A stretch of 64,000 bases of DNA, taken from the IMG/VR virus record IMGVR_UViG_3300025601_000007; one strand, 5' to 3'. Positions 1 through 64,000 of the stretch are shown here, one piece after another; positions within the stretch are counted from its first letter, which is position 1, and each line of letters begins with the position of its first letter. This stretch comes from a virus. Its lineage: Duplodnaviria; Caudoviricetes. Under the pieces are notes generated by a model that worked only from the letters and a program-made list of their open reading frames with translations, did no database searches and had not been told where the DNA came from. The position numbers and the translations under genes were made by a program.

Positions 1-293
1 AGCAGTCACAAATACCAGTCGCAGGAGGCGATGATTCTTTTTCTGAGGAAGATATTGTTTCTGATGAAGATGACGAAGACACAATCGACGAACAAGACGG
101 AGAAACTGTGGTTAACGCTGCAAAAGAAGACACCGTTAATGATAACATGAGTAAAGTTGATAACAAGAACGCTGAGGCAGACAAACTCTACGAGGGAGCT
201 GGTAAAGGCAGAGGTTCTAGACTTAATCCAAAAGGAAGTAGGGTTATCAACGAAGAGCTTCAAAGAATGCGAAAACTCGCAAATCTTATTTAA
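1..293 (+). CDS. 3' part of an acidic hypothetical protein (runs off the window start), possibly head-associated
   Basis: Frame is open from position 3 to the stop at 291-293 (QSQIPVAGGDDSFSEEDIV...INEELQRMRKLANLI). The C-terminus resembles that of the scaffold gene (EMKRMKKLAGI). Confidence 0.75.
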   Translation, partial: QSQIPVAGGDDSFSEEDIVSDEDDEDTIDEQDGETVVNAAKEDTVNDNMSKVDNKNAEADKLYEGAGKGRGSRLNPKGSRVINEELQRMRKLANLI

Positions 294-301
294 TAATAAC
301 C

Positions 302-613
302 ATGAAAAAACAGTTTCGGGATATACTGAGAGAGAGTCTACAAGAGCAGGCTATTTCTGCTAATTTCGACTCTAAGATAAGCGAAATTGATATTCTTATA
401 GACGCTCATGAGCGTGCGCTTGAAAAGGCTGATAAGGATATGAATACTGAGGACCAACCTGCACACAGTGAGGCTTTAAATCGTAGAATCTCGGAACTCG
501 AAAAGCTTATTCCTTTATACGCTAGGAAGGAGCAGTTGATGATTCAGACGCTTGATGCAAGCAGGGGAGAGGCAATTGACGCAGTTGACTATGGAGCAGC
601 AGCGGCAGGATAG
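302..613 (+). CDS. hypothetical coiled-coil protein, 103 aa
   Basis: ATG ORF directly after the previous gene, followed by a terminator. Confidence 0.7.
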   Translation: MKKQFRDILRESLQEQAISANFDSKISEIDILIDAHERALEKADKDMNTEDQPAHSEALNRRISELEKLIPLYARKEQLMIQTLDASRGEAIDAVDYGAAAAG

Positions 614-632
614 AACTCTCTTACATGGAAAC

Positions 633-667
633 AAAAAAAAGGCAACCTTTACGGGTTGCCTTTTTTT
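633..667. terminator. bidirectional intrinsic terminator
   Basis: A8-GGCAACC-tttacg-GGTTGCC-T7 between convergent genes. Confidence 0.85.
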
Positions 668-683
668 GTTTGAACAAATTAAC

Positions 684-833
684 TTAGGTCAACAGCTCTT
701 TTCCATCATCAGTGATAATTTTTTCATCACTTCTTTCGACGATGTCGTTGTTTCGTTTTACCTTTTTGGTTATCTTCTTTAGAGAACCAGACTCAATTTC
801 TTCTGGATTTATAAGGTCTTTCTTGTCGCTCAT
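684..833 (-). CDS. small hypothetical protein, 49 aa (not in ORF track)
   Basis: Translated by hand: MSDKKDLINPEEIESGSLKKITKKVKRNNDIVERSDEKIITDDGKELLT. It shares the C-terminal DG(K/R)ELLT with the upstream ORF. Confidence 0.7.
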   Translation of the reverse strand: MSDKKDLINPEEIESGSLKKITKKVKRNNDIVERSDEKIITDDGKELLT

Positions 834-839
834 GATTGT

Positions 840-1052
840 TTATGTTAATAGTTCTCTCCCGTCAAGGGTTTGAATTTTGTAATTTTTCTTCTCTTGTAAC
901 TCTGTTACGGAATGGGCCATTCCAAATGATTTCTCCTTCTGTTCCATCACTCTGTCTTCTTGACTCATTAATCCGTCATGAAGTGTTTTTGCCTTCTCAG
1001 CTTTTTCTGGTTGCTGTTGTCCAGCAAAACCATATGCACCTAAAATGTTCAT
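840..1052 (-). CDS. small hypothetical protein, 70 aa
   Basis: ATG ORF ending IQTLDGRELLT, in line with phoH and the 49 aa ORF. Confidence 0.7.
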   Translation of the reverse strand: MNILGAYGFAGQQQPEKAEKAKTLHDGLMSQEDRVMEQKEKSFGMAHSVTELQEKKNYKIQTLDGRELLT

Positions 1053-1137
1053 GTTGTGTTTTCATGTAAATAGGCTGATTTTCACAAACATTACCTTATA
1101 CCCGTTAGTCTCTACTTCTGTGCTTGCTGGGGCGGAG

Positions 1138-2997
1138 TTAGCTTTTTAATTCAAGTTTATACCTCTTCATAACATCTATTAGAATACCTGAGCGAACGAT
1201 TTCATCTTCTGTGAATTGTATAAAACCAATTTTTGGAAGGCCTTGAAACCTATTAAAAGCATCGTCTAATCCTGAGCGCTGACCATTTCTTAGATAAAGG
1301 TCTGTTTGGTCTGTGTCTCCGATAATTATAAGCTTTGAACTTTCTCCTTTACGAGAAATCCAAAGCTTTAACCCAGCTACTGTTGTATTCTGCGCTTCAT
1401 CAATTATTGCTACTGAATTTTCAAACGTTTCACCACGAAGATATGCAAGAGGAACATATTTAACAACGTCATTCTGAATGAAGTCCTTTGTCTTTGTTGA
1501 GCCTACAAGTTTTTTAAAATTTCCCAAAAATGAGTCCATATAGGGGTCTATTTTTGAGTCTATGTCTCCAGGTAAGAACCCTATTGATTCGCCAGCTTCT
1601 ACAATTGGTTTTGTGAGTATAATCTGGCTATATTCGTTGTCAATTTTCAGTAATTCTAAAGCAGTTTTTAAACTAAGTAAGGTGTTGTGAGTAACATTAT
1701 AATCTCTTGTCACATATAAATGTCTTGGGTGGTCTATGTGAATACAAACACACTCTTCTTCTCCTTGTTTTTCGACACCAGTAATATATTTTATTTTCAT
1801 TCTTTTTTTATCAGAAAATAGTCCTGCTTTTCTTGATAACTTAAAAGGGTTAAGCGTTTCAAATAAAACAGTGACAACATAGCATATCTTTCCTTGCTTT
1901 TTTTCTCCAAATTTATCTGTAAAAAAGGGTTTTTTAGTTCTAATTGAAGAAATACCACCAAGGCTTCTAATTAGCTCCATGACTTGACTAGCTAAAATTT
2001 GCGACGTGGTGTAATATTCAATAGAAGAGCCATTTTTAGGGATATGCCCATCTGTATCCATTAAACCCCTTAGTAACTCCACCCTATCTTCAACAGAAGA
2101 GTAGAGATATTTATCAGGAATTATTTTCTCATGAGATTTTTGACCCATTAAACCTAAATCCCTCATCTCAAAGAGGAGTAAATTATTCGCCTTATTTGAC
2201 CTTGTCTTAGTTGTTATGTAATAATCATAATTATCTCCAGGTTTTTTACTTATCTTAACAGGGTGAGGGAGGCTTTGCTTAAACTCACAAATAATTTCTT
2301 CGTCCGCAGAGCTAAACGAGACAAAATGTTGGCTGTAGCACCCGTCGCCTATTAAACAGCCCATTAGATAAGGGTTAATTATTAGTTCTTTATTTGCAAA
2401 CTGTATAGGATTGCAGATGGGGATTGAGTGGTTTTTCCTGCCTCGGTTAGTCAGTAAGCTCTCTTTTATTTCAAAAGTAGTTTTTACTGCTCCTGACAGC
2501 GGCTCTCTTATTGCAACCCCATTCCTTTTTTTTCTATTATTTCTATCAGCTTCTGTTTGTGTTTCCCATAAATGCTCACCACAGCATAGTGTATGCGTTC
2601 CATCAGAAAAAGACACCTTATAGACATCTTTTTCTCCTTGTGGATGAATAGAGTTGACATTTACAGGTGTTCCATCAACCGAAATTACTTTATCTCCAGG
2701 ACGAATGCTTCCGATTTCCACAAAACCGCCAGGCGTTAATATAGGCTCAGTTAGTGGTTGCGCCTTACCTGTCCCAGCAGCTCCAGCAACAAATGTGATT
2801 TCATTTTCCATGATAGTTTTGCACAGAAGCTTTTGCTTAGCGTTTTTGTGCTTAATATCTTTGTTGATTTGAAAATGAGATATTGCATTAAGCCTATCCA
2901 TCTGAGCTTCCTTATCTCTCTCTAAGCCCATTTTTTCCAAGTCGCTTTGTATCTCACGAGATGTTTTTTGGCGTTGTACTTTTCTGTTTTTATTCAT
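1138..2997 (-). CDS. phoH: PhoH-family ATPase with intein
   Basis: Walker A GAAGTGK, then intein, then PhoH motifs LTKPIVE..GFLPGD, PLAYLRGETF, IIDEAQN, GDTDQTD. Confidence 0.95.
   Translation of the reverse strand: MNKNRKVQRQKTSREIQSDLEKMGLERDKEAQMDRLNAISHFQINKDIKHKNAKQKLLCKTIMENEITFVAGAAGTGKAQPLTEPILTPGGFVEIGSIRPGDKVISVDGTPVNVNSIHPQGEKDVYKVSFSDGTHTLCCGEHLWETQTEADRNNRKKRNGVAIREPLSGAVKTTFEIKESLLTNRGRKNHSIPICNPIQFANKELIINPYLMGCLIGDGCYSQHFVSFSSADEEIICEFKQSLPHPVKISKKPGDNYDYYITTKTRSNKANNLLLFEMRDLGLMGQKSHEKIIPDKYLYSSVEDRVELLRGLMDTDGHIPKNGSSIEYYTTSQILASQVMELIRSLGGISSIRTKKPFFTDKFGEKKQGKICYVVTVLFETLNPFKLSRKAGLFSDKKRMKIKYITGVEKQGEEECVCIHIDHPRHLYVTRDYNVTHNTLLSLKTALELLKIDNEYSQIILTKPIVEAGESIGFLPGDIDSKIDPYMDSFLGNFKKLVGSTKTKDFIQNDVVKYVPLAYLRGETFENSVAIIDEAQNTTVAGLKLWISRKGESSKLIIIGDTDQTDLYLRNGQRSGLDDAFNRFQGLPKIGFIQFTEDEIVRSGILIDVMKRYKLELKS
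1684..2763 (-). mobile_element. intein (Ala1, class 3-like) with LAGLIDADG endonuclease in PhoH
   Basis: GTGK|AQPL...VTHN|TLL, 360 aa. LAGLIDADG motifs LMGCLIGDG and LLRGLMDTDG. Confidence 0.9.
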
Positions 2998-3092
2998 TTA
3001 ACATTATTATCAGGCATGTGTATCAAGAGTAATCAACCCTCTTCTCAATATCAATGGATTATTCCAAGCTATTTAGAAGAAACGTTTTATAG

Positions 3093-4184
3093 ATGTCTGA
3101 AAAAATTAGCAACGAAGAACTTAAACACAAGATTGTTACCACCATAAGAGAGGAAGGTCTTGACGGAATCTTTGGGGAGGAGGTTGTGCTTGCTATTCAA
3201 GAAAAAGTTAAGCACATGTACAAACAGCAGCTTGAGAAGTCTGTATTTGAAGACGTACCGCAAGAAGAGCTTCAAGAGGAAGTTCAGGAAGAGGAAGATG
3301 GGCTTCAAGAAACGGATACTAGACCGCCTGTGCAAGGTGGTCCAAATCAGTTTCCTTATGAAGATGATTTTATTGACTCAAATGCTGTACCAGGGCAAGA
3401 CGTTGAGCAGGAAGATATAGGGATGACAGCTGGAGAGGCTGTGTCAAATGTTCCTTACACTCCTGTTCGTGCAAATACTGCACAAGTTCCCAAGCCATTA
3501 CAAAACCAGGAGCCAGGTGAGATAATTGTGTTTGACTATAATGATGTTGCAGCAGTAAGTGGCGAAGGGTTAGCTAACAAACCATTTAGAACAATGGATG
3601 ACCCAGAGTCTTTGAAGACTATTCACGACTTTTGGATGCAGGAGGGTAAGACTGATGTTAAAGTGTACGCCGCTAAGTTTGAACAAATAGGGATTGTTAA
3701 GTACGATTACCGAAGTGGCACTGCACTGTTTACAGACGACAAAGAAGCTCCAGAAGTGATAAAGCCTTCGTATCAAGAAAATCCTTATGCTACACCTAGC
3801 ACTCCTCATATAGATGAGCCTTCAACAGAAATCGACCTCAGAAAATCTATTGAGTCATCTGTCGATTTGGAGGCTGTTTTGCTAAAGGTAATGAAAGACA
3901 TTTTAAAAGATGGACTAGGTGTTGCGCAAGAGCCGACTGTGCCTACCGAAGTACCAACTGCTCCAGCTGCTCAGCCAGTATATGAGAGACAGACGAAAGA
4001 GAACGTTATTAATACGTTTAAAAAAGTTGAAACACCAGAGGCCATTCAAAATAGACTTCTGGGCGAAAATGATAATCGTGTGGAGTATTTAGGTCAGTCG
4101 TCAGAGTATGCGACGTATTTATTTAAAGATAAAAGATACGTCGTTTTTAATGAGAATGAAAAGACAGCATATCGTCAACCTTGA
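3093..4184 (+). CDS. acidic hypothetical protein, 363 aa
   Basis: Long ATG ORF, E/P-rich; no motif recognised. Confidence 0.8.
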   Translation: MSEKISNEELKHKIVTTIREEGLDGIFGEEVVLAIQEKVKHMYKQQLEKSVFEDVPQEELQEEVQEEEDGLQETDTRPPVQGGPNQFPYEDDFIDSNAVPGQDVEQEDIGMTAGEAVSNVPYTPVRANTAQVPKPLQNQEPGEIIVFDYNDVAAVSGEGLANKPFRTMDDPESLKTIHDFWMQEGKTDVKVYAAKFEQIGIVKYDYRSGTALFTDDKEAPEVIKPSYQENPYATPSTPHIDEPSTEIDLRKSIESSVDLEAVLLKVMKDILKDGLGVAQEPTVPTEVPTAPAAQPVYERQTKENVINTFKKVETPEAIQNRLLGENDNRVEYLGQSSEYATYLFKDKRYVVFNENEKTAYRQP

Positions 4185-4224
4185 TATTAAGAGGATAATT
4201 GACTATTAATTATAAAATAAAAAC

Positions 4225-4500
4225 ATGGAAACAGTTTGGAAAATAACTAACACAGGAAGATTAGACAAGATTAAGTTCACCGTTGCTATCGCATCGAATA
4301 AATCTCCAGGAGTATTCTTAAAGAAAGACGAATTTATTCTTTCACAAAAAAGAATGACTACAATGCTTGATGCCCAAGCCAAGAGAGGCTACGTGGCAAT
4401 TGAAGAATTTGAAAATGTAGACAACATCGTTATCGGAGAGGTAATGAAGATGTCGGATTCTGAGTACGCTCAGAAGCGAGTTCAAGATTACTCTAAGTGA
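4225..4500 (+). CDS. hypothetical protein, 91 aa
   Basis: ATG ORF with A-rich leader. Its stop overlaps the left end of the IS-like element. Confidence 0.75.
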   Translation: METVWKITNTGRLDKIKFTVAIASNKSPGVFLKKDEFILSQKRMTTMLDAQAKRGYVAIEEFENVDNIVIGEVMKMSDSEYAQKRVQDYSK

Positions 4501-4730
4501 ACTACCCACCCACGCCAGAGGCGATGGGATGGGCTTCAAGGGTCAACGCTCCAACTAGTGTTGGCAACTTACCTTGATTTTTTCTGTCAGTTCCTGACAA
4601 AATATTTCTTAATGTACAAAAATACAAAAGTTTAAAGAAATAACAAAATTTATTTAAAATAATTAAGATAAGGTCGCTTACATCCCACCCACACTACGTG
4701 ATGAGTGGGCTTTACGCTCCGTAATGTAAA
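4497..4730. mobile_element. non-autonomous IS200/IS605-family (TnpB-type) miniature element
   Basis: Begins GTGAACTACCCACCC-hairpin-GGGCTTC and ends GCTTACATCCCACCC-hairpin-GTGGGCTTTACGCTCC. These resemble subterminal palindromic ends of IS200/IS605 elements. No ORF inside. Confidence 0.65.
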
Positions 4731-5117
4731 AATGCAATTCAAGGTCAAAAAGAAGGAAGGCTAAAATGTGCTCCAGTATCAAAAGCTGAAAGAGAGATAG
4801 TAAATAGACTCAGAGAAAAAAGCATAAAATCTGAATCTCAGTTTTCGTTAGAATCATTCAAGTTCGACATATACATCCCTGATAAAAATCTTCTTATAGA
4901 ATATAATGGAGACTATTGGCATTGTAATCCTTTAAAATATTTACCTAGTTTTATTCATCCTCATAAAAACAAAACAGCTAAAGAACTTTGGAAAGCTGAT
5001 GATAATAAGAAAAAGCTTGCAATTAAGTCTGGATTCAATCACCTTACTATTTGGGAATCTGAATATAATGCAGATAAAAATAAAATAATAGAATCACTGA
5101 TATCATATGGAGAATAA
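4725..5117 (+). pseudogene. 5'-truncated DUF559/Vsr-like endonuclease
   Basis: Open frame with no start after an in-frame TAA at 4722. It reads FKFDIYIPDKNLLIEYNGDYWHCNP...HPHKNKTAKELW...LTIWESE and closely matches the C-terminus of ORF 46736-47800. Confidence 0.8.
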
Positions 5118-6396
5118 AAGAATTAAATTGCTAGTTTGCCCGTCAGATGTGCAAGGCGTCGGGCATTTTCGCTCAATCTGGATGGCTCAGCAACTTAGGA
5201 AATCCCACAAAGAGGAGCTCCAAATTAAGATTGATGTCACTCCTGATTTTACCAATATAAACTACCTGTCATCATTTGATATAATTCATTTCCACAGACA
5301 GCTTGGGCCATTTGAAGCATCTGAGAAACTATTCGCGGAGCTTCAATCCAAAGGGACTGTGCTGGTGATGGATATTGACGACTTCTGGAGTCCGCCTCCA
5401 ACTCACCCTCTTTATGATTTGGTGAAAGCTGAAAAAATTGACAAGCATATAGAGAACAATTTGAAACTTGTTGATTGGGTCACTACGACCACAGAGATTT
5501 TTGCAGAAAAAATCAAAGAGGTCAATAAAAATGTGGTTGTGATTCCGAACGCTGTAAACCCCGAAGCTAAGATGTGGAGGAGTGAAGCGGTTCCAAACCC
5601 TACTGACCGTACAAGAGTTGCTTGGATTGGTGGGTCATCTCACTTACATGACTTGTTTCTTCTGCGTGACTCAATGGAGATGCTTAATAAGGACCAAGAG
5701 CTGAAGGATAAGACACAGATTGTAATGTGTGGATTTGATACCAGAGGTAATCTGACCAGCATCGACGACAATGGGAACAGGCACGAAAGACCTATCCAAC
5801 CACACGAGACGATTTGGATGCAATTCGAAAGAATATTTACAGCAGACTACCAGCTTCTAAAAGAGGACAAGGAGTATTTTAACTGGCTGTATAAAATTAA
5901 AAATGAAAAGTATCCAAACATGGATGAAAAACCATATTTGAGACGCTGGACTTTACCTTTGAAAACATATGCAACCCATTACGACCATTGTGATGTTTGT
6001 TTAGCTCCTCTAGTAGACCATTACACTCAACAAGTAGGTCAGGGCCAGAAGGCAAAAATAGTTAAGCGACCTCACATTTTCAACAAAGTAAAATCTGAGT
6101 TGAAAGTTATTGAAGCGGGTGTTAAAAGAAAAGCGCTAATCGCGCAAGATTTCGGAATCTATTCTAAGACTATTAAAGACGGCGAGACGGGTATTTTGGT
6201 TAAGAACAACAAAAAGGGGTGGTATAACGCCATTAAGCAGGTTGTCGATGACCCTGGGTACCGACAGGAGCTTGCAGACAATCTTCACGACTGGGTGATG
6301 GATGAATATTCCATCGATAGAATTAATGGAATCAGAGCAAGTTTCTACGAGCAAGTTTACGAGGGAATGAAACAAAAAGACAAAATCATCGTATAG
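5107..6396 (+). CDS. glycosyltransferase (GT-B, family 4-like)
   Basis: GVGHFR, DIIHFHR, MDIDD, VVVIPNA, WIGGSSH, KSELKVIEAG, TGILVKN..W motifs. Confidence 0.85.
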   Translation: MENKRIKLLVCPSDVQGVGHFRSIWMAQQLRKSHKEELQIKIDVTPDFTNINYLSSFDIIHFHRQLGPFEASEKLFAELQSKGTVLVMDIDDFWSPPPTHPLYDLVKAEKIDKHIENNLKLVDWVTTTTEIFAEKIKEVNKNVVVIPNAVNPEAKMWRSEAVPNPTDRTRVAWIGGSSHLHDLFLLRDSMEMLNKDQELKDKTQIVMCGFDTRGNLTSIDDNGNRHERPIQPHETIWMQFERIFTADYQLLKEDKEYFNWLYKIKNEKYPNMDEKPYLRRWTLPLKTYATHYDHCDVCLAPLVDHYTQQVGQGQKAKIVKRPHIFNKVKSELKVIEAGVKRKALIAQDFGIYSKTIKDGETGILVKNNKKGWYNAIKQVVDDPGYRQELADNLHDWVMDEYSIDRINGIRASFYEQVYEGMKQKDKIIV

Positions 6397-6453
6397 TTAG
6401 GTATAACTACATGAGAACAAAGATACAGCTTAGATAAGAAAATAAAATGATTA

Positions 6454-6636
6454 GTGAGAAGAAACTATAAAATAGAAAGGCTGGAGAACGGTGAAACGTT
6501 TACCACAAAAGAACGAGGGAGCTCAATGGTTCCTTTGATTCATTCAAACCAAGAACACGTCCTGGCTCCATTAGAACTAAGTAATGCAAAAGTAGGCGAC
6601 ATTGTCTATTGCAAAGTAAGAGGAGGGCTTTACACA
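6454..6636 (+). pseudogene. 5' half of an interrupted S24/S26 peptidase-like gene
   Basis: RGSSMVPLI...VGDIVYCKVRGGLYT is the S24/S26-like N-half. The apparent continuation lies at 7891-8007 in the same frame. Confidence 0.6.
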
Positions 6637-7055
6637 AATTATCACACTCTCCCCTCTTCTTGTGCGCCGCCCTTCTTCCATCGATGAAAGCTGTACTCTA
6701 AGCTCTCTCTATTTTTTTGGCTTATGAGTTTCATTAAAAACCTTCTTCGATATAGTCCATACTATCGTATATCTCACTTAGATATTCTCTGTTTATAGAA
6801 ATTCCAACTTTCAACTTATCTGAATTTCTTTCACCAACTTCCTCCAGGGTATCCGATAATCTCAACCAGAAGCTCGCACCCTATAAAGAGCAGTACTGTT
6901 AAAATTGTAAATATTAATGTTTTCATGATTTTATTTTAATATACGTGGTTATTAGAAAAAAGTTTCTACGAGTGTAAAAATTTACAGCACTGTTCACTGT
7001 GAAGTACGAGGACGACTACATGTTATTTTTACTTATTTATAGGTAAAATACATGC

Positions 7056-7892
7056 ATGATAATCTACAAAACAACGAACGTAATAAATAAAAAAATCTAC
7101 ATAGGGCAAGACTCAAATGACAATCCTAAATATTTAGGGTCGGGGTTACTTCTTCATAAAGCGATTAAGAAATATGGAAAAGATAATTTTAAAAAGGAAG
7201 TGCTAGAGGTTTGTTCCGACAGAAAGTGTTTAAATAAGCAGGAAATATATTGGATTAAATTTTATAAAGCGACTGACAAGGAAATTGGATACAATATATC
7301 TGAAGGCGGAACTGGTGGTAAATTAGTTCTTGTTGAGGGTAAAAAAGGTAAAACTTATGAAGAATACTATGGAGAGAAGAAAGCGAAAGAGCTAAAGGCT
7401 CTTTTTTCTAAAATTAGAAAAGGAAAAAAAAGAAAATACGTCAATATAACAGCTGAGGAAGTAGGTAAAAAGGTAGGCAAAGCATTAAAAGGGAGAAAAG
7501 TATCCAATGAATGTAAGGGTAAAATTAGTAATACGCTAAAGAAGTATTTTCAAACAGAAAAAGGGATTAAATCAAGAAAAAGCATTAGCGGATTTCACAC
7601 TGGAAGAAAACATAGTGAAGAAAGTAATAAAAAAAGAAGTGACGCCATGAAAGGGAGACGGCCAAAAATAATGGACATTCACCCCAGTGCTCGATATTGG
7701 TTTTTTTATGACAATAAAAATAAACTAATTTTCGAAACACTTGGAGATAAAAAGCATGCCTTAGAAAAGCTAAAAACAAATCAAAGAAAATTAGTGACTT
7801 TTGATAATTTGAACGATTGCTTAAATTATAAATTAGAAGACAGTAAGCATTTTAAAGTTTTTTATAAAAAGTATTATAAAAAGAAAACCTAA
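7056..7892 (+). CDS. GIY-YIG homing endonuclease with NUMOD3-like C-terminal motifs
   Basis: MIIYKTTN..NKKIYIGQ, YLGSG, GYNISEGG, GRKHSEESNKKRSDAMKG. Confidence 0.9.
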   Translation: MIIYKTTNVINKKIYIGQDSNDNPKYLGSGLLLHKAIKKYGKDNFKKEVLEVCSDRKCLNKQEIYWIKFYKATDKEIGYNISEGGTGGKLVLVEGKKGKTYEEYYGEKKAKELKALFSKIRKGKKRKYVNITAEEVGKKVGKALKGRKVSNECKGKISNTLKKYFQTEKGIKSRKSISGFHTGRKHSEESNKKRSDAMKGRRPKIMDIHPSARYWFFYDNKNKLIFETLGDKKHALEKLKTNQRKLVTFDNLNDCLNYKLEDSKHFKVFYKKYYKKKT

Positions 7893-8007
7893 CCTGGTCA
7901 AAGCTTTAGACCCGCAAAAAGGTTGTTTGATTGGAAATAATAAAGGCGGTACAAACGGGTGGACTCGACAAGTATACGGAAAGGTTACTGAAGTTCTTCC
8001 TCAATAG
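7891..8007 (+). pseudogene. 3' half of the interrupted S24/S26 peptidase-like gene
   Basis: Translated by hand: NLVKALDPQKGCLIGNNKGGTNGWTRQVYGKVTEVLPQ*. No start codon of its own. Confidence 0.55.
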
Positions 8008-8299
8008 ACTCTTCCCTCGGCGCTGGCTTATTCAAAAGCACTCTCAGGGCCGAAACGGATTTCATAAACTCTTGCTTATCGTCAGCGTCGCCAGCATCAA
8101 GCATGCTTACGGTATTTTCCTCTAGTTGTCTGTAAAATACATCTGGAGCTTCGAACGTTTTCTGCTCAAACAACTCTCCTGAGACGTGGTCGAAGAAATT
8201 GTTCAGGCACATATTTAAAACTTTCGTCTTATCCTTCCCTTTTTTTCCAGCTATCTCAAGAATCTCTAGAATTTGTTCTGCATGCTTCGTTGCGTCCAT
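7985..8299 (-). CDS. hypothetical protein (likely start ATG 8299)
   Basis: MDATKHAEQILEILE..., preceded by a TATATTTG promoter-like motif at 8318-8325. Confidence 0.7.
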   Translation of the reverse strand: MDATKHAEQILEILEIAGKKGKDKTKVLNMCLNNFFDHVSGELFEQKTFEAPDVFYRQLEENTVSMLDAGDADDKQEFMKSVSALRVLLNKPAPREESIEEELQ

Positions 8300-8335
8300 T
8301 TTTATAATATTAATTTTCAAATATAGCGAAAAACA

Positions 8336-8365
8336 AAAAGGCCTCACATTTCTGCAAGGCCTTTT
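8336..8365 (-). terminator. intrinsic terminator downstream of the VWA gene
   Basis: AAAAGGCCT...AGGCCTTTT inverted repeat with T-run on the minus strand. Confidence 0.7.
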
Positions 8366-8384
8366 ATTTTAAAACTTTTCAACT

Positions 8385-10682
8385 TTAAATCTTGATTGCA
8401 GACATCTTGTCTTCAAGAATAAACTTGCGCTCCTGGTTGTCCACCTCAAGCGTAAGCTCTTTGTCGTCTCTCGACTCCAAATCCGTGAACCAGCTCTTTC
8501 CGACAATAGTCAAGAACTTCGTTCTAGAAATACTGTTCTCCAGGTCACGTTTTTCCTTTCTGATTAACTCCGACTTGTTGTCAATCCAATCTTGAATCAT
8601 GTTTGTGCGCTTTGTGTCATCCATCGATTCAACCATTTTATAGAATTCAGAAAACTCCTTGATGTGTGGTTCGAGAATTTCTTCTCTCTCAGTAAGCGGC
8701 TTGCTTGCCTCAAACTTCTCAACAACTCCCTTAGCGGAAGGAAGAGAAGATAGTTTGTCGATTTTAACCTCCATCGTATTCACCATCGCTTCCTCAGTTG
8801 TTGGAGTCAAAGTTACTTTAGGGTTGAATCCATAAGAACTAATTCCAATCTCTTTCAACCACGCAGTAGCTTCTTCACCATAAGTGTCAGCGAATGATTT
8901 CGATGCACCGTCTAGGTAACACTTCTTGTAGTAGTTGAATACTGAGTTTCTCGCTTTCAACTTGGTAAGAGCGTAATGGTTTCTGAACAACTCCTCGGCG
9001 GATGCTTCTCTAACCATTTTCTGATTGATAACTGGAAGACTTGAAAAGTCTAAGTCATAAACAGAATTAGCGTTGTAGATTTCATCTTTAAGGAGTCCGT
9101 TGTCCTGGAGTTTTTCGAATGTATCCGAATCCAATGATACTGGAAGGATATATGTGTGAATCACTCCGTCTTTAATGATGTTGTAGTTACGAAATATGTT
9201 CGTGTCAAACCTTTCTGGTAAACCAAAACTGTTTGTTGGAAGACTTACGTAGCCTTTATACGTCACTTGAACAGAAAGGTTTGCTCTTTTGTTATTCCAC
9301 GTGAGTGAAGTAATTGGGAAGCCTTTGTCTTTGTCTTCGTTGATGAAGCCAATTTTGTTGTCTTTGATTTTTTGCAACATAGACATTGCATCATCAATCT
9401 TATTCTCAGAGAGAAGTAAGTCAACTTGTTCTCTATCCGTGTCTGAAACGTCTTTGCGCTCAGTTTTTCTAGACATGCGCTTGTACTTCATTTGAGAAGG
9501 ATACCATTTAGCGTCCTCAGAAGTCATTAAGTCGTCAATCATGTCCATGACACAATAAGCATCTTCTGCAGGCTCCAAGTCTGGGTTATATCCATCCCTG
9601 AACATTTTTTCAGGGTCTTGCATCGTTGCCATCAACTCAGCTTCAAGCTCGTTGATTTTCTGAGTACCAAAAGTGTTTGCTTTTCTTACAATGAAATATG
9701 CGTCACCCACTACTCTAAGCATGTCAGAGATTGTGTTGAAGTCGTTACTTCTTGAGTAAGCCATCATACCAGCGTACATCGGTTGTAAGATGTTAGAGTA
9801 CGCATCTGGGGTTCCTGATGCAAGTTTATAGTCCACGGTATCGATTTCCGTCGAAGTACGCGGCGCTGAGCTTGTCATGTAAGATACAGTGCTGATTGAT
9901 TCTGGGTCAACGAAAACTTCGTTGTCAGAGTTTACTTTGTAAGAGATGACATTTCCTTCGTCGTCATACGAGTAAGCAAAGCCATCAATGGCGTTCTCTG
10001 AGAGAGTAACATACTTTCTCGCTGACATCATTTTCTGAGTAAACTGCTTTTCCATGTACGGCTCGTAGTCTTGGAAGTCTTCTGCGAAGATGTGTGCTCC
10101 ACCAACCTCAGTAGCCATCTTGTTTAACAAGTCTTTGTTGCAGTAGTAACCGTACTCAACAATCGTAGCCGAAGCCAGGTTTGGAGCAATTTCACTTACT
10201 GATTCTAGAATTTGGCTCTCGCTCCATCCGTTGTCATAACCATCTGTCAAAAAGAATAGCGAGTAAAGCTTGCCTGAATTTCTCTCTCTATCGTTGTTAA
10301 TTAGGGCCTGAGCTTCTTGTAGTGGTTCACAGAATGTTGTAAGTCCACGTGAAGTAAGTTGTGAATCAATAAGTTTTTTAAGGTTTTTAAGACTTGTGTC
10401 GCTTTTGACCTGGAAGTCTTCAACAAGTACGCCGTACTGCCCTTTTCCAGAAAACCAGATGATTGAGACCGAATCTGTATCTCTTAGTAGGGTTGAGATT
10501 TTGTTGTATAGGTCTTTTCTGATTTCCAATAATTCATTCCACATCGAACCTGAACAGTCGATTATAAAAAGATGGTGAGTAGGCGACGCCGTTGGCTTTA
10601 TGTCCCTGGGTGTGTCTGTTGTGAATTCTTCACTCAAAAGAAATCGACCATCCTTTAATTTAGTGTGTTTATAATTAGCCAT
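8385..10682 (-). CDS. von Willebrand factor A (VWA) domain protein, 765 aa
   Basis: MIDAS motif FIIDCSGSM, conserved T (GLTTF) and FFLTDG. Confidence 0.85.
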   Translation of the reverse strand: MANYKHTKLKDGRFLLSEEFTTDTPRDIKPTASPTHHLFIIDCSGSMWNELLEIRKDLYNKISTLLRDTDSVSIIWFSGKGQYGVLVEDFQVKSDTSLKNLKKLIDSQLTSRGLTTFCEPLQEAQALINNDRERNSGKLYSLFFLTDGYDNGWSESQILESVSEIAPNLASATIVEYGYYCNKDLLNKMATEVGGAHIFAEDFQDYEPYMEKQFTQKMMSARKYVTLSENAIDGFAYSYDDEGNVISYKVNSDNEVFVDPESISTVSYMTSSAPRTSTEIDTVDYKLASGTPDAYSNILQPMYAGMMAYSRSNDFNTISDMLRVVGDAYFIVRKANTFGTQKINELEAELMATMQDPEKMFRDGYNPDLEPAEDAYCVMDMIDDLMTSEDAKWYPSQMKYKRMSRKTERKDVSDTDREQVDLLLSENKIDDAMSMLQKIKDNKIGFINEDKDKGFPITSLTWNNKRANLSVQVTYKGYVSLPTNSFGLPERFDTNIFRNYNIIKDGVIHTYILPVSLDSDTFEKLQDNGLLKDEIYNANSVYDLDFSSLPVINQKMVREASAEELFRNHYALTKLKARNSVFNYYKKCYLDGASKSFADTYGEEATAWLKEIGISSYGFNPKVTLTPTTEEAMVNTMEVKIDKLSSLPSAKGVVEKFEASKPLTEREEILEPHIKEFSEFYKMVESMDDTKRTNMIQDWIDNKSELIRKEKRDLENSISRTKFLTIVGKSWFTDLESRDDKELTLEVDNQERKFILEDKMSAIKI

Positions 10683-10787
10683 GTGATGTATTGATTTTGT
10701 TTAATTTGTGTGTTATAATTCTAACGAAAATCAATATTTTTATCCACAAAGCAGCCCTATTGCTTCAATGGGTTTTCTTTTTCTCTT

Positions 10788-11642
10788 TTGTCAGTTATTT
10801 ATGAAAAACACGCAATGATGAAGATGACTTCACTAAACTTCGGAGTATTAAAGGAATCAATCGCTAAAAAGGCATCTGTCGAACTATCTAGAGGATACGA
10901 GGGTGACACTCTTATGCGATTTATGGAAACTGTAAAAAAGAGTCCTTCTCTGAAAAGACAGCATTTTATTTATAAAAACATTGAGATGGCTAAGCCGTTT
11001 GAGAAAGAGAGTCTTGCTGAGAGGTTTCTTAATCAGAATTTAACTTTAATTAAAAGCCTTAAGTGGCACAAGATTACTGCTGAGAATTTAAAGCTTAGAA
11101 CAAATCTTCTTGGAGCTCCAGATAAATCAACTGTTACAGCACGCGAAGACAAAAGAGGTTTGTATGAGGCAATTAACACACTAATTGAATCTAACACAAA
11201 CACTGCTTTCAACGATTTTGAGTCAGAAGCAAATGCTTACAGTGAAATAATTACCCATCTTACACGAGAAGTAAAAGAAGAATCTTCTAAGAGCGACGAA
11301 ATAGCAACTCATCCTAAACTTGGTAAAGCTTGGGAATACATCACAAAAAATGCTGTATCAAACTTTAACGAAAGATTTTCTCACTTAAATGAAGACGAGC
11401 AACAGTTGTTTAAGGTTCTCACTGCAGAAGGAGAGCAGAGAATAACTTATATAAAAACACTTAGAGAGGAAACTCGAAAAAATCTTCAAAGGAAACTAGA
11501 TGTGTGCACATTAAGAGAAGACATCACTTTGCTTGAGACGTTTAAAGAAAAGCTTATGCGAGAAGTTGGGGCTGAAATTTTAGTGAGTGACGAGTACATT
11601 TTTCACGTAGCAGACTTAAACCAGACGCTTAAGAAATTATAA
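10788..11642 (+). CDS. hypothetical helical protein in the head gene cluster (start may be ATG ~10815)
   Basis: Long ORF after a TATTTAT motif, upstream of the protease gene. Confidence 0.7.
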   Translation: MSVIYEKHAMMKMTSLNFGVLKESIAKKASVELSRGYEGDTLMRFMETVKKSPSLKRQHFIYKNIEMAKPFEKESLAERFLNQNLTLIKSLKWHKITAENLKLRTNLLGAPDKSTVTAREDKRGLYEAINTLIESNTNTAFNDFESEANAYSEIITHLTREVKEESSKSDEIATHPKLGKAWEYITKNAVSNFNERFSHLNEDEQQLFKVLTAEGEQRITYIKTLREETRKNLQRKLDVCTLREDITLLETFKEKLMREVGAEILVSDEYIFHVADLNQTLKKL

Positions 11643-11678
11643 ATTTGATTTTTTAGAAACTCATTACTATATTATGTA

Positions 11679-12200
11679 ATGAGCAGAGTAATTGAAAGAG
11701 CCGCAAGAGAGTTAGCAGTTCCATCAGTGGAATTAAATAATTCTAAAGTAAAAGTAAAGATTGGAGCAACTGAAAAACGTGATGCCCCAACTACGGTTTA
11801 TATTCAAGTAAGTTTTTGGACGAAACCAGCACCAAAGCACGTCAACATGTCAAATCAAGAGTTACATCGACTTATTGATAAAAACATAAACAGAGCTTTT
11901 AAAAGCTCTGCTTCTAAAGAGCTTGAACAGCATTATTATTTTACAAAGCCAAAAGACAATATCACAATTTGGAATATTCCAGATAACTTGAATTATAACT
12001 CTAAAAGAAATTACATCTCTCTAGAGTTGTATCTCCACACACTAAACACCGACAGCAAAAATGAGAGCTATCCGCTCCATTCTAAGAAAGACAGAAGGTT
12101 GTACGAGTCTGCCTTAGACATAGCTAATGTGTTTGCCGACTCAGCTTTCTTCCAAGGTGAGGGAGACTTCCAAATATTCAAAACCGCATCTCAAGTCTAA
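11679..12200 (+). CDS. hypothetical protein, 173 aa
   Basis: ATG ORF; no motif recognised. Confidence 0.7.
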   Translation: MSRVIERAARELAVPSVELNNSKVKVKIGATEKRDAPTTVYIQVSFWTKPAPKHVNMSNQELHRLIDKNINRAFKSSASKELEQHYYFTKPKDNITIWNIPDNLNYNSKRNYISLELYLHTLNTDSKNESYPLHSKKDRRLYESALDIANVFADSAFFQGEGDFQIFKTASQV

Positions 12201-12251
12201 AGGGCTGCATTCTGCGAATTTCCAATCTATTTATGGGAAACACAGAATGCT

Positions 12252-14069
12252 ATGAGCGGACTTATTTCCGATTACCAAGATAAATATATCATTTCCGAGT
12301 ACTATACATTTAATGCTCCAACCCGTGAAATGATTATAGAGGCTGAAAAAAAATATCAGCCTATCGTGATGTCTGGAATTCTTCAGATAGCAGATACGTT
12401 AAATAAAAACGGTCGAATTTACCCATACGAAATTTTAAAGCGCGAGGCTGATAAGTACATGGAGCTCGTAAAGGAAAACGTGGCTGGTGGTGAACTTGAC
12501 CATCCTGATTGCAACTCATTAGACACTAGCATTTTAACCATTAACGGCTGGAAGAAGCTAATAGATATTGCAGAAGATGAGTTTATATATACTTTAAATC
12601 AGGAAACTAATAAAATTGAGGCTCATAAGATTGATAAAAAAATCTTAGAACCCTATAGTGGTAAGATGTATCACTTTAAGGGTAAAGGAATTGATTTGAT
12701 GGTTACTCCAAATCATAGATTTATACTTGAGACATCTGATGGGGTATCTTTTGAGAAGACAGCATCTGAGCTGTCTGAGTATAGAAGCGGAAAGTGGAGA
12801 ATTCCTAAAAAAGGAAATTGGGATGGAATTAATTACGATTCCTATATAATCCCTGGAATCGAAGAGTTTAAACCACACATAAGCAATGAGCTTAAGGATA
12901 AATATTCTCAAAACCTTGTTGTTAATGCAAAAGCGTGGTTTGCTTTTTTAGGTTTGTATCTAGCTGATGGAACTTCTGCTGGAGTGTGTGGGAGCAAAGC
13001 AAAACACAACCTCGTTAAAATTACACAGAAGAAGTCTGAGAATTTTGAGGCAATTAGAAAAATATTTGATGATTTAGGGATAGAGTATAACGAACGTGTT
13101 TATAGAGATGGGAAAATAGATTTTCAAATTTACGATGCACGACTTAAGCAATATCTATTTCCTTTAGGGAATAGTTCTGAAAAATACATTCCAGAAGATA
13201 TAAAAGCAGCTAATTCAGAATTGCTGACTATTCTTTTTGAAAATTTTCACATGGGAGATGGAACATCTAAAACATCTTATCATAAAGACAAAGGATATGT
13301 GTGTAAAAAGATTTTTTCTACTTCAGAAAAGATGATTAAAGACTTTAGTGAGGTGCTGTTAAAAATAGGGCTCCACGGAAATATAACTCAAGAACAACCT
13401 GTAGATAGATATATAAATGATGTAGTCGTTCTTGAAAAAGAAGTGGTGATGTCAGATGGGGCTGTAGAGATGGTTAAAGAAGAAATTTTAAAACCAAGAT
13501 TGATTGAGGCTAAAAATAGTAAAACTAAATTCATCCTTAATGTTAGCACTACAGATTTTATTTACATGGATGAGAGATTTTTAAAAATCTCTCAAATCCA
13601 AAACCCGTTTGATAAAGTAGCTTGTGTCAGAGTTAAAAACGGAAATTTCTTTGTAATGCGTAATGGTAAATCCCATTGGACTGGAAACTCCGCAGTTGTA
13701 TCTCTCGCTAATGTTTCACACCGTGTTGTTGAGATGTGGTGGGAAGGAAAAGAATTATGGGGCCGAGTGCAAATTGCTGAAACAGATGCAGGCAACACGT
13801 TGAAGGGTCTTCTAAAAACTGGATTCAAATTAGGAATTTCTTCTCGTGGAGTAGGAAGTGTTAAGTCTCAGGGTGGACAAGACATTGTGCAAGATGATTT
13901 TGAACTAATCGCTTTTGATTATGTATCAAACCCATCAACCCCAGGGGCTTACCTTTTTAAAGAAGGTTATATGAGACCACTTAAAGGGGTTAAAGAAAAA
14001 GCTAAATCAATAGGAGAGCTTAACCGTTTACAACTTATTTCTCAGAAATCTTTCTGGCAATCAGCGTAA
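12252..14069 (+). CDS. prohead protease (T4 gp21-like) with intein
   Basis: NKNGRIYP, GELDHPD|intein|SAVVSLANVSH, LGISSRGVGS, FELIAFDYVSNPSTPGA. Lies upstream of the scaffold and capsid genes. Confidence 0.92.
   Translation: MSGLISDYQDKYIISEYYTFNAPTREMIIEAEKKYQPIVMSGILQIADTLNKNGRIYPYEILKREADKYMELVKENVAGGELDHPDCNSLDTSILTINGWKKLIDIAEDEFIYTLNQETNKIEAHKIDKKILEPYSGKMYHFKGKGIDLMVTPNHRFILETSDGVSFEKTASELSEYRSGKWRIPKKGNWDGINYDSYIIPGIEEFKPHISNELKDKYSQNLVVNAKAWFAFLGLYLADGTSAGVCGSKAKHNLVKITQKKSENFEAIRKIFDDLGIEYNERVYRDGKIDFQIYDARLKQYLFPLGNSSEKYIPEDIKAANSELLTILFENFHMGDGTSKTSYHKDKGYVCKKIFSTSEKMIKDFSEVLLKIGLHGNITQEQPVDRYINDVVVLEKEVVMSDGAVEMVKEEILKPRLIEAKNSKTKFILNVSTTDFIYMDERFLKISQIQNPFDKVACVRVKNGNFFVMRNGKSHWTGNSAVVSLANVSHRVVEMWWEGKELWGRVQIAETDAGNTLKGLLKTGFKLGISSRGVGSVKSQGGQDIVQDDFELIAFDYVSNPSTPGAYLFKEGYMRPLKGVKEKAKSIGELNRLQLISQKSFWQSA
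12510..13688 (+). mobile_element. intein with LAGLIDADG endonuclease in prohead protease
   Basis: HPD|CNSLDTSILT...HWTGN|S, 393 aa. Motifs FLGLYLADG and FHMGDG; penultimate Gly instead of His. Confidence 0.88.
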
Positions 14070-14113
14070 AACACGTTTTCTGAATTATTTATTCACAAGC
14101 AACCAAATTAACG

Positions 14114-15499
14114 ATGCCACAAAACGAGCAAACATCATTAGAAAAAGCATTCTTGGACTTCAAATCTTTGAAGGACACAGCTAAGGCTGAACTCATGAAC
14201 CAACTCGAAGAAAAAGTAGAAGAACGAATTCTTTCGCTTATGAACGAGGAGATTCAAGAGGACGTTCCTCTAGAGGACAAAGAAATAGTAAGTGAAGGTG
14301 TAACCGTAACAATAAATGTCGATGGCGATGACGTATCAGTAGATGCGGGAAGCGACGAAGATTTGGAAACAGTAACAGCACCAGAAGAAGACGCAGATGA
14401 GATGTTTGAAATCTCAGATGACGCCGAATCATATCAAATTAAAAACGAAATGAATTACCTCGACGAACAAGAGCCATTGGCACCAGAAATGGGGGCGGCT
14501 CCTGAGGCGGCACCAGCACCAGCACCAGCACCAGCACCAGAAGCTGTGCCAGAGCCAGAAATGGGAGAAGGGCAGCCAGAAGACCAAATCATTAGCGGAA
14601 TAAAAGCTTTGATTGCTCAAAGCGGAGGAGAGTTAGGGGCGGACCCAGCAGCGGGTGGAGAAATCGACATCGTAGACGATGCGCCAGAGGCAGCAATGGC
14701 TCCTCCAGTGGCAGAAGAGTTTGACATGGAAGAGATTTTCGAAATCATTGATGAAATGGATGCCGAAGATGATGAATATCTAGGTATGGATGGAAGATTT
14801 GGTGCGAAAGACAGAGTTGGTCCGAATGACGATGATATCACAATGGACGATATCATGGAGGACGAAGACGAGTTATATGAAATCGCTCTTGATTTAGATG
14901 AAGAGGAAGATGAACTCGACGAAGTGAAGATGATGGGACACAGCCATTCAGTGCAAAGAAGTACTGGCACAAGTGCAGGTCCTGAGGTTGCTGTTAAAAA
15001 CAGAAGCCGCAAAGCCGCAGTAAAAGAATCTACTTCCCAAAAGGGAAACAAGAATACAGCTCATAATGAGGCGAATATCGCTGAGCTTAATAAGGAAAAC
15101 GAGAGTTTAAAAGCAAAAGTCAACGAACAGAAAGGTGAAATTAAGAAATTCCATCAGTCGTTTGTTGAACTCAGAAGTCAATTCAACGAGATGCAGACTT
15201 TTAACGCCAAACTTGCTTACGCTAACAAATTGTTTGCAAATGGTGGATTCTCCGAGAAAGAGAAACTTCAAATCGCAGAGTCTTTTGATAAAGCAGCTAA
15301 CGCTGATGATGCAAAGAAGCTGTACAACAGTATTATTTCTGAAAACAAACTAACTGTAAAAGACATCAAGTCTGAGATTTCAGCAACTCCTTCGAGAGCT
15401 GCGAGACCGCAGAACCAGTCTGAGCATGTAGTTCTTCATGAAAGTGCTGAGATGAAGAGGATGAAAAAACTCGCAGGAATCAGTCGTCGCGAATCATAA
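14114..15499 (+). CDS. prohead core/scaffolding protein (gp22-like)
   Basis: Very acidic, PA repeats and a C-terminal coiled coil (NAKLAYANKLF). Lies between the protease and MCP genes. Confidence 0.75.
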   Translation: MPQNEQTSLEKAFLDFKSLKDTAKAELMNQLEEKVEERILSLMNEEIQEDVPLEDKEIVSEGVTVTINVDGDDVSVDAGSDEDLETVTAPEEDADEMFEISDDAESYQIKNEMNYLDEQEPLAPEMGAAPEAAPAPAPAPAPEAVPEPEMGEGQPEDQIISGIKALIAQSGGELGADPAAGGEIDIVDDAPEAAMAPPVAEEFDMEEIFEIIDEMDAEDDEYLGMDGRFGAKDRVGPNDDDITMDDIMEDEDELYEIALDLDEEEDELDEVKMMGHSHSVQRSTGTSAGPEVAVKNRSRKAAVKESTSQKGNKNTAHNEANIAELNKENESLKAKVNEQKGEIKKFHQSFVELRSQFNEMQTFNAKLAYANKLFANGGFSEKEKLQIAESFDKAANADDAKKLYNSIISENKLTVKDIKSEISATPSRAARPQNQSEHVVLHESAEMKRMKKLAGISRRES

Positions 15500-15547
15500 T
15501 TGACTGACGAATTAACTAATTAATAATAAACACAAAAACACAACACA

Positions 15548-17194
15548 ATGAGCGAATTGCTAAGAAGTGGTAAGGTTGGAATGACAACATTCAAGAACCT
15601 TGCTGAACAACGCACAGCTATCGTGAAGAACTGGGATGACTCAGGTCTATTGGAAGGTTTGCGTGGTACACAGAAATCGAACGTAGCACAGCTTCTTGAG
15701 AATCAAGCACAGGCGATGCTTAACGAGGTAACACTCGATGCATCAGCTGGTCGTTTCGACACAGTTGCTTTCCCTATCGTAAGAAGGGTATTCTCTCGAC
15801 TACTTGCTAATGAGCTTGTATCTGTACAACCACTCGCACTTCCATCTGGACTACTGTTCTACATGGATGCTAGAGTTTCCTTTAACAATAGTGACAATAC
15901 ATTTAACAATGAAATCGGTAGAACTGCCGAAGTTGCTGGAGCATCTAAAACTGCACCAAAAAACACAGCCAACCAAAACGTAGGGCCTAATTTTGCTGAC
16001 ACTACTGCATACGAACGTTTTTACAACAATCACGGGTTTGACCTTTCCTTTGGAACGGGTGAAACTGTTACAGGTACGTTTCAAATAATTTCAGGTAGTT
16101 CGTTTGTAGGTGGTCTTTCTAATATAACGTTTGCATTGGACACTGGATTCGACGTGTCGAAGCAGCAATCGTCTGCAACATTACGTTATTCATCTACTAC
16201 GGAAATCTATTACTCTGCTGGTTCTTCGAACACGCTTGTAGTAGCAGCTGGTGGCTCAGTACCATTCTTTAGCCAAATTCAAACTTGGACAGAAGACCAG
16301 TACGCTGGAAACAATGCTGATGTGGTCCTTGACCTTCGTCCAGCAGGTGTTTACGGTTCTGACTTCGCAGTTGCCAACTTGAACTCAGGTGGAACTGAAT
16401 TCGGCGCAGCCGTGAGGTTCACCATCACTCCAGCTTACGAAATCTTCAACGACCTAGAGGCGAAAAGTGAGATGGCTGAAATCACAATCCGTTTCTCTTC
16501 TGTTACAGTTGACACTGTTACTAGAAAGTTGAGAGCACACTGGACTCCTGAGCTTGCTCAAGACCTTGAGGCTTACCACTCAATTGATGCAGAAGCTGAG
16601 CTTACAGCTCTTCTTTCTGAGCACGTTGCAGCGGAAATCGACAGAGAAATCATTATCGACCTTATTAACGGTGCGCCGTTTAAAGCTCGTTGGGATTACA
16701 ACGGATTGGCTAACAACGCCAACTTCTTTGGAACACAAAAAGATTGGAATCAAACTCTCATCACTCGTGTAAATGAGCTATCAGCTCAAATTCACAAGGC
16801 GACATTGAGAGGTGGTGCTAACTGGATTGTATGTTCTGCAGAGGCAGGTGCTATTTTCGATGACCTCGAATACTTCCACGTTGACGGTTCTGCTTCACCA
16901 GAAGCTGAAAAGTACAACTTGGGTGTTGAGAAAATCGGTAACTTGGCTAACAGATATGTTGTCTACAAAGACCCATATTTGCCAGCACAAATCGTTCTTC
17001 TAGGACACAAGGGTAACACCTTCTTGGAAGCAGGTTATATCTACGCGCCGTACATCCCTCTTCAATTGACGCAAACAATTTATGACCCGAACGACTTTAC
17101 ACCTCGTAAAGGTATCATGACTCGTTACGCCAAGAAGATGGTTAACAACCGTTTCTACGGAGTCGTATACGTTGACAATATCAACACTTACTAA
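15548..17194 (+). CDS. major capsid protein (T4 gp23-like)
   Basis: LLENQA, IVRRVFSRLLANELVSVQPL..PSGL, TRKLRAHWTPELAQDL, EIDREII, YAPYIPL, PRKGIMTRY. Confidence 0.96.
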   Translation: MSELLRSGKVGMTTFKNLAEQRTAIVKNWDDSGLLEGLRGTQKSNVAQLLENQAQAMLNEVTLDASAGRFDTVAFPIVRRVFSRLLANELVSVQPLALPSGLLFYMDARVSFNNSDNTFNNEIGRTAEVAGASKTAPKNTANQNVGPNFADTTAYERFYNNHGFDLSFGTGETVTGTFQIISGSSFVGGLSNITFALDTGFDVSKQQSSATLRYSSTTEIYYSAGSSNTLVVAAGGSVPFFSQIQTWTEDQYAGNNADVVLDLRPAGVYGSDFAVANLNSGGTEFGAAVRFTITPAYEIFNDLEAKSEMAEITIRFSSVTVDTVTRKLRAHWTPELAQDLEAYHSIDAEAELTALLSEHVAAEIDREIIIDLINGAPFKARWDYNGLANNANFFGTQKDWNQTLITRVNELSAQIHKATLRGGANWIVCSAEAGAIFDDLEYFHVDGSASPEAEKYNLGVEKIGNLANRYVVYKDPYLPAQIVLLGHKGNTFLEAGYIYAPYIPLQLTQTIYDPNDFTPRKGIMTRYAKKMVNNRFYGVVYVDNINTY

Positions 17195-17234
17195 TCTGCA
17201 AAGATTGGTTGGTTTGACCAACAATACCATAAAG

Positions 17235-17264
17235 AAGGGTTCCCAAAAGGGAGCCCTTTTTTTT
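17235..17264. terminator. intrinsic terminator after MCP
   Basis: AGGGTTCCC-aaaa-GGGAGCCCT-T run. Confidence 0.85.
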
Positions 17265-17266
17265 GC

Positions 17267-17668
17267 TTAAGCCTGTTCGTAATATCCTTCGATTTGTCTT
17301 TTTGCTCCTGCTCCAGCTGTGAAGTCATGCGTGTCTTGGAATACTCCGTCAACACATGCAACCAAATGGTCTGTTGCCAAGGCTGCAATTGTTCTTTTTG
17401 GCATTAATTCATTCTGTGGTGGCACTGGACGACGCATATTTGTCCATTTCCATCCATGCTCAGCCATATACTTATCGAGTACGTGGAACTGAACTCCACT
17501 ACCCTCATGCTTGGGGTCATCATCCAAGCTTAGTTTAAGCAGAACATCATGAACTTTTTGGTATGGCTCCTTAGTAACAATAGCTACAGCTCGATAAACA
17601 CAAGCTCCATCTGTGGGTTCGAAGCCAGCCTCGACTCGACCTCCATCATTTTGATTCCATTTCATCAT
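17267..17668 (-). CDS. hypothetical protein, possible papain-like/C39-type cysteine peptidase fold
   Basis: NDGGR...GACVYRAVA...DHLVACVDG gives a Cys/His pair spaced as in small phage C39-like proteins (recall, not searched). Confidence 0.55.
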   Translation of the reverse strand: MMKWNQNDGGRVEAGFEPTDGACVYRAVAIVTKEPYQKVHDVLLKLSLDDDPKHEGSGVQFHVLDKYMAEHGWKWTNMRRPVPPQNELMPKRTIAALATDHLVACVDGVFQDTHDFTAGAGAKRQIEGYYEQA

Positions 17669-17741
17669 AAACTAGTATTTAGATATGTAACGGGTTGTTT
17701 TTAATAGCATAACCAATATACGCAATAAACCAGAAAAAGTT

Positions 17742-17807
17742 TCAAGTTACATTTTGTTGTGTTGTCGTTTTTAGTCTCATATCAATTTTTGTTGTCTTTA
17801 GTCTCAT
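17742..17807 (-). pseudogene. truncated 12th array unit (MRLKTTKIDMRLKTTTQQNVT*)
   Basis: Two consecutive ATGAGACTAAA starts, then homology is lost. Confidence 0.7.
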
Positions 17808-18067
17808 GCCAATATAAGTCTTATTGTAGTCCAATCCCATTCAATCCAGGGGACAGGCCTAGCGGTCCCCTTGTGGATTTCAACGAACCAATCCCCAGGG
17901 AATCCATCAGGAAACCACACTTCATAAACCTCACCTGGCCTGTTTTGAAGACGCAACGCTACCAAATATGGGTACCGCTTCGTGGGTTCAAACCCACCAC
18001 GAATCAATGCGTCTTTGCATGCATCACTTGCATTACATGCATCTGTTTGTGCTGTTTTCAGTCTCAT
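17804..18067 (-). CDS. array unit 11, 87 aa, unknown function
   Basis: Paralog; ATGA overlap with neighbours. Confidence 0.85.
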   Translation of the reverse strand: MRLKTAQTDACNASDACKDALIRGGFEPTKRYPYLVALRLQNRPGEVYEVWFPDGFPGDWFVEIHKGTARPVPWIEWDWTTIRLILA

Positions 18068-18324
18068 ACCAAACTAAATATTATTGTATTGGTCCAATCC
18101 CAAGAAACAAAGCTGATGGTTTTGGGGCCAACAACGGTCCCTTTGTCGATTCGAACGAATCTATCCCCAAGGTATCCATAAGAATGGAAGTGCGCTCCAT
18201 AAACCACTTCACCTGGCTTATTTTGAAGCCGCAACTGCCACGGGCTGATAGTTTTAAACCCACCACGAATCAATTGTTCTTTGCATGCCTCTGTTGATGT
18301 CGTTTTTGCCGTTTTCAGTCTCAT
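18064..18324 (-). CDS. array unit 10, 86 aa
   Basis: Paralog; ATGA overlap. Confidence 0.85.
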   Translation of the reverse strand: MRLKTAKTTSTEACKEQLIRGGFKTISPWQLRLQNKPGEVVYGAHFHSYGYLGDRFVRIDKGTVVGPKTISFVSWDWTNTIIFSLV

Positions 18325-18584
18325 ACAAATATAAGTGTTATAGGATTAGAAGAATCCCATTCAATAAAGCCACGATGGTCTTTAGAGGCAAGCGTAACTA
18401 AAGACCCTTTATGGATTCGAACGAACCAATCACTGCGGTATCCATCAGGAGAGAGCCACACTTCATAAGCCTCACCTGACTTTTTTTCACCAAGCCACAA
18501 CCGCCAGAGGTGCCTTATCGAGGCTTCGAACCCACCACGAATCAATGCTTTTTGGCATGCATCTGTTGCTGTTTTTAGTCTCAT
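18321..18584 (-). CDS. array unit 9, 87 aa (start ATG 18584)
   Basis: MRLKT start overlaps the stop of unit 8. Confidence 0.85.
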   Translation of the reverse strand: MRLKTATDACQKALIRGGFEASIRHLWRLWLGEKKSGEAYEVWLSPDGYRSDWFVRIHKGSLVTLASKDHRGFIEWDSSNPITLIFV

Positions 18585-18847
18585 ACCAATATAAGTGTTA
18601 TTACATTGGTCCAATCCCAATCAACCCAACCATCGCTGATTTTGGGGCCAGCAACGGTTTCTTTGCGGATTCGAACGAACCAATCCCTTCGGTCTCCATC
18701 GTGAGGAAACCACACTTGATAAATCACTGGACCTGGCTTTTCTCCACCAAGTTGCAAAACCAAACACTGTGGGTTGTTCGCGTCTTCGAACCCGCCACGA
18801 AGCAATGTCTCTTGGCATGCGTTTGCTGTTGTCGTTTTCAGTCTCAT
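18581..18847 (-). CDS. array unit 8, 88 aa
   Basis: Paralog; ATGA overlap. Confidence 0.85.
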   Translation of the reverse strand: MRLKTTTANACQETLLRGGFEDANNPQCLVLQLGGEKPGPVIYQVWFPHDGDRRDWFVRIRKETVAGPKISDGWVDWDWTNVITLILV

Positions 18848-19122
18848 ATCAATTTAAGCCTTATTTCACTGGTCCAATCCCAATCAACCGAACTGTTGGA
18901 GGCAGGCCCAATGGTCCCTTTGTGGATTCGAAAAAATAAATACCAACGGTATCCATCGCGAGGGAACCACACATCATAAGCCTCACCTGGCTTGTCTCCT
19001 CCAAGACGCAACTCAAAAGCCCGCGAGCTGTACGTCGTGTCTTCGAACCCACCACGAATCAATGCCTCTTGGCATGCATCGCTTGCATCGCATGCATCTT
19101 TTGTTGTCGTTTTCAGTTTCAT
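18844..19122 (-). CDS. array unit 7, 92 aa
   Basis: Paralog; ATGA overlap. Confidence 0.85.
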   Translation of the reverse strand: MKLKTTTKDACDASDACQEALIRGGFEDTTYSSRAFELRLGGDKPGEAYDVWFPRDGYRWYLFFRIHKGTIGPASNSSVDWDWTSEIRLKLI

Positions 19123-19370
19123 ACCAATCTAAGTCTTATTGTACTGGTCCAATCCCAATCAACCCCGCTGATGGTTTTGGAGCCCCCAACGGTCCCCTTG
19201 TAGATTCGAACGAATCCGCTCCTACGGTATCCATCGCCAGGAAACCACGCTTCATAAACCTCACCTGATTTGTTTCCAAGACGCAACCGCCACATGTCCC
19301 CATTGTGTTTTTTGAACCCACGACGAATCAGTGCCTCTTGGCATGCATCTTTTGCCGTTTTTAGTTTCAT
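19119..19370 (-). CDS. array unit 6, 83 aa
   Basis: Paralog; ATGA overlap. Confidence 0.85.
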   Translation of the reverse strand: MKLKTAKDACQEALIRRGFKKHNGDMWRLRLGNKSGEVYEAWFPGDGYRRSGFVRIYKGTVGGSKTISGVDWDWTSTIRLRLV

Positions 19371-19636
19371 ACCAATATTAGGATTATTCTATTGGAAAAA
19401 TCCCAATCACCGTTGTCTTTGTAGCCAACAACAGTCCCTTTGTAGATTCGAACAAATTCACCCTCAAGGTATCCATCATTAGGGAACCACAAATCATAAA
19501 CCTCGCCTGGCTTGTCTCCTCCAAGACGCAACTCAAAAGCCTGCGAGCTGTACGTCGTGGTTTCACACCCACCACGAATCAATGCCTCTTTGCATGCATC
19601 TGTTGCGTCTTTTGTTTGTGCCGTTTTCAGTTTCAT
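19367..19636 (-). CDS. array unit 5, 89 aa
   Basis: Paralog; ATGA overlap. Confidence 0.85.
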   Translation of the reverse strand: MKLKTAQTKDATDACKEALIRGGCETTTYSSQAFELRLGGDKPGEVYDLWFPNDGYLEGEFVRIYKGTVVGYKDNGDWDFSNRIILILV

Positions 19637-19899
19637 ACCAATCTAAGTATTATTGTGTTGGTCCAATCCCAATTACCCAAACCGTTGGGGGCAGGCCAAA
19701 TGGTCCCTTTGTGGATTGTAACAAACAAATCCCAACGGTATCCATCAGGAGGGAACAACGCTTCACAAACCTCGCCTGGCTTGTCTCCTCCAAGACGCAA
19801 CAGACGCACGCTGTACGTCACGTTTTCAAACCCACCACGAAGCAATACCTCTTTGCATGCGTCTGTTGCGTCTTTTGTTTGTGCCGTTTTCAGTTTCAT
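19633..19899 (-). CDS. array unit 4, 88 aa
   Basis: Paralog; ATGA overlap. Confidence 0.85.
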   Translation of the reverse strand: MKLKTAQTKDATDACKEVLLRGGFENVTYSVRLLRLGGDKPGEVCEALFPPDGYRWDLFVTIHKGTIWPAPNGLGNWDWTNTIILRLV

Positions 19900-20171
19900 A
19901 CCAATCTAAGTATTATTTTGTTGGTCCTATCCCAAAAAACAAAGCCAATGCTGGTTTTGGAGGCAGCGGTCCCTTTGTAAATTCGAACAAATTCACCCTC
20001 AAGGTGTCCATCACAATAGAACCACACATCATAAACCTCGCCTGGCTTGTCTCCTCCAAGATGCAGCCCCTCTGTGCTGTTCGTCATGGTTTCACACCCA
20101 CCACGAATCAGTGCCTCTTTGCATGCATCTGTTGCATCTTTTGCATTTGTTTTTTCTGTTTTTAGTCTCAT
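19896..20171 (-). CDS. array unit 3, 91 aa (start ATG 20171)
   Basis: MRLKT start overlaps the stop of unit 2. Confidence 0.85.
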   Translation of the reverse strand: MRLKTEKTNAKDATDACKEALIRGGCETMTNSTEGLHLGGDKPGEVYDVWFYCDGHLEGEFVRIYKGTAASKTSIGFVFWDRTNKIILRLV

Positions 20172-20410
20172 ACAAATGTAAGTATTATTGTACTGGAAGA
20201 ATCCCAATCACCGTTGTCTTTGTAGCCAACAACAGTCCCTTTGGTGATTCGAACGAACCAATCCCAACGGTATCCACGAGGGAACCACACATCATAAACC
20301 TCACCTGGCTTGTCTCCTCCAAGACTCAACCACTGCGAGCTGTACTTGGTTTTAAACCCACTACGAATCAATTGTTCTTTGCATGCATCTTTTGCCGTTT
20401 TCAGTCTCAT
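20168..20410 (-). CDS. array unit 2, 80 aa
   Basis: Paralog; ATGA overlap. Confidence 0.85.
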   Translation of the reverse strand: MRLKTAKDACKEQLIRSGFKTKYSSQWLSLGGDKPGEVYDVWFPRGYRWDWFVRITKGTVVGYKDNGDWDSSSTIILTFV

Positions 20411-20667
20411 ACCAATCTAAGTTTTATTGTGTTGGTCCAATCCCAATCATACCAACCGATGCTGTTTTTGGGGCCAGCAGTCCCTTTGTCGATTTCAACA
20501 GACCAATCACTGGGGTATCCATCATTAGGGAACCACGCATCATAAACCACTTCACCTGGCTTGTCTCCACCAAGACGCAAAACCTGCGAGCTGTACTTAT
20601 CGTCTTTGAACCCACGACGAAGCAATTGCTTTTTGCATGCATCTGTTTGTGCCGTTTTCAGTTTCAT
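20407..20667 (-). CDS. array unit 1, 86 aa
   Basis: First complete paralog. It is preceded by a DWTNTIILKLV* remnant (20664-20699) and a CGTATATT motif (20724-20731). Confidence 0.85.
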   Translation of the reverse strand: MKLKTAQTDACKKQLLRRGFKDDKYSSQVLRLGGDKPGEVVYDAWFPNDGYPSDWSVEIDKGTAGPKNSIGWYDWDWTNTIKLRLV

Positions 20668-20753
20668 ACCAATTTAAGTATTATTGTATTGGTCCAATCC
20701 AAACATCGCTGTGTTTATGAAAAAATATACGTTAATTTTCAATAAGGGTTACA

Positions 20754-21950
20754 TTAGTAACTAACGGGAAAAGGAATCACATCGTGAATCTTCTCCGCTT
20801 TCGTCAAGAACATAACCAGGCGCTCAAATCCCATTCCGAACCCAGCATGTGGAACCGTCCCCCATTTACGAGTGTCTAGATACCATTGCATAGATTTTGA
20901 ATCCACGCCAGCTTCTTCCATTTGAGTTTTTAGCGTATCGTGGTCCTCTTCTCGAACAGAGCCTCCAATCAACTCTCCAACTTCTGGGAACACCAGGTCA
21001 AAACAAATTGCCTTTCCACCTTCTCTCTTCATATAAAATGGTTTGAGGTCCTGTGGCCAGTGAGTGATAAACACAGGGCCTTTGTGGTGCGCAACTATTT
21101 CACGCTCTAGTTCAGTTCCTACATCTTCTCCATATGACAAACCAAACTCATCACATACTTCTTGATATGTTATTCGAGAATACCTGGCACCAACCTCAGA
21201 TTTAAGTGATTCCAAGGTTACTCCCAACTCTTTTTGATGGCCACTTTTACCAAGTGAAACAGCCACTTTGGCAATTGTCATTCTCAGCATAGACTCGGCA
21301 AAATCCATTATTTGCTCTAAGTCATAATGAGCCAGCTCAGGTTCAATCATCCAGAACTCAGACAAATGCTTTCTGGTTGATGATTTTTCAGCTCGAAAAC
21401 ATGGACCAAAAGTGTAGATTTTCCCCAACGCCATCATACCAACTTCTCCATGAAGCTGACCCGAAACCGTTAAATGTCGTTTGAGCCATTCTGATTCGGC
21501 TGAAAACTGTTCTCCAGCACCCTCACAATCTGAGCTGGTCATAATCGGTGTGTGATATTGAGATACTGACTCCTCATGCATAAACGAGTGTAATGCAAAG
21601 CTTGTTTCGCTTCGTGCGTGCATAATAGCGCACATGCGTCGGTCTCGCCCTCGTGTCTGAGGAATCGTTCTAAGAAAGCTTGAAGAGTGAAATTTAGGCT
21701 GAACTGGGTAATCTTCTCCAGACTCGCCAAGAACCTCAATTGAAGTTGCTTTGAATTCATAATCTCCCCTGGGGGTTCTCCCATCTTCACCCTGCATTTG
21801 AATAGACGCTCCAGCAGATAACCCTAGGGAGACTTCGCAGTCTGAGTGTTTTATTGTTACTTGAAATTCCTCTTGCCCGTCCGTGACGGCTAAGAATGTT
21901 AATGCTTTGGATTTACGCACGGAACGAATCCATCCTTGTCTTGTTTTCAT
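20754..21950 (-). CDS. asnS: asparaginyl-tRNA synthetase
   Basis: OB-fold start GWIRSVR, HTPI.TSSDCEGAGEQF, LTVSGQLH, FGPCFRAE.S.TRKHLSEFWMIEPE, ELIGGSVRE, PHAGFGMGFER. Confidence 0.93.
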   Translation of the reverse strand: MKTRQGWIRSVRKSKALTFLAVTDGQEEFQVTIKHSDCEVSLGLSAGASIQMQGEDGRTPRGDYEFKATSIEVLGESGEDYPVQPKFHSSSFLRTIPQTRGRDRRMCAIMHARSETSFALHSFMHEESVSQYHTPIMTSSDCEGAGEQFSAESEWLKRHLTVSGQLHGEVGMMALGKIYTFGPCFRAEKSSTRKHLSEFWMIEPELAHYDLEQIMDFAESMLRMTIAKVAVSLGKSGHQKELGVTLESLKSEVGARYSRITYQEVCDEFGLSYGEDVGTELEREIVAHHKGPVFITHWPQDLKPFYMKREGGKAICFDLVFPEVGELIGGSVREEDHDTLKTQMEEAGVDSKSMQWYLDTRKWGTVPHAGFGMGFERLVMFLTKAEKIHDVIPFPVSY

Positions 21951-21977
21951 TTGTTTATTTTAAAAAAGTTTGGGCAC

Positions 21978-22004
21978 AAAAAAAACCGCTTAGTAGCGGC
22001 TTTT
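21978..22004 (-). terminator. attenuator terminator in the asnS leader
   Basis: Minus strand AAAAGCCGCT-acta-AGCGG-T8, about 30 nt upstream of the asnS ATG. Confidence 0.8.
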
Positions 22005-22027
22005 GAATATCGATGTTTTTCTATCCC

Positions 22028-22105
22028 TTAATTGGACATAACAACCTTATTCATCAGCCGATTGGCGATGTTATTAAAATTGTTATTTAGAGAAAATGTT
22101 GTCAT
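22028..22105 (-). CDS. Asn-rich leader peptide, 25 aa (not in ORF track)
   Basis: Translated by hand: MTTFSLNNNFNNIANRLMNKVVMSN*; 8 of 25 residues are Asn. Confidence 0.8.
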   Translation of the reverse strand: MTTFSLNNNFNNIANRLMNKVVMSN

Positions 22106-22124
22106 TGTCTTTTGAAGTCAGTTG

Positions 22125-22132
22125 CAAGTATA
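22125..22132 (-). promoter_or_regulatory. putative Bacteroidota-type -7 promoter element for leader-asnS
   Basis: TATACTTG, one mismatch to TAnnTTTG, 20 nt upstream of the leader ATG. Confidence 0.45.
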
Positions 22133-22185
22133 TAGATAAAATATTACAATACGCAGAATTATTACGATTTTAACCATATAAAGTT

Positions 22186-22566
22186 TCACTTTATAAAGCG
22201 ACGACCCATGATTCTGAAGTCTATTAAGGGAATGTGAAAAATTTCAGTGTTTCTTTTAAAATCTCTATAAGCAGCTCTCCATCTAAAGCCTTGAACTAAA
22301 TGACTTACTAGTAGAGCAAAAAATAGGCTCACAAAATAAGTTATAGAAACCCATAATCCCCACCCTCCAGATTTACCGCTCATATAAAGAATGCTGTCAA
22401 TTAGCCAAATCAAAATAAAAACTGCTTTGACCCAGTTTTTTGCTAGGGTTTTTTTGTAAACTTTGAGTACTGTTTTTTGCCACGGACTGTCATATACATA
22501 AGTTTCAACTGCCTCCTGGATTGCATTTGTATCGTCTTGGTTCAGTATATATGTTGCTTTTTCCAT
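22186..22566 (-). CDS. hypothetical membrane protein (2 TM)
   Basis: Two hydrophobic segments, WVKAVFILIWLIDSILY and WGLWVSITYFVSLFFALLVS. Confidence 0.7.
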   Translation of the reverse strand: MEKATYILNQDDTNAIQEAVETYVYDSPWQKTVLKVYKKTLAKNWVKAVFILIWLIDSILYMSGKSGGWGLWVSITYFVSLFFALLVSHLVQGFRWRAAYRDFKRNTEIFHIPLIDFRIMGRRFIK

Positions 22567-22647
22567 ATTTTTTATTTTACAATTATAATCATTTCCAATG
22601 TTGGAATAACTTACATTACATTTCTTAGCAACTCAGTAATATTTTTG

Positions 22648-23295
22648 CTAGCTTCCAGCAAGGGTATTTTTTTTACCAGCCTCCAATAGTATTTTTCTAA
22701 TTTGATTTCTAATTTGGGTTTCCCAAATAAAAGGATGAGCCTGCACGGCCTTCTTGTAATGAAGCTTTGCTGGGACTTTCATAAAAATCTCATACTCTAT
22801 TGTTAACTTTCTTCCGTCAGCTAAAGTCATATCAATGTATGTACATTGGTCTTTTTTAGATAAGAAAGAAAACATTTTAGGACCCATTTCACGCCCAAGT
22901 TCTAGCGTTTTATTGCAATAGTATTTTTTTAATTTATGAGGAGCTGCATCAAACTCAGCATCAGAAAGTCCTGTTTTTTTTGACAAAACCACATCAATAT
23001 ACAGTTTTTTTAGGTTGAAAGGCAATTGACCGAACTCAGCTATAGATACCCACCGCTTTTTTTCGATGTATTTCTCCATTTGAGAATGAGTAGCAGCTTC
23101 AATTTCGTGGCGTTCAAGCTCTTTTATTTGTGCAATTAAAACATTAATATAGCACTTTTTTTGCGCTTTCGTAGCTGCAACAGTTTCGTCTTTATTCAAA
23201 CGAATGCCCTTTTCTAGGAGATTGTCTATAAAATCCTTTTTTTCCCGCTTAGATTTATTATTAAAATCTTTTCTCTCGAAATGCACCATGTCCAT
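22648..23295 (-). CDS. hypothetical protein (start likely ATG 23295 or 23289)
   Basis: K-rich ORF with internal helical repeats (KK.YI...L). A TATTTAT motif sits at the start. Confidence 0.7.
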   Translation of the reverse strand: MDMVHFERKDFNNKSKREKKDFIDNLLEKGIRLNKDETVAATKAQKKCYINVLIAQIKELERHEIEAATHSQMEKYIEKKRWVSIAEFGQLPFNLKKLYIDVVLSKKTGLSDAEFDAAPHKLKKYYCNKTLELGREMGPKMFSFLSKKDQCTYIDMTLADGRKLTIEYEIFMKVPAKLHYKKAVQAHPFIWETQIRNQIRKILLEAGKKNTLAGS

Positions 23296-23371
23296 AAATA
23301 GGTCAGGTTTTGCTAACGCAAACCCTCTGTAGAAGCTTATTTTCAACCTATTTAATAGAAAGACTTATAAA

Positions 23372-23650
23372 ATGGCACAACACAACGCAAATTACACAAT
23401 AGTCCCTTTTGCTTCAGGGGCAAATGGGAAGCACATCTGCGGAGATGGCGTCTCCGCATCTACTGTGCACCAAGTATACTGCACATCAGGGGGCGCTGTA
23501 ACAATTGTAGCACTCGGAGGAGGAAATTTAACTGTGACTTTAGCTGCTGGACAGTATGTGAATGTTCTATGTAGCAGTGTTAATGTTGGTTCAGGAGCTT
23601 TTGTTGGCTTTAGGGCACTAGCAAATAGAGGAAATAGATTACTAGGATAA
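23372..23650 (+). CDS. small Gly/Ala/Val-rich protein, probably virion-associated
   Basis: Beta-rich composition; first gene of the neck cluster. Confidence 0.65.
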   Translation: MAQHNANYTIVPFASGANGKHICGDGVSASTVHQVYCTSGGAVTIVALGGGNLTVTLAAGQYVNVLCSSVNVGSGAFVGFRALANRGNRLLG

Positions 23651-23660
23651 TAAAAAACAA

Positions 23661-24839
23661 ATGAGCGCATCAATAATCGGCTGCCTAACAGGGGTCACAT
23701 CATCAGAAAAGAGTAGAATATACAACAGGATTAAGATGTTGCTGGGTGCGCCTGTTGTTAAGGTTGAACTTCGTGATGAGCAATTTGAAGCGATGGTATG
23801 TCATAGTATTGAAGAATATTCTGTACACGTTGCAGACTGGTTTCTTCAAAATCAGCTTGCTGAAATTTTAGGTGTACCTAGTGAAATTGATTTGACATTA
23901 AAATATGTAGCAAACACGCAGTATTTTGAACGCTCTTGGGCATCTTCTATTGGTGAACAGATTGGATTAGGTGCTAATGGAAATAGAGAGCTTAAAACAG
24001 GGGTTATAGAGCTTACTGGGGGAACTCAAGACTACCTTATACAAGCGAATCGAGAAGTTATCGAGATTCTTTGGTTTACTCCGTCGTTTATCAATTTGTT
24101 TGGTCTTGACCCGTTCGCTAATACTAATATTGCATTTTCAGAATTCGGCGCATCTTTCGCTGGACATTCAATGTATCACGTAATGCCTGTGTTTGACACT
24201 ATCATGACTGCGCAGGCTGCGGAAATGAGGAACAGGGTTCGTGGGCACGAATACTCGTACAGTATACACCCAGGGCCAGATGGAACAAAACGAGTACGAC
24301 TATATCCAATTCCAAGAAACACATCGACCGCTGGGTCTAGTGTTGGTATTGGAGGTGGTGCTGGAACACCAGGAACATGTTACTATAGATACTACGATAG
24401 GACTTCAGGAAATGGAAACCCAGAATATTCTGGAACTTCAGCAAACCCTGGTTACACTGCATCGACAAGCACTGAACAAGGAAACGGGCTTGTTAGTTCT
24501 TTTGCTGATGCAGGATTCCATAATCTAAATTATGACCAATTAAACGACAAGTCAAAGAAGTGGGTTCTGGATTATACGTTCGCTTTGGCCGCAAGAACAC
24601 TTGGGCCAATGATTCGAGGAAAGTTTGACGGACAATTGCCTATCCCAGACGCGGAGCTCCGATTAAACTCAAATACACTGCTTGACATATCCAATCGTGA
24701 GATGGATAGGTTATATAAAAAACTAGAGGATGAACTCGAAAGACTCTCCTTCCGAAAGATTATGGAAGACAGGGCATCGATTCAAGAAAATCTCAACAAA
24801 TCTCAAAGTTTCGGACCGCTTGATATCTGGATATACTAA
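23661..24839 (+). CDS. neck/head-tail adaptor protein (T4 gp13-like)
   Basis: RIKMLLGAPVVKVEL...WVLDYTFALA..GMIRGKF...LNSNTLL pattern and gene context. Confidence 0.7.
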   Translation: MSASIIGCLTGVTSSEKSRIYNRIKMLLGAPVVKVELRDEQFEAMVCHSIEEYSVHVADWFLQNQLAEILGVPSEIDLTLKYVANTQYFERSWASSIGEQIGLGANGNRELKTGVIELTGGTQDYLIQANREVIEILWFTPSFINLFGLDPFANTNIAFSEFGASFAGHSMYHVMPVFDTIMTAQAAEMRNRVRGHEYSYSIHPGPDGTKRVRLYPIPRNTSTAGSSVGIGGGAGTPGTCYYRYYDRTSGNGNPEYSGTSANPGYTASTSTEQGNGLVSSFADAGFHNLNYDQLNDKSKKWVLDYTFALAARTLGPMIRGKFDGQLPIPDAELRLNSNTLLDISNREMDRLYKKLEDELERLSFRKIMEDRASIQENLNKSQSFGPLDIWIY

Positions 24840-24908
24840 TGGAGCCAGGGGAATACAGCAGGTGGATTGCGGATAGTATCCTTAAAGCATCAGAGAAGGA
24901 AAAAGTTA

Positions 24909-25343
24909 ATGGCAAAAAGAAAGAAGGGCCGCAGGAGGGCGAGCAGGAAGAGTAAAGAAATAGTAGAGATTGATAAATTCAAACGCTATCAGACTCAGCT
25001 TCGAGTTCATCATTTGTACCCTGCAAAAAAAGACGGTTTTTGTGACTGCGGATGCGGACAAGAGCTATCAGGGAGACAGAAACGGTGGGCAAGCACAAAA
25101 TGTACAAACAAGGTCGTTAAAGAGTTTAAGATAATCAAAGGTGACACTAAGGTTATCCGAGAGGAAATACAGAAACGAGACAAGGACGTTTGCGCCGAAT
25201 GTAACGAGCCAGCTGATGTGTGGCAAGCAGACCATATCATTGAGGTTAGACATGGTGGTGGCGGATGCACACTAGATAACTTTCAAACCCTGTGCACTGT
25301 GTGTCATAAAAAGAAAACAAAGGAAAACTATAATAAGAAATGA
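24909..25343 (+). CDS. free-standing HNH endonuclease (start likely ATG 24909)
   Basis: CDCGCG zinc motif and RDKDVCAEC...ADHIIEVRHGGG..TLDNFQTLCTVCHKKKT. Confidence 0.88.
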   Translation: MAKRKKGRRRASRKSKEIVEIDKFKRYQTQLRVHHLYPAKKDGFCDCGCGQELSGRQKRWASTKCTNKVVKEFKIIKGDTKVIREEIQKRDKDVCAECNEPADVWQADHIIEVRHGGGGCTLDNFQTLCTVCHKKKTKENYNKK

Positions 25344-25909
25344 GCGACGATTTAAACGATATTGGAAGAAAACCTCAAGAAGTAGAGGACCATAATTCTA
25401 CCCAGAAAGGTGTAAGAATGTTTTTTGGAAAGGAAGAGGCAGAGTTGTTTTCTTCTTTAGGTCGCGAAATCACAGAGGGATGGTTGCAGGAGAGTTTCTT
25501 GCTCTACAGGATAGACCTGCAGCAAACCTCTGTTCACCCTCTTTATGGTGAAACCAAACATAAAGTTTATAAAGAGTCTGTTGAGGTGTTCGGACGGATA
25601 AATACTCAATCCGAGGATACAACGATGCATATTGATGGGGGACCAATTAAACGTGGTCATGCCACAATGGAAGCTCATTTATACCTTGAACACTTACAAG
25701 AACTTGGTTTAGTTGTTCTAGAGAATGACCAAGATGTCGTTATGGATTTAAAAGTGGGGGACTACCTGGAATTTAAAGGTCAGTTTTTCAAAATTCATGA
25801 GGATGGGTACGCTCAAATAAACAACCAAAACTCTTGGGCTGGTGATAGAAGATTCTACATCACCATAAAAGCAAAAGAAGTCGATGAAGACCAATTTAAC
25901 GCTAGATAA
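25340..25909 (+). CDS. neck/head completion protein (T4 gp14-like)
   Basis: HPLYGETKHK, VGDYLEF and its position between gp13-like and gp15-like genes. Confidence 0.55.
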   Translation: MSDDLNDIGRKPQEVEDHNSTQKGVRMFFGKEEAELFSSLGREITEGWLQESFLLYRIDLQQTSVHPLYGETKHKVYKESVEVFGRINTQSEDTTMHIDGGPIKRGHATMEAHLYLEHLQELGLVVLENDQDVVMDLKVGDYLEFKGQFFKIHEDGYAQINNQNSWAGDRRFYITIKAKEVDEDQFNAR

Positions 25910-26268
25910 TGAAGGTGCCAGAATACATATACAACGCTACGGTTGAAAACGTAGTAGACGGAGACACGATTGACTGCTTGGTTGATTTAGGGTTTAACAC
26001 AACAAACAGAATCAGGTTTAGAATCAAAGATGACGAAGCTTATTTTGACACTCCTGAAACCTGGAGACCTAAAACAGAGGCGGAAGAAGCTCATGGTGAA
26101 GCAGCTAAGGCTAGAGCTAAAGAATTGCTGGAAGGAAAAAAAGTAGTGTTGAGGTCTGCAAAAAAAGGGAAGTATCGATACGTAGCCGAGGTGTTTATGG
26201 AAGACGGAAGCAGTTATACTGACTTAATGATTGCCGAAGGGTTTCAGAAGAAAGACTCTTACAAATAA
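25909..26268 (+). CDS. thermonuclease (SNase-like)
   Basis: VENVVDGDTI.CLVDLGF...RFR...DTPET...GKYRYVAEV. Confidence 0.8.
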   Translation: MKVPEYIYNATVENVVDGDTIDCLVDLGFNTTNRIRFRIKDDEAYFDTPETWRPKTEAEEAHGEAAKARAKELLEGKKVVLRSAKKGKYRYVAEVFMEDGSSYTDLMIAEGFQKKDSYK

Positions 26269-26359
26269 TTAATATTGATTCAATATATAATCCTTTTTTT
26301 TGAGTTATAACGCACATCCGCTTTCTTTTCGCAACCTATTTACAAGAAACACTTTGTAG

Positions 26360-29152
26360 ATGTCAATTCTGGACAATATTGGAGACAACTTAGATAGTCA
26401 GCACGAGAACCATAACTTCCTGCCTCAGAAAATTGAGTTAGAGGATATTGACCTTGGTGTAAAAAACTTTTTTGAAGGTCTCAACATCACGATGATGGAC
26501 CAGAGTGGTCGTCAACGTCGCGTCCCTATTATTTGGCTTAATCAAGAGTTGTTTGCTCAGCGAAAGAATTACTGGGAAAGCTTGACTAATGAAAACGGAG
26601 AAGAAATTCAAAGACCGTTTATAGCAGTATCTAGAAAAGGAATTAAGCAGGGTACATCACCCAACAGAAGAACTATTCCATGGATGAAAAAATTTGGGTT
26701 CACAAGACCTAGGACTTTTGATGGAACCTTAATGGGGTACGACAAGTATATGGTTAGACAAGCTACTTGGGTAGATTGTGACTATGAAATTCGACTTGTC
26801 ACCTCTTACATGGTAGACGTAAACGTTTTCTATCAAGAAATTCTCAGAGATGGCTTCTCAGATGGGCAAGGATATATGAATATTAATGGTCATCAGATTC
26901 GTTCAATCCTAGGAGAACCATCAGAAGACAATCAGGTATCAAGCATTGATGATGAAAGAGTATTTCAGATTTCTGCTCCACTTGTGGTGCATGGAAAACT
27001 TTTTGACCCATCTGACCACGAAAAAAAGACCACAATCAATAAGGTTGTCGTTAAAATGTGTGAGGACGGCTCTGAGAATCAGGGGGTAGCAAAAACTTTT
27101 GGCGGTCAAAGCTCAGCTAGACCATTTAGAAATAGCTGCGACCCAGTTAATGTGTACAGTTACAATAATTTCTTATTATCTTCCGTCGCAGCTGGTCAGA
27201 GCTACATAATCTCAGCATCGACTGTATTAAATGTGTCTGGGACTACTCTTGCAACGCTGGCTCCAGGGGAAATTTATGTTGTGCCTGCAGGCGCTAATGC
27301 GACTGTATTAGATTCTACAGGTGGTACACTAGCTTTAATTTCTGGCGGGCTAAGCGGAACAATTACAGATTCAACAATATTTAATTCCACTGGTGGAACA
27401 GTTGGGACAGTAACGGCACAAGGCGCGTTCCTTGCTCCTGATTCTACTGTTTTCGATTACTCAGGAGGAACTCTTGCGAGCTTGGCGCCGAGTGGAAGAT
27501 TTACAGTGGAAGCTGTTAATATTTTATGGTCATCAGGCGGAACAGTAGCAACACTAGGGCCTTCGAGTTCATACCCGTTAGAGGCTGTTACAGTTCTTAA
27601 TCACACTGGTGGAACAGTTTTTAATGACGCCGAACAGGGTCAGACTAGAAGTTTGTCTGCGGGTGTAGTATTTAATTTTTCAGGAGGAACTCTTGCGAAC
27701 TTGGCTCCAAACGGAGTGTTTACCGTAGCAGCTGCTACAGGTGTTGTATCAAACTCTGCTGGAGTTTTAAAACTCGATACTACGCTTGGTCCTGGTGATA
27801 GCTTTGCATATGTTGTCTCAGATTTAAAAATTTCAAATAACAGACCTAAACAGATATTCTCAATTTCTGGTGGAGGTTCCAGCTTTTTCTTAGATGATAT
27901 ATCATGGATTAATAGCGATGGAGCGTCTTTGTCATTTTTGCCCATCTATTATGATTTAGAAATGACTGCCCCTAATATTGACATAATCGACTCTTCAGGG
28001 ATGTCTGCTAATACGGTTTTGTCTGGAACTGTTTATACAAATTTTTCAGGAATAGTTACAGTAGAAAACTCAAATAGCAGCTTTGTAACTGGGTATACTA
28101 GTTTTGGGACTTATCCATTATCAGACATAAGCATTTTAAATTCTTCTGGTGGAACAGTAGATACGTGGCCAGCAGTTTCTGCTTATACGATTGGAGATGT
28201 AGTTTATAGGAACTCTACTGGTGGAACTTTAGCTTTCATGCCAAGCATTTACCCTTTAAACGGACAAATACAAATCCCTCAATTTTCCATTATAAATTCT
28301 GATGGCCAATCAGGGACAACTTTTGCCTATAATAACCAAGTTCATACTAATTTTTCAGGAGGCGGGAGTGGGACTCAAATAATTTATCAAAGACCCTCTC
28401 CTTTTATAGATGGGACCGTTTATCGAACAGGCGATACGGAGTGGCATGCTAAAAATGGTTCGTATGATTTCAATGCAGTTACCGCTAGCACAGTTGTTGC
28501 TGCTGCTCTAAGTTACACTGCTACCGAGAGTGACGTTAGAGAAACTTATCATGGAACTATAGGAGATGGCACTGACCTTATTGCTCCGACTTATTTGTCA
28601 AACAATAATTTTTTTGGCAACAAGTTTAGATTCACAGATAGTCTTGGAAACAAAAGTGATTCAAGCGCCTCTAGCTTGTGGGCGCATGTTGATTTTAATG
28701 GTCATAATTACACGGGAGCAATAAATAACTATGTTATTGACCATTTTACAGGTGTAGGCATGTATTTAAATTACATAACTAGCGGAAGCGCTTTTAACAT
28801 GAATACAACAACATCAGACGGGGCCAGTTGGGAAAGTTGGATTGATTATTTAAAAGTCTTTTCTTATTCAGGATTTTCAAACTGGAGACCTTACAGCGTT
28901 AATGAGATGACCATAGGTCCTATGGGCGCTTTTCTAACGGCGGGTTTATATGATTGGGCTGGAGAATTCTTTAATGGGGAAAGAAGCGATAACAGAATGT
29001 ATTGCCTTTTAGGTGAAAGCGAAAATGCGACAGAAGCTATGTTTGGGTTTGACAGTTCGGCTCCTGAATTAACTATAGACCAAACAAAAGCGGGTGGCTC
29101 TGGGTTTGGTCACAGAATTACTAATATTTTCGGTATAAGAACTCATTATTAA
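26360..29152 (+). CDS. tail terminator/sheath stabiliser (gp15-like) fused to a long Ser/Gly/Thr-rich repeat region
   Basis: The N-terminal ~230 aa (LEDIDLGV..F, RVPII, RPFIAVSR) resemble gp15-like proteins. About 700 aa follow with repeated (S/T)GGT(L/V)A. Confidence 0.6.
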   Translation: MSILDNIGDNLDSQHENHNFLPQKIELEDIDLGVKNFFEGLNITMMDQSGRQRRVPIIWLNQELFAQRKNYWESLTNENGEEIQRPFIAVSRKGIKQGTSPNRRTIPWMKKFGFTRPRTFDGTLMGYDKYMVRQATWVDCDYEIRLVTSYMVDVNVFYQEILRDGFSDGQGYMNINGHQIRSILGEPSEDNQVSSIDDERVFQISAPLVVHGKLFDPSDHEKKTTINKVVVKMCEDGSENQGVAKTFGGQSSARPFRNSCDPVNVYSYNNFLLSSVAAGQSYIISASTVLNVSGTTLATLAPGEIYVVPAGANATVLDSTGGTLALISGGLSGTITDSTIFNSTGGTVGTVTAQGAFLAPDSTVFDYSGGTLASLAPSGRFTVEAVNILWSSGGTVATLGPSSSYPLEAVTVLNHTGGTVFNDAEQGQTRSLSAGVVFNFSGGTLANLAPNGVFTVAAATGVVSNSAGVLKLDTTLGPGDSFAYVVSDLKISNNRPKQIFSISGGGSSFFLDDISWINSDGASLSFLPIYYDLEMTAPNIDIIDSSGMSANTVLSGTVYTNFSGIVTVENSNSSFVTGYTSFGTYPLSDISILNSSGGTVDTWPAVSAYTIGDVVYRNSTGGTLAFMPSIYPLNGQIQIPQFSIINSDGQSGTTFAYNNQVHTNFSGGGSGTQIIYQRPSPFIDGTVYRTGDTEWHAKNGSYDFNAVTASTVVAAALSYTATESDVRETYHGTIGDGTDLIAPTYLSNNNFFGNKFRFTDSLGNKSDSSASSLWAHVDFNGHNYTGAINNYVIDHFTGVGMYLNYITSGSAFNMNTTTSDGASWESWIDYLKVFSYSGFSNWRPYSVNEMTIGPMGAFLTAGLYDWAGEFFNGERSDNRMYCLLGESENATEAMFGFDSSAPELTIDQTKAGGSGFGHRITNIFGIRTHY

Positions 29153-29202
29153 TATAAAGTCTTGGTGCTTTTCTGTCCTATTTATAGGAAACTTAATTAG
29201 AA

Positions 29203-29493
29203 ATGAAAATCACCAACAACAGGTCTACAGCTGCTATTTTTATGTACAAATGGAGCAATACGACTCAAAAAGAAAAATTTGCTGCATATGAAAAGCGAAC
29301 ACTTCCTAATTTAACGCATGCGGACCAGGTTTTATCTCGCCAATACATTGTGAATAGGACCACTTCTGGTACTGGTACAGCAGAATCTAATTTTATAGAG
29401 GTTACTACTCCAGGGCTAGCTAACAATCACGTGGTTAATTCATTAAAAGAAGTCGGAAGACAAACTAATGGGACTTGGGAGATTGAAGCTTAA
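29203..29493 (+). CDS. hypothetical protein, 96 aa
   Basis: ATG ORF after a TATTTAT motif. Confidence 0.65.
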   Translation: MKITNNRSTAAIFMYKWSNTTQKEKFAAYEKRTLPNLTHADQVLSRQYIVNRTTSGTGTAESNFIEVTTPGLANNHVVNSLKEVGRQTNGTWEIEA

Positions 29494-29787
29494 AAACGAA
29501 CAACAAGTTAAAATGTGTGGTTTTTAATACCATGCAGATGGTTGCTGAAAGTTACAATTCTTACCCCTTTAGGAGCTCACAACTAAATTCTCTGACTATT
29601 TATACAACACAGGGCAATACAATCACTAAAGTAAGAGTGAAAGTAGCTCAATAGCATAAAGAGTTTACACTTATAACTATAATGGCACTAATAAAATATC
29701 AGCGTGAAGTATGCGCTTTTGTTTTCGTAACAAACGCTGGAAGATAAGGAAAACGACAAAAAAATACAACACGACAAACTATAAAAA

Positions 29788-32184
29788 ATGGCAACAATTT
29801 TCGTATCACCTGGAGTTTACACAAGAGAACAAGACTTTACAGCATTTGCTTCTAGAATTGGTCTGACCAGACTTGGAATTGTTGGCAAGACTCCAAAGGG
29901 TCCCGCAGGCGAAGCGATTCGTGTTAATGGCGGAGATGAATTCCTTTTGAGATATGGTGCAACGGATTTTAAATATCCTTCCACCTATGTTGCCAATGCA
30001 TTCTTAAGCCAGTCCAATGACCTTACCGTGACAAGAGTTCTCGGTGAAGGTGGGTTCACAAATGGTCCAGCTTGGATTATTACAGCTGATTTCAGTAATG
30101 GCACTTCTGGGAGTAAATCAGGAACAACGCTAGCGGTTTTGCGTTCAAAGAAGTCAAACGCTGGCGTAGCATTTTATGACACGCAAACAGACATTATAAT
30201 AGGTAACACTACCTCTGGTTCAACGTCGGCTTCATTTACTCTTTCTGCGACAACTGGGCCACTTACAGCTCTAACAAACTCAAGTATTACTGTATCTTTA
30301 GATGAGACTAAAAATGACTACATCGCTAAACTTCTTGGAAAATCTCCTGAGGTTGCAGTTGGTGCTTATGATTTTTATGTTGAATCTATCTATCCTCACT
30401 TTATTAGAGAGGCAAAGGCTAGAGCAGAAATATATGGAATCCACCCAGAGCTTATTTATAACTCAACTTCTGCGTGGACAGATTACGCAAGCGACTACAC
30501 TCACGCTGTAACTCCTTGGATTGTATCTGAGGTAATTGGTGGAGATGTTCATAATTTATTTAAGGTTCACACTATCTCAGATGGTAACTCGTCAAACAGA
30601 GAAGTTAAAGTTTCAGTTGCTAACCTCGACACAACAAATAGTTTGTTTGACCTAATTATTAGGAAATACGAAGACAGTGATGCTAATAGCTTTAGTGTGT
30701 TGGAACGGTTCTCAAGGCTATCTATGAATCCTGCTTCAAGTAGGTATTGTGGGAAAATAGTTGGAACGCAGGACGGAAATTACCCATCTAGGTCTATGTT
30801 TATCAAATTAGAACTTGCAGAGAGCTATCCAGGCGATGCTCTTCCAGCAGGGTTTAAGGGGTACTCGTTGAGAAGTATGGCTTCTGGCTCAACTACAGTT
30901 GCACCAAATATATACTTCAAAACCAGTTATCTTTCTGATGACACAGTTTCTAAAACATATATGGGTGTATCTGAATTAGGATACACATCTATTACAGCTT
31001 CTCAGGTTTCTGTAAAAAATGCTGCTCAAAACGTTGAACATGATATTTTTCAATACCCAGGAGGAACAGCAACAAGCAAAACTACTACTCTTGGATTCCA
31101 CATGGAGAGCACAGCTCCTGCTGCGCTTTATTCTTCTGGAGACAAAGCAGCGCTTTCAGCATACACAAAGACAAACTCAACAGTTGTTGACAGAGCTAAA
31201 TTGAAATTTACAGTTCTTCCTTATGGTGGTTTTGATGGATTTAACAAGTACTTAACTTTTGATTCAAGTTCATTGTACTCTGAATTCACAGATGCTTATA
31301 CAAGCAATGTGTCCGCATTTAAAACAGCAATTGACACGATGGAGTCGTCAGAAGCTGTTGATATCAACTTGATTACCACACCAGGAATTGATTATTCTAA
31401 TAACGAAACACTTGTTAAGTATGCGCTTAACCTTGTTGAAGATAGAGTTGATTTGCTCTACGTTATTGACGCACCAAGACTTACTGTAGACACAGTGAAA
31501 GGAGACCCTGAAACCGCTGTTTCTAACTTAGAATCAACTGGAATTGATAGCTCATATGCAGCTACATACTGGCCTTGGATTCAAGTTGAAGACATCAACA
31601 CTGGACGTTACGTATACATGTCTCCGACATACGCTGTAGTACGTGCAATGGCCTTTACTGATAACAAATATCAATCATGGTTTGCACCAGCAGGTCAGAT
31701 TAGGGGTGTTATGCCAGGAAACGTTATCAGAGCAGACGTTAAGCTTACAAAGTCTCAGCGTGATACTCTATATGCAGGTAGAATCAACCCAATCGCGACA
31801 TTTACTCAGAGTGGAGTTCAAATTCAAGGCCAGAAAACATTGCAAGTTAGAGAGTCTGCACTTGACAGAATCAATGTAAGAAGGCTGATGTTGAGAGTTC
31901 AGAGGCTTGTAGCAGCTGCATCACTTACACTGTTGTTTGAACAAAACGACCAGACAGTAAGAGACCAGTTCTTAGCGAAAGTTGAGCCGATTTTGCTTCA
32001 AATACAAAATCAAAGAGGTATCTCAGCTTTTAAAGTCACAATGGATGATTCTAACAATACGTCAGACACAGTCGATAGAAACATGTTAATTGGTAAGATT
32101 CAAATCAAGCCAACAAGAGCGGTAGAGTTCATAGACTTAATATTCCAAGTCCTTCCGACTGGGGCCCGATTTGAGGATTTTTGA
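29788..32184 (+). CDS. contractile tail sheath protein (gp18-like)
   Basis: FVSPGVYTREQD, GIVGKTPKGP, SYAATYWPW, WFAPAGQIRG, RDTLYAGRINPI, GQKTL, RINVRRL, IKPTRAVEFI. Confidence 0.95.
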   Translation: MATIFVSPGVYTREQDFTAFASRIGLTRLGIVGKTPKGPAGEAIRVNGGDEFLLRYGATDFKYPSTYVANAFLSQSNDLTVTRVLGEGGFTNGPAWIITADFSNGTSGSKSGTTLAVLRSKKSNAGVAFYDTQTDIIIGNTTSGSTSASFTLSATTGPLTALTNSSITVSLDETKNDYIAKLLGKSPEVAVGAYDFYVESIYPHFIREAKARAEIYGIHPELIYNSTSAWTDYASDYTHAVTPWIVSEVIGGDVHNLFKVHTISDGNSSNREVKVSVANLDTTNSLFDLIIRKYEDSDANSFSVLERFSRLSMNPASSRYCGKIVGTQDGNYPSRSMFIKLELAESYPGDALPAGFKGYSLRSMASGSTTVAPNIYFKTSYLSDDTVSKTYMGVSELGYTSITASQVSVKNAAQNVEHDIFQYPGGTATSKTTTLGFHMESTAPAALYSSGDKAALSAYTKTNSTVVDRAKLKFTVLPYGGFDGFNKYLTFDSSSLYSEFTDAYTSNVSAFKTAIDTMESSEAVDINLITTPGIDYSNNETLVKYALNLVEDRVDLLYVIDAPRLTVDTVKGDPETAVSNLESTGIDSSYAATYWPWIQVEDINTGRYVYMSPTYAVVRAMAFTDNKYQSWFAPAGQIRGVMPGNVIRADVKLTKSQRDTLYAGRINPIATFTQSGVQIQGQKTLQVRESALDRINVRRLMLRVQRLVAAASLTLLFEQNDQTVRDQFLAKVEPILLQIQNQRGISAFKVTMDDSNNTSDTVDRNMLIGKIQIKPTRAVEFIDLIFQVLPTGARFEDF

Positions 32185-32227
32185 TAACTAACTTGTAATA
32201 ATCCACTTAAGATTACATAATATACAG

Positions 32228-32257
32228 GGGCTTGCCATCACGGTGAGCCCTTTTTTT
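32228..32257 (+). terminator. intrinsic terminator after sheath
   Basis: GGGCTTGCC-atcac-GGTGAGCCC-T7. Confidence 0.75.
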
Positions 32258-32274
32258 GTGCGTGCAGCTTTTCC

Positions 32275-32823
32275 CTAATCTGTGTTGAGATTTTTTTCCG
32301 CTATATTTGCATATATCTTTTCGAACTGAGCCAGTCTACTCATTGGGGTAAAAAGAGTTTTGTACCAACGAAGTGAAAACTGGTATGGTGAGTCTTTCAA
32401 AATCCTCTCAAATTTTTCCTGAGTAACTTTGGTCGGCAAGATATCTTGTATCTCCTCCGAAGTCAGCGTGGTGTTGACTTCAATCTCTCTATAGGTGATG
32501 TCTTCAGTCAGATTGTCCACAAACACAAATGTTTTCATAAAAGGAGCTAGGTGGAGAAAATTAAGAATGTGATGGACTTCATCTGCAAGCCTATCTTTGG
32601 GGTACGACTTTGCTTCTCCAAAAGGTATTTTGAAACTATCTTCCATTCTTTTTTTCGCGAGCTCTAATGCTTCGCCTTTATATCCATGCTCAGACAGTAT
32701 GGAGGCGATTGTGGATATTGTAACATCTTTCGGTATCCTCTTGCGATTTGACGCAAGAGAGTCGAATACGCCAGGTACAATGGAGGCGATTGATTTAACG
32801 GTTTCTCTAGATATTGGATACAT
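32275..32823 (-). CDS. hypothetical protein, 182 aa
   Basis: ATG ORF directly preceded by CGTATATT. Confidence 0.7.
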   Translation of the reverse strand: MYPISRETVKSIASIVPGVFDSLASNRKRIPKDVTISTIASILSEHGYKGEALELAKKRMEDSFKIPFGEAKSYPKDRLADEVHHILNFLHLAPFMKTFVFVDNLTEDITYREIEVNTTLTSEEIQDILPTKVTQEKFERILKDSPYQFSLRWYKTLFTPMSRLAQFEKIYANIAEKNLNTD

Positions 32824-32895
32824 GCTTTAATATACGGGGAAAACAAATAAGAGTTACATGAAACCAAACTCTCAATCTTGCGTATATATGGTAAC

Positions 32896-33477
32896 ATGAA
32901 AATTATTAGCAAGTATAAAGACTATTATGATTATCTTGTAGACCATTACGGGATAGATGAAAAAGTCACAATCGACCGAACCAAAGGCTTTGTGCCTTTT
33001 GTTTCAAACCCAACGCGAGAAGGCGAATTCAGCGTGGCTCAAGTAGCTGTGTGCGGAATGCTTCACTCAGGGCTTATTGACCATAAAGGTGTAATTCACT
33101 GGGGAGACAGTGCTATTCCTTTCGGAAAAATGCGTTCAAAAAGTTGGCTGGATGATGGGTTGAAAATGCTTTATTTTGATGCTGGTTTAAAACGGAAAGA
33201 CCGAATTGACCCCAAACCAGCTCCAACTGACCTTAACGCGAGAGAAAATTGTGCTGTTGTTTGGGTTACGGGCTATAGTAGTCAAGATACTAAGAATTGG
33301 CCAAAACTTGAGGTTGTGAATTTCGCTGGTTATATTCCTGCAGAAGAGATGTTTCAAGAAATTTATAGTTGGATGAGTGCTCGCAACGAACCCGACACCA
33401 CCGACACACGAGATGATGCCACAAAATTATTGAACGCAGGGTTCGATAAAAAGAAATCTTTTAGACACAGAAAATGA
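32896..33477 (+). CDS. hypothetical phage protein (start ATG 32896)
   Basis: MKIISKYKDYYDYL...GFDKKKSFRHRK. Confidence 0.75.
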   Translation: MKIISKYKDYYDYLVDHYGIDEKVTIDRTKGFVPFVSNPTREGEFSVAQVAVCGMLHSGLIDHKGVIHWGDSAIPFGKMRSKSWLDDGLKMLYFDAGLKRKDRIDPKPAPTDLNARENCAVVWVTGYSSQDTKNWPKLEVVNFAGYIPAEEMFQEIYSWMSARNEPDTTDTRDDATKLLNAGFDKKKSFRHRK

Positions 33478-34367
33478 GAAAAGCATATAGTGAAGTCACA
33501 GTGATTGGCGAAGATAGTAAAATACAAGGCTTATGCCTTGGATATGACCATTGCTCCGAACATGAATGGGGAATAAAGGGCATTCGAAGAAAACTAGAGC
33601 AAAACGACAGGGTTTATAATAAAACCCTGGGTATTGTCACTAAAAGTGTTTTAGGGGCAGAAACCAGGATGGTTCACAACTACGAAAACATTGTGTTGGG
33701 TAAGTTTGATTATTGGCATCGAAAAGGGACTCAAATAAGTCACGAGAAAAAAAATGGATACAAAAAGAAAATTGCTTTTTTTCTCGAAACAAAAGGCATA
33801 TCGATTTATGCTGATGACCAAGAAAGTGCTTTAAGGGAAGGGCGATGTAATATGCTTTCTTATTATGAACTAGAAAGAGAAGAGCCACCAGAAGGGTTTC
33901 TTTGGTCTGAGTGGGATGAAAACAATCTCAGAGCAGTGTTTACCAATGAAGATATTTTTGACGCCCTAAAGGATGTGATTAAATCAAAAAATTTACTTGT
34001 AGGATTAGGAGGTAGTTTAAACCCATTTGCAGGAGCGGGATTATATATCTTGGATTTTAGAGCTTATTCAGAAGATGATGTTAAGGAAATGGCTCAAGCA
34101 GACCTGAACCACATCAACATGTTAGAATATGCGCGACTCACAATGATTGAAAAGCGTTTGAAGAAAGCTGGTAAGAGTTGGTTTGCTTTATCTCCAAAAA
34201 AACTGAATAAGGAGGATATGGAAAAACATAAAACCAAATTCAGCGTCATTTTTTGGCTGAATCCAACTGAACAAAGAATTGTTAATTATGGCTGGTTTAC
34301 TGTTGAGGAGTTGAGGATGTGGATAAAAGGAAAAGGGCCTATAGTCAAGCAGGATGAAGTGGCATAG
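33474..34367 (+). CDS. hypothetical protein, 297 aa
   Basis: Long ORF, ATGA-coupled to the previous gene. Confidence 0.75.
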   Translation: MRKAYSEVTVIGEDSKIQGLCLGYDHCSEHEWGIKGIRRKLEQNDRVYNKTLGIVTKSVLGAETRMVHNYENIVLGKFDYWHRKGTQISHEKKNGYKKKIAFFLETKGISIYADDQESALREGRCNMLSYYELEREEPPEGFLWSEWDENNLRAVFTNEDIFDALKDVIKSKNLLVGLGGSLNPFAGAGLYILDFRAYSEDDVKEMAQADLNHINMLEYARLTMIEKRLKKAGKSWFALSPKKLNKEDMEKHKTKFSVIFWLNPTEQRIVNYGWFTVEELRMWIKGKGPIVKQDEVA

Positions 34368-34683
34368 AAAAATAGATTTAGAAACCCTAAGGAATTCAGT
34401 TTTTGTCGTGTCTATAAATATTTTGGCATATAATACATTGCTTGATAAAGGTGGAGATAATGTAGAAAATCTTATACTAAATTCTCAAAAAACTCTTTCG
34501 GAAGGGCTAGGAATTGACAGCAATGAATATCTTCCAAGTATTCGTCTCAGCTTTTTTGAAGAGGACCGAAAAAAAACTCAAATAAGTTTTGGGTTTTATA
34601 AAAAAGTTGACGGGCTTAGGAGTGTGGCGACTCATTTTATATTCAACTCAGATTATATTAAGACGTATCTTAATTTGGAATGA
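34354..34683 (+). CDS. hypothetical protein, 109 aa
   Basis: ATG ORF overlapping the previous stop. Confidence 0.55.
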   Translation: MKWHRKIDLETLRNSVFVVSINILAYNTLLDKGGDNVENLILNSQKTLSEGLGIDSNEYLPSIRLSFFEEDRKKTQISFGFYKKVDGLRSVATHFIFNSDYIKTYLNLE

Positions 34684-35029
34684 TGTCTGGCGGTATTTCG
34701 ATGTTGATGTATCCTTGCTGAGGAATGGATAATCTATTTCCACCGTTGTAATAAAGCTGAAATTCTCCTCTGTATTTACCAGCTTCGTTTGTATCCACAG
34801 CCGCCCAATTGTATTGGATTGTTCCGCCTGATATAGATTGTAGCGAGCCAGCGGCTCCAGCTACTTTGTAATTCCCATGTCTATCCACCATTGAAAATGT
34901 AACAGCGGTAGCCCCAGTCATGTTGAATGGTATCCTAGTCGTGAGATTGGAGTAATCAAACACACAAATTCGCAACACTGGCAGAGTATCGTTTTGCTTG
35001 ATGATGAAATCTCTTTGACTTAAAGGCAT
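34670..35029 (-). CDS. BppU N-terminal-like virion protein
   Basis: IIKQNDTLP...GTIQYNWAAVDTNEAGKYRGEFQL pattern. Confidence 0.6.
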   Translation of the reverse strand: MPLSQRDFIIKQNDTLPVLRICVFDYSNLTTRIPFNMTGATAVTFSMVDRHGNYKVAGAAGSLQSISGGTIQYNWAAVDTNEAGKYRGEFQLYYNGGNRLSIPQQGYINIEIPPDIIPN

Positions 35030-35430
35030 TATGACGTTGTGAATTGGTTACTAACTACTGTAAAATCTAGTGGTTTGTTGTTAAGCATTTCTACTTCTAT
35101 TTCTCGTCCCACTGTCGGAGACATCTTAAACTTGAATCGGGTATACTGTAACTTTACTGGGGAATCAGCAGTGTACTTAACTCTCCAATAAATCTCGTAA
35201 TTATCATCTGTGTTATAGAGAATCTCGTCGAGGTCTGCGAAATAGAATCCTACTTCTTGATTTGTTATTGTTGCTCCTGATTCCACAAGGGAATCACCAG
35301 TCGATGCGTTGTATACATCAGCAGTAAGAGATGCTGGGTTTATAACTGTATATGACTCGATGTTTGTACCCCCACTGTTTGAAAACGTGAGTACTCTGAA
35401 TCGTCGGTATATCTTTATAACTCCAGCCAT
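35029..35430 (-). CDS. hypothetical beta-rich virion protein
   Basis: ORF downstream of the tail tube gene; GFYFADL...YEIYWRV. Confidence 0.6.
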   Translation of the reverse strand: MAGVIKIYRRFRVLTFSNSGGTNIESYTVINPASLTADVYNASTGDSLVESGATITNQEVGFYFADLDEILYNTDDNYEIYWRVKYTADSPVKLQYTRFKFKMSPTVGREIEVEMLNNKPLDFTVVSNQFTTS

Positions 35431-35442
35431 AATATATCACAC

Positions 35443-35467
35443 AAAAAACCCTACTGTGAGGGTTTTT
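35443..35467. terminator. intrinsic terminator after the tail tube gene
   Basis: AAAAACCCT-actgtg-AGGGTTTTT inverted repeat. Confidence 0.65.
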
Positions 35468-35488
35468 GTGTGTTTTGTTGTGAATTTC

Positions 35489-35977
35489 TTAATTACTGAG
35501 AATACACCTGTCTGGTTGGAGGGTCAGGGTAGGCATAATCAAATCATCAGAACTATAATCGTAATCTCCAAAGCTTGCGTCTACTATTTGGCATCCGATA
35601 AGGGTCCATTTTTGAATTTCAACTCCAGGTCCGTCTACCCCTTTCAGTACAAGGTTCTTTTTGTATCCAACTGCGTATCCGCCACGTCCCGTAGCTGATT
35701 CAAAGTGAAGTCGTACCCACTCCATCAATTTTTGAGTCGTAGAGGGACCAATCACGTCAATGAATGAAACCTCCATTGTTTGCCATACGGCTCTACCAGC
35801 GACGAATGTCGAAGTATTCATGTATGGTATCTCAACTGATTTGATGTTCAGTGAAGGCGCTTTCGTAGTTTGAACCATATACGAATCGATAGCAAGCTCC
35901 GTTGGGAACTCTAGCACAAATCGATTTTTTAATTTTGGTTCCTGCTCGATAGGAACAGGTCGAAACATATCTGCCAT
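35489..35977 (-). CDS. tail tube protein (gp19-like)
   Basis: EPKLKNRF, EIPYMN...AGRAVWQ, GYAVGYKK, KWTLIGC..DASFGDYDYS. Confidence 0.88.
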   Translation of the reverse strand: MADMFRPVPIEQEPKLKNRFVLEFPTELAIDSYMVQTTKAPSLNIKSVEIPYMNTSTFVAGRAVWQTMEVSFIDVIGPSTTQKLMEWVRLHFESATGRGGYAVGYKKNLVLKGVDGPGVEIQKWTLIGCQIVDASFGDYDYSSDDLIMPTLTLQPDRCILSN

Positions 35978-36173
35978 TATTGTAGCTTTTATTGTTATTT
36001 CCTATAAATAGCTGGCAGAAAAAAGTTTTGTAGCGGCTTGAGATATTAGTTTACCTATTTATTAAAAAGAGTACTTAAGAGTGTGTTTATAATACATTTT
36101 TAGATTAATCTAAATAGGTATTTACCATTATCATTTTTAAGCTTATATAAGCAAGGTTTTAATAGTTACACAA

Positions 36174-37097
36174 ATGGAACGTAAAATAAAAAGAGCTCTT
36201 TGTCTTTCTGGTGGAGGTTCAAAAGGAGCTTGGGCAGGAGGTGTGATTCAATATCTTACTGAGGACTTAAAGCTCGACTACGACCTTTACGTCGGAACAT
36301 CCACTGGAAGCTTGTTAGCTCCGCTTACTTCTATTCGTGAAATAAGCACTTTAAAAGAAGGTTACACCAGCGTAAGCGCTGATGACATATTCTCTTATAA
36401 TCCATTTAGAAAAGACGGAAGTCCCAGTTATCTTAAAATGGCTTATAGAATAGCTACTTTAAAAACAACTTTAGGCGAGAGCGAGGGTTTATTAGAACTT
36501 ATTAAAAAGTTTTTCAAAGAAAAACACTATGACAAACTCACTAGTGAGGGAAAGGAAGTAATTGCTGCAGTCGCAAATATTACTGATGAAAAAATTGAAT
36601 ACATGTCATCAAAAGATTGGGGATATGAAATGTTTTGCAAGTGGTTGTGGGCATCCGCCAATACCCCTCCTTTTATGACTCTTTTTGAACATCAAGGGAA
36701 GGAATATGTTGATGGTGCAATTTTGCAACACATCCCTATACAAGCTGCTATTGATGCGGGAGCCACTGAAATAGATGTTATTGTATTACGTCCTGAAAAA
36801 TTTGGTGCAACAGCTAAAAACAAGACAAAAAATGTCATTCATCTCTCAAATAAACTAATTCGAATGATGCAACGTAAAATATCACAAACGAATGTTGAAA
36901 TGGCTCAATTAGAAGCTAATAAGAGAGATGTTAAAATAAACATTATATACACGCCTTATCGACTAACTGAAAATTCGCTCGTTTTTGACAAAGAACAAAT
37001 GTTAAAATGGTGGGAAGAAGGTTATGAATTCGCAAAGGAGGGGAATATGAGACAGTATAAACTTTCTAAACGGAATGTAATACGTGAGATAGAATAA
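36174..37097 (+). CDS. patatin-like phospholipase
   Basis: LSGGGSKGAW (oxyanion hole), GTSTG nucleophile elbow and YVDGA. Confidence 0.9.
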   Translation: MERKIKRALCLSGGGSKGAWAGGVIQYLTEDLKLDYDLYVGTSTGSLLAPLTSIREISTLKEGYTSVSADDIFSYNPFRKDGSPSYLKMAYRIATLKTTLGESEGLLELIKKFFKEKHYDKLTSEGKEVIAAVANITDEKIEYMSSKDWGYEMFCKWLWASANTPPFMTLFEHQGKEYVDGAILQHIPIQAAIDAGATEIDVIVLRPEKFGATAKNKTKNVIHLSNKLIRMMQRKISQTNVEMAQLEANKRDVKINIIYTPYRLTENSLVFDKEQMLKWWEEGYEFAKEGNMRQYKLSKRNVIREIE

Positions 37098-37126
37098 CTC
37101 GCCTATTTATAAAAAAAGCTCTTAAA

Positions 37127-37435
37127 ATGGCATATAGAACAGGAGACACTATCTATCAAAACATTGTTTCAACCGATTCCAGTAATAATGTGGAGTCTGG
37201 GGCAACTTTCGTTAACAAGCTTTATCGAAATGGCTCTTTATATGCTGGCGCCACTCTTAATTTTGCCATATCTGATGCTCCAAGAGGAGTTTATACAGCA
37301 AGTTTTTCAGCTTCAACCATTGGAGAATATCAAATATATTTTAATAACATCACAACAAACACAATTTACATGTCTGGTATATTCAGCTTTAAATCTTCTG
37401 AAAATATATCGACAAGCATCTATATAGGTTCCTAA
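37127..37435 (+). CDS. hypothetical Ig-like/beta-rich virion protein
   Basis: GVYTASFSASTIGEYQIYF; follows a TATTTAT motif. Confidence 0.55.
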   Translation: MAYRTGDTIYQNIVSTDSSNNVESGATFVNKLYRNGSLYAGATLNFAISDAPRGVYTASFSASTIGEYQIYFNNITTNTIYMSGIFSFKSSENISTSIYIGS

Positions 37436-37477
37436 TAGCTGAAAGTAAGGCAAAAATGACTAATTCTAAGCTATTTA

Positions 37478-39253
37478 GTGTTGATACAACCCTTTATGGA
37501 ACAAACTAAGATATTAGACAAGGAAGCTGAATTAATGGAGTGTTCGATGGACCCTATTTACTTTATTAACAGTTTTTGTTATGCCTATGATGTACTAAAA
37601 GACCAGCAAGCCAACATTAAGTGTTTTGATTATCAAGAGAGAGTTCTGGATTCATACATGGACCACAAATGGAATGTGATTTTAAAGTCACGTCAAACTG
37701 GTTTATCAGTAATTACCGCATGTTATGTTGCCTGGAGAATGATATTTGGTCTGGATGAGACAATCGTAATTATCGCCAACAACCAAGACGGCGCAGTTAG
37801 ATTTCTAAAACACGTCAAGAATGTTTTTATCAATCTTCCTGATTTTATTTATAGTAAAAACCGCGATGAAGTTTCTATGGCTACGATGAAAATCGAGCAC
37901 GCCAATGGGAATATTGCAATCGCTAAGGCAGCTGGTAAAAACGCAGGTCGTGGAGACGCTCCTACTCTCTTAATATTAGATGAGTGGGCGTTTGTTAAAG
38001 ACGACGATGATATCTGGACAGCCGCAGCCCCTTCTTTATCGCAAACAGAAGGAGACTGTATTGTTATTTCAACACCAAACGGAACAGGTAATCTATATCA
38101 CAAGTTCTGGGTCGACGCCGCACGCGGAGATGGTGCCTTCAACCCAATTAAGGTTCACTGGACCGAAAACCCAAAATCAGCTATTGATTTAGAGTATAGA
38201 GAAGACTCAAAAGGTATTTTAAAACCTTGGAGCCCTTGGTATGAAAAGCGATGTAAAGAAGTTCAGTATGATGGAGTTAAAATAGCACAGGAGCTTGACT
38301 TATCATTTGAAGGTTCCAAGTTGTTAGCGTTGGACCCAGATTTAATTGCCAGACAACGACAGCGAATTGAGACTGAAAACATCAGGCCCGTCGTGTATTT
38401 TGATGTGACAGCAGAAAGTCATAATCTAGTTGGGACTGTCCAGCCTTGTCATATTTTCGAAGCACCAAAACTACAGGCTAAATATATTGTGGCTTGCGAC
38501 GTTGCTTATAGAGGAGATGATTATTCAACTATTCAAGTTTTAGATGTAGACACTCTTAATCAAGTAGCGGAATACCAGGGTAAATGTGACCCAGATGTGT
38601 TCGCTCGTTACATTGAGAAAATTGCAATGTACTACAATACGGCGTTTGTGGTTGTCGAGGCCAACAATCACGGCCTCGTAACATGTTTTGAACTGAGAAA
38701 TCAACTTAAATATCCAAGACTTTATGAATCAAAATCTATCAAAGAAATCCATGTTCGATGGATTGATTATAAAGTAAATCCAGGCGATGGGATTCCAGGG
38801 TTTCAGACGACAGCACAATCTAGACCAGGATTAGTAAACGCTATGCGTGAAGCATTTAGAGAAACCACAGCCACTGTGAACTCAATTCGGTTAATTGGCG
38901 AGATGGAAACGTTTGTTAGAAATCTCAAAAAGAACGGAAAAGAGGAAGCTGAGAAAGGATATCACGATGACTTAGTTATGGCTTATGGTATTGCCCTTTA
39001 TATTAGACAGACAGAGTATTATAATGTGGTTAATGCTAAGAATATGTACAAATCTATGCTTGAAGCCATGACTTTCAACGCTAGTTCTTCCGAAGGGGCA
39101 GAAGAAACTCCAGACGAGAAAACACAAAGGTTGCGGGATAAAAAAGATTTTGATGAAAATTTTATCCCTCCAGGAGCAGGAGGATTATGGTTAGGAAGCG
39201 ACGATGAAGCTGATGAAGACGACCCAAACGACCTTTCATGGCTGGTTGGGTGA
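37478..39253 (+). CDS. terL: terminase large subunit (gp17-like; likely start ATG 37496)
   Basis: ILKSRQTGLS Walker A, LLILDEWAF Walker B, ISTPNG, nuclease VACDVA, VVEANNHG, HDDLVMA. No intein. Confidence 0.95.
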   Translation: MLIQPFMEQTKILDKEAELMECSMDPIYFINSFCYAYDVLKDQQANIKCFDYQERVLDSYMDHKWNVILKSRQTGLSVITACYVAWRMIFGLDETIVIIANNQDGAVRFLKHVKNVFINLPDFIYSKNRDEVSMATMKIEHANGNIAIAKAAGKNAGRGDAPTLLILDEWAFVKDDDDIWTAAAPSLSQTEGDCIVISTPNGTGNLYHKFWVDAARGDGAFNPIKVHWTENPKSAIDLEYREDSKGILKPWSPWYEKRCKEVQYDGVKIAQELDLSFEGSKLLALDPDLIARQRQRIETENIRPVVYFDVTAESHNLVGTVQPCHIFEAPKLQAKYIVACDVAYRGDDYSTIQVLDVDTLNQVAEYQGKCDPDVFARYIEKIAMYYNTAFVVVEANNHGLVTCFELRNQLKYPRLYESKSIKEIHVRWIDYKVNPGDGIPGFQTTAQSRPGLVNAMREAFRETTATVNSIRLIGEMETFVRNLKKNGKEEAEKGYHDDLVMAYGIALYIRQTEYYNVVNAKNMYKSMLEAMTFNASSSEGAEETPDEKTQRLRDKKDFDENFIPPGAGGLWLGSDDEADEDDPNDLSWLVG

Positions 39254-39282
39254 TGCAAAGAGGCATGAAATAAAAAATAAAA

Positions 39283-42200
39283 ATGGCACAAGAAAGCAAT
39301 AATAGTATATTTCAAAGAGTCTATGACGCTGTTAACAATAACAAGCGACGCACTCCTCCTATGGACGCACAAGGGCAACCGCCTGGAATATCCACTCCCT
39401 CGCAAGGTCTTTTTGGTTCATTAGAGGATTTTCAACAGCAGTACCTTGATTGGCAAGTAAATAAAATCAGTCATGACCTATACACCAGAACTATTTATTA
39501 TGACACAGACCGTGTCAATTCTTATCATGATTATCGTGCAATGGACCAGTCTCCAGAGGTGTCTGCCGCATTAGATATAATTCGAGACGAATGTCTCACA
39601 AGAAACGAGCGTGGAAACATTTTAGAGGTTTATAGCTCCAATGATAGAATCAAATCTAAGTTAGATGATTTATTCCATAACAGAATGAATATCGATTACA
39701 ATTTGAGTTTATGGATTAGAGACCTTATTAAGTATGGAGATTATTTCGTTCACTTACATGTCCATAAAGACGAAGGTATTTATGACTTCATGACTCTTCC
39801 TCAAGAAGAAATTCACCGTGAAGAAGGATTCGATGGAACAGCAAGTTCTGTACGTTTCCGCTGGGAAACAACGCAAGATTACTTTGAATCGTGGCAGGTT
39901 GCCCATTTCAGGCTTATTGAGGATACTAGAAAACTTCCTTACGGACGGTGCTTGAAGCACGACACTTATATAGAGACAAGTACAGGGTATAAGTTTATAA
40001 AAGATATAGAGAAAGGAGATTTAGTTTTTTCATTTAACTCTGACACACAAAAAAAAGAAGTCACAAAAGTCTTAGATACAATTTGTTCTGGTGAAAAAGA
40101 AATTATAAAGATTAGAACAAAGAATAATGAAATAGAAACCTCTGAGGAGCACAGTTTTATGGTGTACGAGGATGGTGGGTTCGTATACAAACAAGTTGAC
40201 GATTTAAGATTAGGAAATCTGCTTGTTATAGATTCTGGAGAAAACCCTTCAGGGGTAGATATTTTTTTAAATAAAGAACTAAAAGAAGAGAGAAACTTCA
40301 ACGGATATAAAAACAACATTGATTTAATCCCTGATGTTGTTGATGTTGATTTTGCAAGGCTATGGGGTTTTTTACTAGGAGATGGATGGGTTTTTAACGA
40401 TTCTGTTTTTTTTGCACGAGGTATTGACGAATCTTTAAATAAAAAATACGCTTCACTTTTGAAGAAGTTTTCAGGAAAAGACACTATAAACCTTAAAAAC
40501 GCAAATTTAGAGGGTAGTTTAGAATTTTCTCAAACAGTATGTAACTCAAAGTTGCTTTCTTATATTCTCGAAAATAACGGGTTTAAAGGAAATGTTTATA
40601 TTAAAAGATTGCCTAGTTGGATTTTTGAGGCGTCATTAGAAATAAGAGAAGCTTTAATAGAAGGCATTATAGACGCTGATGGTTCTGTAAATATTGACGA
40701 GTGGAACTGTAAAAGATACACAATAGAATTAGCAAATGAAATTTTAGTAAAAGACTTAAAAACGCTATTACAATCAATAGGTAGAAAGACTGGCAAAATC
40801 TGTTCAAGAGATAGAAGTTCTGTTGTTTTTTGGGGAAAAGAATACAAAAGAAAGAAAAGTTTCTACTTCTACTTTTATGACTCTAAAATTAAACAAGCAG
40901 CAAAACATGAGTTATCAAATAGGATTAATAGTGGTTTCATCTTATCTCCAATCATCTCTATTGAGAACTCTGAAAAAGCAGAGCAGGTTTATGATATCCA
41001 CGTAGAGCATGAACACCATAATTTCTATGCGAATGGGATAGTCGTTCACAACTCTATCTTAGACCCTGCTAGAAAACTTTGGAAGCAACTACAGCTCGCT
41101 GAGGACTCAATGTTGGTCTATAGAATCACAAGAGCTCCAGAGCGTAGAATATTCTACATTGAGGTAGGCAACTTGGAGGATGCTGATGTTAAGCAATACA
41201 TGCAGCGTATCCAAAAGCAAGTTAAAAAACAGCCTATTGTGAATCAGAACGACGGCAATATGAGTTATCGTTATGACCCAATGAATATCTCGGAAGATTA
41301 TTTTATTCCAGTTCGTGGTGACAAGAGCACAAAAATTGACACACTTCCTGGAGCTTGTTTGGCTCTAGATACTAAAATCAACCTTCTTGATGGTCGAAGC
41401 CTTGAGCTTCAGGAAATCATTAAAGAGCGTGATGAAGGAAAACAGCTTTGGACTTACAGTATAAATCCAGAAACTGGAGTAATAGTTCCAGGAAAAATTA
41501 CATGGGCTGGAGTTACTCGTAAAGACGCTAAAGTAATGAAATTGACTTTTGACAACGGAGAGTCTGTTATTGTTACACCTGACCACAAGTTCCCTACTCG
41601 TTTTAAAGGTATACAAGAAGCACAAAATCTTGAAGAAGGAGATTCTATGTGGAGTTTTGAGAAGAGGTTTCAGAAGATTTTCAAAAACAAACCTAAAGCT
41701 AAAACATATGAACAAGTGTGGGACCACCAAAGCAAATCCTGGGAGTATACACATCGTATGGTTCATAATTACATGTATGAGCGCAATTTGCACAAGGAAC
41801 ATGTTTATCAAAAAAATGTGGAAAACAAAAACGTGATTCATCATTATGATTTTGACCGATACAATAATTCTCCAGAGAATTTAAAATTAATGAATTTCCA
41901 TGACCATGTTATGCTTCATCAATCTATGTATGCTTCTTATAAAAAAGAGCGTAAAGAAGGTAGAAATAAGTATTGGGATAATATCTCTGAGAAAGAATTA
42001 GAATCTAAAAGAGTAGTAGCACGAATCAACTTAGAAAAAGCAACAGAACGAATTCAAGAGCTACTGCAAGATGAAGATTTTAAAGCTGATTTTGAAAAGA
42101 AACGAATAGCTGGATATCGTAAAGCAAGAAAAACATCTTCTTCTCGTCTAAAATCATCTATTGCCGCTTCTAAACAATGGGCCGATGGTTCTCTGCGTGA

Positions 42201-43746
42201 AGCCATTCAAGAAAAACAAGAAATAAATTACAACGATGTAATGTTGGAGTTTGTGGTCTCTCGTTTTCAAGACGGCATGAGTGCCACCAACATTCTACGA
42301 GACATTAATGTCTCTAATTCTGGGTTTATGTCTGAATTTAACAACATAAACAAAGGGAACAAGCAATTGAAGAAAATGTCATCTTTCACCCACAATAACT
42401 TAGTGAAGATGATGAAGTCATTTGGGTATTCTAACTGGAGAGATTTCACGAAAAAAGCCGAATTATTTAATCATAAAGTGGCATCGATTGAGTGGCTAGA
42501 AACACCTCAAGACACAGGCACAATAACTGTAGATGGAAATCATGAACTACATGACCACCATAATTTTGCACTTTCTGTCGGAGTTTTTACACAAAATAGC
42601 AATCTAGGTGACATTCAAGATATTGAATATTTAGAAAATAAACTATTCGCGGCGTTAAAGGTTCCAAAAACTTATTTGAATTATGCTGAGAATTTACCTG
42701 GGGGGCCAACACTGTCTCAAGCAGATTTAAGATTTGCTAGGACCATTAATAGAATCCAGGAGCAAGTTCTAATGGAACTTCGTCGAATTGGTAAAATTCA
42801 CTTAGCGTTTCTTGGGCATGAAGACGAGATTAATGATTTTGATTTAAAACTCACAAACCCTTCTACTCAACAAGAGCTGTTGAAGCTAGAGACGATGAAA
42901 TCTCGACTTGAAGTATTTACATTGTTTGTGTCACAAGATATCTACTCACCTGCTTCTTACACTTGGGGTATGAAATACATTCTTGGATTTTCTGAAAAGG
43001 ATATCAAGAAAATGCTTCGTCAGAAAAAAGTTGAAAGGAAACTGTTTACGGAGATTGAATTTGCTCCGCAGACATACAAAAAGATTGGATTGTTCAAAGA
43101 TTTGGATGATAAATTTGAAATCCCAGGAGCAGCAGAAGCACTCCAAAACGCTGAGAACGAAGATTTAATGGGAGATGACGGCGGCGGCGGCGGCGGAGGC
43201 TTTGGCGGAGGAGGAGACTCGCTGGCTGGAGACCCATCTGGAGACCTTGATATGGGAGGTGGAGATGAAGTTGGAGGCGATGCAGGAGGAGCGCCTCCAG
43301 TAAGTGATAGCGAGCCTATATCAGAAACTAAAAGAGAACGCATTTGGGAAGGTCACAACAAGCGTGTTGATAGTGCAATTGATGACTTGCTTAAAGAGCT
43401 TGAGGAAACCGATGAAGAAGTATTTACGGAAGAAAGCGAGGAAGAAAAGAAAGACAGAGAAAAAAACGTTTTGTTTAAATCAAACGAAGAATTTATCAGT
43501 CAGACTGATAAAATGATTAGTGAGATAAAGGGAAATTTAAAAGAATCTGAGAAAAATATTGAAAATTACATTATACCAAAAGGAGTAATAAAAGAAAGAG
43601 TTCAAGGAAACCCTCTTGTCTCTACCAGTAATGATTTAGCAAGAAAAGCTAGAGATATAATGGATGAGATTGACCAAATAATATCTGAAACTGGGCAAAA
43701 TTCTGATATGGAAATAATTGAAGAAGACTATGACGAGGAAGAGTAA
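39283..43746 (+). CDS. portal protein (gp20-like) with two inteins
   Basis: EVSAALDIIRDE, PYGR|intein|SILDPARK.WKQLQLAEDSMLVYRITRAPERRIFYI, EDYFIP, IDTLPGA|intein|SNLGDIQDIEYL..KLFAALKVP. Confidence 0.95.
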   Translation: MAQESNNSIFQRVYDAVNNNKRRTPPMDAQGQPPGISTPSQGLFGSLEDFQQQYLDWQVNKISHDLYTRTIYYDTDRVNSYHDYRAMDQSPEVSAALDIIRDECLTRNERGNILEVYSSNDRIKSKLDDLFHNRMNIDYNLSLWIRDLIKYGDYFVHLHVHKDEGIYDFMTLPQEEIHREEGFDGTASSVRFRWETTQDYFESWQVAHFRLIEDTRKLPYGRCLKHDTYIETSTGYKFIKDIEKGDLVFSFNSDTQKKEVTKVLDTICSGEKEIIKIRTKNNEIETSEEHSFMVYEDGGFVYKQVDDLRLGNLLVIDSGENPSGVDIFLNKELKEERNFNGYKNNIDLIPDVVDVDFARLWGFLLGDGWVFNDSVFFARGIDESLNKKYASLLKKFSGKDTINLKNANLEGSLEFSQTVCNSKLLSYILENNGFKGNVYIKRLPSWIFEASLEIREALIEGIIDADGSVNIDEWNCKRYTIELANEILVKDLKTLLQSIGRKTGKICSRDRSSVVFWGKEYKRKKSFYFYFYDSKIKQAAKHELSNRINSGFILSPIISIENSEKAEQVYDIHVEHEHHNFYANGIVVHNSILDPARKLWKQLQLAEDSMLVYRITRAPERRIFYIEVGNLEDADVKQYMQRIQKQVKKQPIVNQNDGNMSYRYDPMNISEDYFIPVRGDKSTKIDTLPGACLALDTKINLLDGRSLELQEIIKERDEGKQLWTYSINPETGVIVPGKITWAGVTRKDAKVMKLTFDNGESVIVTPDHKFPTRFKGIQEAQNLEEGDSMWSFEKRFQKIFKNKPKAKTYEQVWDHQSKSWEYTHRMVHNYMYERNLHKEHVYQKNVENKNVIHHYDFDRYNNSPENLKLMNFHDHVMLHQSMYASYKKERKEGRNKYWDNISEKELESKRVVARINLEKATERIQELLQDEDFKADFEKKRIAGYRKARKTSSSRLKSSIAASKQWADGSLREAIQEKQEINYNDVMLEFVVSRFQDGMSATNILRDINVSNSGFMSEFNNINKGNKQLKKMSSFTHNNLVKMMKSFGYSNWRDFTKKAELFNHKVASIEWLETPQDTGTITVDGNHELHDHHNFALSVGVFTQNSNLGDIQDIEYLENKLFAALKVPKTYLNYAENLPGGPTLSQADLRFARTINRIQEQVLMELRRIGKIHLAFLGHEDEINDFDLKLTNPSTQQELLKLETMKSRLEVFTLFVSQDIYSPASYTWGMKYILGFSEKDIKKMLRQKKVERKLFTEIEFAPQTYKKIGLFKDLDDKFEIPGAAEALQNAENEDLMGDDGGGGGGGFGGGGDSLAGDPSGDLDMGGGDEVGGDAGGAPPVSDSEPISETKRERIWEGHNKRVDSAIDDLLKELEETDEEVFTEESEEEKKDREKNVLFKSNEEFISQTDKMISEIKGNLKESEKNIENYIIPKGVIKERVQGNPLVSTSNDLARKARDIMDEIDQIISETGQNSDMEIIEEDYDEEE
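39949..41052 (+). mobile_element. portal intein 1 with LAGLIDADG endonuclease
   Basis: CLKHDT...IVVHN|S, 368 aa. Motifs LWGFLLGDG and LIEGIIDADG. Confidence 0.9.
41356..42597 (+). mobile_element. portal intein 2 with HNH-type endonuclease
   Basis: CLALDT...TPDHKF...VFTQN|S, 414 aa. YTHRMV...VIHHYDFDRYNNSPENL...DHVMLH; penultimate Gln. Confidence 0.88.
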
Positions 43747-43984
43747 GTTTGATGAACACTCAAATGTTAATGACACGTACAGTGTAAAGCGTAAACTAGC
43801 GAAGATTATAGAGGAACTAGAGGACCTTTATTCCACTGATGTAACTAAATTTTACAGCTACCGAAAAACGAAATCGGCGGGAACGAGAAGTCGTTCCCGC
43901 CTTCGGCGTATACATGCTGCTTTAAAAGATTTATCTAGAGACATTCTGAAGCAACGACAAGACTACGACTCAGATTACGAATAA
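43730..43984 (+). CDS. histone H1-like (Hc1-type) small basic protein
   Basis: KF...K.KSAGTRSRSRLRRI...LK pattern resembles the KAAGTRARK family (recall). Confidence 0.55.
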   Translation: MTRKSKFDEHSNVNDTYSVKRKLAKIIEELEDLYSTDVTKFYSYRKTKSAGTRSRSRLRRIHAALKDLSRDILKQRQDYDSDYE

Positions 43985-44186
43985 CTTGTCAATCAACGTC
44001 GGTATGATTATGTTGATGAATGACAACACGAGCTCCAAACTGGGATTACAACGGCTATCCAACAATAAATTTAAGTAGTCTCACGACAGGCTAAACAGCT
44101 GTTAATTAGTATAATTAACCCTTCAATCCTCATAGATTCAATGAATTAGTTTTAAACTAAAGTTGGATTATAACTTAAAATTGAAT

Positions 44187-44194
44187 TATATTTG
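44187..44194 (+). promoter_or_regulatory. Bacteroidota sigma-A type -7 element upstream of dnaE
   Basis: TATATTTG matches TAnnTTTG, with TTG(G) upstream and the ATG 26 nt downstream. Confidence 0.55.
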
Positions 44195-44220
44195 CTTCGG
44201 CAACACACTAATTCAACAAC

Positions 44221-46410
44221 ATGTATATAGTCTTCGATACAGAGACTACTGGCAGGCCAAAACGGTTTAACGCACCTTGGACAGATGCAGATAACTGGCC
44301 TCGACTAGTACAGTTAGCCTGGGTTGAATATGCACAAGACGGCAGCGAAATATCCAGGCACGACCTTATAATTAAACCTGAAGGATACAACATTCCTCAC
44401 GAAGTCGTTCAAATACACGGCATATCAAACGAAAAGGCGCACGCAGAAGGAATTTCTATGCTTGATGCCTTAAATCAGTTTAAAATTGCTCTAGAGCGTA
44501 ACTATTACCTCATAGCACATAATATCAATTTTGACCTTGGAATTATGGGGTGTGAATTTCATCGAGCATCGATGAGTCACAATCTAGCTTCAATATTTCC
44601 CGTTGACACGATGAAGCTTACAATTGACTTTTGTAAATTAAGGGGTCGTCGGGGTTATAAATTTCCAAAACTTATTGAGCTCCATAATAAGCTTTTTGGG
44701 AAAGACTTTTTAGGTGCTCACAACGCATTTTTCGATGTGCAAGCAACCGCTAAATGTTTTTTTGAACTTCAACGGCTTGGCATTTTCGGATTTAAAGAAC
44801 TTCCTTCCGATTCCTCTAATGGGTTTTCTTCTGAGAGTGTTGCCCACGTATCGGTATCCCCAGAAGAGGAAGCTAAGCCGTTAGTTCATTTCTCTTGTCA
44901 CACTCACTATAGCTTGCTTCGTGGCTCAGGTAGTATTGATAATTATCTTAAGCGTGCTAAAGAACTAGGGCACACATCTCTCGCTGTTATTGATGTCGAA
45001 ACCATGTCAGGCAGTCTAGAGTTGTCACAGAAAGCTGAAAAATACGGAATCAAGCCAATATTTGGAATTGAAATCTATCTCAACGATACTGTTGGCTCCG
45101 AAGAGTCAGAAAAAGGTGGATACCCAATAAAAATCATTGTTAAAAACCAAGTGGGTTTTGTAAACCTTAATAAGCTGATATTTAAATCTCATTCAGAAGG
45201 TTTTGATGGGATGTATTCTCGTATTCACACTGATTGGTTAATTGAGAACAAAGAAGGTTTGATTGTTACCACTGGAAACTACCAAGGATATCTCGCAAGT
45301 TTGTTTTTTAAAGGACAAAAGACGGCAGCTTCTAAATATTGGGAACGATTACAAAAAGCATTTGGCCCAGATTATATCGCAGAAATTAAGTTTTCAGAGA
45401 TTGGTGAGCAAAAGCGATTTAACAACTTTGTTTTAAAAATGGCATCCGCCACGAAGGCAATGGTGATTTTAGATAATGATGTTCATTATGTTAAGCAAAA
45501 AGAAGCGTCTTTGCAAGACACTGTTTCCGCTATAAAACAACAAATAGGGATGGATAAGTGTCGTTTAGAGGAACGAAGAAATCTGTATTATTTGTCGAGA
45601 AAAGACTACTATGTTCTGAATTCAAAATTTGGATACAATTACCCGCACAACATTCTACAGATATTCATGGATAACACTTTGAAGCTGGCTGAGCGTTGCA
45701 ATTTTGAATTTGAAGTAGGGGTTGAAAAATACCCTCGTTACGAACCAACGAAAGACATTATAGATTGGGCAGGAGCAGAGGACACGGAAACCATTATCAC
45801 AAAGATGGCTTTTGCGAAACTCAAGCAAAAGCTCGGACGTAAGTTTACCAAAGGAAAATTACAACAAACACAAGAGGTTGTAGATGAGTACACAAATAGA
45901 CTCCATTACGAGTTAAAAGTAATTAAGGACAAGAAGATGCTTGACTACTTCCTTGTAAACTGGGAAATTATTCGAGATTATAAGAAAAGAGGTTTTGAAA
46001 TTGGAAGTGGAAGAGGCTCTGCAGCTGGTTCTTTATTAGCATGGTGTCTTGACATCACTAAGATTGACCCTATTCAATTCGGGCTGTATTTTGAGCGTTT
46101 TTTGAATCCAGCACGTAATTGCGTTACTGAAGATGGGCTGGTGTTGATGAAAGATGGCTCACTGAAACCTATCGGAGATATTGTTCCTGGGGACCCAGTT
46201 GAAACAGAATCAGGCAACGGCGTTTTGGTTCAAGTGCATAAGCGAGATATCACACCAGCTGATGAGGTGTTTGAGATTGAAACTGAAGATTCCATCATTG
46301 TAAAATTGACGGGGAATCACATTGTACCTGTGATGCGCAAAGGAGAGCGTGTTGATATTCGCGTGGATGAGTTATTAGAGACAGATAAAATGTTAATACG
46401 AAAATTATGA
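44221..46410 (+). CDS. dnaE: DNA polymerase III alpha part 1 (DEDDh exonuclease + PHP + start of catalytic domain) ending in split intein N-half 1
   Basis: VFDTETTG...AHNINFD...AHNAFFD; HFSCHTHYSLL; GSGRGSAAGSL; LYFERFLNPARN|CVTEDG...stop. Confidence 0.95.
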   Translation: MYIVFDTETTGRPKRFNAPWTDADNWPRLVQLAWVEYAQDGSEISRHDLIIKPEGYNIPHEVVQIHGISNEKAHAEGISMLDALNQFKIALERNYYLIAHNINFDLGIMGCEFHRASMSHNLASIFPVDTMKLTIDFCKLRGRRGYKFPKLIELHNKLFGKDFLGAHNAFFDVQATAKCFFELQRLGIFGFKELPSDSSNGFSSESVAHVSVSPEEEAKPLVHFSCHTHYSLLRGSGSIDNYLKRAKELGHTSLAVIDVETMSGSLELSQKAEKYGIKPIFGIEIYLNDTVGSEESEKGGYPIKIIVKNQVGFVNLNKLIFKSHSEGFDGMYSRIHTDWLIENKEGLIVTTGNYQGYLASLFFKGQKTAASKYWERLQKAFGPDYIAEIKFSEIGEQKRFNNFVLKMASATKAMVILDNDVHYVKQKEASLQDTVSAIKQQIGMDKCRLEERRNLYYLSRKDYYVLNSKFGYNYPHNILQIFMDNTLKLAERCNFEFEVGVEKYPRYEPTKDIIDWAGAEDTETIITKMAFAKLKQKLGRKFTKGKLQQTQEVVDEYTNRLHYELKVIKDKKMLDYFLVNWEIIRDYKKRGFEIGSGRGSAAGSLLAWCLDITKIDPIQFGLYFERFLNPARNCVTEDGLVLMKDGSLKPIGDIVPGDPVETESGNGVLVQVHKRDITPADEVFEIETEDSIIVKLTGNHIVPVMRKGERVDIRVDELLETDKMLIRKL
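46120..46407 (+). mobile_element. split intein 1, N-fragment (96 aa)
   Basis: Cys1, GD.V, LTGNH block B, then a stop codon. Confidence 0.9.
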
Positions 46411-46739
46411 TAGTACAAGGAAGTAGAGATATTAATTTTAAAGGTATGTGTCAAGAAGGTTCTAAACTTATAATTCCAGCTTGGCAAAAACCAACAGAAT
46501 GGGATAAGCAGGTGAGAATATTCTTAGACCACATTATAATGTCAATGTCTTCCAATAAAGGCTCTCATGATATTGGAAGAATTAACGCGAGAGATACCCA
46601 CAAAATACCCTCTAATGAGAAGGGGTGGTTTGACAATATTGATGAAAGAGGAAATGAGATTGCAGAAGCGCTTTGGGGGCTGTATGAACTGGAGTTTAAA
46701 AATCCGAGCCTATCTATAGATAAAGACTTTCTAAAATGA
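46407..46739 (+). CDS. hypothetical protein inside the first dnaE split, 110 aa
   Basis: ATGA-coupled on both sides; no motif recognised. Confidence 0.7.
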   Translation: MIVQGSRDINFKGMCQEGSKLIIPAWQKPTEWDKQVRIFLDHIIMSMSSNKGSHDIGRINARDTHKIPSNEKGWFDNIDERGNEIAEALWGLYELEFKNPSLSIDKDFLK

Positions 46740-47800
46740 TAGATTTATTATTAAGCATAGAAGATATTACAAAAGCGGAACTCGACCAAAGACTTCGTGA
46801 GACTTCTCTTATTCATGCTGTTCCAACAAAAAAAGAAATCAAAGAGTGGCCATATAAGTGTGGTTTAGCTGTTTCTCCTTCTTGCATTATTGGAGCTATG
46901 TTAATTAGAGATAATAAAAAAACTGGTGTCATCACTGGTTTTCATTACATCATTGACCGTGGTAAGACGCAGATGAGATTGGAGGTGGATACTAAAAACT
47001 ACCCTTTAACTGGGAGTCAAGTTGAATATTTTACAAAAATTTATAACAAAAAAATACGTCACAAACTCCATCCTTCTAGAGGGGGAAAGTTTTTTTGGGA
47101 GCATGGGTTTTATATGAAGCACGGTGATTACAAAAAAATATACTATCGAACAAAAGGTTATAGAGAAAAATATCAAAAAGGATTAAATGAAACTTATGGA
47201 ACAACAGGGTTAACTTCTCCAGTACAAATACAAGAAGTTAGAGATAAGATATCTAAATCCATTCAAGACAAATACGGGGTGCCTTGGTTTTTAAACAGAG
47301 GAAGTCATTATAGTGCTGTGACTGAAACAATGATGGAAAAATATGGAGTTGAGAATATATTCCACAGTGATAATGTGCAACATGAAATCCAAGTCAACTT
47401 TGGAAGTGGGAGTTCTAAAAAAGAGCAAAAACTCGTTGAATACCTTGTTTCTGATTTAAAGCTTATTGATTCGAGTTTTTATGATGAAAGTGAAAATCAA
47501 CAAATTATAGTTGCTGATGTTGAAAACAAAAAAGCATATCATGTAGATTTTTATAATCCTAAAAACCGTATTATAGTAGAATTTTATGGAGACTATTGGC
47601 ACTGTAATCCATTAAAGTTTAAAGCAGATTACTTTCATCCTCATAAAAAGAAAACAGCAGGACAACTTTGGGAGATTGACGAACAGAGAATTAAGCAAAT
47701 TAAAAAGATAACAGGATATCGTGTTTTTATCATATGGGAACATGATTGGGACAAAAACAGAGAAGAAGTAAAAGCTACCTTAAAAAAAGCAATTCAATGA
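46736..47800 (+). CDS. free-standing DUF559/Vsr-like homing endonuclease
   Basis: KYGV repeats, then SKKEQKL...HVDFY...IVEFYGDYWHCNP...FIIWEHDW. Confidence 0.8.
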   Translation: MIDLLLSIEDITKAELDQRLRETSLIHAVPTKKEIKEWPYKCGLAVSPSCIIGAMLIRDNKKTGVITGFHYIIDRGKTQMRLEVDTKNYPLTGSQVEYFTKIYNKKIRHKLHPSRGGKFFWEHGFYMKHGDYKKIYYRTKGYREKYQKGLNETYGTTGLTSPVQIQEVRDKISKSIQDKYGVPWFLNRGSHYSAVTETMMEKYGVENIFHSDNVQHEIQVNFGSGSSKKEQKLVEYLVSDLKLIDSSFYDESENQQIIVADVENKKAYHVDFYNPKNRIIVEFYGDYWHCNPLKFKADYFHPHKKKTAGQLWEIDEQRIKQIKKITGYRVFIIWEHDWDKNREEVKATLKKAIQ

Positions 47801-47949
47801 AGACAGTCAGCATAAAGTCAATACGCAAGATACAGTACGACGGGCCAGTTTATGACTTATCTTTTGAAGGGGACCCATATTTTATGGTCAAATCTACTTC
47901 TAGTAAAGCTTTAAATAAAGAGTGTAACTCACTGATAATCATACACAAT
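47797..47949 (+). mobile_element. split intein 1, C-fragment (51 aa)
   Basis: VYDL block F and IIHN|S block G. Confidence 0.9.
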
Positions 47950-49419
47950 AGCCCTCCCGATTTAGATATTGATTTTCAAACAGGAACAGACCATGAAACT
48001 GATGACTTCCTTTACAAAAAATATGGTAGAGAACGAGTAATGAGTGTTGGTACTTTTTCTAAATGGAATGAAAGAGGATGTTTGAAGGACGTTGTTCGTG
48101 CACACCGTGGGCCAGAAGCAACAGGAACTGAATCGGATGTAGCTCAAATCACTAAAGAGATGCCGAAGTTCGACAAAGTCGAATACAACTTGGCTTGGTG
48201 GTTAGAAAACCATGCTCAGTCAGATGATTGCAGTCCACTCGTACAAAGATGGCTTACTGATTCATCCAACAAAGTAATTATAGAACAAACACTGGCTCTT
48301 CAGGGTCAAGTGAGAGGTTTTGGTAAACACGCCGCTGGAGTTGTTATTACTCCTGGGCCTTCTTGGGACTACCTCCCAACAAATATGATTGTCTCTAATA
48401 AATCAATTGTATCAGCATATCAAGAGGGGGACCGCTCTGGAAAAGACTTGAGTTATCTTGGGATATTGAAGCTTGACCGTTTGAAAGTGTCAACAATTAA
48501 TATCATCATGGATTGTATCAAGATGGTTAAGGATGGTGAAAAGATTGATTTGTTCGATACAATAATGAATATTGATGAGCAGTTTGATGACCAAAACCTT
48601 TACAAGGAGTTAATGCTTGGTCAGAACCACGGTATATTCCAATTTGAATCGCCAGGCATGAACGCTTTGATTCGAGGACTCAACGTTGAGAACTTTGAAG
48701 AAATGGCTGCTTGTAATGCTCTTTATCGACCAGGCCCAATGGGAATTGGAGCCCACCGTCAATACGTTGATAACAAGAGGTTCCCAGGACAGATTGAATT
48801 TCCATCTGATTTGATAAAGCCAATATTAGAAAAAACTAACGGTGTACTGGTGTTTCAGGAGCAAATTCAATTTATCGCAAAAGAGATAGCGGGAATGGAT
48901 TTAGGAGAGGGTGATAACTTGCGTCGTGCACTTGATAAAGCTGCGAAGCTTATAAAAAAAACAAACCAAGGAGAAGAACTCACTCAGGACGAAAAGGAAA
49001 GTAAGAACTATAAAGCTTACGAAGAGTATTGGAGTAAGTTTGTATCTGGAGCAGAGGAAAATGGTGTTCCGAAAGAAGAGGTTGATAAAATCCTTTTATA
49101 CCTTTCTGATTATCTAGGGTATTCGTTTAACAAATGTTTATCTGAAAACTGTGAAGTCACAGAAAAGGAAAAGGGAAAAATATCTCTTTTAAAAACTAGG
49201 CCAGGAGATATGATTTTAGGTTATAATCCAGACACGAAAAAAAATGAATGGGTTCCAGTGAAAGCTCGTCATAACAACGGTAAAAAGAAAGTTTATCGAA
49301 TTAAGACAAGTAGTGGGAAAATTTTAGAATGCACTTTGGACCATAAAATAATGACTGAACAAGGTATGTTACCTCTGAAAGATATTATTGAACAAAAGCT
49401 TTCTGTAAAAATAAACTAG
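47797..49419 (+). CDS. dnaE: DNA polymerase III alpha part 2, flanked by split intein C-half 1 and N-half 2 (start ATG 47797)
   Basis: MKTVSIKSIRK..VYDL..IIHN|SPPDLDIDF, GKHAAGVV, LKLDRL, GIFQFES, NALYRPGP, GVLVFQEQ, GYSFNK|CLSEN...stop. Confidence 0.95.
   Translation: MKTVSIKSIRKIQYDGPVYDLSFEGDPYFMVKSTSSKALNKECNSLIIIHNSPPDLDIDFQTGTDHETDDFLYKKYGRERVMSVGTFSKWNERGCLKDVVRAHRGPEATGTESDVAQITKEMPKFDKVEYNLAWWLENHAQSDDCSPLVQRWLTDSSNKVIIEQTLALQGQVRGFGKHAAGVVITPGPSWDYLPTNMIVSNKSIVSAYQEGDRSGKDLSYLGILKLDRLKVSTINIIMDCIKMVKDGEKIDLFDTIMNIDEQFDDQNLYKELMLGQNHGIFQFESPGMNALIRGLNVENFEEMAACNALYRPGPMGIGAHRQYVDNKRFPGQIEFPSDLIKPILEKTNGVLVFQEQIQFIAKEIAGMDLGEGDNLRRALDKAAKLIKKTNQGEELTQDEKESKNYKAYEEYWSKFVSGAEENGVPKEEVDKILLYLSDYLGYSFNKCLSENCEVTEKEKGKISLLKTRPGDMILGYNPDTKKNEWVPVKARHNNGKKKVYRIKTSSGKILECTLDHKIMTEQGMLPLKDIIEQKLSVKIN
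49135..49416 (+). mobile_element. split intein 2, N-fragment (94 aa)
   Basis: Cys1 CLSEN, GDMILG, CTLDHKI block B, then a stop codon. Confidence 0.9.
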
Positions 49420-49452
49420 TTTTAACAAATCTCAGTCTATATACTATATATT

Positions 49453-50442
49453 ATGAAAGTAAAAATCGATTTCAAAAAGGATATAGTGAATGGCGAAGAT
49501 ATTGATATGAAAAAATGGAGGGCAAAGTTGTCATTAGTTTTAATTAGACAAAACAACAACTACTACAATTCTGAGATATCAAATTATTATCACAAAAGTG
49601 TTTATGGGAAGAGTTTGGTAGATTTGCTTCCAGAATCCATTACAACTCCTTTGTGTCCGATTACAGGAGATAAGCCTAGTTACAAACTTCAAGGCTCTAT
49701 TGTTTTCGGTAAATTTTCGAATAATTGTACTACAACAGAAACTGCTAAGTACGTGGCGGAAAATAATAAAGAATATAAACTTCACGTCGAAAGAATGAAG
49801 GAAGAACGCAAAGGAAAAGGAAACCCTATGTACGGTATAAAAGCTTGGAACAAAGGAAAAACTAAAGATAATAATGAAGTCATGAAAAAGCTTTCTGAGC
49901 GCAGAAAAGGCGTTGAATTCAGCAATGAAACACTTGAGCGCATGTCAGAGAGTGCTAAAAAAAGAGAAATACATGGTCATACTGGATTTAAACATTCAGA
50001 AGAAACTAAACAGCGCCTTAGAGATATAACGATAGCTAGATACAAAAGTGGTGTCTATTCTCATGGTCAATCAAAACCTCATCTTGAGGTAAAGAGAATG
50101 CTAAGTGAACGATTTGGAAAAGATACTTATTCTGAATCAAATCACGCTAAAGAATTCAAAGGTACATGGGAAGAAGAGTTTTCTTGTTATGGTTATTCTT
50201 TTGACTTTAGAATAGGAAGCATTTTAATAGAAGTACAGGGAGATTTTTTTCATAGTAATCAAAATACAAGACATAGCGGGTGTACTCATGATGTTCAAAT
50301 AAAGAACAAGAAAAGAGATATAAAAAAAAGGCATGCAGTTGAAAGTGACGGGAGTTTTCAGCTTATAGAATTGTGGGAGAATGATATAATTAATAACGAG
50401 TCAATTATAAAAAACAAAATAAAATGTTTGAATCTATTATAG
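49453..50442 (+). CDS. free-standing endonuclease (NUMOD3-like repeats + DUF559/Vsr-like domain)
   Basis: GNPMYG.KAWNKG, GFKHSEETKQRL, FDF.IGSILIEVQGDFFH, IELWEND. Confidence 0.8.
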   Translation: MKVKIDFKKDIVNGEDIDMKKWRAKLSLVLIRQNNNYYNSEISNYYHKSVYGKSLVDLLPESITTPLCPITGDKPSYKLQGSIVFGKFSNNCTTTETAKYVAENNKEYKLHVERMKEERKGKGNPMYGIKAWNKGKTKDNNEVMKKLSERRKGVEFSNETLERMSESAKKREIHGHTGFKHSEETKQRLRDITIARYKSGVYSHGQSKPHLEVKRMLSERFGKDTYSESNHAKEFKGTWEEEFSCYGYSFDFRIGSILIEVQGDFFHSNQNTRHSGCTHDVQIKNKKRDIKKRHAVESDGSFQLIELWENDIINNESIIKNKIKCLNLL

Positions 50443-50534
50443 AAGTTGAAGAAATAGGAGTGGTAGATACTTACGATTTAGAAATCGATAATGAACATCA
50501 CAACTTCTATGCAAATGATATCTGTGTTTCAAAT
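50424..50534 (+). mobile_element. split intein 2, C-fragment (37 aa)
   Basis: TYDLEI, HNFYAN and VSN|S (penultimate Ser). Confidence 0.9.
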
Positions 50535-51515
50535 AGTCACTCGGTTTCATACGCATACATCGCTATGCAAACTTTATACTTAAAGCATTACTACCCAGTA
50601 TACTTTTATACAGCGCTATTGAACGAGCAAAAGTCTTCAAACGCTGGAAAGGAGAAAGAAAAACAATGGCTGACTCAGACAATCACCGCTGCAATATCTA
50701 GAGGAATCACTATAAAACCTCCGACTAGATTCTCAATATGGAGATGGTCGATGACTGGCCCCAACGAAATCACAATGGGTTTCTCTAGCATGACTGGGAT
50801 GGGAGATATTGCTTATAAAGAGTTGAAAGATAATTTAGCAATAAAAGGGAAGAAATTTAGCGAAATATCTATGGCTGCTTTTTTTGATATACCCTTCACT
50901 AAATTCAACAAGACTTCTTTTCGTTCTTGTTTACAAGCGGGAATGTTTGATGACTGGAGCACTTCTAGAGAATATTTAATGTTTCTAAGAGATAAAAACA
51001 GGAAGAAAAAACCTAAAGACGCTTCGCAGTTTGCAATGTTCGACATGGATGATATCGAGTACACTCATAGAATAGACCATTTAAAATACGCAGCAACTTC
51101 CGATATTGAAAAGCAAGATGAATTTATGGGAGTATGTGGTTTTGATATGGAAGAAATTAATCGAGTTTCAATTATTCACACCCGAATGGGGGAAATGAGT
51201 GACAAGTCGAAAGAAGCTATTCTTCCACTACCACATTATGCTGAAGAAGGTTTTTACTGGTTTATTATCAATGATATCTTATTTAAGAAAACTAAAAAAG
51301 GAAAAGACTTTATCTCTATACATGGAAGCGATGGTATTGACACTGTAAAGTTCAATATATTTTCTCCAATTAGTGAAAAACTTCTTCCTCAGCTACAGAA
51401 ACAAGCTGTATACGTAGGCAAATTCAAACGAAACGAAAAAGGATTTTTAAACTTTAACGGAAGAGTTAAATTAACAACAGTAATGCATGCATATGAAGAA
51501 ACATTATTGGTTTGA
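50424..51515 (+). CDS. dnaE: DNA polymerase III alpha part 3, starting with split intein C-half 2
   Basis: MFESIIEVEEIGVVDTYDLEI..HNFYAN..VSN|SHSVSYAYIAMQT.YLK.YYP..FY.ALL; C-terminal OB-fold-like region. Confidence 0.93.
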   Translation: MFESIIEVEEIGVVDTYDLEIDNEHHNFYANDICVSNSHSVSYAYIAMQTLYLKHYYPVYFYTALLNEQKSSNAGKEKEKQWLTQTITAAISRGITIKPPTRFSIWRWSMTGPNEITMGFSSMTGMGDIAYKELKDNLAIKGKKFSEISMAAFFDIPFTKFNKTSFRSCLQAGMFDDWSTSREYLMFLRDKNRKKKPKDASQFAMFDMDDIEYTHRIDHLKYAATSDIEKQDEFMGVCGFDMEEINRVSIIHTRMGEMSDKSKEAILPLPHYAEEGFYWFIINDILFKKTKKGKDFISIHGSDGIDTVKFNIFSPISEKLLPQLQKQAVYVGKFKRNEKGFLNFNGRVKLTTVMHAYEETLLV

Positions 51516-51849
51516 CAAACACCTCTTGAATAACTTGGAGGAATCAAAAGAATCAGGCGGTATAATCGCATCAATAGGGACAACTCGGCGAATGCGAGCC
51601 AATGGCACGTTATTGTACAAAAACAGCATGATGCAAGACGGATGGGATTATTTTCCTCTTCGACTTGAAATCGACGGACAACCAACATTTAGATACGTTT
51701 GTGAAAATGATTTTCATAAGCTTTGTCGAGAATATAAGATGTACGATTTAGGAGCTATGATGAGGGTGTTAAATGTTTTACAACAGACCATCGTCGTGTG
51801 CCCACATATAAAACAACAAGAGGACAACTCTCAATTTTACGACAATTAG
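51487..51849 (+). CDS. hypothetical protein, 120 aa
   Basis: ATG ORF overlapping the end of dnaE part 3. Confidence 0.6.
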   Translation: MHMKKHYWFDKHLLNNLEESKESGGIIASIGTTRRMRANGTLLYKNSMMQDGWDYFPLRLEIDGQPTFRYVCENDFHKLCREYKMYDLGAMMRVLNVLQQTIVVCPHIKQQEDNSQFYDN

Positions 51850-51928
51850 GAAAACGAGATATTATATCAAGACAAATGAAGGCGTTATAGGTCATTTCCA
51901 TTACAGGAATGCTTTAGACGCTCTGGCT

Positions 51929-52651
51929 TTGTATTACCTAATTCGAGGGCGATTCAAAAAATCCCCTGTAATTTATAATTTTTCCTGGAGGTCTGCTTCG
52001 GAAAAGCTTGGTATATCCGTTTCAATCCTTAGGAGATGTGTTCCAACGATGATTAAATGGGGTCTTGCTAAATTTCACCACGGCAACCTCCAAATGGTCT
52101 CTCATAACAAAGTAGAAAAGCCAATTAACGGGCTCATAGTTAAACATCGATGCACGATAGATACACAAGGTAGAAATATCACCACTGTGTCTGAAATGAA
52201 GAAGCTGCTGCTTCTAAAATTAGTTGAGTACAAAGCAAGACAGATACATCACGTCCACTCTAGCCTTAAGAACGAGATTAGCAACCGCTTCAATGAAGTG
52301 AATAAAGAAAATCGTACTGAAATTAAGGGAGAATTTGTGAGCATGTCTGTAACGCTTATTTCCAATGAATTAGAAATTAGCAGAACCCAATCTCAAACGC
52401 TAATACAATGGTGGGAGAAGATGAATTACATTGAAAGAATAAAAGGCCGAAAAAGAGCTGCACACATAATTGAGGGCACTTCTGTAAAGACTGTAATAGT
52501 ACCTAAAAAAGCTAGGAAAGTTGTGGGAGAAATAATGAAAGAGAAATTCGGATACGGATACTGGTGGAAAAACTTATTCATTACCGTTGAGCCAAACTTT
52601 TTAGCATTCCTCTCATTTCCACTCAAAGCAAAGAGCGGCCCTGGTTGCTAA
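51929..52651 (+). CDS. putative HTH DNA-binding protein (start uncertain)
   Basis: Two HTH-like segments (SASEKLGISVSILRR; ISNELEISRTQSQTLI). The frame is open upstream to ~51812 without an ATG. Confidence 0.5.
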   Translation: MYYLIRGRFKKSPVIYNFSWRSASEKLGISVSILRRCVPTMIKWGLAKFHHGNLQMVSHNKVEKPINGLIVKHRCTIDTQGRNITTVSEMKKLLLLKLVEYKARQIHHVHSSLKNEISNRFNEVNKENRTEIKGEFVSMSVTLISNELEISRTQSQTLIQWWEKMNYIERIKGRKRAAHIIEGTSVKTVIVPKKARKVVGEIMKEKFGYGYWWKNLFITVEPNFLAFLSFPLKAKSGPGC

Positions 52652-52701
52652 GAATCATACGCTATTCAACACACTGTGGTTTTAGTCAAAGACGACAAAT
52701 A

Positions 52702-53139
52702 TTAAGTGATAGAACCCCAGTCAAAAAGCGCTAATACTGATATAATAAAGGTTATTATTATACCGACAGCAACTCCAATCCCTACTATGTAGCTTTTGTA
52801 GTCTTCAAGTTTAGAAATTCTTTCAATGAGGCTGTCTGTTGAATTTTTAACTTCAACTACATTTTCGTTAATTTCTTTAATCAGAGTCTTTATTCTTTCA
52901 TCTACACGGGCTTGAAATTTGTAAGAGGATTTTTCTATCTCATTTTTAATTGACGTTACTCCTGATTTTAGCTCAACAATTTCTTTCTCTAGTCCTTTAA
53001 GTTTTGTTATCTCTAAATTACTATCTTGAATGCCTTCACGAAGTTTTTCAGAGCTTTCATTTAAACGTTCTAATTCACGAATGATGTGCTTTGACCATTC
53101 GTTCCATCCATTTTTTTCTTGGTTATCCGACATCTTCAC
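52702..53139 (-). CDS. coiled-coil protein with C-terminal TM helix (XhlA/holin-like architecture)
   Basis: Heptad-rich body and IVGIGVAVGIIITFIISVLAL at the C-terminus. Confidence 0.6.
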   Translation of the reverse strand: MKMSDNQEKNGWNEWSKHIIRELERLNESSEKLREGIQDSNLEITKLKGLEKEIVELKSGVTSIKNEIEKSSYKFQARVDERIKTLIKEINENVVEVKNSTDSLIERISKLEDYKSYIVGIGVAVGIIITFIISVLALFDWGSIT

Positions 53140-54358
53140 TGTTATGTTTATCGTTATTTAACTCTTGGATTACCTTGCTAGACAAAACAATATAGCTCAC
53201 TTCTCCCTCTTCATTCAATATTGGACTTACTATGCTGCTTGCTAGCTTATAACCTTTTGTTTTATGCTTCCCTCTGTACTTTACAATAAGTGTTTTTTTT
53301 GTATTCAAAACACTTAACATTTTTTTCATTGTTTTTTCTTCATCTTCTGGATGAATCAATTCTGATAAACTTTGTTTTACATGCTCTTCAGGAGCATATC
53401 CAGTATATTCTAAACAAGAGGGAGATATGTAAACCAAAGACGGAGGGCCATCGTTTATTTTATACACTTTCACAAGTTCACGAGTGTTATGAAGAATTTT
53501 CTCATATATTTCCCTGTTTATAAAAGCTTCTTTTTCAGATTTTATAACTTCTGTAATCACCTTAGTGCTAGTCCTTATTTCAGTAATTTCTCCATTTTCA
53601 AGTATCGGCTTCGAACAAGACTCTACCCACACATAATACCCTTTTTTATGTCGAAGTCGAAACCTTGCAATTTGAAAATCTTTATTTTTCATCAAAGGTT
53701 TGTGTGATTCTTTTTTTATTCTTTCAACATCTTCAGGCAACACAAAATCATAAGCATTTTTTTCAACCATGTCACTTTGACTGTATCCAAAAAGCTTTTC
53801 GTAAGAAGGAGAAACGTATATATAATTTCCTTTGGTGTCATGCAAGCAAATAGCTTCGTGACTACTTTCAGTTAAAACTTTGTAAATTTTATCTTGTTTA
53901 CTAATTTTTATAGCTTGTTGAATTTCTGTTGTTATGTTCGCACAAACGCTGTAATTAATCCCATTATTATCAGGAATTGAAGAATTCCATTTTAACCAAA
54001 CGCTATGACCATCCTTATGGAGATATTCATTCACAAATCCTTCAATAACACTCTCAATACCTTTTTTTAGCTTAGTCAAAACAGCTTTAGTTTTATCAAC
54101 ACTGTTCGGAGAAATAAAAGACAATATAGGAGATGATAGCAATTCCTCTTCAGAGTATCCTAACCACTTGCAAAAAACAGAATTAACTTTAATAAACATT
54201 TCATCTTCAACATTTGCTATACACATTCCAGCTGAAGAGTTTTCAAAAAAACCTCTAAACATTTTTTCTGAATCAAGAATATCTTTGTCGCGTCGATTAA
54301 GTTTTTCCGTGAGTGATTTAAGAAGTTCTATGTTAATATTGCTCTCCATAAACGGCAA
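53123..54358 (-). CDS. protein made of three PAS/PAC domains, no output domain
   Basis: Three repeats of F..FE/S...I...N/SP....LGYS.EE......F/I.P.D...Y..R/H.HK.G..VW. Confidence 0.85.
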   Translation of the reverse strand: MPFMESNINIELLKSLTEKLNRRDKDILDSEKMFRGFFENSSAGMCIANVEDEMFIKVNSVFCKWLGYSEEELLSSPILSFISPNSVDKTKAVLTKLKKGIESVIEGFVNEYLHKDGHSVWLKWNSSIPDNNGINYSVCANITTEIQQAIKISKQDKIYKVLTESSHEAICLHDTKGNYIYVSPSYEKLFGYSQSDMVEKNAYDFVLPEDVERIKKESHKPLMKNKDFQIARFRLRHKKGYYVWVESCSKPILENGEITEIRTSTKVITEVIKSEKEAFINREIYEKILHNTRELVKVYKINDGPPSLVYISPSCLEYTGYAPEEHVKQSLSELIHPEDEEKTMKKMLSVLNTKKTLIVKYRGKHKTKGYKLASSIVSPILNEEGEVSYIVLSSKVIQELNNDKHNSEDVG

Positions 54359-54435
54359 ACTATTTTTTAATTTAAAGGTTTATCATAAATAGGCAAACGA
54401 AACCATTTTGCCCTATTTATGATAAACACAGAACG

Positions 54436-54894
54436 ATGAGCATGCAGAAGAAAGCCGCGTGGTTAAAGAAGCAGATGTATAAAGACTTGTATAAAGACCA
54501 GCATGAGATAAACAAGAAAAAATATATGGAAGGGCAAGCTGCGGCAATGACCAAAAAGATGACCGCCCCAGAAAAGAAATTTGAAAAGATGATGAAGAAG
54601 ATGGGTGTGAATTGCGAACCTCAAAGAATTCTTAACGATGTGATTTATGATTTTTACCTACCAGACTATAATGTTTTAGTGGAGATTGATGGAGATTACT
54701 ACCATGGAAATCCAAAAGTCTATACCGAGGGGGAGCTAAATCATATGCAAATTAAGAACAAAAAGAACGACCTCTATAAAGACAGCCTTGCACGGGGGTT
54801 GGGTTACGTTCTGGAAAGAGTATGGGAAAAAGACATCAATGAAAATTACAGTTCTGTGTGTGAGCATTTTGAACAATACAATAAAGAACAATAA
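54436..54894 (+). CDS. DUF559/Vsr-like endonuclease
   Basis: TAPEKKF..M...IYDFYLPDYNVLVEIDGDYYH...LERVWEKD. Confidence 0.8.
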   Translation: MSMQKKAAWLKKQMYKDLYKDQHEINKKKYMEGQAAAMTKKMTAPEKKFEKMMKKMGVNCEPQRILNDVIYDFYLPDYNVLVEIDGDYYHGNPKVYTEGELNHMQIKNKKNDLYKDSLARGLGYVLERVWEKDINENYSSVCEHFEQYNKEQ

Positions 54895-55316
54895 TGAACA
54901 ACGAGTCATACATACGAAGCGAAATTCGCAAATACTTATTGGAGTATTCTAATATTGGGGCAGATAATGGCGAGGAGCTAGAATATTCTCCAGAATCAAT
55001 TGAGGATTTAATTGCTGTGGCTCAGCAGCGAAAAAAAGACCAAGAAAAAAGTCTCAACAGCTTAAAGAAGCAGCAGGGTATTCAAGTGCATCCAGATAAG
55101 TCAATCAACACAATGATGAAAAAAACTGATAAAACAAAAATGGATGGCATTGAAGACGAAATTGAGTCAACTGATGACCAGGAAGAAGAACTTGGCAGAG
55201 TTCTTGCCACAATGGGGAAGATGAATCAGCAAAATAAAGACTATAAAGACAGGGTCAACCAGATGTCACAAACATCTTCTCAAGTAGATTTGGATTCAAG
55301 TATAACCAATACTTAA
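54894..55316 (+). CDS. hypothetical coiled-coil protein, 140 aa
   Basis: Coupled to the previous gene; N-terminal ESYIRSEIRKYLLE. Confidence 0.7.
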   Translation: MNNESYIRSEIRKYLLEYSNIGADNGEELEYSPESIEDLIAVAQQRKKDQEKSLNSLKKQQGIQVHPDKSINTMMKKTDKTKMDGIEDEIESTDDQEEELGRVLATMGKMNQQNKDYKDRVNQMSQTSSQVDLDSSITNT

Positions 55317-55378
55317 AAAACCTTTATTTTATTTTTTTTAGAACTCCATATTTATAGCTGAACATAAATATTCAATTA

Positions 55379-56434
55379 ATGAGTGAGAAAATAGAAATTG
55401 GCAAAAGAAAAGACAACCCTGTCAAGACCGATGATACATTTGAAAATCTCTCTGAAAGAAATGTTGACCCAGGAGAGGTTAGAGCTATAATTCAAGCTTT
55501 AAAAGACCAAGGAACAGAAGACAAAGACATTCCTACTTTGTTAACCAAAATGGGAATCCCTAAAGACCAAGCTGAAAAGTATCTAATGATTTCAAAAGCG
55601 GAGTCAGCAGATAAGAAACAAGAGGAAGAGGCGGAAAAAGCACAGGTCGCAACTAGAAACAACATTCGAGCAGAAGACGTTGGGGATTTCTTCCAGGCAC
55701 CAACCGAAGAAATTGACCTCCCGTCTCGTGGATACTTTTACAAAGGAGGAAAATCTACCGTCACAATAAAGCATCTTACAGCAACAGAAGATGACATCCT
55801 TTATGATATAGGTTTGATTCGAGCTAACGAACAATTAGATGCGCTCCTCGATGCATCTGTCATAGATAAAGACATCAGACCAATAGACATGCTAACGGGC
55901 GACCGCAATTATGTTTTGATTCAACTTAGAAGAACTGGACTTGGCGACGATTATGAGCCAGGCCCAAGAGCATGTGGCAGCTGCGGCAAGGCACATGCTC
56001 CAATAGTGGATTTATCAAAGTTAAAAGCAAACGAAGTAAAACATAAGCCAGATGATATGGGAGAGTTTTCACTTCAAATGAAGCAACTTAAAGTCCCAAT
56101 CAAGTTTAGACTGTTGACAGGAGCAGATGAATCCATAATCAACAAGTATGCACAGCAGGATTTTAAAAAAGGTAGATTTAAGATTTCAAAATCACTTACC
56201 CACAAATATCTTCTTCACATCATGGAAGTAAATGGGAAGCGCGACAAGGTGTATATCAAAAGCTATGTGGAGGCTATGCCAATGCAAGACTCTAAGTATT
56301 TCCGAGATGAACTCAAGAAAATTGAGCCAGGACTAAATATGGATTATGATTTCGAATGCCCAAGTTGTGGAACAGTAGAAACCAAGCCAATCCCAATTAC
56401 TCTTAAACTATTTTATCCAGACGCAGAATTCTAA
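55379..56434 (+). CDS. baseplate hub assembly protein (gp26-like), copy 1
   Basis: IDLPSRG.FY, LTATEDDIL, GDRNYVLIQLRRTGLG, C..C, FRLLTG.DE, FECPSCG, LFYP. Confidence 0.8.
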   Translation: MSEKIEIGKRKDNPVKTDDTFENLSERNVDPGEVRAIIQALKDQGTEDKDIPTLLTKMGIPKDQAEKYLMISKAESADKKQEEEAEKAQVATRNNIRAEDVGDFFQAPTEEIDLPSRGYFYKGGKSTVTIKHLTATEDDILYDIGLIRANEQLDALLDASVIDKDIRPIDMLTGDRNYVLIQLRRTGLGDDYEPGPRACGSCGKAHAPIVDLSKLKANEVKHKPDDMGEFSLQMKQLKVPIKFRLLTGADESIINKYAQQDFKKGRFKISKSLTHKYLLHIMEVNGKRDKVYIKSYVEAMPMQDSKYFRDELKKIEPGLNMDYDFECPSCGTVETKPIPITLKLFYPDAEF

Positions 56435-56436
56435 CG

Positions 56437-57324
56437 ATGGAAAATTATCGACCATACTCTATGGTGAATGTTCCATCGCAAGGATTATATTACCCAGAAA
56501 ATAAATCATTCTTTTACGTCAGATACCTTTCGTATGAAGAAGAGTACATTCTTACAGACCAAACCATCATGGAAAATGGAGATGGTCTTAGAAAAGTTCT
56601 TGAAGCGGTAATAATAGATGATTTTGATATAAACAAACTTGTCCCTGGAGATGTGCAAGCCATTTCTATGTTTTTAAGGTCCACAGCTTTTGGAGATAAG
56701 CTTGACCTTAATATTCGTTGCCCTAAATGTAAAAAAGAACAAGAGGCAAATGCTTACATCTCTCAATTTAAAATGAAAGAGGTTGAGCAATTTCCAGATA
56801 AAGGTCAGATTTTCAATTTAGAGCTCCCCGTTTCTAAAAAGAATGTAAAGCTTCGAGTTCCAACATACGTCGAAGAGGTAGAGGCTGAGCGCGAAGGAAA
56901 AATAGGGTTTACTAATAAGCTCGGACGAATTATAGTGGAGATTGGAGGCCTCAAAGACCCTCGTGAAATAAAAGGAGTGGTTCCCAACATGCCTATAAAG
57001 GATTCTAGGTTTCTAAAAGACTTTTTAGAGAAAAACACACCAGGCGTAAAAACAGAAGTGGACCATGAGTGTGAAAGTTGTCATCACGAGTTTAAACAAA
57101 AATTTTCTACAGACCATAATTTCCTTAAATTACCAAACAGTTATCGTCAAGGAATGATGGAGCAAATATTCAATATTTCCTACCATTCCCAGGGCGGGGT
57201 TTCTTGGTCAGAGGCAGTAAAAATGCCGACAGTTGAGCGTATGTGGCTGATGAATAGATTGAAAAAGGCAATTGATGACAGAAATTCACAAGAAAGAAAG
57301 GCTGCAAGCAAAAGCAATCGCTAG
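56437..57324 (+). CDS. baseplate hub assembly protein (gp26-like), copy 2 with C-terminal extension
   Basis: VNVPSQG.YY, GDVQAISMFLRSTAFG, CPKC, LPVSKK, CESC; tail QIFNISYH..SWSEAVKMP..ERMW. Confidence 0.75.
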   Translation: MENYRPYSMVNVPSQGLYYPENKSFFYVRYLSYEEEYILTDQTIMENGDGLRKVLEAVIIDDFDINKLVPGDVQAISMFLRSTAFGDKLDLNIRCPKCKKEQEANAYISQFKMKEVEQFPDKGQIFNLELPVSKKNVKLRVPTYVEEVEAEREGKIGFTNKLGRIIVEIGGLKDPREIKGVVPNMPIKDSRFLKDFLEKNTPGVKTEVDHECESCHHEFKQKFSTDHNFLKLPNSYRQGMMEQIFNISYHSQGGVSWSEAVKMPTVERMWLMNRLKKAIDDRNSQERKAASKSNR

Positions 57325-57449
57325 AGCTAGTTTTATTCGTACAATTCGTTGGTTTCAATTCAAAACTATTTATGATAAACTTATAAAATCTTTGTATTGT
57401 AACAAAATACAGATTCTGCCGTATATTGTTAATAAGACAAACATAAATT

Positions 57450-58442
57450 ATGGGATTCATTCAACGTATATTAGAGAAGGTTTTAAGCGATACAGAAGCT
57501 CCAGTAGTTGAACCAATCAATACCAATGCGGTTGTTCAAGGAGACTCTATAACAATAGGTGATAATCAAACTAAAACTGTTCGTTTTGTAAATGGGGCGG
57601 ACTTAAAAGGTTTTGTAGCGCATGACTTTGATAACGGTTCATTAGCTTTTCTAAAGAACGGAAAATACTCCGCACATAGAATGACTATTGCGCCTATTGA
57701 GCATGGTTCTTCCGAATATAAAGTTAAAATGTTTAATGGTGTGTGGGAGCAAGGAAATCTTGTTTGTGATAATTTTGTCGACACAATCAAAGGAGGAACT
57801 GTTGAGGGAGTGATTAATAATTCTTCTATATTTGACAAAATCAGTCCTGGAGCATCTGTTTCAGGGACTCTAGGAACTCCTAGCATGTTTTCATTGAAAG
57901 ATGAAATAGCATTCACTGAAGGGACATATGAGGCCAAGAACATAAAGTCATTCCCTGCGTCAAGAGTTGCTCAAATGCTCAATCGTCAAATGAATCTCTC
58001 TACATTTGGGATTCCAGTATCTGGAGTTAAGAAAGTAGACAATAGGTCTTCTAACTTAATAGTGTCAATGTTTAGCTTGAATTCAGGGCAGTATGTAACA
58101 TTTAAAGACACCGAAGAAAGAGTGTTTTCTTTTCGAGTTCTACAGTCTTATAAAAGCTCTGGGAAATCAATTGCTCTAAAAGAATTAACGCACGATGGGA
58201 ATGAGGTTAAGTTGACTTGGAATCATTTTAGAGTAAGCACGATTTCAGATTATAACCCCATAGACTTCGAAGCTCGCTCTAGCATCCGAATAGGAGCGGA
58301 GATGAGAATCCCAAAACTGTTTCAGGATAACATTATGAATGATATCCAAGAGATTGTTATATCAAACGATAAGCCTGAGTTGCCAACTTTAAAAGCTGTA
58401 GACAAAGAGTCAGGATTTGTTCCACAAAAAATCAAATTTTAA
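57450..58442 (+). CDS. hypothetical protein, 330 aa
   Basis: Long ATG ORF; no motif recognised. Confidence 0.75.
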   Translation: MGFIQRILEKVLSDTEAPVVEPINTNAVVQGDSITIGDNQTKTVRFVNGADLKGFVAHDFDNGSLAFLKNGKYSAHRMTIAPIEHGSSEYKVKMFNGVWEQGNLVCDNFVDTIKGGTVEGVINNSSIFDKISPGASVSGTLGTPSMFSLKDEIAFTEGTYEAKNIKSFPASRVAQMLNRQMNLSTFGIPVSGVKKVDNRSSNLIVSMFSLNSGQYVTFKDTEERVFSFRVLQSYKSSGKSIALKELTHDGNEVKLTWNHFRVSTISDYNPIDFEARSSIRIGAEMRIPKLFQDNIMNDIQEIVISNDKPELPTLKAVDKESGFVPQKIKF

Positions 58443-58443
58443 T

Positions 58444-59001
58444 ATGATGCCTTTAAGCTGGAGAATAGAAAAGTTTATTTACGCACTGTGGCATGCCGCC
58501 GTAGTCGGGATTTGGCTGTTTTGGATGGGCCCTGTTGAGCATTACAAACTAGACAAATGGCTCACTGGAACATTCGGGGACTTAGCAGGAGAAATGATTC
58601 GTCATGGCTTAACTCTTTACGTAGTTTGGCAAATTGTAATTTTTTTTCTACATATAAATAACGCTTTGACAGGTAAGTTTCATATTTATTTTAATCAGGG
58701 CTCATTTGGAAACTTTATAAGAAATCAGGCAATGATGTTACAACAAGGCTCAGGTAGAAACTTAGGACCAACTTCTTATTACAACATTAATCGAGTGATT
58801 GCTTTTAGAGAGTCAAAAATGGGTGCGGTGAGTCAAAGTGAGGCTGCGGAAATATTAGTTAAAACATCAATGCTAGATGCTATATCATCTGGAGCTTATC
58901 AAGGGCATAATTCTAAGAGAGCTGCTTCAAATCTAAATTCTAGATTAGGAGCAATGGGGCAGAGCGATGGTTTAAAGTTCTTGATGAATCAAAAAGATTA
59001 A
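58444..59001 (+). CDS. hypothetical membrane protein (2 TM; start ATG 58444)
   Basis: Two hydrophobic helices, then a soluble C-terminus. Confidence 0.7.
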   Translation: MMPLSWRIEKFIYALWHAAVVGIWLFWMGPVEHYKLDKWLTGTFGDLAGEMIRHGLTLYVVWQIVIFFLHINNALTGKFHIYFNQGSFGNFIRNQAMMLQQGSGRNLGPTSYYNINRVIAFRESKMGAVSQSEAAEILVKTSMLDAISSGAYQGHNSKRAASNLNSRLGAMGQSDGLKFLMNQKD

Positions 59002-59003
59002 AC

Positions 59004-59210
59004 ATGAGTCGACTAACGATAGACTGTATTAAAAAAGAATGTGCTGATAATGAGCTAGCTTTTCGCCGTGGTAAATTTAAAAACGGCAACAAATACAGAG
59101 TTAGTATTTTGATGAATACTCAAAAGCTTGTGTGGCCCTGCAGAACACTTAAACAGTGCAAGGAAGCTATTATACAAGCTATGTTTTTAAAAGAAATAGA
59201 ATTCGCTTAG
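59004..59210 (+). CDS. hypothetical protein, 68 aa
   Basis: ATG ORF directly after the previous gene, followed by a terminator. Confidence 0.55.
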   Translation: MSRLTIDCIKKECADNELAFRRGKFKNGNKYRVSILMNTQKLVWPCRTLKQCKEAIIQAMFLKEIEFA

Positions 59211-59231
59211 TGAAAATGTTTACGTGAAAAG

Positions 59232-59263
59232 AAAAAAGGCTACCCTCCAAGGTGGCTTTTTTT
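59232..59263 (+). terminator. intrinsic terminator
   Basis: AAAAAAGGCTACC-ctccaa-GGTGGC-T7. Confidence 0.7.
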
Positions 59264-59296
59264 CTTTATTGGTTATTTATAGCAAAGAGCTACAGA

Positions 59297-62200
59297 ATGG
59301 CCGACAACACGGGAGAAGTATTTAACGAAGATAGTTTCAAAAAGTATGAAGAGTTTCAGCGAAAGCAGAAACAGGACTCTAACGCTTTATTGAATGTATG
59401 GAAGTCGATTACAAGTGAGGTGTTCGGTGTTTCTGGGGCTGCTTTTTTTGGCGAAATAGAGCGCTCTGCTGAAACGATGGAGACACTTGCAAAGGAGTCT
59501 AACAAACTAAAAGGCAACCTAGAAGACGCTAAACTAGCTCTAGGCAGGGATATTACGGCTCAATTGCAAGGCAGTCTAAAAGTCATATCTGATAACTCAG
59601 CTAGTCTTTTATATGACGCTGGTGCGCTTGGTGAAAAGTTTGAAGATGTTAACCTAACTAAGCTTCAGGATGAGATTGACAAAATATCTAGAAGCGGAGG
59701 CTCATTAGCGGAAACTCTTGAAGGATTTAACACCCTAGAGGAGCAGTTTAGAGTGCTTGAAGACCTTGCTAGCTCAAATGGAGAAGCTATTGCAGGTTAT
59801 TCTGAAGAGACAAGAGAGTCCATACTTTTAAACACGGGCCTACTAAGTTCTTTGAGTAATGGGCACGAAAACTTAATCAACGTTCAACTTGAGTACAATG
59901 AAGCACTTTTAGAGGCAAACAAGACCAGCGAGAAAGGGCTAGACATAATGGGTGGACTCAATGAGATGTCTGAGAATTTCAGAAACTCAATGATTAAAGG
60001 GTTGTTTGAGTGGGACAAAGTCTCAAATGGCATCCAGAGAGATTCTGGTATACTGCTTTCTGAAATGGATTCAGTAGCCAATGCTGATTTCACATCAGGT
60101 ATGGCTGAGTTTGGAATGTCTTTAGCAGATGCAGGCCAAATGGTTGGAGAAATCGGGGAGGAGCTTCAAACCACTAGCATGGCCACTAAGGACATGGCGC
60201 TTTCTTGGGGAGCAATCTCTATGGCTACAGGAGTAGCTACAAAGGAAGTAGCCGAGCTGGGAGCTAACCTAATCAAAATGGGTTATAGCACAGAAGGGGT
60301 AAAAGAATATTTTGAAGAAGCAAACAGCGAAGCTAGGATGCTTGGGGTTAATTCAAAAAACGTGCTTCAGTCTATTAATAAGAATCTCACAAAAATGAAG
60401 TCTTTTGGCTTTACTGACGGAGAAGAGTCTCTTGCAAAAATGGCTGCAAGAGCTGAACAATTAAGAATTAGTGTTGATAGCATTTTTAATGTTGCAGAAA
60501 AAGCAAGAACAATAGAGGGAGCGATGCAAATGGCGGCTGACTTACAACTTGCTGCTGGCTCATTTTCAAATTTAAACCCGATGGACTTGTTGGCTGCGTC
60601 GCGTAAAGGGCCAAAAGAGTTGCAAAAAATTATTGCAACAATGGGCGCGGACATTGGAAGAGTGAATAACGATGGTAAATTCAGTCTTGACCCAATTGAT
60701 GGAGACAGGCTAAGGATAGCAGCTCAGGCTGTTGGTTTAGAATATGAAGAAATGTTTTCTATAATCGAAAGAAACGCTCTTGATATGGAGAAGCTTAAAA
60801 TGTTTAACGGTGGATTAGACTTTACTGAAATGGCTAAAGGCTTAGATATGGACCCAGAAGCGTTAAGAAGCTCTTTTGCCGACATGATGGAATCAGACGG
60901 TAAAGGAGGGTTTAAATTAACAACTGATGGTCAAGCATTTTTGGATAAGAACGATATCAATAGCTTAGCTAATGTAAACTCTACAAATTTAGCAGCGGCT
61001 TTCCAGCAAAAGAAAGAAGACCAAAAAAACATTGACGCCCAAGCAGCTTCTAATATGTCTTTCAGACAGTCAATGGACGCTTTTATTGCAAGCCTGACAA
61101 ACACTATAACCGTGTTTCAACCAATGCTGGAATGGATGACTCAAGCTATTAGCTGGTTTAGCTCTTTAGGTGGCACTTTTACAAAGTCAATTACAGCAGC
61201 TCTTGTGGTAGCAGTGCCGTTGATTGGCTTAATCATAGGAAGAGGTATAAGTATTGCGTTTGCTGGCAAGATGTCAAAAAGCGCTGGCTCAGGTATAACA
61301 GCGCTAGCTAAAAGTCTTGGCGCACTTTCAAAAGTTAAAATTAGTATACCAGGCGTAGCGAGGTTTGCTCTTGCTGTAGTCTTAATTGGCGGCGCTGTTG
61401 TTGGTTTTTCAGCAGCAATGGCTCAATGGGGCGGGGAGGCATCTGCAGACCAAATGGCTACATCTGCTGTATCTCTTTTGATACTGGCGGGAGGTGTAGC
61501 TGCGATGGCTGCAATTGGTGCAAAGACTGACATGAAAGGAGTTGTTAGAGGTTCTTTGGCGATGTTTATAATCGGCGCAGCTATGGTACCGTTTGCATTT
61601 GCTCTACAAATGATGAGTGATGTGAAATGGCCCGCTGTGATAGCATCTCTTGTTTTTATGGCTGCATCAATAGGGATGGTATTTGCCATAGGAGCTCTAT
61701 TAGCAGGTCCTCAAGCAATCCTTTTAGCAATAGGGATAGGGGTGATTCTCGCTATTGGCGGAATGATGGTTCTTATGGCTGTGTCTTTAATGATAGCTGC
61801 GGTAGCATTTGAGCGATTAGCAAATGTAAATTGGGATGGCATCTCAGCAATGGGCGGTGCATTATTGAGTGCAGCCCCAGGAATAGCTGCGTTTGGTCTT
61901 GCTTCTTTAGTTTTTGCTAACCCATTAGTGTTATTAGGTATGATGGCAATGGCAGGTAGTATATTAATGATGGGCCATGCGCTGGACCCGTTGGCTACAA
62001 ATCTAGAAAGAGCAGCCGAAGCAATGAGTAAGTTTGCAGATTCTATGAAGGAATTAAAAGCCACTTTGGGCCAAATTGACACAAAGAAGCTTGAGGAAAT
62101 GCAGAAAATAGCAGATGCAATGTCGACATCGTCTAGCGCAAACTCTTTAAACGCTTTAGCTGCAGCACTTAGTAGTGCTGTGTCTGGAGGCTCTGGAGGA

Positions 62201-62305
62201 GCTAGTGGAGATGTTAGAAAAATCGAAATTAAACTCATTGGAGAAAATGGTAGAGAAATTAAACACAAAATCCTTAAAGACACTGCTACTCAAAGTGGTC
62301 GATGA
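59297..62305 (+). CDS. tape-measure-like protein (start ATG 59297)
   Basis: About 1000 aa, helical and A/G/M-rich with many hydrophobic helices in the C-half. Follows the baseplate hub genes and a TATTTAT motif. Confidence 0.75.
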   Translation: MADNTGEVFNEDSFKKYEEFQRKQKQDSNALLNVWKSITSEVFGVSGAAFFGEIERSAETMETLAKESNKLKGNLEDAKLALGRDITAQLQGSLKVISDNSASLLYDAGALGEKFEDVNLTKLQDEIDKISRSGGSLAETLEGFNTLEEQFRVLEDLASSNGEAIAGYSEETRESILLNTGLLSSLSNGHENLINVQLEYNEALLEANKTSEKGLDIMGGLNEMSENFRNSMIKGLFEWDKVSNGIQRDSGILLSEMDSVANADFTSGMAEFGMSLADAGQMVGEIGEELQTTSMATKDMALSWGAISMATGVATKEVAELGANLIKMGYSTEGVKEYFEEANSEARMLGVNSKNVLQSINKNLTKMKSFGFTDGEESLAKMAARAEQLRISVDSIFNVAEKARTIEGAMQMAADLQLAAGSFSNLNPMDLLAASRKGPKELQKIIATMGADIGRVNNDGKFSLDPIDGDRLRIAAQAVGLEYEEMFSIIERNALDMEKLKMFNGGLDFTEMAKGLDMDPEALRSSFADMMESDGKGGFKLTTDGQAFLDKNDINSLANVNSTNLAAAFQQKKEDQKNIDAQAASNMSFRQSMDAFIASLTNTITVFQPMLEWMTQAISWFSSLGGTFTKSITAALVVAVPLIGLIIGRGISIAFAGKMSKSAGSGITALAKSLGALSKVKISIPGVARFALAVVLIGGAVVGFSAAMAQWGGEASADQMATSAVSLLILAGGVAAMAAIGAKTDMKGVVRGSLAMFIIGAAMVPFAFALQMMSDVKWPAVIASLVFMAASIGMVFAIGALLAGPQAILLAIGIGVILAIGGMMVLMAVSLMIAAVAFERLANVNWDGISAMGGALLSAAPGIAAFGLASLVFANPLVLLGMMAMAGSILMMGHALDPLATNLERAAEAMSKFADSMKELKATLGQIDTKKLEEMQKIADAMSTSSSANSLNALAAALSSAVSGGSGGASGDVRKIEIKLIGENGREIKHKILKDTATQSGR

Positions 62306-62346
62306 TTTTTTCTCCCAGTTATTTATGGGAAAGATATTAGCAAGGC

Positions 62347-64000
62347 ATGTACAACACACTTTGGGACCCAAACGACGATAAGGAAAGATTATTCGAGAAA
62401 TTCACTAAGTACTATGGTGAGTTTTCAGACGATGTTCGCGAGGATATGCAGTCAAGAAATGTGCAGATACCAACGTCTGTATATGACGTTTTGTATCCAG
62501 AGGCGAGAGAAAATCTTCTTTCTAAAAACGTACCAAAAAACACAGATATCATTGAAGATACTGAGGTTTATCGTCAAGCAGCTTTAGCTAAAATTGTTCC
62601 AGCTATCTCCGATATTAAAGAGTTGTCTGAAACATATCGAGCAGCTCAGCTTACAAGGAACATTATTAGCGAGACCTCTGTTTTAGAGATATCTAAAAAA
62701 TATCGACTTGAACAACTCGCTAAAAATGAAACAATTAGCACAGAACCTCATTTAAAAAAATCAAAAGACTTTAGAGAGCAAATGCTGTCTAAAAATGTTC
62801 CGTTGGAATCAGACTTAGAAGCAGACACAGCATCGCTTCGAGATGACCAACTTGCTAAGAATGTGTCGAACACATCAGATGTAATCGAGGATACTCAAGA
62901 CTTTAGAGATGGACAGCTATCAAAAAATGTTTCGTCAGAATCAGACCTAGAAACGGACTCAGTTCCCTTCCGAGAAGACGGCTTATCGAACAATGTTCCG
63001 TCAGAATCAGACCTTGAAGCAGACACAGCATCGCTTCGAGATGACCAACTCGCTAAGAATGTTCCGTCAGAATCAGACCTTGAAGCAGACACAGCATCGC
63101 TTCGAGATGACCAACTCGCTAAGAATGTTCCGTCAGAATCAGACTTGGAAACGGACTCAGTTCCCTTCCGAGAAGACGGCTTATCAAACAATGTTCCGTC
63201 AGAATCAGACTTGGAAACGGACTCAGCTCCCTTCCGAGAAGACGGCTTATCAAACAATGTTCCGTCAGAATCAGACCTTGAAGCAGACACAGCATCACTT
63301 CGAGATGACCAACTCGCTAAGAATGTTCCGTCAGAATCAGACTTGGAAATGGACTCAATTCCCTTCCGACAAGACGGCTTATCGAACAATGTTCCGTCAG
63401 AATCAGACTTGGAAACGGACTCAATTCCTTTCCGACAAGACGGCTTATCGAACAATGTTCCATCAGAATCAGACCTGGAAACGGACTCAATTCCCTTCCG
63501 AGAAGATGATTTATCGAACAATGTTCCGTCGGAATCAGACTTGGAAACGGACTCAATTCCCTTCCGACAAGACGGCTTATCGAACAATGTTCCATCAGAA
63601 TCAGACCTGGAAACGGACTCAATTCCCTTCCGAGAAGATGATTTATCGAACAATGTTCCGTCGGAATCAGACCTGGAAACGGACTCAGTTCCTTTCCGAG
63701 AAGATGATTTATCGAACAATGTTCCGTCGGAATCAGACCTGGAAACGGACTCAGTTCCTTTCCGAGAAGATGACTTATCGAACAATGTTCCGTCGGAATC
63801 AGACTTGGAAACGGACTCAGTTCCTTTCCGAGAAGATGACTTATCGAACAATGTTCCGTCGGAATCAGACCTAGAAACGGACTCAGTTCCTTTCCGAGAA
63901 GATGACTTATCGAACAATGTTCCGTCGGAATCAGACTTGGAAACGGACTCAGTTCCTTTCCGAGAAGATGACTTATCGAACAATGTTCCGTCGGAATCAG
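62347..64000 (+). CDS. large repeat-containing protein, runs off the window end (not in ORF track)
   Basis: ATG 62347 MYNTLWDPNDDKERLF...; the frame stays open to 64000. Confidence 0.85.
   Translation, partial: MYNTLWDPNDDKERLFEKFTKYYGEFSDDVREDMQSRNVQIPTSVYDVLYPEARENLLSKNVPKNTDIIEDTEVYRQAALAKIVPAISDIKELSETYRAAQLTRNIISETSVLEISKKYRLEQLAKNETISTEPHLKKSKDFREQMLSKNVPLESDLEADTASLRDDQLAKNVSNTSDVIEDTQDFRDGQLSKNVSSESDLETDSVPFREDGLSNNVPSESDLEADTASLRDDQLAKNVPSESDLEADTASLRDDQLAKNVPSESDLETDSVPFREDGLSNNVPSESDLETDSAPFREDGLSNNVPSESDLEADTASLRDDQLAKNVPSESDLEMDSIPFRQDGLSNNVPSESDLETDSIPFRQDGLSNNVPSESDLETDSIPFREDDLSNNVPSESDLETDSIPFRQDGLSNNVPSESDLETDSIPFREDDLSNNVPSESDLETDSVPFREDDLSNNVPSESDLETDSVPFREDDLSNNVPSESDLETDSVPFREDDLSNNVPSESDLETDSVPFREDDLSNNVPSESDLETDSVPFREDDLSNNVPSES
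62794..64000 (+). repeat. 66 bp (22 aa) tandem repeat, 18 full copies plus a partial
   Basis: Unit NVPSESDLETDSVPFREDDLSN or NVPSESDLEADTASLRDDQLAK. AAT starts fall at 62794+66k (checked at 63784, 63850, 63916, 63982). Confidence 0.95.

Follow-up and report, generated by a model that had tools for sequence, protein, structure and literature searches.

Multigene families diversified by gene conversion include parasite surface-antigen families and the silent pilin cassettes of Neisseria, cellular systems in which one copy is expressed from an expression site. In viruses, lineage-specific expansions have been described for jumbo phages and giant viruses, for example the roughly 35 zinc-ribbon copies of Bacillus phage G (Iyer et al. 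2021, PMC7824862). Tandem amplification is also documented in T-even phages, both as ‘genomic accordions’ in which T4 tifA is amplified against toxIN (bioRxiv 10.1101/2022.04.14.488369) and as SegB-driven amplification in T6 (PMC13096335).

Here we describe an array of eleven paralogous genes in a stretch of 64,000 nucleotides (the window) from a large T4-like phage of Antarctic salt-lake metagenomes. As in the jumbo-phage expansions, a small domain is multiplied tens-fold in one very large viral genome, is absent from relatives and has a presumed role in host conflict. The copies described here differ from those expansions in their strict head-to-tail arrangement with ATGA overlaps, in forming two arrays, in being fine mosaics of one another with a fold that has no recognisable relative, and in varying in number and content between natural strains with identical flanks. 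With the accordions the locus shares copy-number polymorphism in otherwise identical genomes (10, 11 or 13 units), repeat recombination and a T4-like phage background, with variation at one locus and a clonal remaining genome. Accordion copies, however, are near-identical, recent and readily collapse, whereas units here are 73–80% identical at the DNA level, the best identity between units of the window array being 73–79%; because the units are long diverged, the array is better regarded as a standing diversified repertoire than as a dosage response. The antigen and pilin families resemble it in their conserved scaffold with variable segments, short-tract mosaicism, sequence exchange from one array to another and variable parts in which dN/dS reaches or exceeds 1, but differ in that the viral units are apparently all co-translated from one message. 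The best reading is of a lineage-specific multigene family, previously undescribed, and we hold with moderate confidence that its members are small soluble proteins with a putative binding function, diversified by recombination and produced from non-late, translationally coupled operons.

Organisation of the array

The original prediction described eleven head-to-tail open reading frames on the minus strand, stop-free, sharing conserved anchors and bounded by remnants of further units; each of these points was confirmed. The frames encode proteins of 80–92 aa and span 17804–20667. Unit 1 (20407–20667; 86 aa) matches the family profile with an E of 8e-43, and profile matches were likewise obtained for unit 2 (20168–20410; 80 aa), unit 3 (19896–20171; 91 aa), unit 4 (19633–19899; 88 aa), unit 5 (19367–19636; 89 aa), unit 8 (18581–18847; 88 aa), unit 9 (18321–18584; 87 aa), unit 10 (18064–18324; 86 aa) and unit 11 (17804–18067; 87 aa), all on the minus strand. 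Unit 6 (19119–19370, minus strand; 83 aa) is chimeric in strain L003, and L004, L005 and L023 have another unit in its place, whilst unit 7 (18844–19122, minus strand; 92 aa) opens a 3′ block that is constant between strains. The unit alignment contains 18 invariant columns, with a mean column identity of 62%. No stop codon interrupts the named frame in any of the 11 units, nor in the 22 units of a second array (33/33 in all; approximately 2,900 codons), compared with 4–6 stops per unit in the other two sense frames; length differences between intact units are all in frame.

The stop/start overlaps were likewise confirmed. A 4-nt ATGA overlap is present at all ten internal junctions; GTATGA ends nine of the 11 units, with ATATGA and GCATGA at one unit end each. 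The conserved junctions extend over roughly 55 nt, and the junction-start motif TATGARACTRAARAC occurs 13 times, always on the minus strand and within 17767–20668, against 0.16 copies expected by chance. Integron cassettes were considered and rejected, as the 4-nt overlap leaves no intergenic room and the junction is coding, with no inverted repeat noted.

Both ends of the array carry partial units. Upstream of unit 1 lies a C-terminal piece (DWTNTIILKLV followed by a stop; 20664–20699, minus strand), which is junction repeat number 1; downstream of unit 11 lies an N-terminal piece, a 21-codon open reading frame (MRLKTTKIDMRLKTTTQQNVT followed by a stop; 17742–17807, minus strand) comprising two truncated unit starts (MRLKT). 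A 10-codon upstream open reading frame (MFGLDQYNNT and a stop; 20674–20706, minus strand) ends 6 nt before the unit 1 ATG and, as read from the sequence, derives from a leftover unit 3′ end.

Family distribution and predicted fold

The family had not been recognised on first inspection, and the searches bear this out, with no Pfam, PHROGs, NCBIfam or PADLOC match for the units. A profile search of PDB sequences returned no match at E 10, a DNA search of a phage collection gave no match, no relative emerged from pattern scans of viral contigs and of 185,579 species genomes, and a feature-based search of the ESM Atlas gave nothing usable. Family members, full or partial, form only 16 clusters at 50% identity among 1.84 billion representatives.

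The unit proteins are approximately 87 aa long and soluble, with neither a signal peptide nor a membrane segment predicted. They are tryptophan-rich (median 4 per unit), and their pI ranges from 4.8 to 10.2, with net charges from acidic to strongly basic. An AlphaFold2 model of unit 4, of middling confidence (pLDDT 69), predicts a single helix and an antiparallel sheet of five strands, preceded by a disordered N-terminal tail that is variable in length; the predicted strand order places the variable segments V1 and V2 at the opposite end of the sheet from V3. When the unit model was searched with Foldseek against the PDB, AlphaFold DB clusters, BFVD and the Atlas, and with VIA-align against 48,161 chains, no match rose above noise: Z reached 4.7 at best, and TM scores of 0.5–0.6 were obtained only with generic helix-on-sheet proteins.

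Outside the family, the profile matched low-complexity, ricin and Kelch repeat proteins, together with four multi-repeat PepSY proteins. The PepSY fold (one helix and a four-stranded sheet) is used by peptidase propeptides and inhibitors, which raises the alternative that the units are PepSY-like and that the array encodes peptidase inhibitors acting on host proteases, for example defence-associated ones, or on the papain-like product of the next gene. The four proteins were matched with whole-protein E values of 2.5e-7 to 6e-4, with alignments that, in every repeat, stay in register over the helix and three strands; the secondary structure predicted for the units is compatible with the fold, and the units and PepSY (PF03413) share a core of approximately 60 aa in which helix and strands follow in the same order and a few motif positions line up. 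However, single repeats score just 7–17 bits, significance coming from the summed repeats, and the profile–profile comparison with hhalign (probability 13.6%, P 0.002) falls below accepted thresholds. None of 58 family members matches PF03413 even at E 10, four units give no match at E 0.1, and no PepSY structure is among the Foldseek or VIA matches, with their best Z of 4.7. The units also have an extra C-terminal strand, and lack the signal peptide to be expected of PepSY proteins, which are usually secreted or membrane-anchored. The papain-like gene is moreover kept in relatives without the array. The resemblance to PepSY is weak, and we consider it rather unlikely that the units are PepSY-like inhibitors of this kind.

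Selection on the units

The claim of a conserved scaffold with fast-evolving segments is supported by the omega values of the two column classes. A core of approximately 26 positions is under purifying selection (omega about 0.2), whilst the other positions have omega values of 1.0–1.8, at or above neutrality. When column classes were set in one array and omega was measured in the other, conserved columns gave 0.17–0.20 and variable columns 1.24–1.78, with bootstrap intervals for the latter of 0.87–1.81 and 1.03–2.76, one of which includes 1; these values come from a simple counting method applied to paralogues that recombine, and from two arrays that do not constitute independent samples. Most of the family's surface shows positive or relaxed selection. 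Contrary to the original proposal, variation extends beyond the three segments: the N-terminal linker varies too, as do alternate positions in the last strands.

Overall, dN/dS among the paralogues is approximately 0.87 (dS about 0.33), and diversity is flat across the three codon positions (0.247, 0.254 and 0.230). These near-neutral averages could be those of a selfish or drifting tandem repeat without function, whose frames stay open only so that ribosomes pass through the operon. The presence of damaged units in the second array and of close relatives that lack the array with no visible consequence would also fit such a repeat. It is nevertheless very unlikely, given some 26 columns with omega near 0.2, residues fully invariant across 33 units, the lack of stops in about 2,900 codons, indels that are in frame, and a DNA identity within the array of at most about 80%, unlike that of a recent neutral amplification.

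Mosaicism and the second array

Each unit is a fine-grained mosaic of the others. Of the informative site pairs, 70% cannot be reconciled with a single tree, and between-site association drops from 0.37 at 1–3 nt to 0.26 by 13–24 nt. A PHI-type test gave no significant signal of recombination (p 0.70); because incompatibility is uniformly high at every distance, the distance-decay analysis was used in its place. The longest exact stretch common to units is 44 nt, and no pair within an array exceeds about 80% DNA identity. The original prediction held that V1, V2 and V3 differ in every copy, which proved wrong: segment variants recur in new combinations, as shuffled alleles, and W5, for example, has V1 as in W7, V2 as in W3 and V3 as in W2.

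The second array comprises 11–22 units and lies behind a YqeY gene, among small early-type genes. It too varies between strains, with 22 versus 11 units between flanks that are 99.98% identical. Clusters from both arrays list one common 446,956-bp contig, and both arrays are probably present in one genome, which would give approximately 21–35 family genes per genome when counts from different strains are combined. Some second-array units are damaged, by an internal deletion (71 aa), an internal duplication (123 aa) or, in one strain, a frameshift, so not every copy is maintained. The unit tree is star-like, with units from both arrays intermixed as much as shuffled labels, and in strain L010 one second-array unit shares 93.6% DNA identity with unit 1, against 73–80% for other unit pairs. 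Taken at the level of the aligned units, these patterns show short-patch recombination or gene conversion between units, both within and between arrays.

A more specific and decidedly tentative proposal is that the two arrays form a combinatorial library, in which segment alleles would be re-dealt by short-patch gene conversion among 20–35 co-expressed scaffold proteins, each phage lineage fielding its own panel of binders against a polymorphic host target. If true, the library would be a viral counterpart of antigen-receptor and antigenic-variation families, but one in which translational coupling would allow every member to be expressed simultaneously.

Strain differences in array content

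Copy number differs among near-identical strains, which supports the earlier claim that the array expands and contracts. Where flanks of approximately 9.7 kb are 99.9–100% identical, the window and L001 have 11 units, L024 has 13 and L023 has 10, the strains compared being metagenome contigs. The start of the L023 arrangement recurs in L025–L027, which come from independent samples. Units 7–11 are constant between strains; elsewhere whole units are replaced. One deletion maps to the junction repeats: the 5′ remnant ahead of unit 1 in the window is also found before the first unit in L024, the 13-unit form, so that the window array corresponds to the 13-unit array minus two units, lost between junction repeats. 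The contig comparisons show, as far as assembled sequence can, that unequal recombination at the conserved junctions adds, removes and replaces whole units. Easy assembly collapse is disfavoured because the units are too diverged (longest exact match 44 nt). Logan contigs matched to the array comprised only fragmented pieces and a few branch joints, and give weak support for coexisting array variants.

Lineage-specific expansions are known in very large phages, and their dynamics are rarely visible in nature; here one phage was sampled repeatedly from one lake, with a locus that changes by whole genes in an otherwise clonal genome. Natural strains with identical flanks hence carry different repertoires. 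We envisage a standing repertoire of putative binders directed against a variable partner, host defence or takeover targets being the most plausible. If the units do bind such targets, the arrays would constitute a compact natural binder library on one small scaffold, and a clear example of a phage keeping a repertoire rather than a single counter-measure.

Neighbouring genes and alternative roles

Upstream, the array is preceded by asnS, encoding a class II Asn/Asp-type aminoacyl-tRNA synthetase (20754–21950, minus strand; PF00152 at 2e-63, and PF01336); downstream it is followed by the gene for a 133-aa protein with a papain-like fold (17267–17668, minus strand). Both lie outside the array family. 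In the relatives L028 and L030, with a capsid protein 89% identical and the 133-aa protein 80–84% identical, gene order is kept and there are zero family members. Functional coupling of the array to asnS or the 133-aa gene was set aside, as both are present in array-less relatives. The adjacency to the capsid gene, to which the original prediction had drawn attention, is incidental, since relatives with the same gene order carry no array.

A role in the virion was also considered, in which the conserved MRLKT N-terminus would direct the units to the capsid, as the targeting sequences of T4 internal proteins do, and a variable mix of units would enter the head and be delivered alongside the DNA. 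In favour are the strict conservation of the N-terminus, the disordered linker behind it, and the T4-like nature of the phage, which has a gp21-type prohead protease and an L-x-E site in its capsid protein; T4 internal-protein loci are themselves polymorphic. However, no conserved (L/I)-x-E prohead-protease site, of the kind that closes the N-terminal tag of T4 internal proteins, follows MRLKT in the 33-unit alignment. The array is on the non-late strand without a late-type box, the second array lies among small early-type genes behind YqeY, and the role of the junction in translational coupling also explains the N-terminal conservation; we consider a virion role distinctly unlikely.

Strand and promoter type argue equally against the units being alternative receptor-binding tips, which would give mixed virions with a broad host range. 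T-even gp38 adhesins carry hypervariable segments between glycine-rich motifs, and the units similarly alternate conserved motifs (R-x-G, LGGDKPG and KGT), which in both cases serve as recombination points, with recombining variable segments; their tryptophan content might also suit an adhesin. The units, however, resemble neither gp38 nor any fibre protein in sequence or fold, are one third the size of gp38 and occur in tens of arrayed copies, and neither array is near tail-fibre genes. We regard an adhesin function as highly improbable.

The 133-aa protein has weak fold matches to C39 peptidases among others, and an R-G-G motif is found in about half of the units, as might be expected of peptide precursors cleaved after a double-glycine leader. 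The first glycine, though, is kept in just 45% of pairs, with R, S, C or D in its place in many units, and a double-glycine or LRGG cleavage site was rejected for this reason; nor is there an adjacent ABC transporter, and cleavage would remove a helix that belongs to the predicted fold. The concentration of variation in segments could similarly point to a dedicated mutator, but no reverse transcriptase (RVT_1) was found in the 92-kb record, and the many in-frame indels and whole-unit swaps, changes that retroelement mutagenesis does not produce, led us to reject a diversity-generating retroelement. Neither a mutator nor leader-cleaved precursors is at all credible as an account of the array, in comparison with a recombination-diversified family of binding proteins.

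Expression signals

The array is oriented opposite to the late genes, as originally claimed, and the late-type CTATTTA box is absent from 17–22 kb; a scan for sigma-70 promoters and terminators gave counts at chance level, and no RNA run contains the stretch. The array transcript would be polycistronic and non-late. A Shine–Dalgarno-like site is found in only 2 of 33 genes, and because the phage barely uses such sites, termination–reinitiation at the ATGA overlaps probably hands translation from unit to unit. The upstream open reading frame in the leader could load ribosomes into unit 1. Such strict ATGA coupling without Shine–Dalgarno sites makes the locus a useful case for the study of long operons driven by reinitiation.

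The window contains six copies of CGTATATT where 1.5 are expected. One (20724–20731, minus strand) is in the spacer between asnS and the array, and resembles the −10 half of a promoter without a properly spaced TTGAAA. A second (17715–17722, minus strand) occurs as TTGAAA-N19-TATATT ahead of the 133-aa gene, and a homologous TTGAAA-N19-TATATT box precedes the same gene in L028 and L030.

Organisation and coding capacity of array A

Array A, the array of the window itself, comprises eleven ORFs of 80–92 amino acids (units 1–11), identified by ORF calls and by reading of the sequence on the minus strand within 17742–20706. The stop codon of each unit overlaps the start codon of the next in an ATGA, a coupling found at every junction, with the unit endings reading GTATGA in nine of eleven cases and ATATGA and GCATGA in one each. 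An alignment of the eleven proteins contains 18 invariant columns at a mean column identity of 62%. Partial units lie at both ends of the array. Before unit 1 stand the final 11 codons of one unit (5′ remnant; 20664–20699, minus strand), with a 10-codon upstream ORF in another frame of this remnant (20674–20706, minus strand) stopping 6 nt short of the first ATG; behind unit 11, two truncated unit starts make up a 21-codon ORF (3′ remnant; 17742–17807, minus strand). The motif at the junction starts occurs 13 times (0.16 expected by chance), always on the minus strand and within the array stretch. The original prediction, made from the sequence alone, had described the eleven ORFs, their stop/start overlaps, the conserved anchors and the end remnants, all of which were seen.

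When the 22 units of a second array (array B) are considered together with those of array A, the named frame is free of stops in 33 of 33 units; the two other sense frames of the same units hold 150 and 207 stops in total. Every length difference between intact units is in frame, and on the evidence of their reading frames the units are genes. Damaged units occur in array B, where we observed a 71-residue internal deletion, a 123-residue internal duplication, and a frameshift in one strain (contig L007, ~7345–7646). With the damaged units on one side and the open frames on the other, it is distinctly improbable that the array is a functionless repeat.

Selection and mosaicism among the units

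For the 33 units we obtained a dS of 0.33 and a dN of 0.29 (omega 0.87); nucleotide diversity is equal at all three codon positions, and distances between units of different arrays equal those within arrays. With column classes set in one array and omega measured in the other, values of 0.17–0.20 were obtained for conserved columns, approximately 1.0 for the middle class, and 1.24–1.78 for variable columns; synonymous codons at conserved residues are nearly fixed (for example CGT and ATA, each in 33 of 33 units). These substitution patterns show that the family is coding, that its core is under selection and that the remaining positions evolve fast.

The units are short-patch mosaics, as judged from their alignment: 70% of informative site pairs are incompatible with a single tree, and association between sites is mostly gone beyond 12–24 nt. 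The maximum-likelihood tree is star-like, with 3 of 30 inner branches well supported and the units of arrays A and B fully intermixed. Three hypervariable segments (V1–V3) had been claimed to differ in every copy; instead, copies share variants of these segments, combined in different ways. Exact matches between pairs of window units reach at most 44 nt (median 18 nt), which argues for recombination on short patches and makes collapse of the array during assembly unlikely. A dedicated mutator is hardly credible, and neither is the idea that the units are leader-cleaved precursors.

Variation in unit number and content between strains

Among metagenome contigs whose flanks are 99.9–100% identical to the window over ~9.7 kb, array A differs by whole units, and comparison of these otherwise identical genomes shows units gained, lost and replaced. 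The 11-unit form of the window recurs on L001; L003 also has 11 units, with a chimeric unit 6. L024 has 13 units, two of them extra and placed ahead of unit 1, and the second of these is present on L002 before the contig ends. L023 has 10, with the extra units and three different units in place of units 1–6; the start of this arrangement is seen on L025–L027, which derive from independent samples and assemblers. Units 7–11 are unchanged throughout these forms. In the 13-unit array, too, the 5′ remnant stands ahead of the initial unit; the form of the window therefore derives from that array by the loss of two units between two junction repeats. In run X19, one contig joins 19601 to 20654, leaving out 1052 nt of the array, and other contigs have the arrangement of the window, which suggests that array variants coexist in one sample.

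Array B varies likewise. L010 and L007 are 99.98% identical in their flanks over 9.7 kb and share just three units, the final pair and one more. Unit 1 of array A is matched at 93.6% DNA identity by one array-B unit of L010, against 73–80% for ordinary unit pairs, which indicates that units move between the two arrays.

Distribution of the family

A profile search of 5.8 billion proteins returned 75 clusters at 90% identity, all unnamed, and when 1.84 billion representatives were searched exhaustively with HMMER, 16 clusters proved to belong to the family, in full or in part; none was found in species genomes or in other viral contigs. In the fetched contigs the family occurs in two contexts, the locus of the window and array B (L007:4742–10530; L012:4639–10530; L010:35–2904), the latter lying downstream of a YqeY-domain gene among small early-type genes, with a sigma-factor gene close by. 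Array B has 22 units in L007, L011 and L012 and 11 in L010, and ends as array A does, with a C-terminal remnant immediately following the stop codon of the YqeY gene and, at its other end, an N-terminal ORF that is truncated. The longest contig listed for clusters of both arrays is the same 446,956-bp contig, and both arrays are probably carried by one genome. Just upstream of the sigma-factor gene, 67 nt (L007:16333–16399) are 78% identical, on the opposite strand, to the interior of an array-A unit (44039–44105 in the coordinates of its own record; E 3.5e-8), and may be a stray unit fragment.

Two more distant phages (L028 and L030) were reached through homologues of the 133-residue protein encoded downstream of array A. 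In L030, a synthetase gene 72% identical to that of the window is followed by 34 nt and then by the 133-residue gene (84% identical); in L028, the capsid protein is 89% identical and the synthetase gene is absent as well. Neither locus contains a family member in any of six frames. Given this absence from close relatives, the array is a recent gain of the lake lineage, tied to neither the capsid gene, the synthetase gene nor the 133-residue gene.

Genomic setting and expression signals

The phage is T4-like, with a gp23-type capsid gene (15548–17194, plus strand) and a gp21-type prohead protease gene in the window, and a gp13-like protein and a tail sheath gene called on near-identical loci. 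In the phage collection, the capsid proteins closest to its own belong to uncultured huge phages and to a Microcystis phage (31–46% identity). The viral record containing the window is 92 kb and was judged 29% complete; the identical array is found on contigs of 208 kb (L001). All runs holding the stretch are salt-lake metagenomes, and the JGI sample prefixes resemble those of Ace Lake, Antarctica. One metagenome among these JGI samples, Ga0208769, is the source of a reported ~528-kb huge phage (PMC7416419).

The prohead protease gene (Peptidase_S77; 12252–14069, plus strand) encodes 605 residues with a faint LAGLIDADG match mid-protein. It encodes 212 residues in L028 (15966–16604) and is split into 468 and 131 residues in strain L023 (16113–17932), a variation that looks like intein or homing-endonuclease insertion differing among strains.

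Array A is flanked by a class II Asn/Asp-type tRNA synthetase gene (20754–21950) and the 133-residue gene (17267–17668), all three on the minus strand, the structural genes being on the other. The gene immediately upstream of each array is linked to translation: in array A it is the synthetase gene, and in array B one for a YqeY/GatB-like domain protein (L007:4261–4707); this may be coincidence, and L030 has the synthetase without an array.

Only 2 of 33 gene starts in the window have a Shine-Dalgarno-like site, and leaders are A-rich. A CTATTTA box lies ~15–20 nt before the start of several plus-strand structural genes (motif scan; plus-strand sites at 3069, 12227, 26336, 37103, 54413 and others) and is a candidate late promoter, its overall count being not above chance (19 versus 13.8 expected); none occurs between 17 and 22 kb. 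A TTGAAA-N19-TATATT box precedes the 133-residue gene in this phage (17715–17745, minus strand) and in both relatives (L030, ~9950–10000; L028, ~9945–10000). The spacer before array A holds a truncated copy, CGTATATT (20724–20745, minus strand), so that a promoter region appears to have been duplicated on either side of the inserted array. The array would be transcribed as a non-late polycistron, and its units translated by reinitiation. That they are packaged internal proteins is quite unlikely.

Predicted fold and possible function

An AlphaFold2 model built with 58 family sequences is of middling confidence (pLDDT 69). Residues 1–10 are disordered, and D-A-x repeats lie behind the length variation; a helix (11–21) is followed by strands at 25–27, 30–36, 42–48, 58–68 and 76–86. 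V1 is the link from the helix to the first long strand, V2 the second loop and V3 the third, with the conserved GGDKPGE forming the first hairpin. Were the strands arranged as a simple meander, V3 would be found at the opposite end of the sheet from V1 and V2. The units are tryptophan-rich, with a pI of 4.8 to 10.2, and contain neither a signal peptide nor a hydrophobic segment; that they serve as alternative adhesins is very improbable.

Searches of the model against five fold libraries gave nothing above noise. In the exhaustive search, four of eight sub-threshold matches are multi-repeat PepSY proteins aligned in register, at 7–17 bits per single repeat and a profile-profile probability of 13.6%; no unit matches the Pfam PepSY model. 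PepSY membership is unproven and is the sole lead from sequence, and we regard it as unlikely that the units are PepSY-like peptidase inhibitors. Our preferred reading is that the units would form a co-expressed repertoire of binding proteins directed at a partner that varies, for which host defence or takeover targets are the most plausible candidates. The descriptive half of this account is very probably correct; taken whole, with expression and function included, it has about an even chance.

Expansions of one small domain are known in jumbo phages (PMC7824862), as is tandem amplification of counter-defence genes in T4-like phages. The present arrays differ from these in that the unit family has no recognisable relative, its copies are old and diverse rather than recent and identical, the units are mosaics that exchange between two arrays, and natural strains with clonal flanks hold different unit sets.

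The 133-residue neighbour, which matches phrog_3754 and is conserved in the relatives without the array, was modelled by AlphaFold2 with confidence (pLDDT 89.6). Among the best Foldseek matches to this model are many papain-like cysteine peptidases (the C39 domain of PCAT1 and ComA, Josephin, staphopain and PeiR), all weak (E > 0.1). Cys23 of the protein is invariant, and there is a D-H-L-V-A-C-V-D-G motif, as is typical of the papain-like fold.

Follow-up and report, generated by a model that had tools for sequence, protein, structure and literature searches.

Tandem gene families whose members recombine with one another are familiar from bacteria, parasites and poxviruses; to our knowledge, their gene-by-gene documentation in phages is rare. 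Among the closest described systems, the tandem lipoprotein-like (lpl) paralogs of Staphylococcus aureus have conserved stretches within their open reading frames that are sites of homologous recombination (Tsuru and Kobayashi 2008, PMC2568036). In the gp38 adhesins of T-even phages, conserved glycine-rich motifs separate hypervariable segments (Trojet et al. 2011, PMC3157838), and a study cited there announces in its title that recombination between conserved motifs exchanges the specificity of adhesins (Tetart et al. 1998). Poxvirus K3L arrays, described as ‘genomic accordions’, undergo rapid homogenization according to the title of the report (Sasani et al. 2018, PMC6115191), and the hyperplastic regions of T4-type phages show PeSL-mediated modular shuffling (Arbiol et al. 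2010, PMC2839356; Comeau et al. 2014, PMC4122927). Here we describe an array of eleven small-protein genes carried by a huge T4-like phage that is known from salt-lake metagenomes. The array was found in the 64,000-nucleotide stretch that was analyzed (the window); the 92-kb record is ~29% complete.

The array occupies 17804-20667 on the minus strand and consists of 11 tandem genes of 80-92 aa apiece, flanked by a phage asparaginyl-tRNA synthetase gene and a T4-type major capsid gene. All 11 unit copies lie in the array, with none elsewhere in the 92-kb record, and their overall pairwise identity is just 66-86%. Neighbouring array genes are coupled throughout by ATGA stop/start overlaps, and ATGA terminates 209 of 209 unit occurrences in related loci. 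The array had no match in the phage GenBank collection, as DNA or protein, and a pattern scan of IMG/VR gave no confirmed relatives. The features of the locus are as follows.

20754-21950, minus strand: class II Asn/Asp-type tRNA synthetase gene (tRNA-synt_2, E 2e-63), upstream of the array on the same strand
20668-20753, minus strand: array leader, past the asnS-like gene; a unit 3' end survives as a remnant in its final ~33 nt (20668-20700)
20407-20667, minus strand: unit 1, 86 aa, with the GEVVY insertion
20168-20410, minus strand: unit 2, 80 aa; its V3 tract 20200-20243 equals 19399-19442 of unit 5
19896-20171, minus strand: unit 3, 91 aa, backbone partner of unit 5
19633-19899, minus strand: unit 4, 88 aa; its 5' 36 nt are the same as in unit 5, and an exact 56-nt repeat (19862-19917 = 19599-19654) spans the gene boundary
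19367-19636, minus strand: unit 5, 89 aa, the clearest mosaic
19119-19370, minus strand: unit 6, 83 aa; hybrid allele a13 takes its place in other genomes
18844-19122, minus strand: unit 7, 92 aa; its V1 tract 18986-19039 is common to unit 5 (53/54)
18581-18847, minus strand: unit 8, 88 aa, found in every arrangement reaching its position
18321-18584, minus strand: unit 9, 87 aa; population variant a16 differs at 2 residues
18064-18324, minus strand: unit 10, 86 aa, with the GEVVY insertion
17804-18067, minus strand: unit 11, 87 aa, the last complete unit
17742-17807, minus strand: remnant past unit 11; its frame of 21 codons contains two MRLKT unit starts, both truncated
15548-17194, plus strand: T4 gp23-type major capsid protein gene (Gp23, E 8e-75), convergent with the array

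The leader also holds a 10-codon uORF (20674-20706) reading MFGLDQYNNT.

A preliminary description of this DNA had noted that unit 5 shares each of three variable stretches (V1, V2 and V3) with a different unit. Its unit numbers correspond to real minus-strand genes (the coordinates of units 2, 3, 5 and 7 agree), and the tracts are exactly as claimed: 53 of 54 nt with unit 7 in V1 (19506-19559 versus 18986-19039), 32 of 33 nt with unit 3 in V2 (19446-19478 versus 19981-20013) and 44 of 44 nt with unit 2 in V3 (19399-19442 versus 20200-20243). The motif HKGTI.PA.N, said to be shared by units 4 and 7, was found in both, with 93% nucleotide identity over alignment columns 199-228, and the GEVVY insertion was found in units 1 and 10, where GGTGAAGTGGTTTATG is the same at the nucleotide level. 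Scored at positions where the 11 units vary, with hypergeometric P-values that are post hoc, unit 5 matches unit 7 at 40 of 41 V1 sites (other units 10-29; P = 1e-7), unit 3 at 20 of 21 V2 sites (other units 9-15; P = 1e-3) and unit 2 at 49 of 49 V3 sites (other units 14-33; P = 8e-10). Painting of unit 5 gives five blocks and four partners: a unit 4-like head, a unit 3-like body, a unit 7-like V1 patch (19506-19559) and a unit 2-like V3 (19399-19442), these partner names standing for similarity and carrying no direction or timing of exchange. The unit 7-like patch has unit 3-like sequence on either side, and unit 3 agrees with unit 5 at 41 of 42 positions in columns 43-84 and 30 of 32 in columns 172-203. 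The switch from unit 3-like to unit 7-like sequence lies inside V1, between alignment columns 83 and 86.

A single history for the units is rejected by PHI, run-length, mosaic-cost and partition tests. The PHI test gave z = -8.5 (0 of 2000 permutations), and a GENECONV-style permutation test on run lengths gave global P-values of <0.0005 for units 2 and 5, 0.0005 for units 4 and 5, and 0.017 for both units 5 and 7 and units 3 and 5. The mosaic copying cost was 638, versus 731 ± 10.7 for codon-shuffled alignments, and contiguous partitions with separate trees reached a log-likelihood of -1778.7, versus -1855.9 ± 11.8 for random partitions (0 of 100). When the trees of four segments were cross-tested with the AU test, all 12 comparisons rejected the tree of another segment (P from 1e-9 to 0.043), so that the comparison of segment trees proposed in the preliminary description yielded significant incongruence and no sign of congruence. 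We set aside a Hudson-Kaplan Rm of 25 (11 units) because recurrent mutation inflates Rm at 25-30% divergence. These results bear on whether any exchange has to be assumed, as resemblances between units might also come from convergent selection or from serial duplication followed by uneven divergence, and constraint at the protein level does account for the conservation of the anchors between the variable stretches. However, the tract identity extends over synonymous sites and shared indels (44/44; 49/49 variable sites), the segment trees reject each other despite re-fitted branch lengths, and hybrid alleles occur between genome variants (see below), which makes an origin without exchange hardly credible.

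Shared tracts in a repetitive array could also be assembly chimeras from the collapse of similar repeats, a danger raised in the preliminary description itself. Several contigs do terminate within the array, and Logan k=31 contigs break at the common tracts without bridging them. However, exact repeats in the array reach 56 nt at most, and the three tracts described above are exact over 36-44 nt; repeats of 36-56 nt are well under Illumina read length and the final MEGAHIT k of 141. The exact unit 5 protein is indexed in 40 collection blocks, and in the 24 contigs that we read, from JGI and ENA assemblies of different samples, its context was always the same. The array recurs in many independent JGI and MEGAHIT k141 assemblies, and four runs yielded Logan pieces that match the window at 99-100%. 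With exact repeats of at most 56 nt and this recurrence in independent assemblies, chimeric assembly is very unlikely, its probability being close to nil.

Related contigs carry 41 unit alleles in 16 arrangements, with 10, 11 or 13 units in arrays bounded at both ends, while one 3.4-kb contig is wholly array-internal and has 12 complete units and 2 cut units. Genomes with 99.8-99.9% identical flanks differ by a unit deletion, a 6-for-3 unit block swap and a hybrid unit; in variants B and C, for example, flanks that are 99.9% and 99.8% identical enclose 795 nt (3 units) versus 1545 nt (6 units). The variant in the window is without two units of related genomes, and the crossover lies in the unit-end remnant of the leader, within AATAATACTTAAA. 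The hybrid allele a13 joins the 5' half of unit 6 (alignment columns 1-155) to the 3' half of a15 (columns 136-303), with the junction within a 20-nt common stretch, and alleles a12 and a19 have both ends in common and different middles. Taken with the incongruent trees, these population variants bear out the earlier view that serial duplication is insufficient and that recombination or gene conversion has occurred among units.

Some of this variation could stem from template switching during replication (copy-choice or slipped misalignment) between neighbouring repeats, instead of strand exchange by a recombinase. All exchange partners of unit 5 are at most three units away, and we found an in-frame deletion in allele a38, an internal duplication in P0001 and an insertion in allele a40 with a putative likeness to another frame of a unit, all changes typical of misalignment. 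Sequence data do not tell template switching from recombination, but a13 combines same-position alleles from two array variants and therefore requires exchange between two genomes and not slippage in one. We consider template switching an unlikely main source of the mosaics.

The preliminary description went further and proposed that three modules are reassorted combinatorially at the anchors. Recombination among units was upheld, but the modular scheme goes too far: there are at least four variable stretches, as an indel-rich N-terminal stretch occurs besides V1-V3, and at least one switch point falls inside V1 and not in an anchor. Module variants are mostly unique among the 41 alleles, which include no full reciprocal 2x2 combination of module types. 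The exchange is therefore sporadic patch transfer rather than free reassortment of a small cassette set, and a dedicated mechanism is without support. Such a mechanism would be a diversity-generating retroelement, a shufflon-type recombinase or silent-cassette conversion acting on V1-V3, and it would fit the alternation of conserved anchors with variable stretches and the fast change of array content between near-isogenic genomes; moreover, in a record that is ~29% complete, the enzyme could be encoded elsewhere. However, the search for a recombinase or reverse transcriptase suggested earlier gave no RVT_1 match in the 92-kb record and no recombinase gene within ~8 kb of the array on either side. 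Adenine is not favoured among mismatches, of which 55% involve A, 53% G, 47% C and 46% T; indels occur frequently, and switch points are heterogeneous. All units have direct orientation, their own start codons and intact frames, and there is therefore no asymmetry between silent donors and an expression site; unlike in silent-cassette systems of the vls or pilS type, 11 of 11 units and 41 of 41 alleles have a start, an intact frame and ATGA. A programmed system of this kind is thus highly improbable.

Our searches revealed neither a reverse transcriptase nor silent cassettes, a bias towards adenine or a recombinase close by. The unit mosaics are therefore best explained by general homologous recombination, and their origin is probably recombinational in this sense. 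The general homologous (homeologous) recombination of the phage would work on short conserved stretches, with the conserved junction between the end of one unit and the start of the next as a further substrate, and the units would be mosaic because it acts at these places. We infer the enzymes involved; searches for RecA/UvsX, UvsY, an SbcC-like protein and endonuclease VII gave no match in the 92-kb record (~29% complete). Exchange would take place between misaligned units within one array as well as between co-infecting array variants, and could result in short-patch gene conversion (as in the unit 7-like patch in the unit 3-like body of unit 5), in unequal crossing-over that changes unit number and leaves hybrid units, or in block replacement. 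Selection would keep all copies open, while amino-acid change would build up in the variable stretches.

Judged by profile comparisons, these ~85-aa proteins are remote relatives of the PepSY domain. When the family profile was compared with 1.84 billion proteins, 10 of 12 remote matches were multi-PepSY proteins (whole-library E from 3e-8 to 6e-4), and these matches fall on the PepSY repeats, at profile positions ~10-73. Alignment of the family with PepSY repeats by hhalign, the repeats having been chosen by the family's own profile, gave a probability of 93.6% and an E-value of 2e-7 over 62 columns. With the Pfam PepSY model (PF03413), none of the 74 family members gave a match, even when E-values up to 10 were allowed. 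No match was found for single units in Pfam and PHROGs or by a sequence profile search of the PDB, and a feature search of the ESM Atlas gave no usable match. AlphaFold2 predicted a helix and four or five strands in models that are unreliable, with pLDDT 48.7 from the 74-sequence family alignment and 54.2 from a PepSY-enriched alignment; a Foldseek comparison of these low-pLDDT models with the PDB gave no match with E ≤ 0.001. The remote similarity to PepSY (PF03413) at profile level extends over nearly the entire ~60-aa domain of helix and strands, and takes in a conserved G after the helix, a Y-x-V-x-F strand and a G-x-V turn. Unlike PepSY proteins, they are phage-encoded and single-domain, have no signal peptide on inspection of their N-termini, and add a conserved N-terminal MKLKT and a C-terminal DWDW...IILRLV extension. 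The unit protein would be cytoplasmic-looking and consist of a helix, a core of beta-sheet and, at the C-terminus, a conserved strand; the anchors probably encode this core, and the variable stretches lie in between.

All 41 alleles are open frames, and variable columns are spread evenly over codon positions (76/64/67). The pN/pS ratio is 1.25 in variable codons (interval 0.95-1.65, which includes 1) versus 0.39 in conserved codons, a contrast that is partly circular as codons were classed by amino-acid variability. The variation pattern suggests direct interaction with a changing host component. We dropped a reading of the conserved MKLKT N-terminus as a T4-style capsid-targeting or protease-cleavage signal, inspection having revealed no L/I-x-E motif, and a DNA-mimic reading in view of unit pI values between 4.8 and 10.2. 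The units may interact with the host, as a set of binders or inhibitors, a possibility that we put forward tentatively. It is rather unlikely, though conceivable, that the array is a phage PepSY-like binder/inhibitor repertoire, in which recombination and diversifying selection keep generating novel combinations of surfaces directed at a host target that varies, for example defence proteins or proteases. If this were true, the array turnover between near-isogenic genomes would be the trace of an ongoing arms race, and the array a viral counterpart of recombining antigen and immune-receptor families that works by ordinary recombination, with no special enzyme.

With many natural variants that have near-identical flanks and different arrays, the process can be traced at nucleotide resolution. 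In this uncultured T4-like phage, the locus is thus a natural system for measuring homeologous recombination: how long its tracts are, what homology it requires and at what rates turnover proceeds. It also reveals an unannotated PepSY-like family of ~85 aa, confined to this phage group, with up to 14 or more copies per genome; if the units turn out to act as inhibitors or binders, one small scaffold would be represented in the array by a compact natural variant library.

Among known systems, poxvirus K3L (PMC6115191) resembles the array in that recombination changes the copy number of a small gene carried by a large DNA virus and that array copies exchange with each other. Unlike the near-identical, homogenizing copies of an accordion, the phage units are 66-86% identical and are therefore old and kept different, and K3L has a known target. 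As in hyperplastic regions, a variable block of small genes lies between conserved core genes, with short conserved sequences at gene borders as crossover points, but PeSLs are promoter/terminator cassettes between unrelated genes, whereas the homology here is in paralogous coding sequence and the ATGA junction. By analogy, gp38 is the nearest precedent for the anchor model of the preliminary description, being likewise from T4-type phages and alternating conserved core-forming motifs with hypervariable segments. However, gp38 is a single-copy virion adhesin exchanged between phages, whereas the present arrays have 10 to 14 or more paralogs that also exchange mutually. The lpl genes differ in that ours belong to a phage genome, are much smaller, overlap at ATGA without an intergenic region, have several conserved stretches per gene versus one central region, and encode an unrelated protein family. 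Nevertheless, as in lpl (PMC2568036), phylogenies of variable regions within the same ORFs are incongruent (AU 12/12 at P < 0.05; partition 0/100), close genomes, like strains, differ by rearrangement and copy number with junctions in conserved stretches, and common blocks span ORF boundaries, here as the 56-nt repeat at 19599-19654 and 19862-19917.

The 64,000-nt window comes from a 92-kb IMG/VR virus record, estimated to be ~29% complete, that includes a T4-type head module, with a gp23-type capsid gene and a gp13-like gene; the S77 prohead protease gene, part of the same module, was seen in related loci. Next to the capsid gene lies an array of tandem genes, here units 1 to 11, numbered from the synthetase side. 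The features are as follows.

15548-17194, plus strand: gp23-type major capsid protein gene (E 8e-75)
17267-17668, minus strand: 133-aa gene just after the array; sole match phrog_3754 (unknown function; E 7e-7)
17742-17807: 21-codon frame with two truncated MRLKT unit starts, after unit 11
17804-20667, minus strand: array of 11 tandem genes of 80-92 codons each, between the synthetase and capsid genes
20668-20706: unit 3'-end remnant of ~33 nt at the leader end upstream of unit 1, read as the 10-codon uORF MFGLDQYNNT
20754-21950, minus strand: class II Asn/Asp-type tRNA synthetase gene

Unit fragments thus bound the array on both sides, and no copies were found elsewhere in the 92-kb record. 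The units are 66-86% identical in nucleotide sequence, follow the consensus M[KR]LKT...DAC.E.LIRGGF...L.LGGDKPGEVY.VWFP.DGY..DWFVRI.KGT...DWDW..I.L.LV, and meet at every junction in an ATGA overlap of stop and next start codon. All contigs carrying units come from salt-lake metagenomes, and identical units occur on contigs of up to 447 kb.

Unit 5 is the clearest mosaic. The tracts that the preliminary description had listed for its three variable segments are exact (53/54 in V1, 32/33 in V2, 44/44 in V3), as are the sharing of HKGTI.PA.N by units 4 and 7 and of GEVVY by units 1 and 10. Restricting the comparison to positions variable among the 11 units, with p values that are post-hoc, we found that unit 5 matches unit 7 at 40/41 positions in V1 (other units 10-29; p 1e-7), unit 3 at 20/21 in V2 (9-15; p 1e-3) and unit 2 at 49/49 in V3 (14-33; p 8e-10). 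Along the alignment, its closest relative is unit 4 in columns 1-42 (36/36), unit 3 in columns 43-84 (41/42), unit 7 in columns 85-138 (52/54), unit 3 again in columns 172-203 (30/32) and unit 2 in columns 204-264 (45/46), the remaining compared units being far less similar in each of the five blocks. Since unit-3-like blocks lie on both sides of columns 85-138, the unit-7-like stretch is a patch within a unit-3-like body, the hallmark of a double crossover or of short-patch conversion. The longest exact repeat within the array, 56 nt (19599-19654 and 19862-19917), crosses a gene boundary, covering the end of one unit and 38 nt at the start of the following one.

Four tests of similarity clustering agree in arguing against chance or serial duplication. 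The pairwise homoplasy index, computed with a window of 5 informative sites, lies well under the mean of its permutations (z=-8.5, 0/2000 permutations), and a GENECONV-style run-length test gives global p values of <0.0005 for units 2 and 5, 0.0005 for units 4 and 5, and 0.017 for both units 5 and 7 and units 3 and 5. The copying-model cost is 638, compared with 731 +/- 10.7 in codon-shuffled alignments, and four contiguous partitions with their own trees score -1778.7 against -1855.9 +/- 11.8 for random partitions of equal size (0/100). Because rate differences could inflate the partition test, AU tests were run with re-fitted branch lengths, and in 12 of 12 comparisons a segment rejected the maximum-likelihood tree of another (p 1e-9 to 0.043). 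In the four segment trees, unit 5 is sister in turn to unit 3, unit 7, unit 3 again and unit 2. The preliminary description had named congruent segment trees as evidence against its patchwork reading; given these rejections and sister switches, the trees are incongruent.

That the shared tracts were created by misassembly is very improbable. Four salt-lake runs supplied Logan contigs (k=31) that agree with the window at 99-100%; these contigs break at the shared tracts and so are unable to bridge them. The exact repeats are short (at most 56 nt in the array, and 36-44 nt exact in the quoted tracts), and the exact unit 5 protein was found on 24 contigs, with the same array context in JGI and ENA assemblies from different samples. 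The ENA contig names carry k141, the final k-mer of MEGAHIT, so that the word size used in assembling each junction there was considerably longer than the repeats.

Related contigs yielded 41 distinct unit DNA alleles (a01-a11 in the window, a12-a41 elsewhere) in 16 distinct arrangements, some of them incomplete. Five are listed here.

Variant A (window): a01-a11
Variant A' (L011): as A, with a13 replacing a06
Variant B (L018): a17 a12 a18 a14 a15 a07 a08 a16 a10 a11 (10 units)
Variant C (L019): a17 a12, then a01-a11 (13 units)
Variant D (L025): 3.4-kb contig inside an array, 12 complete and 2 cut units, with further alleles

The flanks of B and C are 99.9% identical over 7.7 kb and 99.8% over 6.4 kb, with three units (795 nt) in B and six (1545 nt) in C at the same site. 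A and C differ by two units lost or gained, and their junction falls in AATAATACTTAAA, common to the unit-end remnant in the leader and a true unit end. Allele a13 is an exact hybrid, identical to a06 over 119 nt on its 5' side and to a15 over 141 nt on its 3' side, the two tracts overlapping by ~20 nt (alignment columns 136-155). Alleles a12 and a19 agree in 56 nt at the start and 83 nt at the end, around different middles, and the same middle recurs in another unit with different ends. On L029, a38 (71 aa) has an in-frame deletion of V2 and a40 a 13-residue insertion that looks, by eye, like a unit read in another frame; the 123-aa protein P0001 has an internal duplication of ~34 residues. 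Every arrangement that extends to the distal units 7-11 contains them, save for near-identical variants (a27 in place of a07, a16 in place of a09); the dynamic part of the array is its synthetase-proximal half.

Several further differences were seen among these loci. The 53-kb ENA contig k141_5612 (L028) carries at 1-7815 an 11-unit array (a29 a21 a22 a23 a28 a24 a30-a34) followed by genes without counterpart in the 92-kb record, and the unit family therefore also occurs in a second genomic context or a second related phage. Alleles a25 (L025), a30 (L028) and a41 (L030) are identical except for the last ~12 codons; the downstream neighbours of a25 and a30 differ, and that of a41 is truncated by the end of the contig. 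All array variants seen retain the 133-aa gene. The gene adjoining that of the capsid protein encodes 461, 457 or 415 aa (L012, L013 and L018), and the prohead protease is in some contigs a single product of 605 aa, with a faint LAGLIDADG signal, and in L018 is split into 468 + 131 aa.

Nothing in the data suggests a special enzyme. We found no reverse transcriptase in the 92-kb record (~29% complete), no recombinase gene in the array neighbourhood and no adenine bias among unit mismatches; all units are direct and intact and have start codons, and thus show no asymmetry between donors and an expression site. Switch points lie within or next to conserved stretches, as expected both because exchange requires homology and because breakpoints can be mapped only to identical runs. 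Of the preliminary proposal, recombination between units stands, but combinatorial reassortment of V1, V2 and V3 at the conserved anchors is an overstatement: the switch from unit-3-like to unit-7-like sequence is confined to columns 83-86, within V1, and no complete reciprocal 2x2 module combination occurs among the 41 alleles, which hold 23-32 sequence types per module, a few of them recurring in different backgrounds. Given these patterns and the lack of signs of a special enzyme, general homologous or homeologous recombination is the best account of the mosaics. It would act through short-patch conversion between units, unequal crossing-over in the array and exchange between co-infecting array variants; replication template switching may be a mechanistic variant of such exchange. 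T4-type phages are known for general homologous recombination, and no genes for it were seen in the 92-kb fragment.

All 41 alleles have open frames, and the three codon positions hold similar numbers of variable columns (76/64/67). The pN/pS ratio is 1.25 (bootstrap 0.95-1.65) at variable codons and 0.39 at conserved codons, a partly circular contrast, the codon classes having been set by amino-acid variability. Even so, intact frames and a ratio near or above 1 fit diversifying selection better than decay. Isoelectric points range from 4.8 to 10.2, so unit surfaces differ strongly.

Single units had no match in Pfam, PHROGs, a PDB sequence search or Atlas. A 74-member family profile searched against 1.84 billion representative proteins retrieved just 16 clear relatives, each of the same kind, and then 12 remote matches, 10 of which are proteins of 3-7 PepSY repeats (whole-library E 3e-8 to 6e-4). 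These matches span profile positions ~10-73 and fall on the repeats; hhalign of units against PepSY repeats, a set picked by the family's own profile, gave a probability of 93.6% over 62 columns, and the joint alignment looks sound. Pfam's own PepSY model did not detect the units, and their predicted structure models are unreliable. With moderate confidence, we regard the units as PepSY-like; in the joint alignment the anchors match the core of PepSY (helix end, Y-x-V-x-F strand and G-x-V turn) and the variable stretches its connecting and edge segments. Our leading guess, a tentative one, is that they form a set of binders or inhibitors directed at the host; that they are packaged internal proteins, as the head-gene neighbourhood alone suggests, is a weaker alternative.

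The closest described systems are the tandem lpl cluster of S. aureus (PMC2568036), the T-even phage gp38 adhesins, whose hypervariable segments lie between conserved motifs (PMC3157838), and poxvirus gene arrays (PMC6115191). As in the lpl cluster, the 3' end of a unit may travel with the next unit. The process is of a known kind; the new details are the protein family, its occurrence in a phage, the coupling of its genes by ATGA and the turnover documented between near-isogenic genomes.

Follow-up and report, generated by a model that had tools for sequence, protein, structure and literature searches.

The stretch of DNA analysed, referred to as the window, comprises 64,000 nucleotides of the IMG/VR entry IMGVR_UViG_3300025601_000007, a 92-kb record (GC 38% over its whole length) that is estimated to be 29% complete and in which no tRNA genes were found. 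The phage origin of the window is indicated by the presence of genes for a major head protein, a tail sheath and a terminase. The DNA was matched in 20 sequencing runs, all of them DNA runs from salt lakes that may be its source, and in no RNA run. The locus considered here consists of a gene for a short asparaginyl-tRNA synthetase (AsnRS), asnS, preceded on the same strand by an intrinsic terminator, a small open reading frame rich in asparagine codons, a promoter-like box and a gene of 126 aa. The coordinates of these features, and of the RNA strands discussed below, are presented in Table 1.

Table 1. Features of the asnS locus, in positions of the 64,000-nt window.
Feature	Coordinates	Strand	Details
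asnS, phage-type short asparaginyl-tRNA synthetase, 398 aa	20754..21950	minus	assigned from Pfam, TIGR00457 and PDB matches and tree
Intrinsic terminator, 10-bp stem + U8	21978..22004	minus	left arm 22004-21995, loop ACUA 21994-21991, right arm 21990-21981, U8 21985-21978
Segment 3, antiterminator 3' strand, overlapping the terminator left arm	21997..22009	minus	constrained folds, shuffles
Leader ORF, 25 codons + TAA, 8 Asn	22028..22105	minus	ATG 22105, TAA 22030-22028
Anti-antiterminator 3' strand, codons 19-23	22038..22049	minus	MFE folds
Segment 2, antiterminator 5' strand, codons 16-20	22048..22060	minus	pairs with 22009-21997 under a ribosome footprint on the Asn codons
Inner hairpin of the off state (CAUCGCC / GGC.GAUG)	22052..22070	minus	sequesters most of the antiterminator 5' strand; forms in L012 too
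Regulatory Asn run, codons 7-12 (AAT AAC AAT TTT AAT AAC)	22070..22087	minus	in-frame Asn run kept in all 11 leaders
Segment 1, anti-antiterminator 5' strand, on Asn codons	22075..22086	minus	pairs with 22049-22038 in the free-RNA MFE fold
Promoter-like -7 box TATACTTG	22125..22132	minus	19 nt upstream of the leader ATG; one mismatch to TAnnTTTG
Upstream gene, 126 aa	22566-22186	same strand as asnS	

Judged by its sequence, the gene behind the terminator encodes an AsnRS. Its product combines the Pfam tRNA-synt_2 domain with an OB anticodon domain, its best PDB matches are AsnRS structures, and it scores 370.9 bits against TIGR00457 (asnS), above the curated cut-off of 342.6, with the AspRS and LysRS models scoring far below TIGR00457. 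The score against a second equivalog model, NF003037, is just short of its cut-off (397.1 vs 414). Class II motifs 2 and 3 are kept, the FRAEKS and GFGxGxxR columns being invariant in 30 relatives. In the tree, the window AsnRS falls inside a phage-type clade with 100/100 support, apart from the cellular AsnRS. Phage-type members are about 388-416 aa long, compared with 447-484 aa for the cellular sequences of the tree, and many of them lie on contigs of 0.4-0.7 Mb.

An earlier note on this DNA had described a leader of 25 aa with eight Asn residues, five of them within codons 7-12, followed by a terminator with a U8 run ahead of the asnS start. This observation is confirmed: both elements are present on the minus strand, and all coordinates and base pairs are right. 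The Asn residues occupy codons 7, 8, 9, 11, 12, 15, 19 and 25. The right arm of the terminator hairpin (22004-21978, -11.4 kcal/mol) overlaps the U8 run, and the asnS ATG, at 21950, is located 28 nt past that run. A terminator scan of 20500-23800 returned this terminator-like site as the only one, which the program listed under the other strand. The leader is equally singular: with both strands of the 64-kb window considered, 1008 ATG-initiated ORFs have 8-45 codons, and the leader is the only one among them with at least 4 Asn in 6 codons. Two such Asn-rich ORFs exist in the whole 92-kb record, and a terminator-like hairpin adjoins only the one before asnS.

The alternative structures of the window RNA were evaluated on nascent transcripts, with the RNA ending short of the terminator right arm and the ribosome represented by a 28-nt footprint whose A site is placed on a chosen codon. 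In the free nascent RNA (-20.4 kcal/mol), the Asn codons pair with the segment downstream to form an anti-antiterminator (the 1:2 helix), and the left arm of the terminator is unpaired. With the ribosome on Asn codon 7, 9 or 12, the minimum free energy structure (-20.0 to -18.6 kcal/mol) becomes an antiterminator (2:3) of 5 + 6 bp separated by a 2x2 internal loop, in which 22060-22056 pair with 22001-21997 and 22053-22048 pair with 22009-22004, the helix enclosing a small loop that is itself structured. This is the 11-bp antiterminator proposed in the earlier note between 22060-22048 and 22009-21997, now recovered as the optimal fold of the nascent RNA with a ribosome on codons 7-12. The choice between antiterminator and terminator (3:4) in the earlier scheme is supported; what the scheme lacked is the fourth element, the 1:2 pairing of codons 7-11 with codons 19-23. 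Given that the inner hairpin formed along with this pairing ties up most of the antiterminator strand, an RNA that is untranslated or freely translated would be expected to terminate.

In comparison with dinucleotide shuffles, the 1:2 duplex between the Asn codons and the downstream segment is stabilized (-11.4 vs -4.3 kcal/mol, p=0.004), and the window antiterminator duplex (-14.0 vs -9.6 kcal/mol, p=0.055) is marginal when taken alone. When the full-length free RNA is folded, the 1:2 helix and the terminator form together, and masking ribosome positions in such equilibrium folds never removes the terminator. Full-length equilibrium folding is hence uninformative as a test of the switch, and the truncated RNAs were used instead; it also implies that the switch, if it operates, must be kinetic. 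In the window and in its nearest leader-bearing relative (L012, described below), the antiterminator strand lies five codons ahead of the stop codon, so that a ribosome at the stop leaves it uncovered. The off state of these two leaders would hence rely on steric exclusion and on refolding of the 1:2 helix, which are beyond the folding program.

In total, 21 distinct phage-type asnS loci were recovered, and an Asn-rich leader followed by a terminator is found in 11 of them, distributed among four sequence families. Similar leaders in related phages, which the earlier note had pointed to as a thing to look for, do therefore exist. Family A comprises the window and L012, with leaders of 25 codons; the L012 leader differs from that of the window in four residues, with the Asn run kept. 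Family B comprises L002 (the 635-kb sequence LR745206.1), L193, L191, L176, L181 and L178, with leaders of 15-16 codons, family C comprises L003 and L187, with leaders of 15 codons, and family D consists of L195, whose leader of 22 codons contains 7 Asn. The terminator stems are unrelated across the four families, with core motifs GCCGC, CCCAUCAG, CCCUGUCAG and GCCUGAAC. In every family, the leader has at its 3' end a strand that duplicates the terminator right arm and is able to pair with the left arm. The stop codon of the leader lies inside this strand in families B and C, and in family D 3 nt separate the end of the strand from the stop. The one feature conserved in all 11 leaders is the in-frame run of Asn codons.

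The three-state folds obtained for the window are also found in seven further representatives (L012, L002, L176, L178, L003, L187 and L195). In families B, C and D, placing the ribosome at the stop codon abolishes the antiterminator, whose energy is then 0 to -4.3 kcal/mol, versus -11.5 to -15.8 kcal/mol with the ribosome on the Asn run. The truncated free RNA of L012 already favours the antiterminator (-21.2 kcal/mol), and the default-off state is not clear-cut in this member. The antiterminator duplexes are better than dinucleotide shuffles in eight of nine sequences (p=0.005-0.046, with p=0.005 for L012), the exception being the window with the value given above. The antiterminator of L193 reaches -14.8 kcal/mol.

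The comparison of leaders bears on whether the small ORF might be a functional micro-protein, with the hairpins only setting the end of its transcript. In favour of this, a loose N-terminal pattern is common to family A and families B, C and D (M, K or T, two variable residues, S/T, I/L, Asn). Apart from the Asn run, however, neither length (15-25 aa) nor sequence is conserved, the ORF occurs only before asnS, PHROGs gave no match for the neighbours of the ORF, and nothing suggests a peptide function. We regard this explanation as extremely improbable.

Covariation was assessed on eight sequences from families B and C. In the antiterminator, 85.9% of the cells are paired, dropping to 19-39% when the partner strand is slid, and three pairs are compensatory. 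The corresponding values are 97.7%, 27-53% and four compensatory pairs for the terminator, and 95.8%, 32-61% and four compensatory pairs for the anti-antiterminator. For each of the three helices, none of 500 column shuffles reached the observed covariation score, a count that is not to be read as a probability, as the sequences are related. Compensatory changes are thus present in all three helices, including the one absent from the earlier scheme, and covariation in related phages had been named in the earlier note as a check on its proposal. Some antiterminator pairs use bases from the terminator loop (e.g., A-U in L002 vs G-C in L176). Since these covarying bases belong to the loop, the terminator alone cannot explain such pairs. 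In the 1:2 helix, synonymous AAC/AAU changes are matched on the opposite strand, which is what would be expected of a sequence that both codes for Asn and pairs. Within family A, segment 1 of the window and that of L012 differ by a UUU-to-UUC change, which is likewise matched by an AAG-to-GAG change in segment 2, turning a U-A pair into C-G.

The AAU/AAC run also serves as one strand of a conserved helix, and its conservation could in part be due to structure. The element might then be a structure-only RNA switch that answers a ligand, a protein or uncharged tRNA, in the manner of a riboswitch or T-box, with the Asn ORF as a by-product of an AU-rich helix. Several results argue against this. 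The run is in frame with an ATG in all 11 leaders, with a stop codon in or next to the antiterminator strand; its variation is synonymous (AAU/AAC) and compensated on the other strand; and the lengths and sequences of the leaders vary between families while the Asn meaning stays. Rfam covariance models produced no T-box match in 21500-22700 at E up to 10, and no riboswitch match at that threshold. Moreover, the agreement between Asn codons in the leader and a cognate AsnRS behind it would have to be a coincidence. The structure-only explanation is accordingly considered unlikely.

The box upstream of the window leader resembles TAnnTTTG, the -7 consensus of Bacteroidota promoters, and may act as the promoter of the element. 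At the homologous position, L012 has TATATTTG, and exact TAnnTTTG boxes precede the leaders of eight relatives (L012, L002, L193, L176, L181, L178, L003 and L187), where they sit in the gap that separates the leader from the preceding gene or tRNA. The 28-nt spacer from the U-run to the asnS ATG contains no promoter-like box. If the boxes are promoters, the resulting order of promoter, leader, terminator and gene would make sense only with a regulated terminator. TAnnTTTG is not enriched in the window (66 occurrences vs 71 expected), hence the motif by itself lends no support to a host assignment.

Regarding translation, a Shine-Dalgarno-like 4-mer at -20 to -4 was found in only 6 of the 85 ORFs of at least 120 aa in the 92-kb record. 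A leader without such a motif is hence normal in this genome, and its absence is no argument against translation of the leader. The scarcity of these motifs also fits a host of Bacteroidota type, and the boxes of the relatives point the same way, with the window's own box one mismatch off. Only 4-5 nt separate the -7 box TATATTTG from the leader ATG in L002, L193, L176, L181, L003 and L187, all from families B and C. Such a short distance suggests the leader mRNA of these members may be leaderless or nearly so.

The element is absent from 10 of the 21 phage-type asnS loci, which indicates it is dispensable. One of these is L014, whose AsnRS is 74% identical to that of the window and in which a homologous upstream gene abuts asnS with no spacer, and another is L194, where a plain terminator and a promoter precede asnS. 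The patchy distribution would fit either an old origin with repeated loss or movement of the element between phages. In L013 (1400-1500), with an asnS 64% identical, two TAnnTTTG boxes and an AU-rich hairpin without a U-tract are present, and there is no leader ORF. In L009 (~1360-1430) and L189 (1059-1229), a conserved small ORF with the core TAGVYG...APFAFYN lies immediately upstream of asnS or overlaps it, in place of the Asn leader.

Alternatively, the window might simply have an ordinary terminator of the upstream gene (22566-22186) next to an incidental small ORF, with asnS transcribed by constitutive leak-through or from an unrecognised promoter. In L014, the homologous upstream gene is joined directly to asnS; in the window, that gene shares the strand of asnS and no other terminator follows it, and the promoter box is imperfect. 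Such an arrangement, however, would leave unexplained the unique Asn-rich ORF, the recurrence of the layout in four families with covarying antiterminator and 1:2 strands, and the consensus boxes that, in the relatives, stand after the upstream gene or tRNA and ahead of the leader. For these reasons, an ordinary terminator is deemed very unlikely.

The specificity of the layout was assessed on cellular controls, namely 160 asnS loci (about 35 from Bacteroidota, going by their record titles) obtained by AsnRS-alignment scans of metagenome and genome contigs. These scans were saturated by cellular AsnRS at ~40% identity and yielded no more phage loci. An Asn-rich small ORF with a terminator at most 400 nt upstream was found in none of the 160 cellular loci, also under a relaxed threshold. 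The similar leaders that the earlier note suggested looking for before asnS in Bacteroidota hosts were not seen among these controls. Scans of IMG/VR provided few phage-type asnS loci and no further family-A leader. A DNA pattern built from the family B and C leaders had a single IMG/VR match, located upstream of asnS on the L003 contig, and a single match in 596 Gb of prokaryote genomes. The latter (L190, Oxalobacteraceae) was rejected as a leader, as it lies inside a long open frame, shows no terminator within the 400 nt read, and looks like a chance match.

Loci L177 (917-1108) and L179 carry an AsnRS and a leader identical to those of L178 (1033-1105), with different upstream DNA; in both, the TAnnTTTG box is missing and the leader is fused in frame into a longer ORF of 63 aa. 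Judging from these sequences, the difference looks like a recombination joint right at the start of the leader.

The interpretation we favour, with a probability of roughly 80%, is that the element is a classical ribosome-mediated leader-peptide attenuator that would report the speed at which Asn codons are decoded and gate the phage AsnRS gene. The layout of ribosome-mediated attenuation had been recognised in the earlier note, and the predictions it makes for the leader codons, the terminator and the alternative helices are borne out at the sequence level in the window and its relatives. Transcription would start just upstream of the leader and produce an RNA with four segments: the Asn-codon run (1), codons 16-23 (2), the left arm of the terminator with the 6 nt upstream of it (3), and the right arm with U8 (4). 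When charged tRNA-Asn is plentiful, or the leader is untranslated, segment 2 would be covered by a ribosome or folded onto segment 1, segments 3 and 4 would form the terminator, and RNA polymerase would stop 28 nt before asnS. When charged tRNA-Asn is scarce, the ribosome would stall on codons 7-12 and melt the 1:2 helix; segment 2 would then capture segment 3, blocking the terminator, and asnS would be transcribed, possibly along with downstream genes. Leader translation, ribosome stalling, its coupling to the polymerase and the nature of the signal are all inferred from sequence, with transcription-translation coupling assumed for the host. The signal sensed could be Asn supply, the level of tRNA-Asn or AsnRS activity. 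The huge phages of four diverged groups that have this layout probably make AsnRS only when Asn codons are read slowly.

If this is true, the phage gauges the Asn-decoding capacity of its host in real time and makes AsnRS on demand. Huge phages carry synthetases and tRNAs, and the puzzle of the phage synthetases would become a testable question, namely which decoding steps limit phage translation. The classical set of leaders comprises Trp, His, Leu, Thr, Phe and Ile/Val; an Asn leader would join this set, and ribosome-mediated attenuation would then also cover viruses, as well as hosts whose translation starts without Shine-Dalgarno motifs. The four families with covarying helices also offer a ready alignment for a new RNA family model.

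Neither the mechanism nor its placement ahead of a synthetase gene is new, which puts the asnS element among attenuators of a known kind. The trpL, hisL, leuL, thrL and pheL leaders of enterobacterial biosynthetic operons have the same four segments, with the regulatory codons in segment 1 and the alternative pairings 1:2, 2:3 and 3:4, but they gate biosynthetic operons, whereas the asnS element would gate a synthetase gene. Synthetase genes are gated in this way in E. coli, where pheST, with its pheM leader, is an established attenuator. Classical attenuators have also been predicted for trpS and leuS of Streptomyces (Seliverstov et al. 2005, PMC1262725). Like the asnS element, the attenuators of pheST and of trpS and leuS combine a leader of cognate codons with alternative antiterminator and terminator hairpins before a synthetase gene, following the common logic that low charged tRNA leads to more synthetase. 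Unlike them, the asnS element is Asn-specific and phage-borne, is without a Shine-Dalgarno motif, has a putative -7 box of Bacteroidota type, and bears no sequence relation to them.

When Rfam leader models were applied to the window, the scores were below the gathering thresholds (24.6 bits vs 41 for Trp_leader, and 17.3 vs 50 for Leu_leader), with mostly the terminator covered. From its predicted architecture, the asnS element would work like Trp_leader, Leu_leader, Phe_leader and His_leader, but it belongs to none of these Rfam families.

In Firmicutes, asnS is among the genes preceded by T-box leaders. As in the proposed attenuator, transcription of the synthetase rises when charging of the cognate tRNA falls, through a choice between antiterminator and terminator. 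A T-box, however, senses uncharged tRNA directly and needs no translation, whereas the asnS element has an Asn-codon ORF that is putatively translated. The use of T-box leaders before aminoacyl-tRNA synthetase genes in Firmicutes is described in PMC1262725.

Full-text literature searches turned up neither a leader peptide for Asn nor an attenuator ahead of asnS, and no leader-peptide attenuator carried by a phage, so the impression in the earlier note that the phage case is undescribed held. Within the literature searched, the asnS element would be the first Asn-specific leader attenuator, and it is carried by a phage.

In L002 (LR745206.1), a second cassette was observed at 110-352, consisting of a TATATTTG box, an ORF of 38 codons (176-292) and a terminator (323-352), with the right arm of the latter repeated within the ORF. 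This ORF is rich in Asn, Leu, Thr, Met, Val and Ile. The cassette is located directly before an array of 19 tRNA genes (Asn, Arg, Leu, Val, Ile, Thr, Met), with tRNA-Asn first, and the array ends just upstream of the asnS attenuator. By its composition and position, it resembles a multivalent leader that would control the tRNA array. In comparison, the asnS leader of the window is monovalent (Asn only) and has a synthetase as cargo, similarly to pheST, whereas the L002 cassette stands before tRNA genes.

It is possible, at odds we place slightly below even, that huge phages with Bacteroidota-type signals use leader-peptide attenuation as an old and general layer of control over their translation-gene islands. 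Every tRNA block and every synthetase gene would then lie behind a codon-matched ORF of its own, the asnS module would have been patchily retained in a monophyletic clade of phage AsnRS, and the leaders of families B and C would be leaderless or near-leaderless. With such a layer, a phage would monitor decoding speed codon by codon and top up only what is limiting. Leaderless leaders in families B and C would amount to an attenuator without any ribosome-binding site.

The genes downstream of asnS are also of note. In the window, an array of 11 small overlapping genes occupies 17742-20753 on the minus strand. Given that the terminator scan showed no terminator-like site between the end of asnS (20754) and this array, the Asn attenuator may gate the array too. 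In L002, a class I synthetase-like gene of 392 aa (4196-5374), with a weak match to the ArgRS catalytic domain (26 bits), starts 20 nt after asnS. It is probably co-transcribed with asnS, in which case it would also be under the Asn leader.

Follow-up and report, generated by a model that had tools for sequence, protein, structure and literature searches.

The gene for the DNA polymerase III alpha subunit of a giant phage from a salt lake is distributed over three genes, and very probably intein cassettes have entered it at two conserved sites and the three proteins are joined by trans-splicing of two unrelated split inteins. The window (the whole stretch of 64,000 nucleotides that was analyzed) carries on its + strand a DnaE-type alpha subunit as three ORFs coding for consecutive parts of the protein (Table 1). 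A sequence-only reading had proposed such a three-part DnaE; the locus does consist of six ORFs, all on the + strand, and these and both junction motifs are found where that reading placed them. In 24 metagenome runs from salt lakes, dated 2017-2019, the locus occurs in identical form. Searched against GenBank phages, the 7.3-kb locus gave no match with megablast and only distant DnaE genes of at most 32% identity with tblastn. One read joint, recorded as skipping 3222, had just 21 letters on one side and was set aside as unreliable.

Table 1. Positions of the polymerase pieces, intein halves and interspersed genes in the window
Feature	Position	Strand	Remarks
Part 1	44221-46410	+
Extein 1	44221..46119	+	633 aa, ends ..FERFLNPARN; DnaQ-like 3'-5' exonuclease (N-terminal), PHP, first part of palm
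IntN1	46120..46410	+	96 aa + stop; Cys1; block B TGNH; net charge -8; Pfam Hint 1.9e-4
110-aa ORF	46407..46739	+	first gap, 5' of HE1
HE1	46736..47800	+	354 aa; free-standing homing endonuclease; DUF7487 repeats and C-terminal Vsr-like/EDxHD core
Part 2	47797-49419	+	true start is ATG 47797
IntC1	47797..47949	+	51 aa; ends ..IIIHN, then Ser+1; net charge +2
Extein 2	47950..49134	+	395 aa, from SPPDLDIDF.. to ..GYSFNK; remaining palm and fingers
IntN2	49135..49419	+	94 aa + stop; Cys1; block B TLDH; net charge +7; Pfam Intein_splicing 1.5e-6
Spacer	49420..49452	+	33 nt, non-coding, 5' of HE2
HE2	49453..50442	+	329 aa; free-standing homing endonuclease, second subfamily; N-terminal region NUMOD3-like; Vsr-like core as in HE1
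Part 3	50424-51515	+
IntC2	50424..50534	+	37 aa; ends ..ICVSN, then Ser+1; net charge -10, no Lys/Arg
Extein 3	50535..51515	+	326 aa + stop, begins SHSVSY; C-terminal region of Pol III alpha, past fingers

Taken together the exteins have all the features of a family C polymerase: the PHP domain, the palm with the PDxDxD aspartates, the fingers and the region after GYxFNKSH. Extein 1 matches the Pfam families RNase_T (8.5e-13), PHP (2.8e-30) and DNA_pol3_alpha (6.8e-30). The last of these profiles (PF07733) is divided at position 99, with positions 15-99 found in part 1 and positions 99-259 in part 2, where they are accompanied by DNA_pol3_finger (6.4e-40). Alignments to PDB sequences give the same order: part 1 corresponds to E. 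coli DnaE residues 6 to about 397-401, part 2 to residues 398-761 (460-816 in Taq DnaE) and part 3 to residues 757-900 (814-951 in Taq DnaE; E 2e-6 to 5e-5).

At junction 1 ..FERFLNPARN is followed by IntN1, and IntC1 is followed by SPPDLDIDF; at junction 2 ..GYSFNK is followed by IntN2, and IntC2 by SHSVSY. The start of extein 2 is the catalytic-aspartate motif PDxDxD, the aspartates of which we take to be D401 and D403 of E. coli. Since junction 1 lies directly 5' of this motif, the palm is not contiguous before the pieces are joined. When the intein halves are removed in silico the product is 1354 aa long and collinear with the intact 1169-aa allele of a related contig (L001), to which it is 51.8% identical over 1110 aa. 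Both junctions fall inside ungapped blocks of this alignment, which bears out the claim that the DnaE motifs are restored at the two joints.

Both inteins have the residues of class 1 inteins, that is Cys1, TxxH in block B, a terminal Asn and Ser+1, and these splicing residues are also kept across dozens of homologues. IntN2 matches the DnaE-intein chains in the PDB, including those of Npu and Ssp, with E values of 9e-6 to 1e-4, and IntC2 gives weak matches to C-terminal intein blocks. All ten relatives of IntN1 that were recovered from a search of 1.8 billion proteins (11 matches at E <= 1e-10) sit at the C-terminal end of their own protein, and the start position of IntC1 is common to its homologues in four contigs (L003, L004, L006 and L008). 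A model of the complex of IntN1 with IntC1 obtained a score of 0.84 against 0.00 for the best control. Binding of the two halves is thus predicted, although the score may owe something to their resemblance to split inteins of solved structure; the mark set for it was attained by 51 of 78 solved complexes and by 2 of 108 mismatched pairs. Between the model runs at least 93% of the contacts agreed, and the partner pLDDT was at least 74.

The penultimate His of block G is present in intein 1 (HN) and replaced by Ser in intein 2 (SN). This replacement could be taken to mean that the halves no longer splice and serve as mere docking domains in a non-covalent three-piece polymerase. There is precedent for a phage enzyme which is split by a homing endonuclease gene and assembles non-covalently (PMC3045599), and a docking model has been proposed for such split genes with dead intein relics and for the split NrdA of Aeh1. 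Here, however, the halves are of full length (96+51 and 94+37 aa) and not shrunken relics, and they retain the class 1 residues listed above. The CVSN end of intein 2 is found in all five split and all 13 contiguous members of its family. Inteins without the penultimate His can still splice, and the contiguous alleles of intein 2, which also end in CVSN, must splice to give a working polymerase. We therefore regard the docking alternative as improbable, and splicing of both inteins as most likely, judged from their sequences. The two-split-intein interpretation is supported by the conserved splicing residues, the restored motifs, the allele variants of related phages and the nuclease core common to the two gap genes; trans-splicing itself we infer.

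Related contigs tell how the locus varies. The closest relative (L003, about 80% nucleotide identity) is without exactly the 1.4-kb cassette of IntN2, HE2 and IntC2, a clean presence/absence difference, and extein 3 is 87% identical to the matching part of its fused 772-aa protein. Against this contig dN/dS is 0.03-0.04 for exteins 1 and 2, 0.11 for IntN1 and 0.21 for IntC1, all of them rough values because dS is near saturation. Purifying selection appears to act on these four segments. The three-piece layout is also found in the independent contigs L004/L005, L006, L007 and L008, and middle pieces with intein halves at both ends occur at least 24 times among the 120 best-matching protein clusters, a survey whose length window covered proteins shorter than 1200 aa. 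The three-piece layout is common among related uncultured phages. It was thought to be unusual in the sequence-only reading; this is true of the literature but not of nature, where dozens of metagenomic phage contigs carry a double-ended middle fragment. The survey of allele types which that reading had suggested turned up alleles which at these sites are intact, split once or occupied by a contiguous intein. At site 2 there are 13 contiguous mini-inteins, which are collinear with IntN2 and 47-64% identical to IntN2 plus IntC2. Intein occupancy is scattered over the extein tree and almost uncorrelated with it.

The same comparisons bear on the idea that the polymerase gene is decaying and has lost its function, in a phage that is defective or uses another polymerase. 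The gene is heavily parasitised, and the check for a second polymerase covered only part of the genome. Against decay, the frames are open in all three pieces, exteins 1 and 2 have the low dN/dS values given above, the layout is kept in many divergent contigs, and the sequence stayed identical in the salt-lake runs across three years. We find decay very hard to reconcile with this.

Each of the two breaks had been said to hold a free-standing endonuclease gene, and this was found to be so. HE1 matches Pfam DUF7487 (1.2e-6) and a PHROG homing endonuclease family (2e-10), and HE2 a PHROG endonuclease family (1.7e-7) and, weakly, NUMOD3 (0.0083). The core of HE1 reads ..Y.DF..EFYGDYWHCNP..D..WEHD and that of HE2 ..FDF..IEVQGDFFHSNQ..D..WEND. 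When the two were aligned with eight homologues (alignment A1), D271, E282, G285, N291 and E335 were invariant, and D286, H289, D315 and a W nearly so. When PDB sequences were searched with HE1 and HE2, as single sequences and as profiles, nothing significant came up, 3r3p appearing only at E 3.5. The structure model of HE1 (pLDDT 74.5) was compared with Foldseek and matched Vsr (1cw0; E 3.4e-3, prob 1.00, TM(target) 0.51) and I-Bth0305I (3r3p; E 2e-2, prob 0.99-1.00, TM(target) 0.59-0.62), both with modest scores. HE1 and HE2 thus have in common a nuclease core of the Vsr/EDxHD type. Homing endonuclease genes often reside in group I introns, otherwise nothing was found in favor of RNA-level joining by introns or a trans-splicing RNA, and this, like the notion that the split is an assembly artefact, is scarcely credible: an Rfam scan of 43500-52500 at E <= 1 gave no match to any family, those of group I and II introns included, the sequences on either side of each endonuclease gene code for intein halves that share the reading frame of the exteins, and the arrangement recurs in independent assemblies of different samples.

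The first gap holds in addition a 110-aa ORF which the sequence-only reading does not mention. It has ATGA overlaps both with the stop of part 1 and with the start of HE1, belongs to no family in Pfam or PHROG, and is unrelated to the ORF that takes this position in L003.

The following sequence of events is what the invaded, trans-spliced polymerase gene would imply. Two unrelated cassettes would have entered the gene, each of them a mini-intein broken in two by the free-standing gene of a Vsr-like (EDxHD-type) endonuclease. All six ORFs would be read from one transcript, which is probable from the gene spacing, since the ORFs follow one another head to tail and stop codons overlap with start codons; HE1 and part 2 share 4 nt (the HE1 stop and the IntC1 start, ATGA), and the last 19 nt of HE2 belong to part 3 as well. 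A scan for promoters and terminators gave no informative signal between the pieces. After translation the acidic IntN1 would pair with the basic IntC1, and the basic IntN2 with the acidic IntC2. Each rebuilt HINT domain would then perform class 1 splicing, with a thioester at Cys1, transfer to Ser+1 and cyclisation of Asn. In this way ..FLNPARN would be ligated to SPPDLDIDF.. and ..GYSFNK to SHSVSY.., giving the single 1354-aa polymerase. The endonucleases would cut unoccupied alleles during co-infection, and the spread of their own cassettes would be their sole role. Such cleavage has indirect support only, from the clean difference to L003 and from the scatter of occupancy over the extein tree.

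The opposite charge polarity of inteins 1 and 2 may keep the two pairs orthogonal. Both ends of the middle fragment are basic, so they would not pair with each other, and self-cyclisation and mis-ligation would be prevented. The evidence from which orthogonality is suggested consists only of this polarity and the identity of about 22% between the two inteins. We give somewhat less than even credence to the further idea that this is a naturally co-adapted orthogonal pair and that the replicase of the clade is stably kept in two to four pieces; as part of this idea the cassettes would home so often that occupancy becomes nearly independent of the polymerase phylogeny.

The three-piece dnaE is a natural variation on the fractured genes described by Dassa, London, Stoddard, Schueler-Furman and Pietrokovski (2009; PMC2677866), among which are the loci DnaE-1, -2 and -3. 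In both cases the pieces are adjacent and on the same strand, the N-piece ends with IntN and the C-piece starts with IntC (here twice), and the halves are separated by a free-standing gene for a Vsr-like endonuclease, the 3' end of which runs into the start of IntC. The spacer before the endonuclease gene is also similar, 33 nt here and 27-51 nt there (PMC2677866), and so is the setting in phage-like environmental DNA with DnaE among the hosts. The phage-like DnaE insertion sites differ from the cyanobacterial site, one fractured DnaE gene has an extra in-frame IntC, and there is only a hint of a multi-piece state, in DnaE-1 (PMC2677866). Those genes are fractured in two, whereas here there are three pieces, the middle one with halves of two different inteins, and an extra ORF in the first gap.

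The cyanobacterial split DnaE also has Pol III alpha as its host and protein trans-splicing as its mode of joining, which we infer here, and site 2 falls within the same conserved region, that of the FNK(S/C)H motif. The cyanobacterial insertion is presumably between Y and CFNK, a few residues away from site 2 (FNK followed by S). That gene is in two pieces at distant loci, without an endonuclease gene and with Cys+1, whereas in the phage the dnaE genes are neighbors, endonuclease genes reside among them, and there are two split inteins, each with Ser+1 at its junction. In the dnaE of Trichodesmium several inteins lie in one gene, one of them split and the others contiguous. The cyanobacterial intein (Ssp/Npu) occupies PolIII alpha site a (Novikova et al., 2016; PMC4760082), and a multi-intein split dnaE is described for Trichodesmium erythraeum (Liu and Yang, 2003; pmid 12766150, cited in PMC5874633).

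The EDxHD (Vsr-like) family of homing endonucleases was described with I-Bth0305I (Taylor et al., 2011; PMC3239194; PDB 3R3P). The likeness is in the C-terminal nuclease core, where Asp, His and Asp are conserved at the spacing seen in Vsr, in the fold match of the HE1 model, and in the position of a free-standing gene inside a split intein, which is the setting in which the family was first discovered. In contrast, the sequence likeness to 3R3P is not significant (the profile match given above), and the N-terminal DNA-binding regions are unlike: NUMOD2/HTH in I-Bth0305I, but DUF7487 repeats in HE1 and a weakly matching NUMOD3 in HE2.

Known natural split inteins join two pieces each, and three-piece assembly with an orthogonal pair has so far been a laboratory technique. 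Three fragments have been ligated by tandem trans-splicing with two orthogonal split inteins (bioRxiv 10.1101/546465; PMC12707363). There too the middle one of three polypeptides has an IntC at its N-terminus and a different IntN at its C-terminus and needs orthogonality, and the opposite charge polarity of the two inteins can be compared with that of Npu DnaE and gp41-1. Those are laboratory constructs; the phage locus is natural, evolutionarily maintained and codes for an essential enzyme. Our literature search found no description of a natural three-piece protein with two split inteins, which is no proof that there is none. If the two trans-splicing events take place, tandem trans-splicing would be biologically viable in an essential enzyme under selection and in many divergent versions, and the phages would offer ready-made orthogonal split-intein pairs with Ser+1, of practical value for protein engineering.

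If in addition the inteins are a co-adapted pair and the fragmented state is stable, the birth of a split intein from a contiguous one, its spread and the loss of its endonuclease could be observed at one site. Contiguous alleles, split alleles with and without an endonuclease gene, and empty alleles all occur at the same site in close relatives, and with this set the "gene-breaking" model of the origin of split inteins can be tested directly.

The polymerase locus consists of six tightly packed ORFs, among them three encoding pieces of a DnaE-type Pol III alpha (see table). Parts 1 and 2 align to residues 6-401 and 398-761 of E. coli DnaE, and for part 3 no Pfam match was found. At junction 1 the upstream piece reads ..FERFLNPARN/Cys.. 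and the downstream piece ..IIIHN/SPPDLDIDF..; at junction 2 they read ..GYSFNK/Cys.. and ..ICVSN/SHSVSY.., respectively. Removal of the intein halves (96, 51, 94 and 37 aa for IntN1, IntC1, IntN2 and IntC2) leaves exteins of 633, 395 and 326 aa, which joined in silico are 51.8% identical over 1110 residues to an uninterrupted relative, with junction 1 inside an ungapped block of 510 residues and junction 2 inside one of 83. The sequence-only reading held that there are three DnaE pieces with these junction residues and that splicing would restore the DnaE motifs; the ORFs, the alignments and the gap-free spliced product bear this out. The data support the view that the three-piece locus is real and that the polymerase would be rebuilt by two split inteins.

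Positions of features in the window and on related phage contigs (L numbers)
Feature	Sequence	Position	Strand	Length (aa)	Remarks
Polymerase locus	window	44221-51515	+		six ORFs
Part 1	window	44221-46410	+	729	RNase_T-type exonuclease, PHP domain, start of Pol III alpha catalytic domain (PF07733 profile positions 15-99), weak Hint match
DnaQ-like 3'-5' exonuclease domain	window	44221-44800	+		fused N-terminal to PHP and Pol III alpha; also in L003, L006, L008; absent in L001/L002 and L007 alleles
First-gap ORF	window	46407-46739	+	110	between IntN1 and HE1
ORF at same place	L003	6507-6899		130	unrelated to the window's ORF
Missing in variant	window	46673-47683			1011 bp, most of HE1
Part 2	window	47797-49419	+	540	counted from ATG common to homologues; PF07733 positions 99-259, finger domain, Intein_splicing match at end
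IntN2, spacer, HE2, IntC2	window	49134-50531			clean insertion versus L003 9336/9337 (blastn)
Part 3	window	50424-51515	+	363	matches Taq DnaE 814-951 and E. coli DnaE 757-900
Contiguous intein inside part 1	L004	2718-4862
T4-type portal	window	39283-43746	+		two contiguous inteins, one with LAGLIDADG, one with weak HNH domain
Intein-bearing gene	window	12252-14069	+
Intein-bearing gene	window	1138-2997	-
Multi-PAS-domain protein	window	53123-54358	-
Multi-PAS-domain protein	L003	11913-13184
Weaker PAS matches with holin domain	L007	9665-10489			corresponding place
Small downstream ORF	L001	8991-9428			..EVDGDYWHGN.. motif
Small downstream ORF	L003	13249-13704			DUF559 (Vsr-like)
Small downstream ORF	L004	11158-11592			DUF559 (Vsr-like)
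Small downstream ORF	L008	10689-11171			DUF559 (Vsr-like)

Cys1, the terminal Asn and the native Ser +1 nucleophile are retained in both inteins, as is the block-B TxxH motif, which reads TGNH in the first and TLDH in the second. The penultimate residue of intein 2 is Ser and not the usual His, and the CVSN end is found in 5/5 split and 13/13 contiguous members of its family. These contiguous members are collinear with IntN2 plus IntC2 (47-64% identity), and the split point falls in the loop that normally houses endonuclease domains. This position fits the gene-breaking model (Dassa et al., 2009; PMC2677866), which has a mini-intein invaded by a free-standing endonuclease gene. A HMMER search with IntN1 among 1.8 billion representatives gave 11 matches at E <= 1e-10; the 10 relatives recovered are each at the C-terminal end of their protein, so that no contiguous form of intein 1 was seen. 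The modelled complex of IntN1 and IntC1 scored 0.84 against 0.00 for the best control, which may reflect likeness to solved split inteins; the mark used for this score was reached by 51/78 solved complexes and 2/108 mismatched pairs. Contact agreement between the runs was at least 93% and partner pLDDT at least 74. The only serious alternative is that dead inteins dock the pieces non-covalently. It is disfavoured, as the catalytic residues are intact in both inteins, the halves are full-length, and contiguous alleles carry the identical C-terminal motif. Splicing by both split inteins is predicted.

Two related IMG/VR contigs, L001 and L002, share the gene order of the window (terminase, T4-type portal, small ORF, dnaE) and carry dnaE as a single 1169-aa gene which reads ..FERFMNPTRKSMPDIDVDF.. 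and ..GYSFNKSHSCAYGY.. at the two sites; their portal is without intein. In the closest relative, contig L003 (~80% nucleotide identity, same synteny), part 1 with IntN1 is followed by an ORF, by HE1 and by one 772-aa protein that combines IntC1 with the remaining polymerase. In the comparison with L003, exteins 1 and 2 have a dN/dS of 0.03-0.04, IntN1 of 0.11 and IntC1 of 0.21, values which are rough with dS near saturation. Strong purifying selection and the recurrence of the layout speak against pseudogenisation of the polymerase locus. Joining of the pieces at the RNA level has no support, since no Rfam match was found at the locus, and an assembly artefact is excluded by independent assemblies. 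The 7.3-kb locus was found in 24 salt-lake metagenome runs from 2017-2019 (18 of which may be the source samples), and aligning the contigs of four runs to it gave the three-piece allele with almost no differences.

Each break had been claimed to hold a free-standing endonuclease gene, and both genes were found, with a common nuclease core. HE1 (354 aa) and HE2 (329 aa) represent two subfamilies. Their N-terminal regions differ (DUF7487 repeats in HE1, weak NUMOD3 in HE2), and they have in common a C-terminal core, Y.DF ... IEV.GDYWHCNP ... D ... WE.D, in which Asp, Glu, Asp, His and Asp are invariant or nearly so. Sequence searches of the PDB with either protein gave nothing significant. The AlphaFold model of HE1 (pLDDT 74.5) has among its top five fold matches Vsr (1cw0; E 3.4e-3, prob 1.00) and the catalytic domain of I-Bth0305I (3r3p; E 2e-2, prob 0.99-1.00). 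The modelled fold is that of the EDxHD family, which was first discovered in fractured genes (PMC3239194). The spacer upstream of HE2 is 33 nt, and HE1 and HE2 overlap the start of the downstream IntC by 4 and 19 nt, which is the published fractured-gene pattern (Dassa et al., 2009; PMC2677866). The first-gap ORF is translationally coupled on both sides and matches no known family; more distant three-piece loci are without an ORF at this place. Small ORFs of about 145-160 aa, found a few genes downstream of dnaE on four related contigs, look like minimal stand-alone endonuclease cores.

A variant joining 46672 to 47684 was present as a 32.7-kb contig of depth 9.4 in salt-lake run X19 and as a second contig in run X20. 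Both halves of intein 1 are kept. It is a co-occurring variant, and short contigs covering HE1 are found in the two runs as well. Loss of the endonuclease is a stage to be expected, and the variant demonstrates that an intein can stay split once its endonuclease is gone.

With the middle fragment as query 2171 proteins were retrieved, of which the best 120 cluster representatives were classified against the intact allele; only proteins of 297-945 aa were taken, which by design left out intact alleles. Among these 120, IntC1 combined with IntN2, as in the window, gave 19 clear cases, and in 5 clusters IntN2 was combined with an IntC at a third site, GRG/S (site 0). Only site 1 was split in 26 clusters, only site 0 in 24 and only site 2 in 5, and about 14 carried a contiguous mini-intein of 129-150 aa at site 2. 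With L001 and L002 included, intact, contiguous-intein and split alleles all occur in related phages. Site 0 precedes site 1 by 34 residues (L001 positions 432 and 466; examples are proteins P0031, P0038, P0054 and P0065), and an IntN after ..PPDID/C in protein P0132 marks a further insertion point in this dnaE family. Complete three-piece loci were confirmed on contigs L004/L005 (from a 396-kb contig), L006, L007 and L008; L004/L005 have a contiguous intein in addition, L007 has its first split at site 0, and the second gap of L006 is without endonuclease gene.

A FastTree phylogeny of 91 extein-2 sequences, with local support only, has 35 changes in the state of site 2 (none, contiguous or split), where shuffling gives a mean of 38; for the site-0/site-1 state there are 23, and the shuffled mean is 29. 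Near-identical exteins carry different cassettes (P0018 versus P0078; P0062 versus P0108). On these two observations cassette occupancy is highly labile, as actively homing elements would be, a picture which owes partly to recombination and to architectures clustering separately at 90% identity.

The dnaE gene of Trichodesmium holds one split intein and contiguous ones. Multiple inteins in this gene are credited to Liu and Yang, 2003 (pmid 12766150), as cited in PMC5874633. In PolIII alpha several insertion points cluster in the fingers, and in cyanobacteria the intein at site a is reported to be split without exception (Novikova et al., 2016; PMC4760082). The window locus fits the fractured genes defined by Dassa et al., 2009 (PMC2677866), who list three DnaE loci that differ in insertion point and note for DnaE-1 an additional in-frame IntC; their genes are "fractured in two", whereas here there are three pieces. 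The sequence-only reading called such a case unusual. This does not hold for nature, as the layout is no one-off and recurs commonly within a single clade of uncultured T4-like jumbo phages, but it holds for the literature covered by full-text searches, in which no natural protein was found described as being assembled out of three pieces through two split inteins.

Since the middle fragment ends in IntC1 and IntN2, cross-reaction between the two inteins has to be avoided. Their mutual identity is only about 22-24%, and their net charges in the window are of opposite polarity (IntN1 -8, IntC1 +2, IntN2 +7, IntC2 -10). Across the family IntN1 is negative in 10/10 (mean -9.1), IntC1 positive in 45/56 (mean +2.9) and split IntN2 positive in 36/39 (mean +5.2), while the IntC2 part is negative in 13/13 contiguous forms and 5/5 split loci. 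L007, where IntC2 is only -1 and the first intein differs, is the exception. Opposite polarity is known for Npu DnaE versus gp41-1. Orthogonality of the two inteins is predicted, and we hypothesize that opposite charge could maintain it; this is put no higher because charge engineering gave orthogonal split inteins in one system and was insufficient in another (bioRxiv 10.1101/546465).

Inteins are unusually abundant in this phage. Apart from the portal, the prohead protease has an insert with Intein_splicing and LAGLIDADG matches and PhoH a LAGLIDADG insert. Just downstream of dnaE the window and L003 encode a conserved multi-PAS-domain protein.
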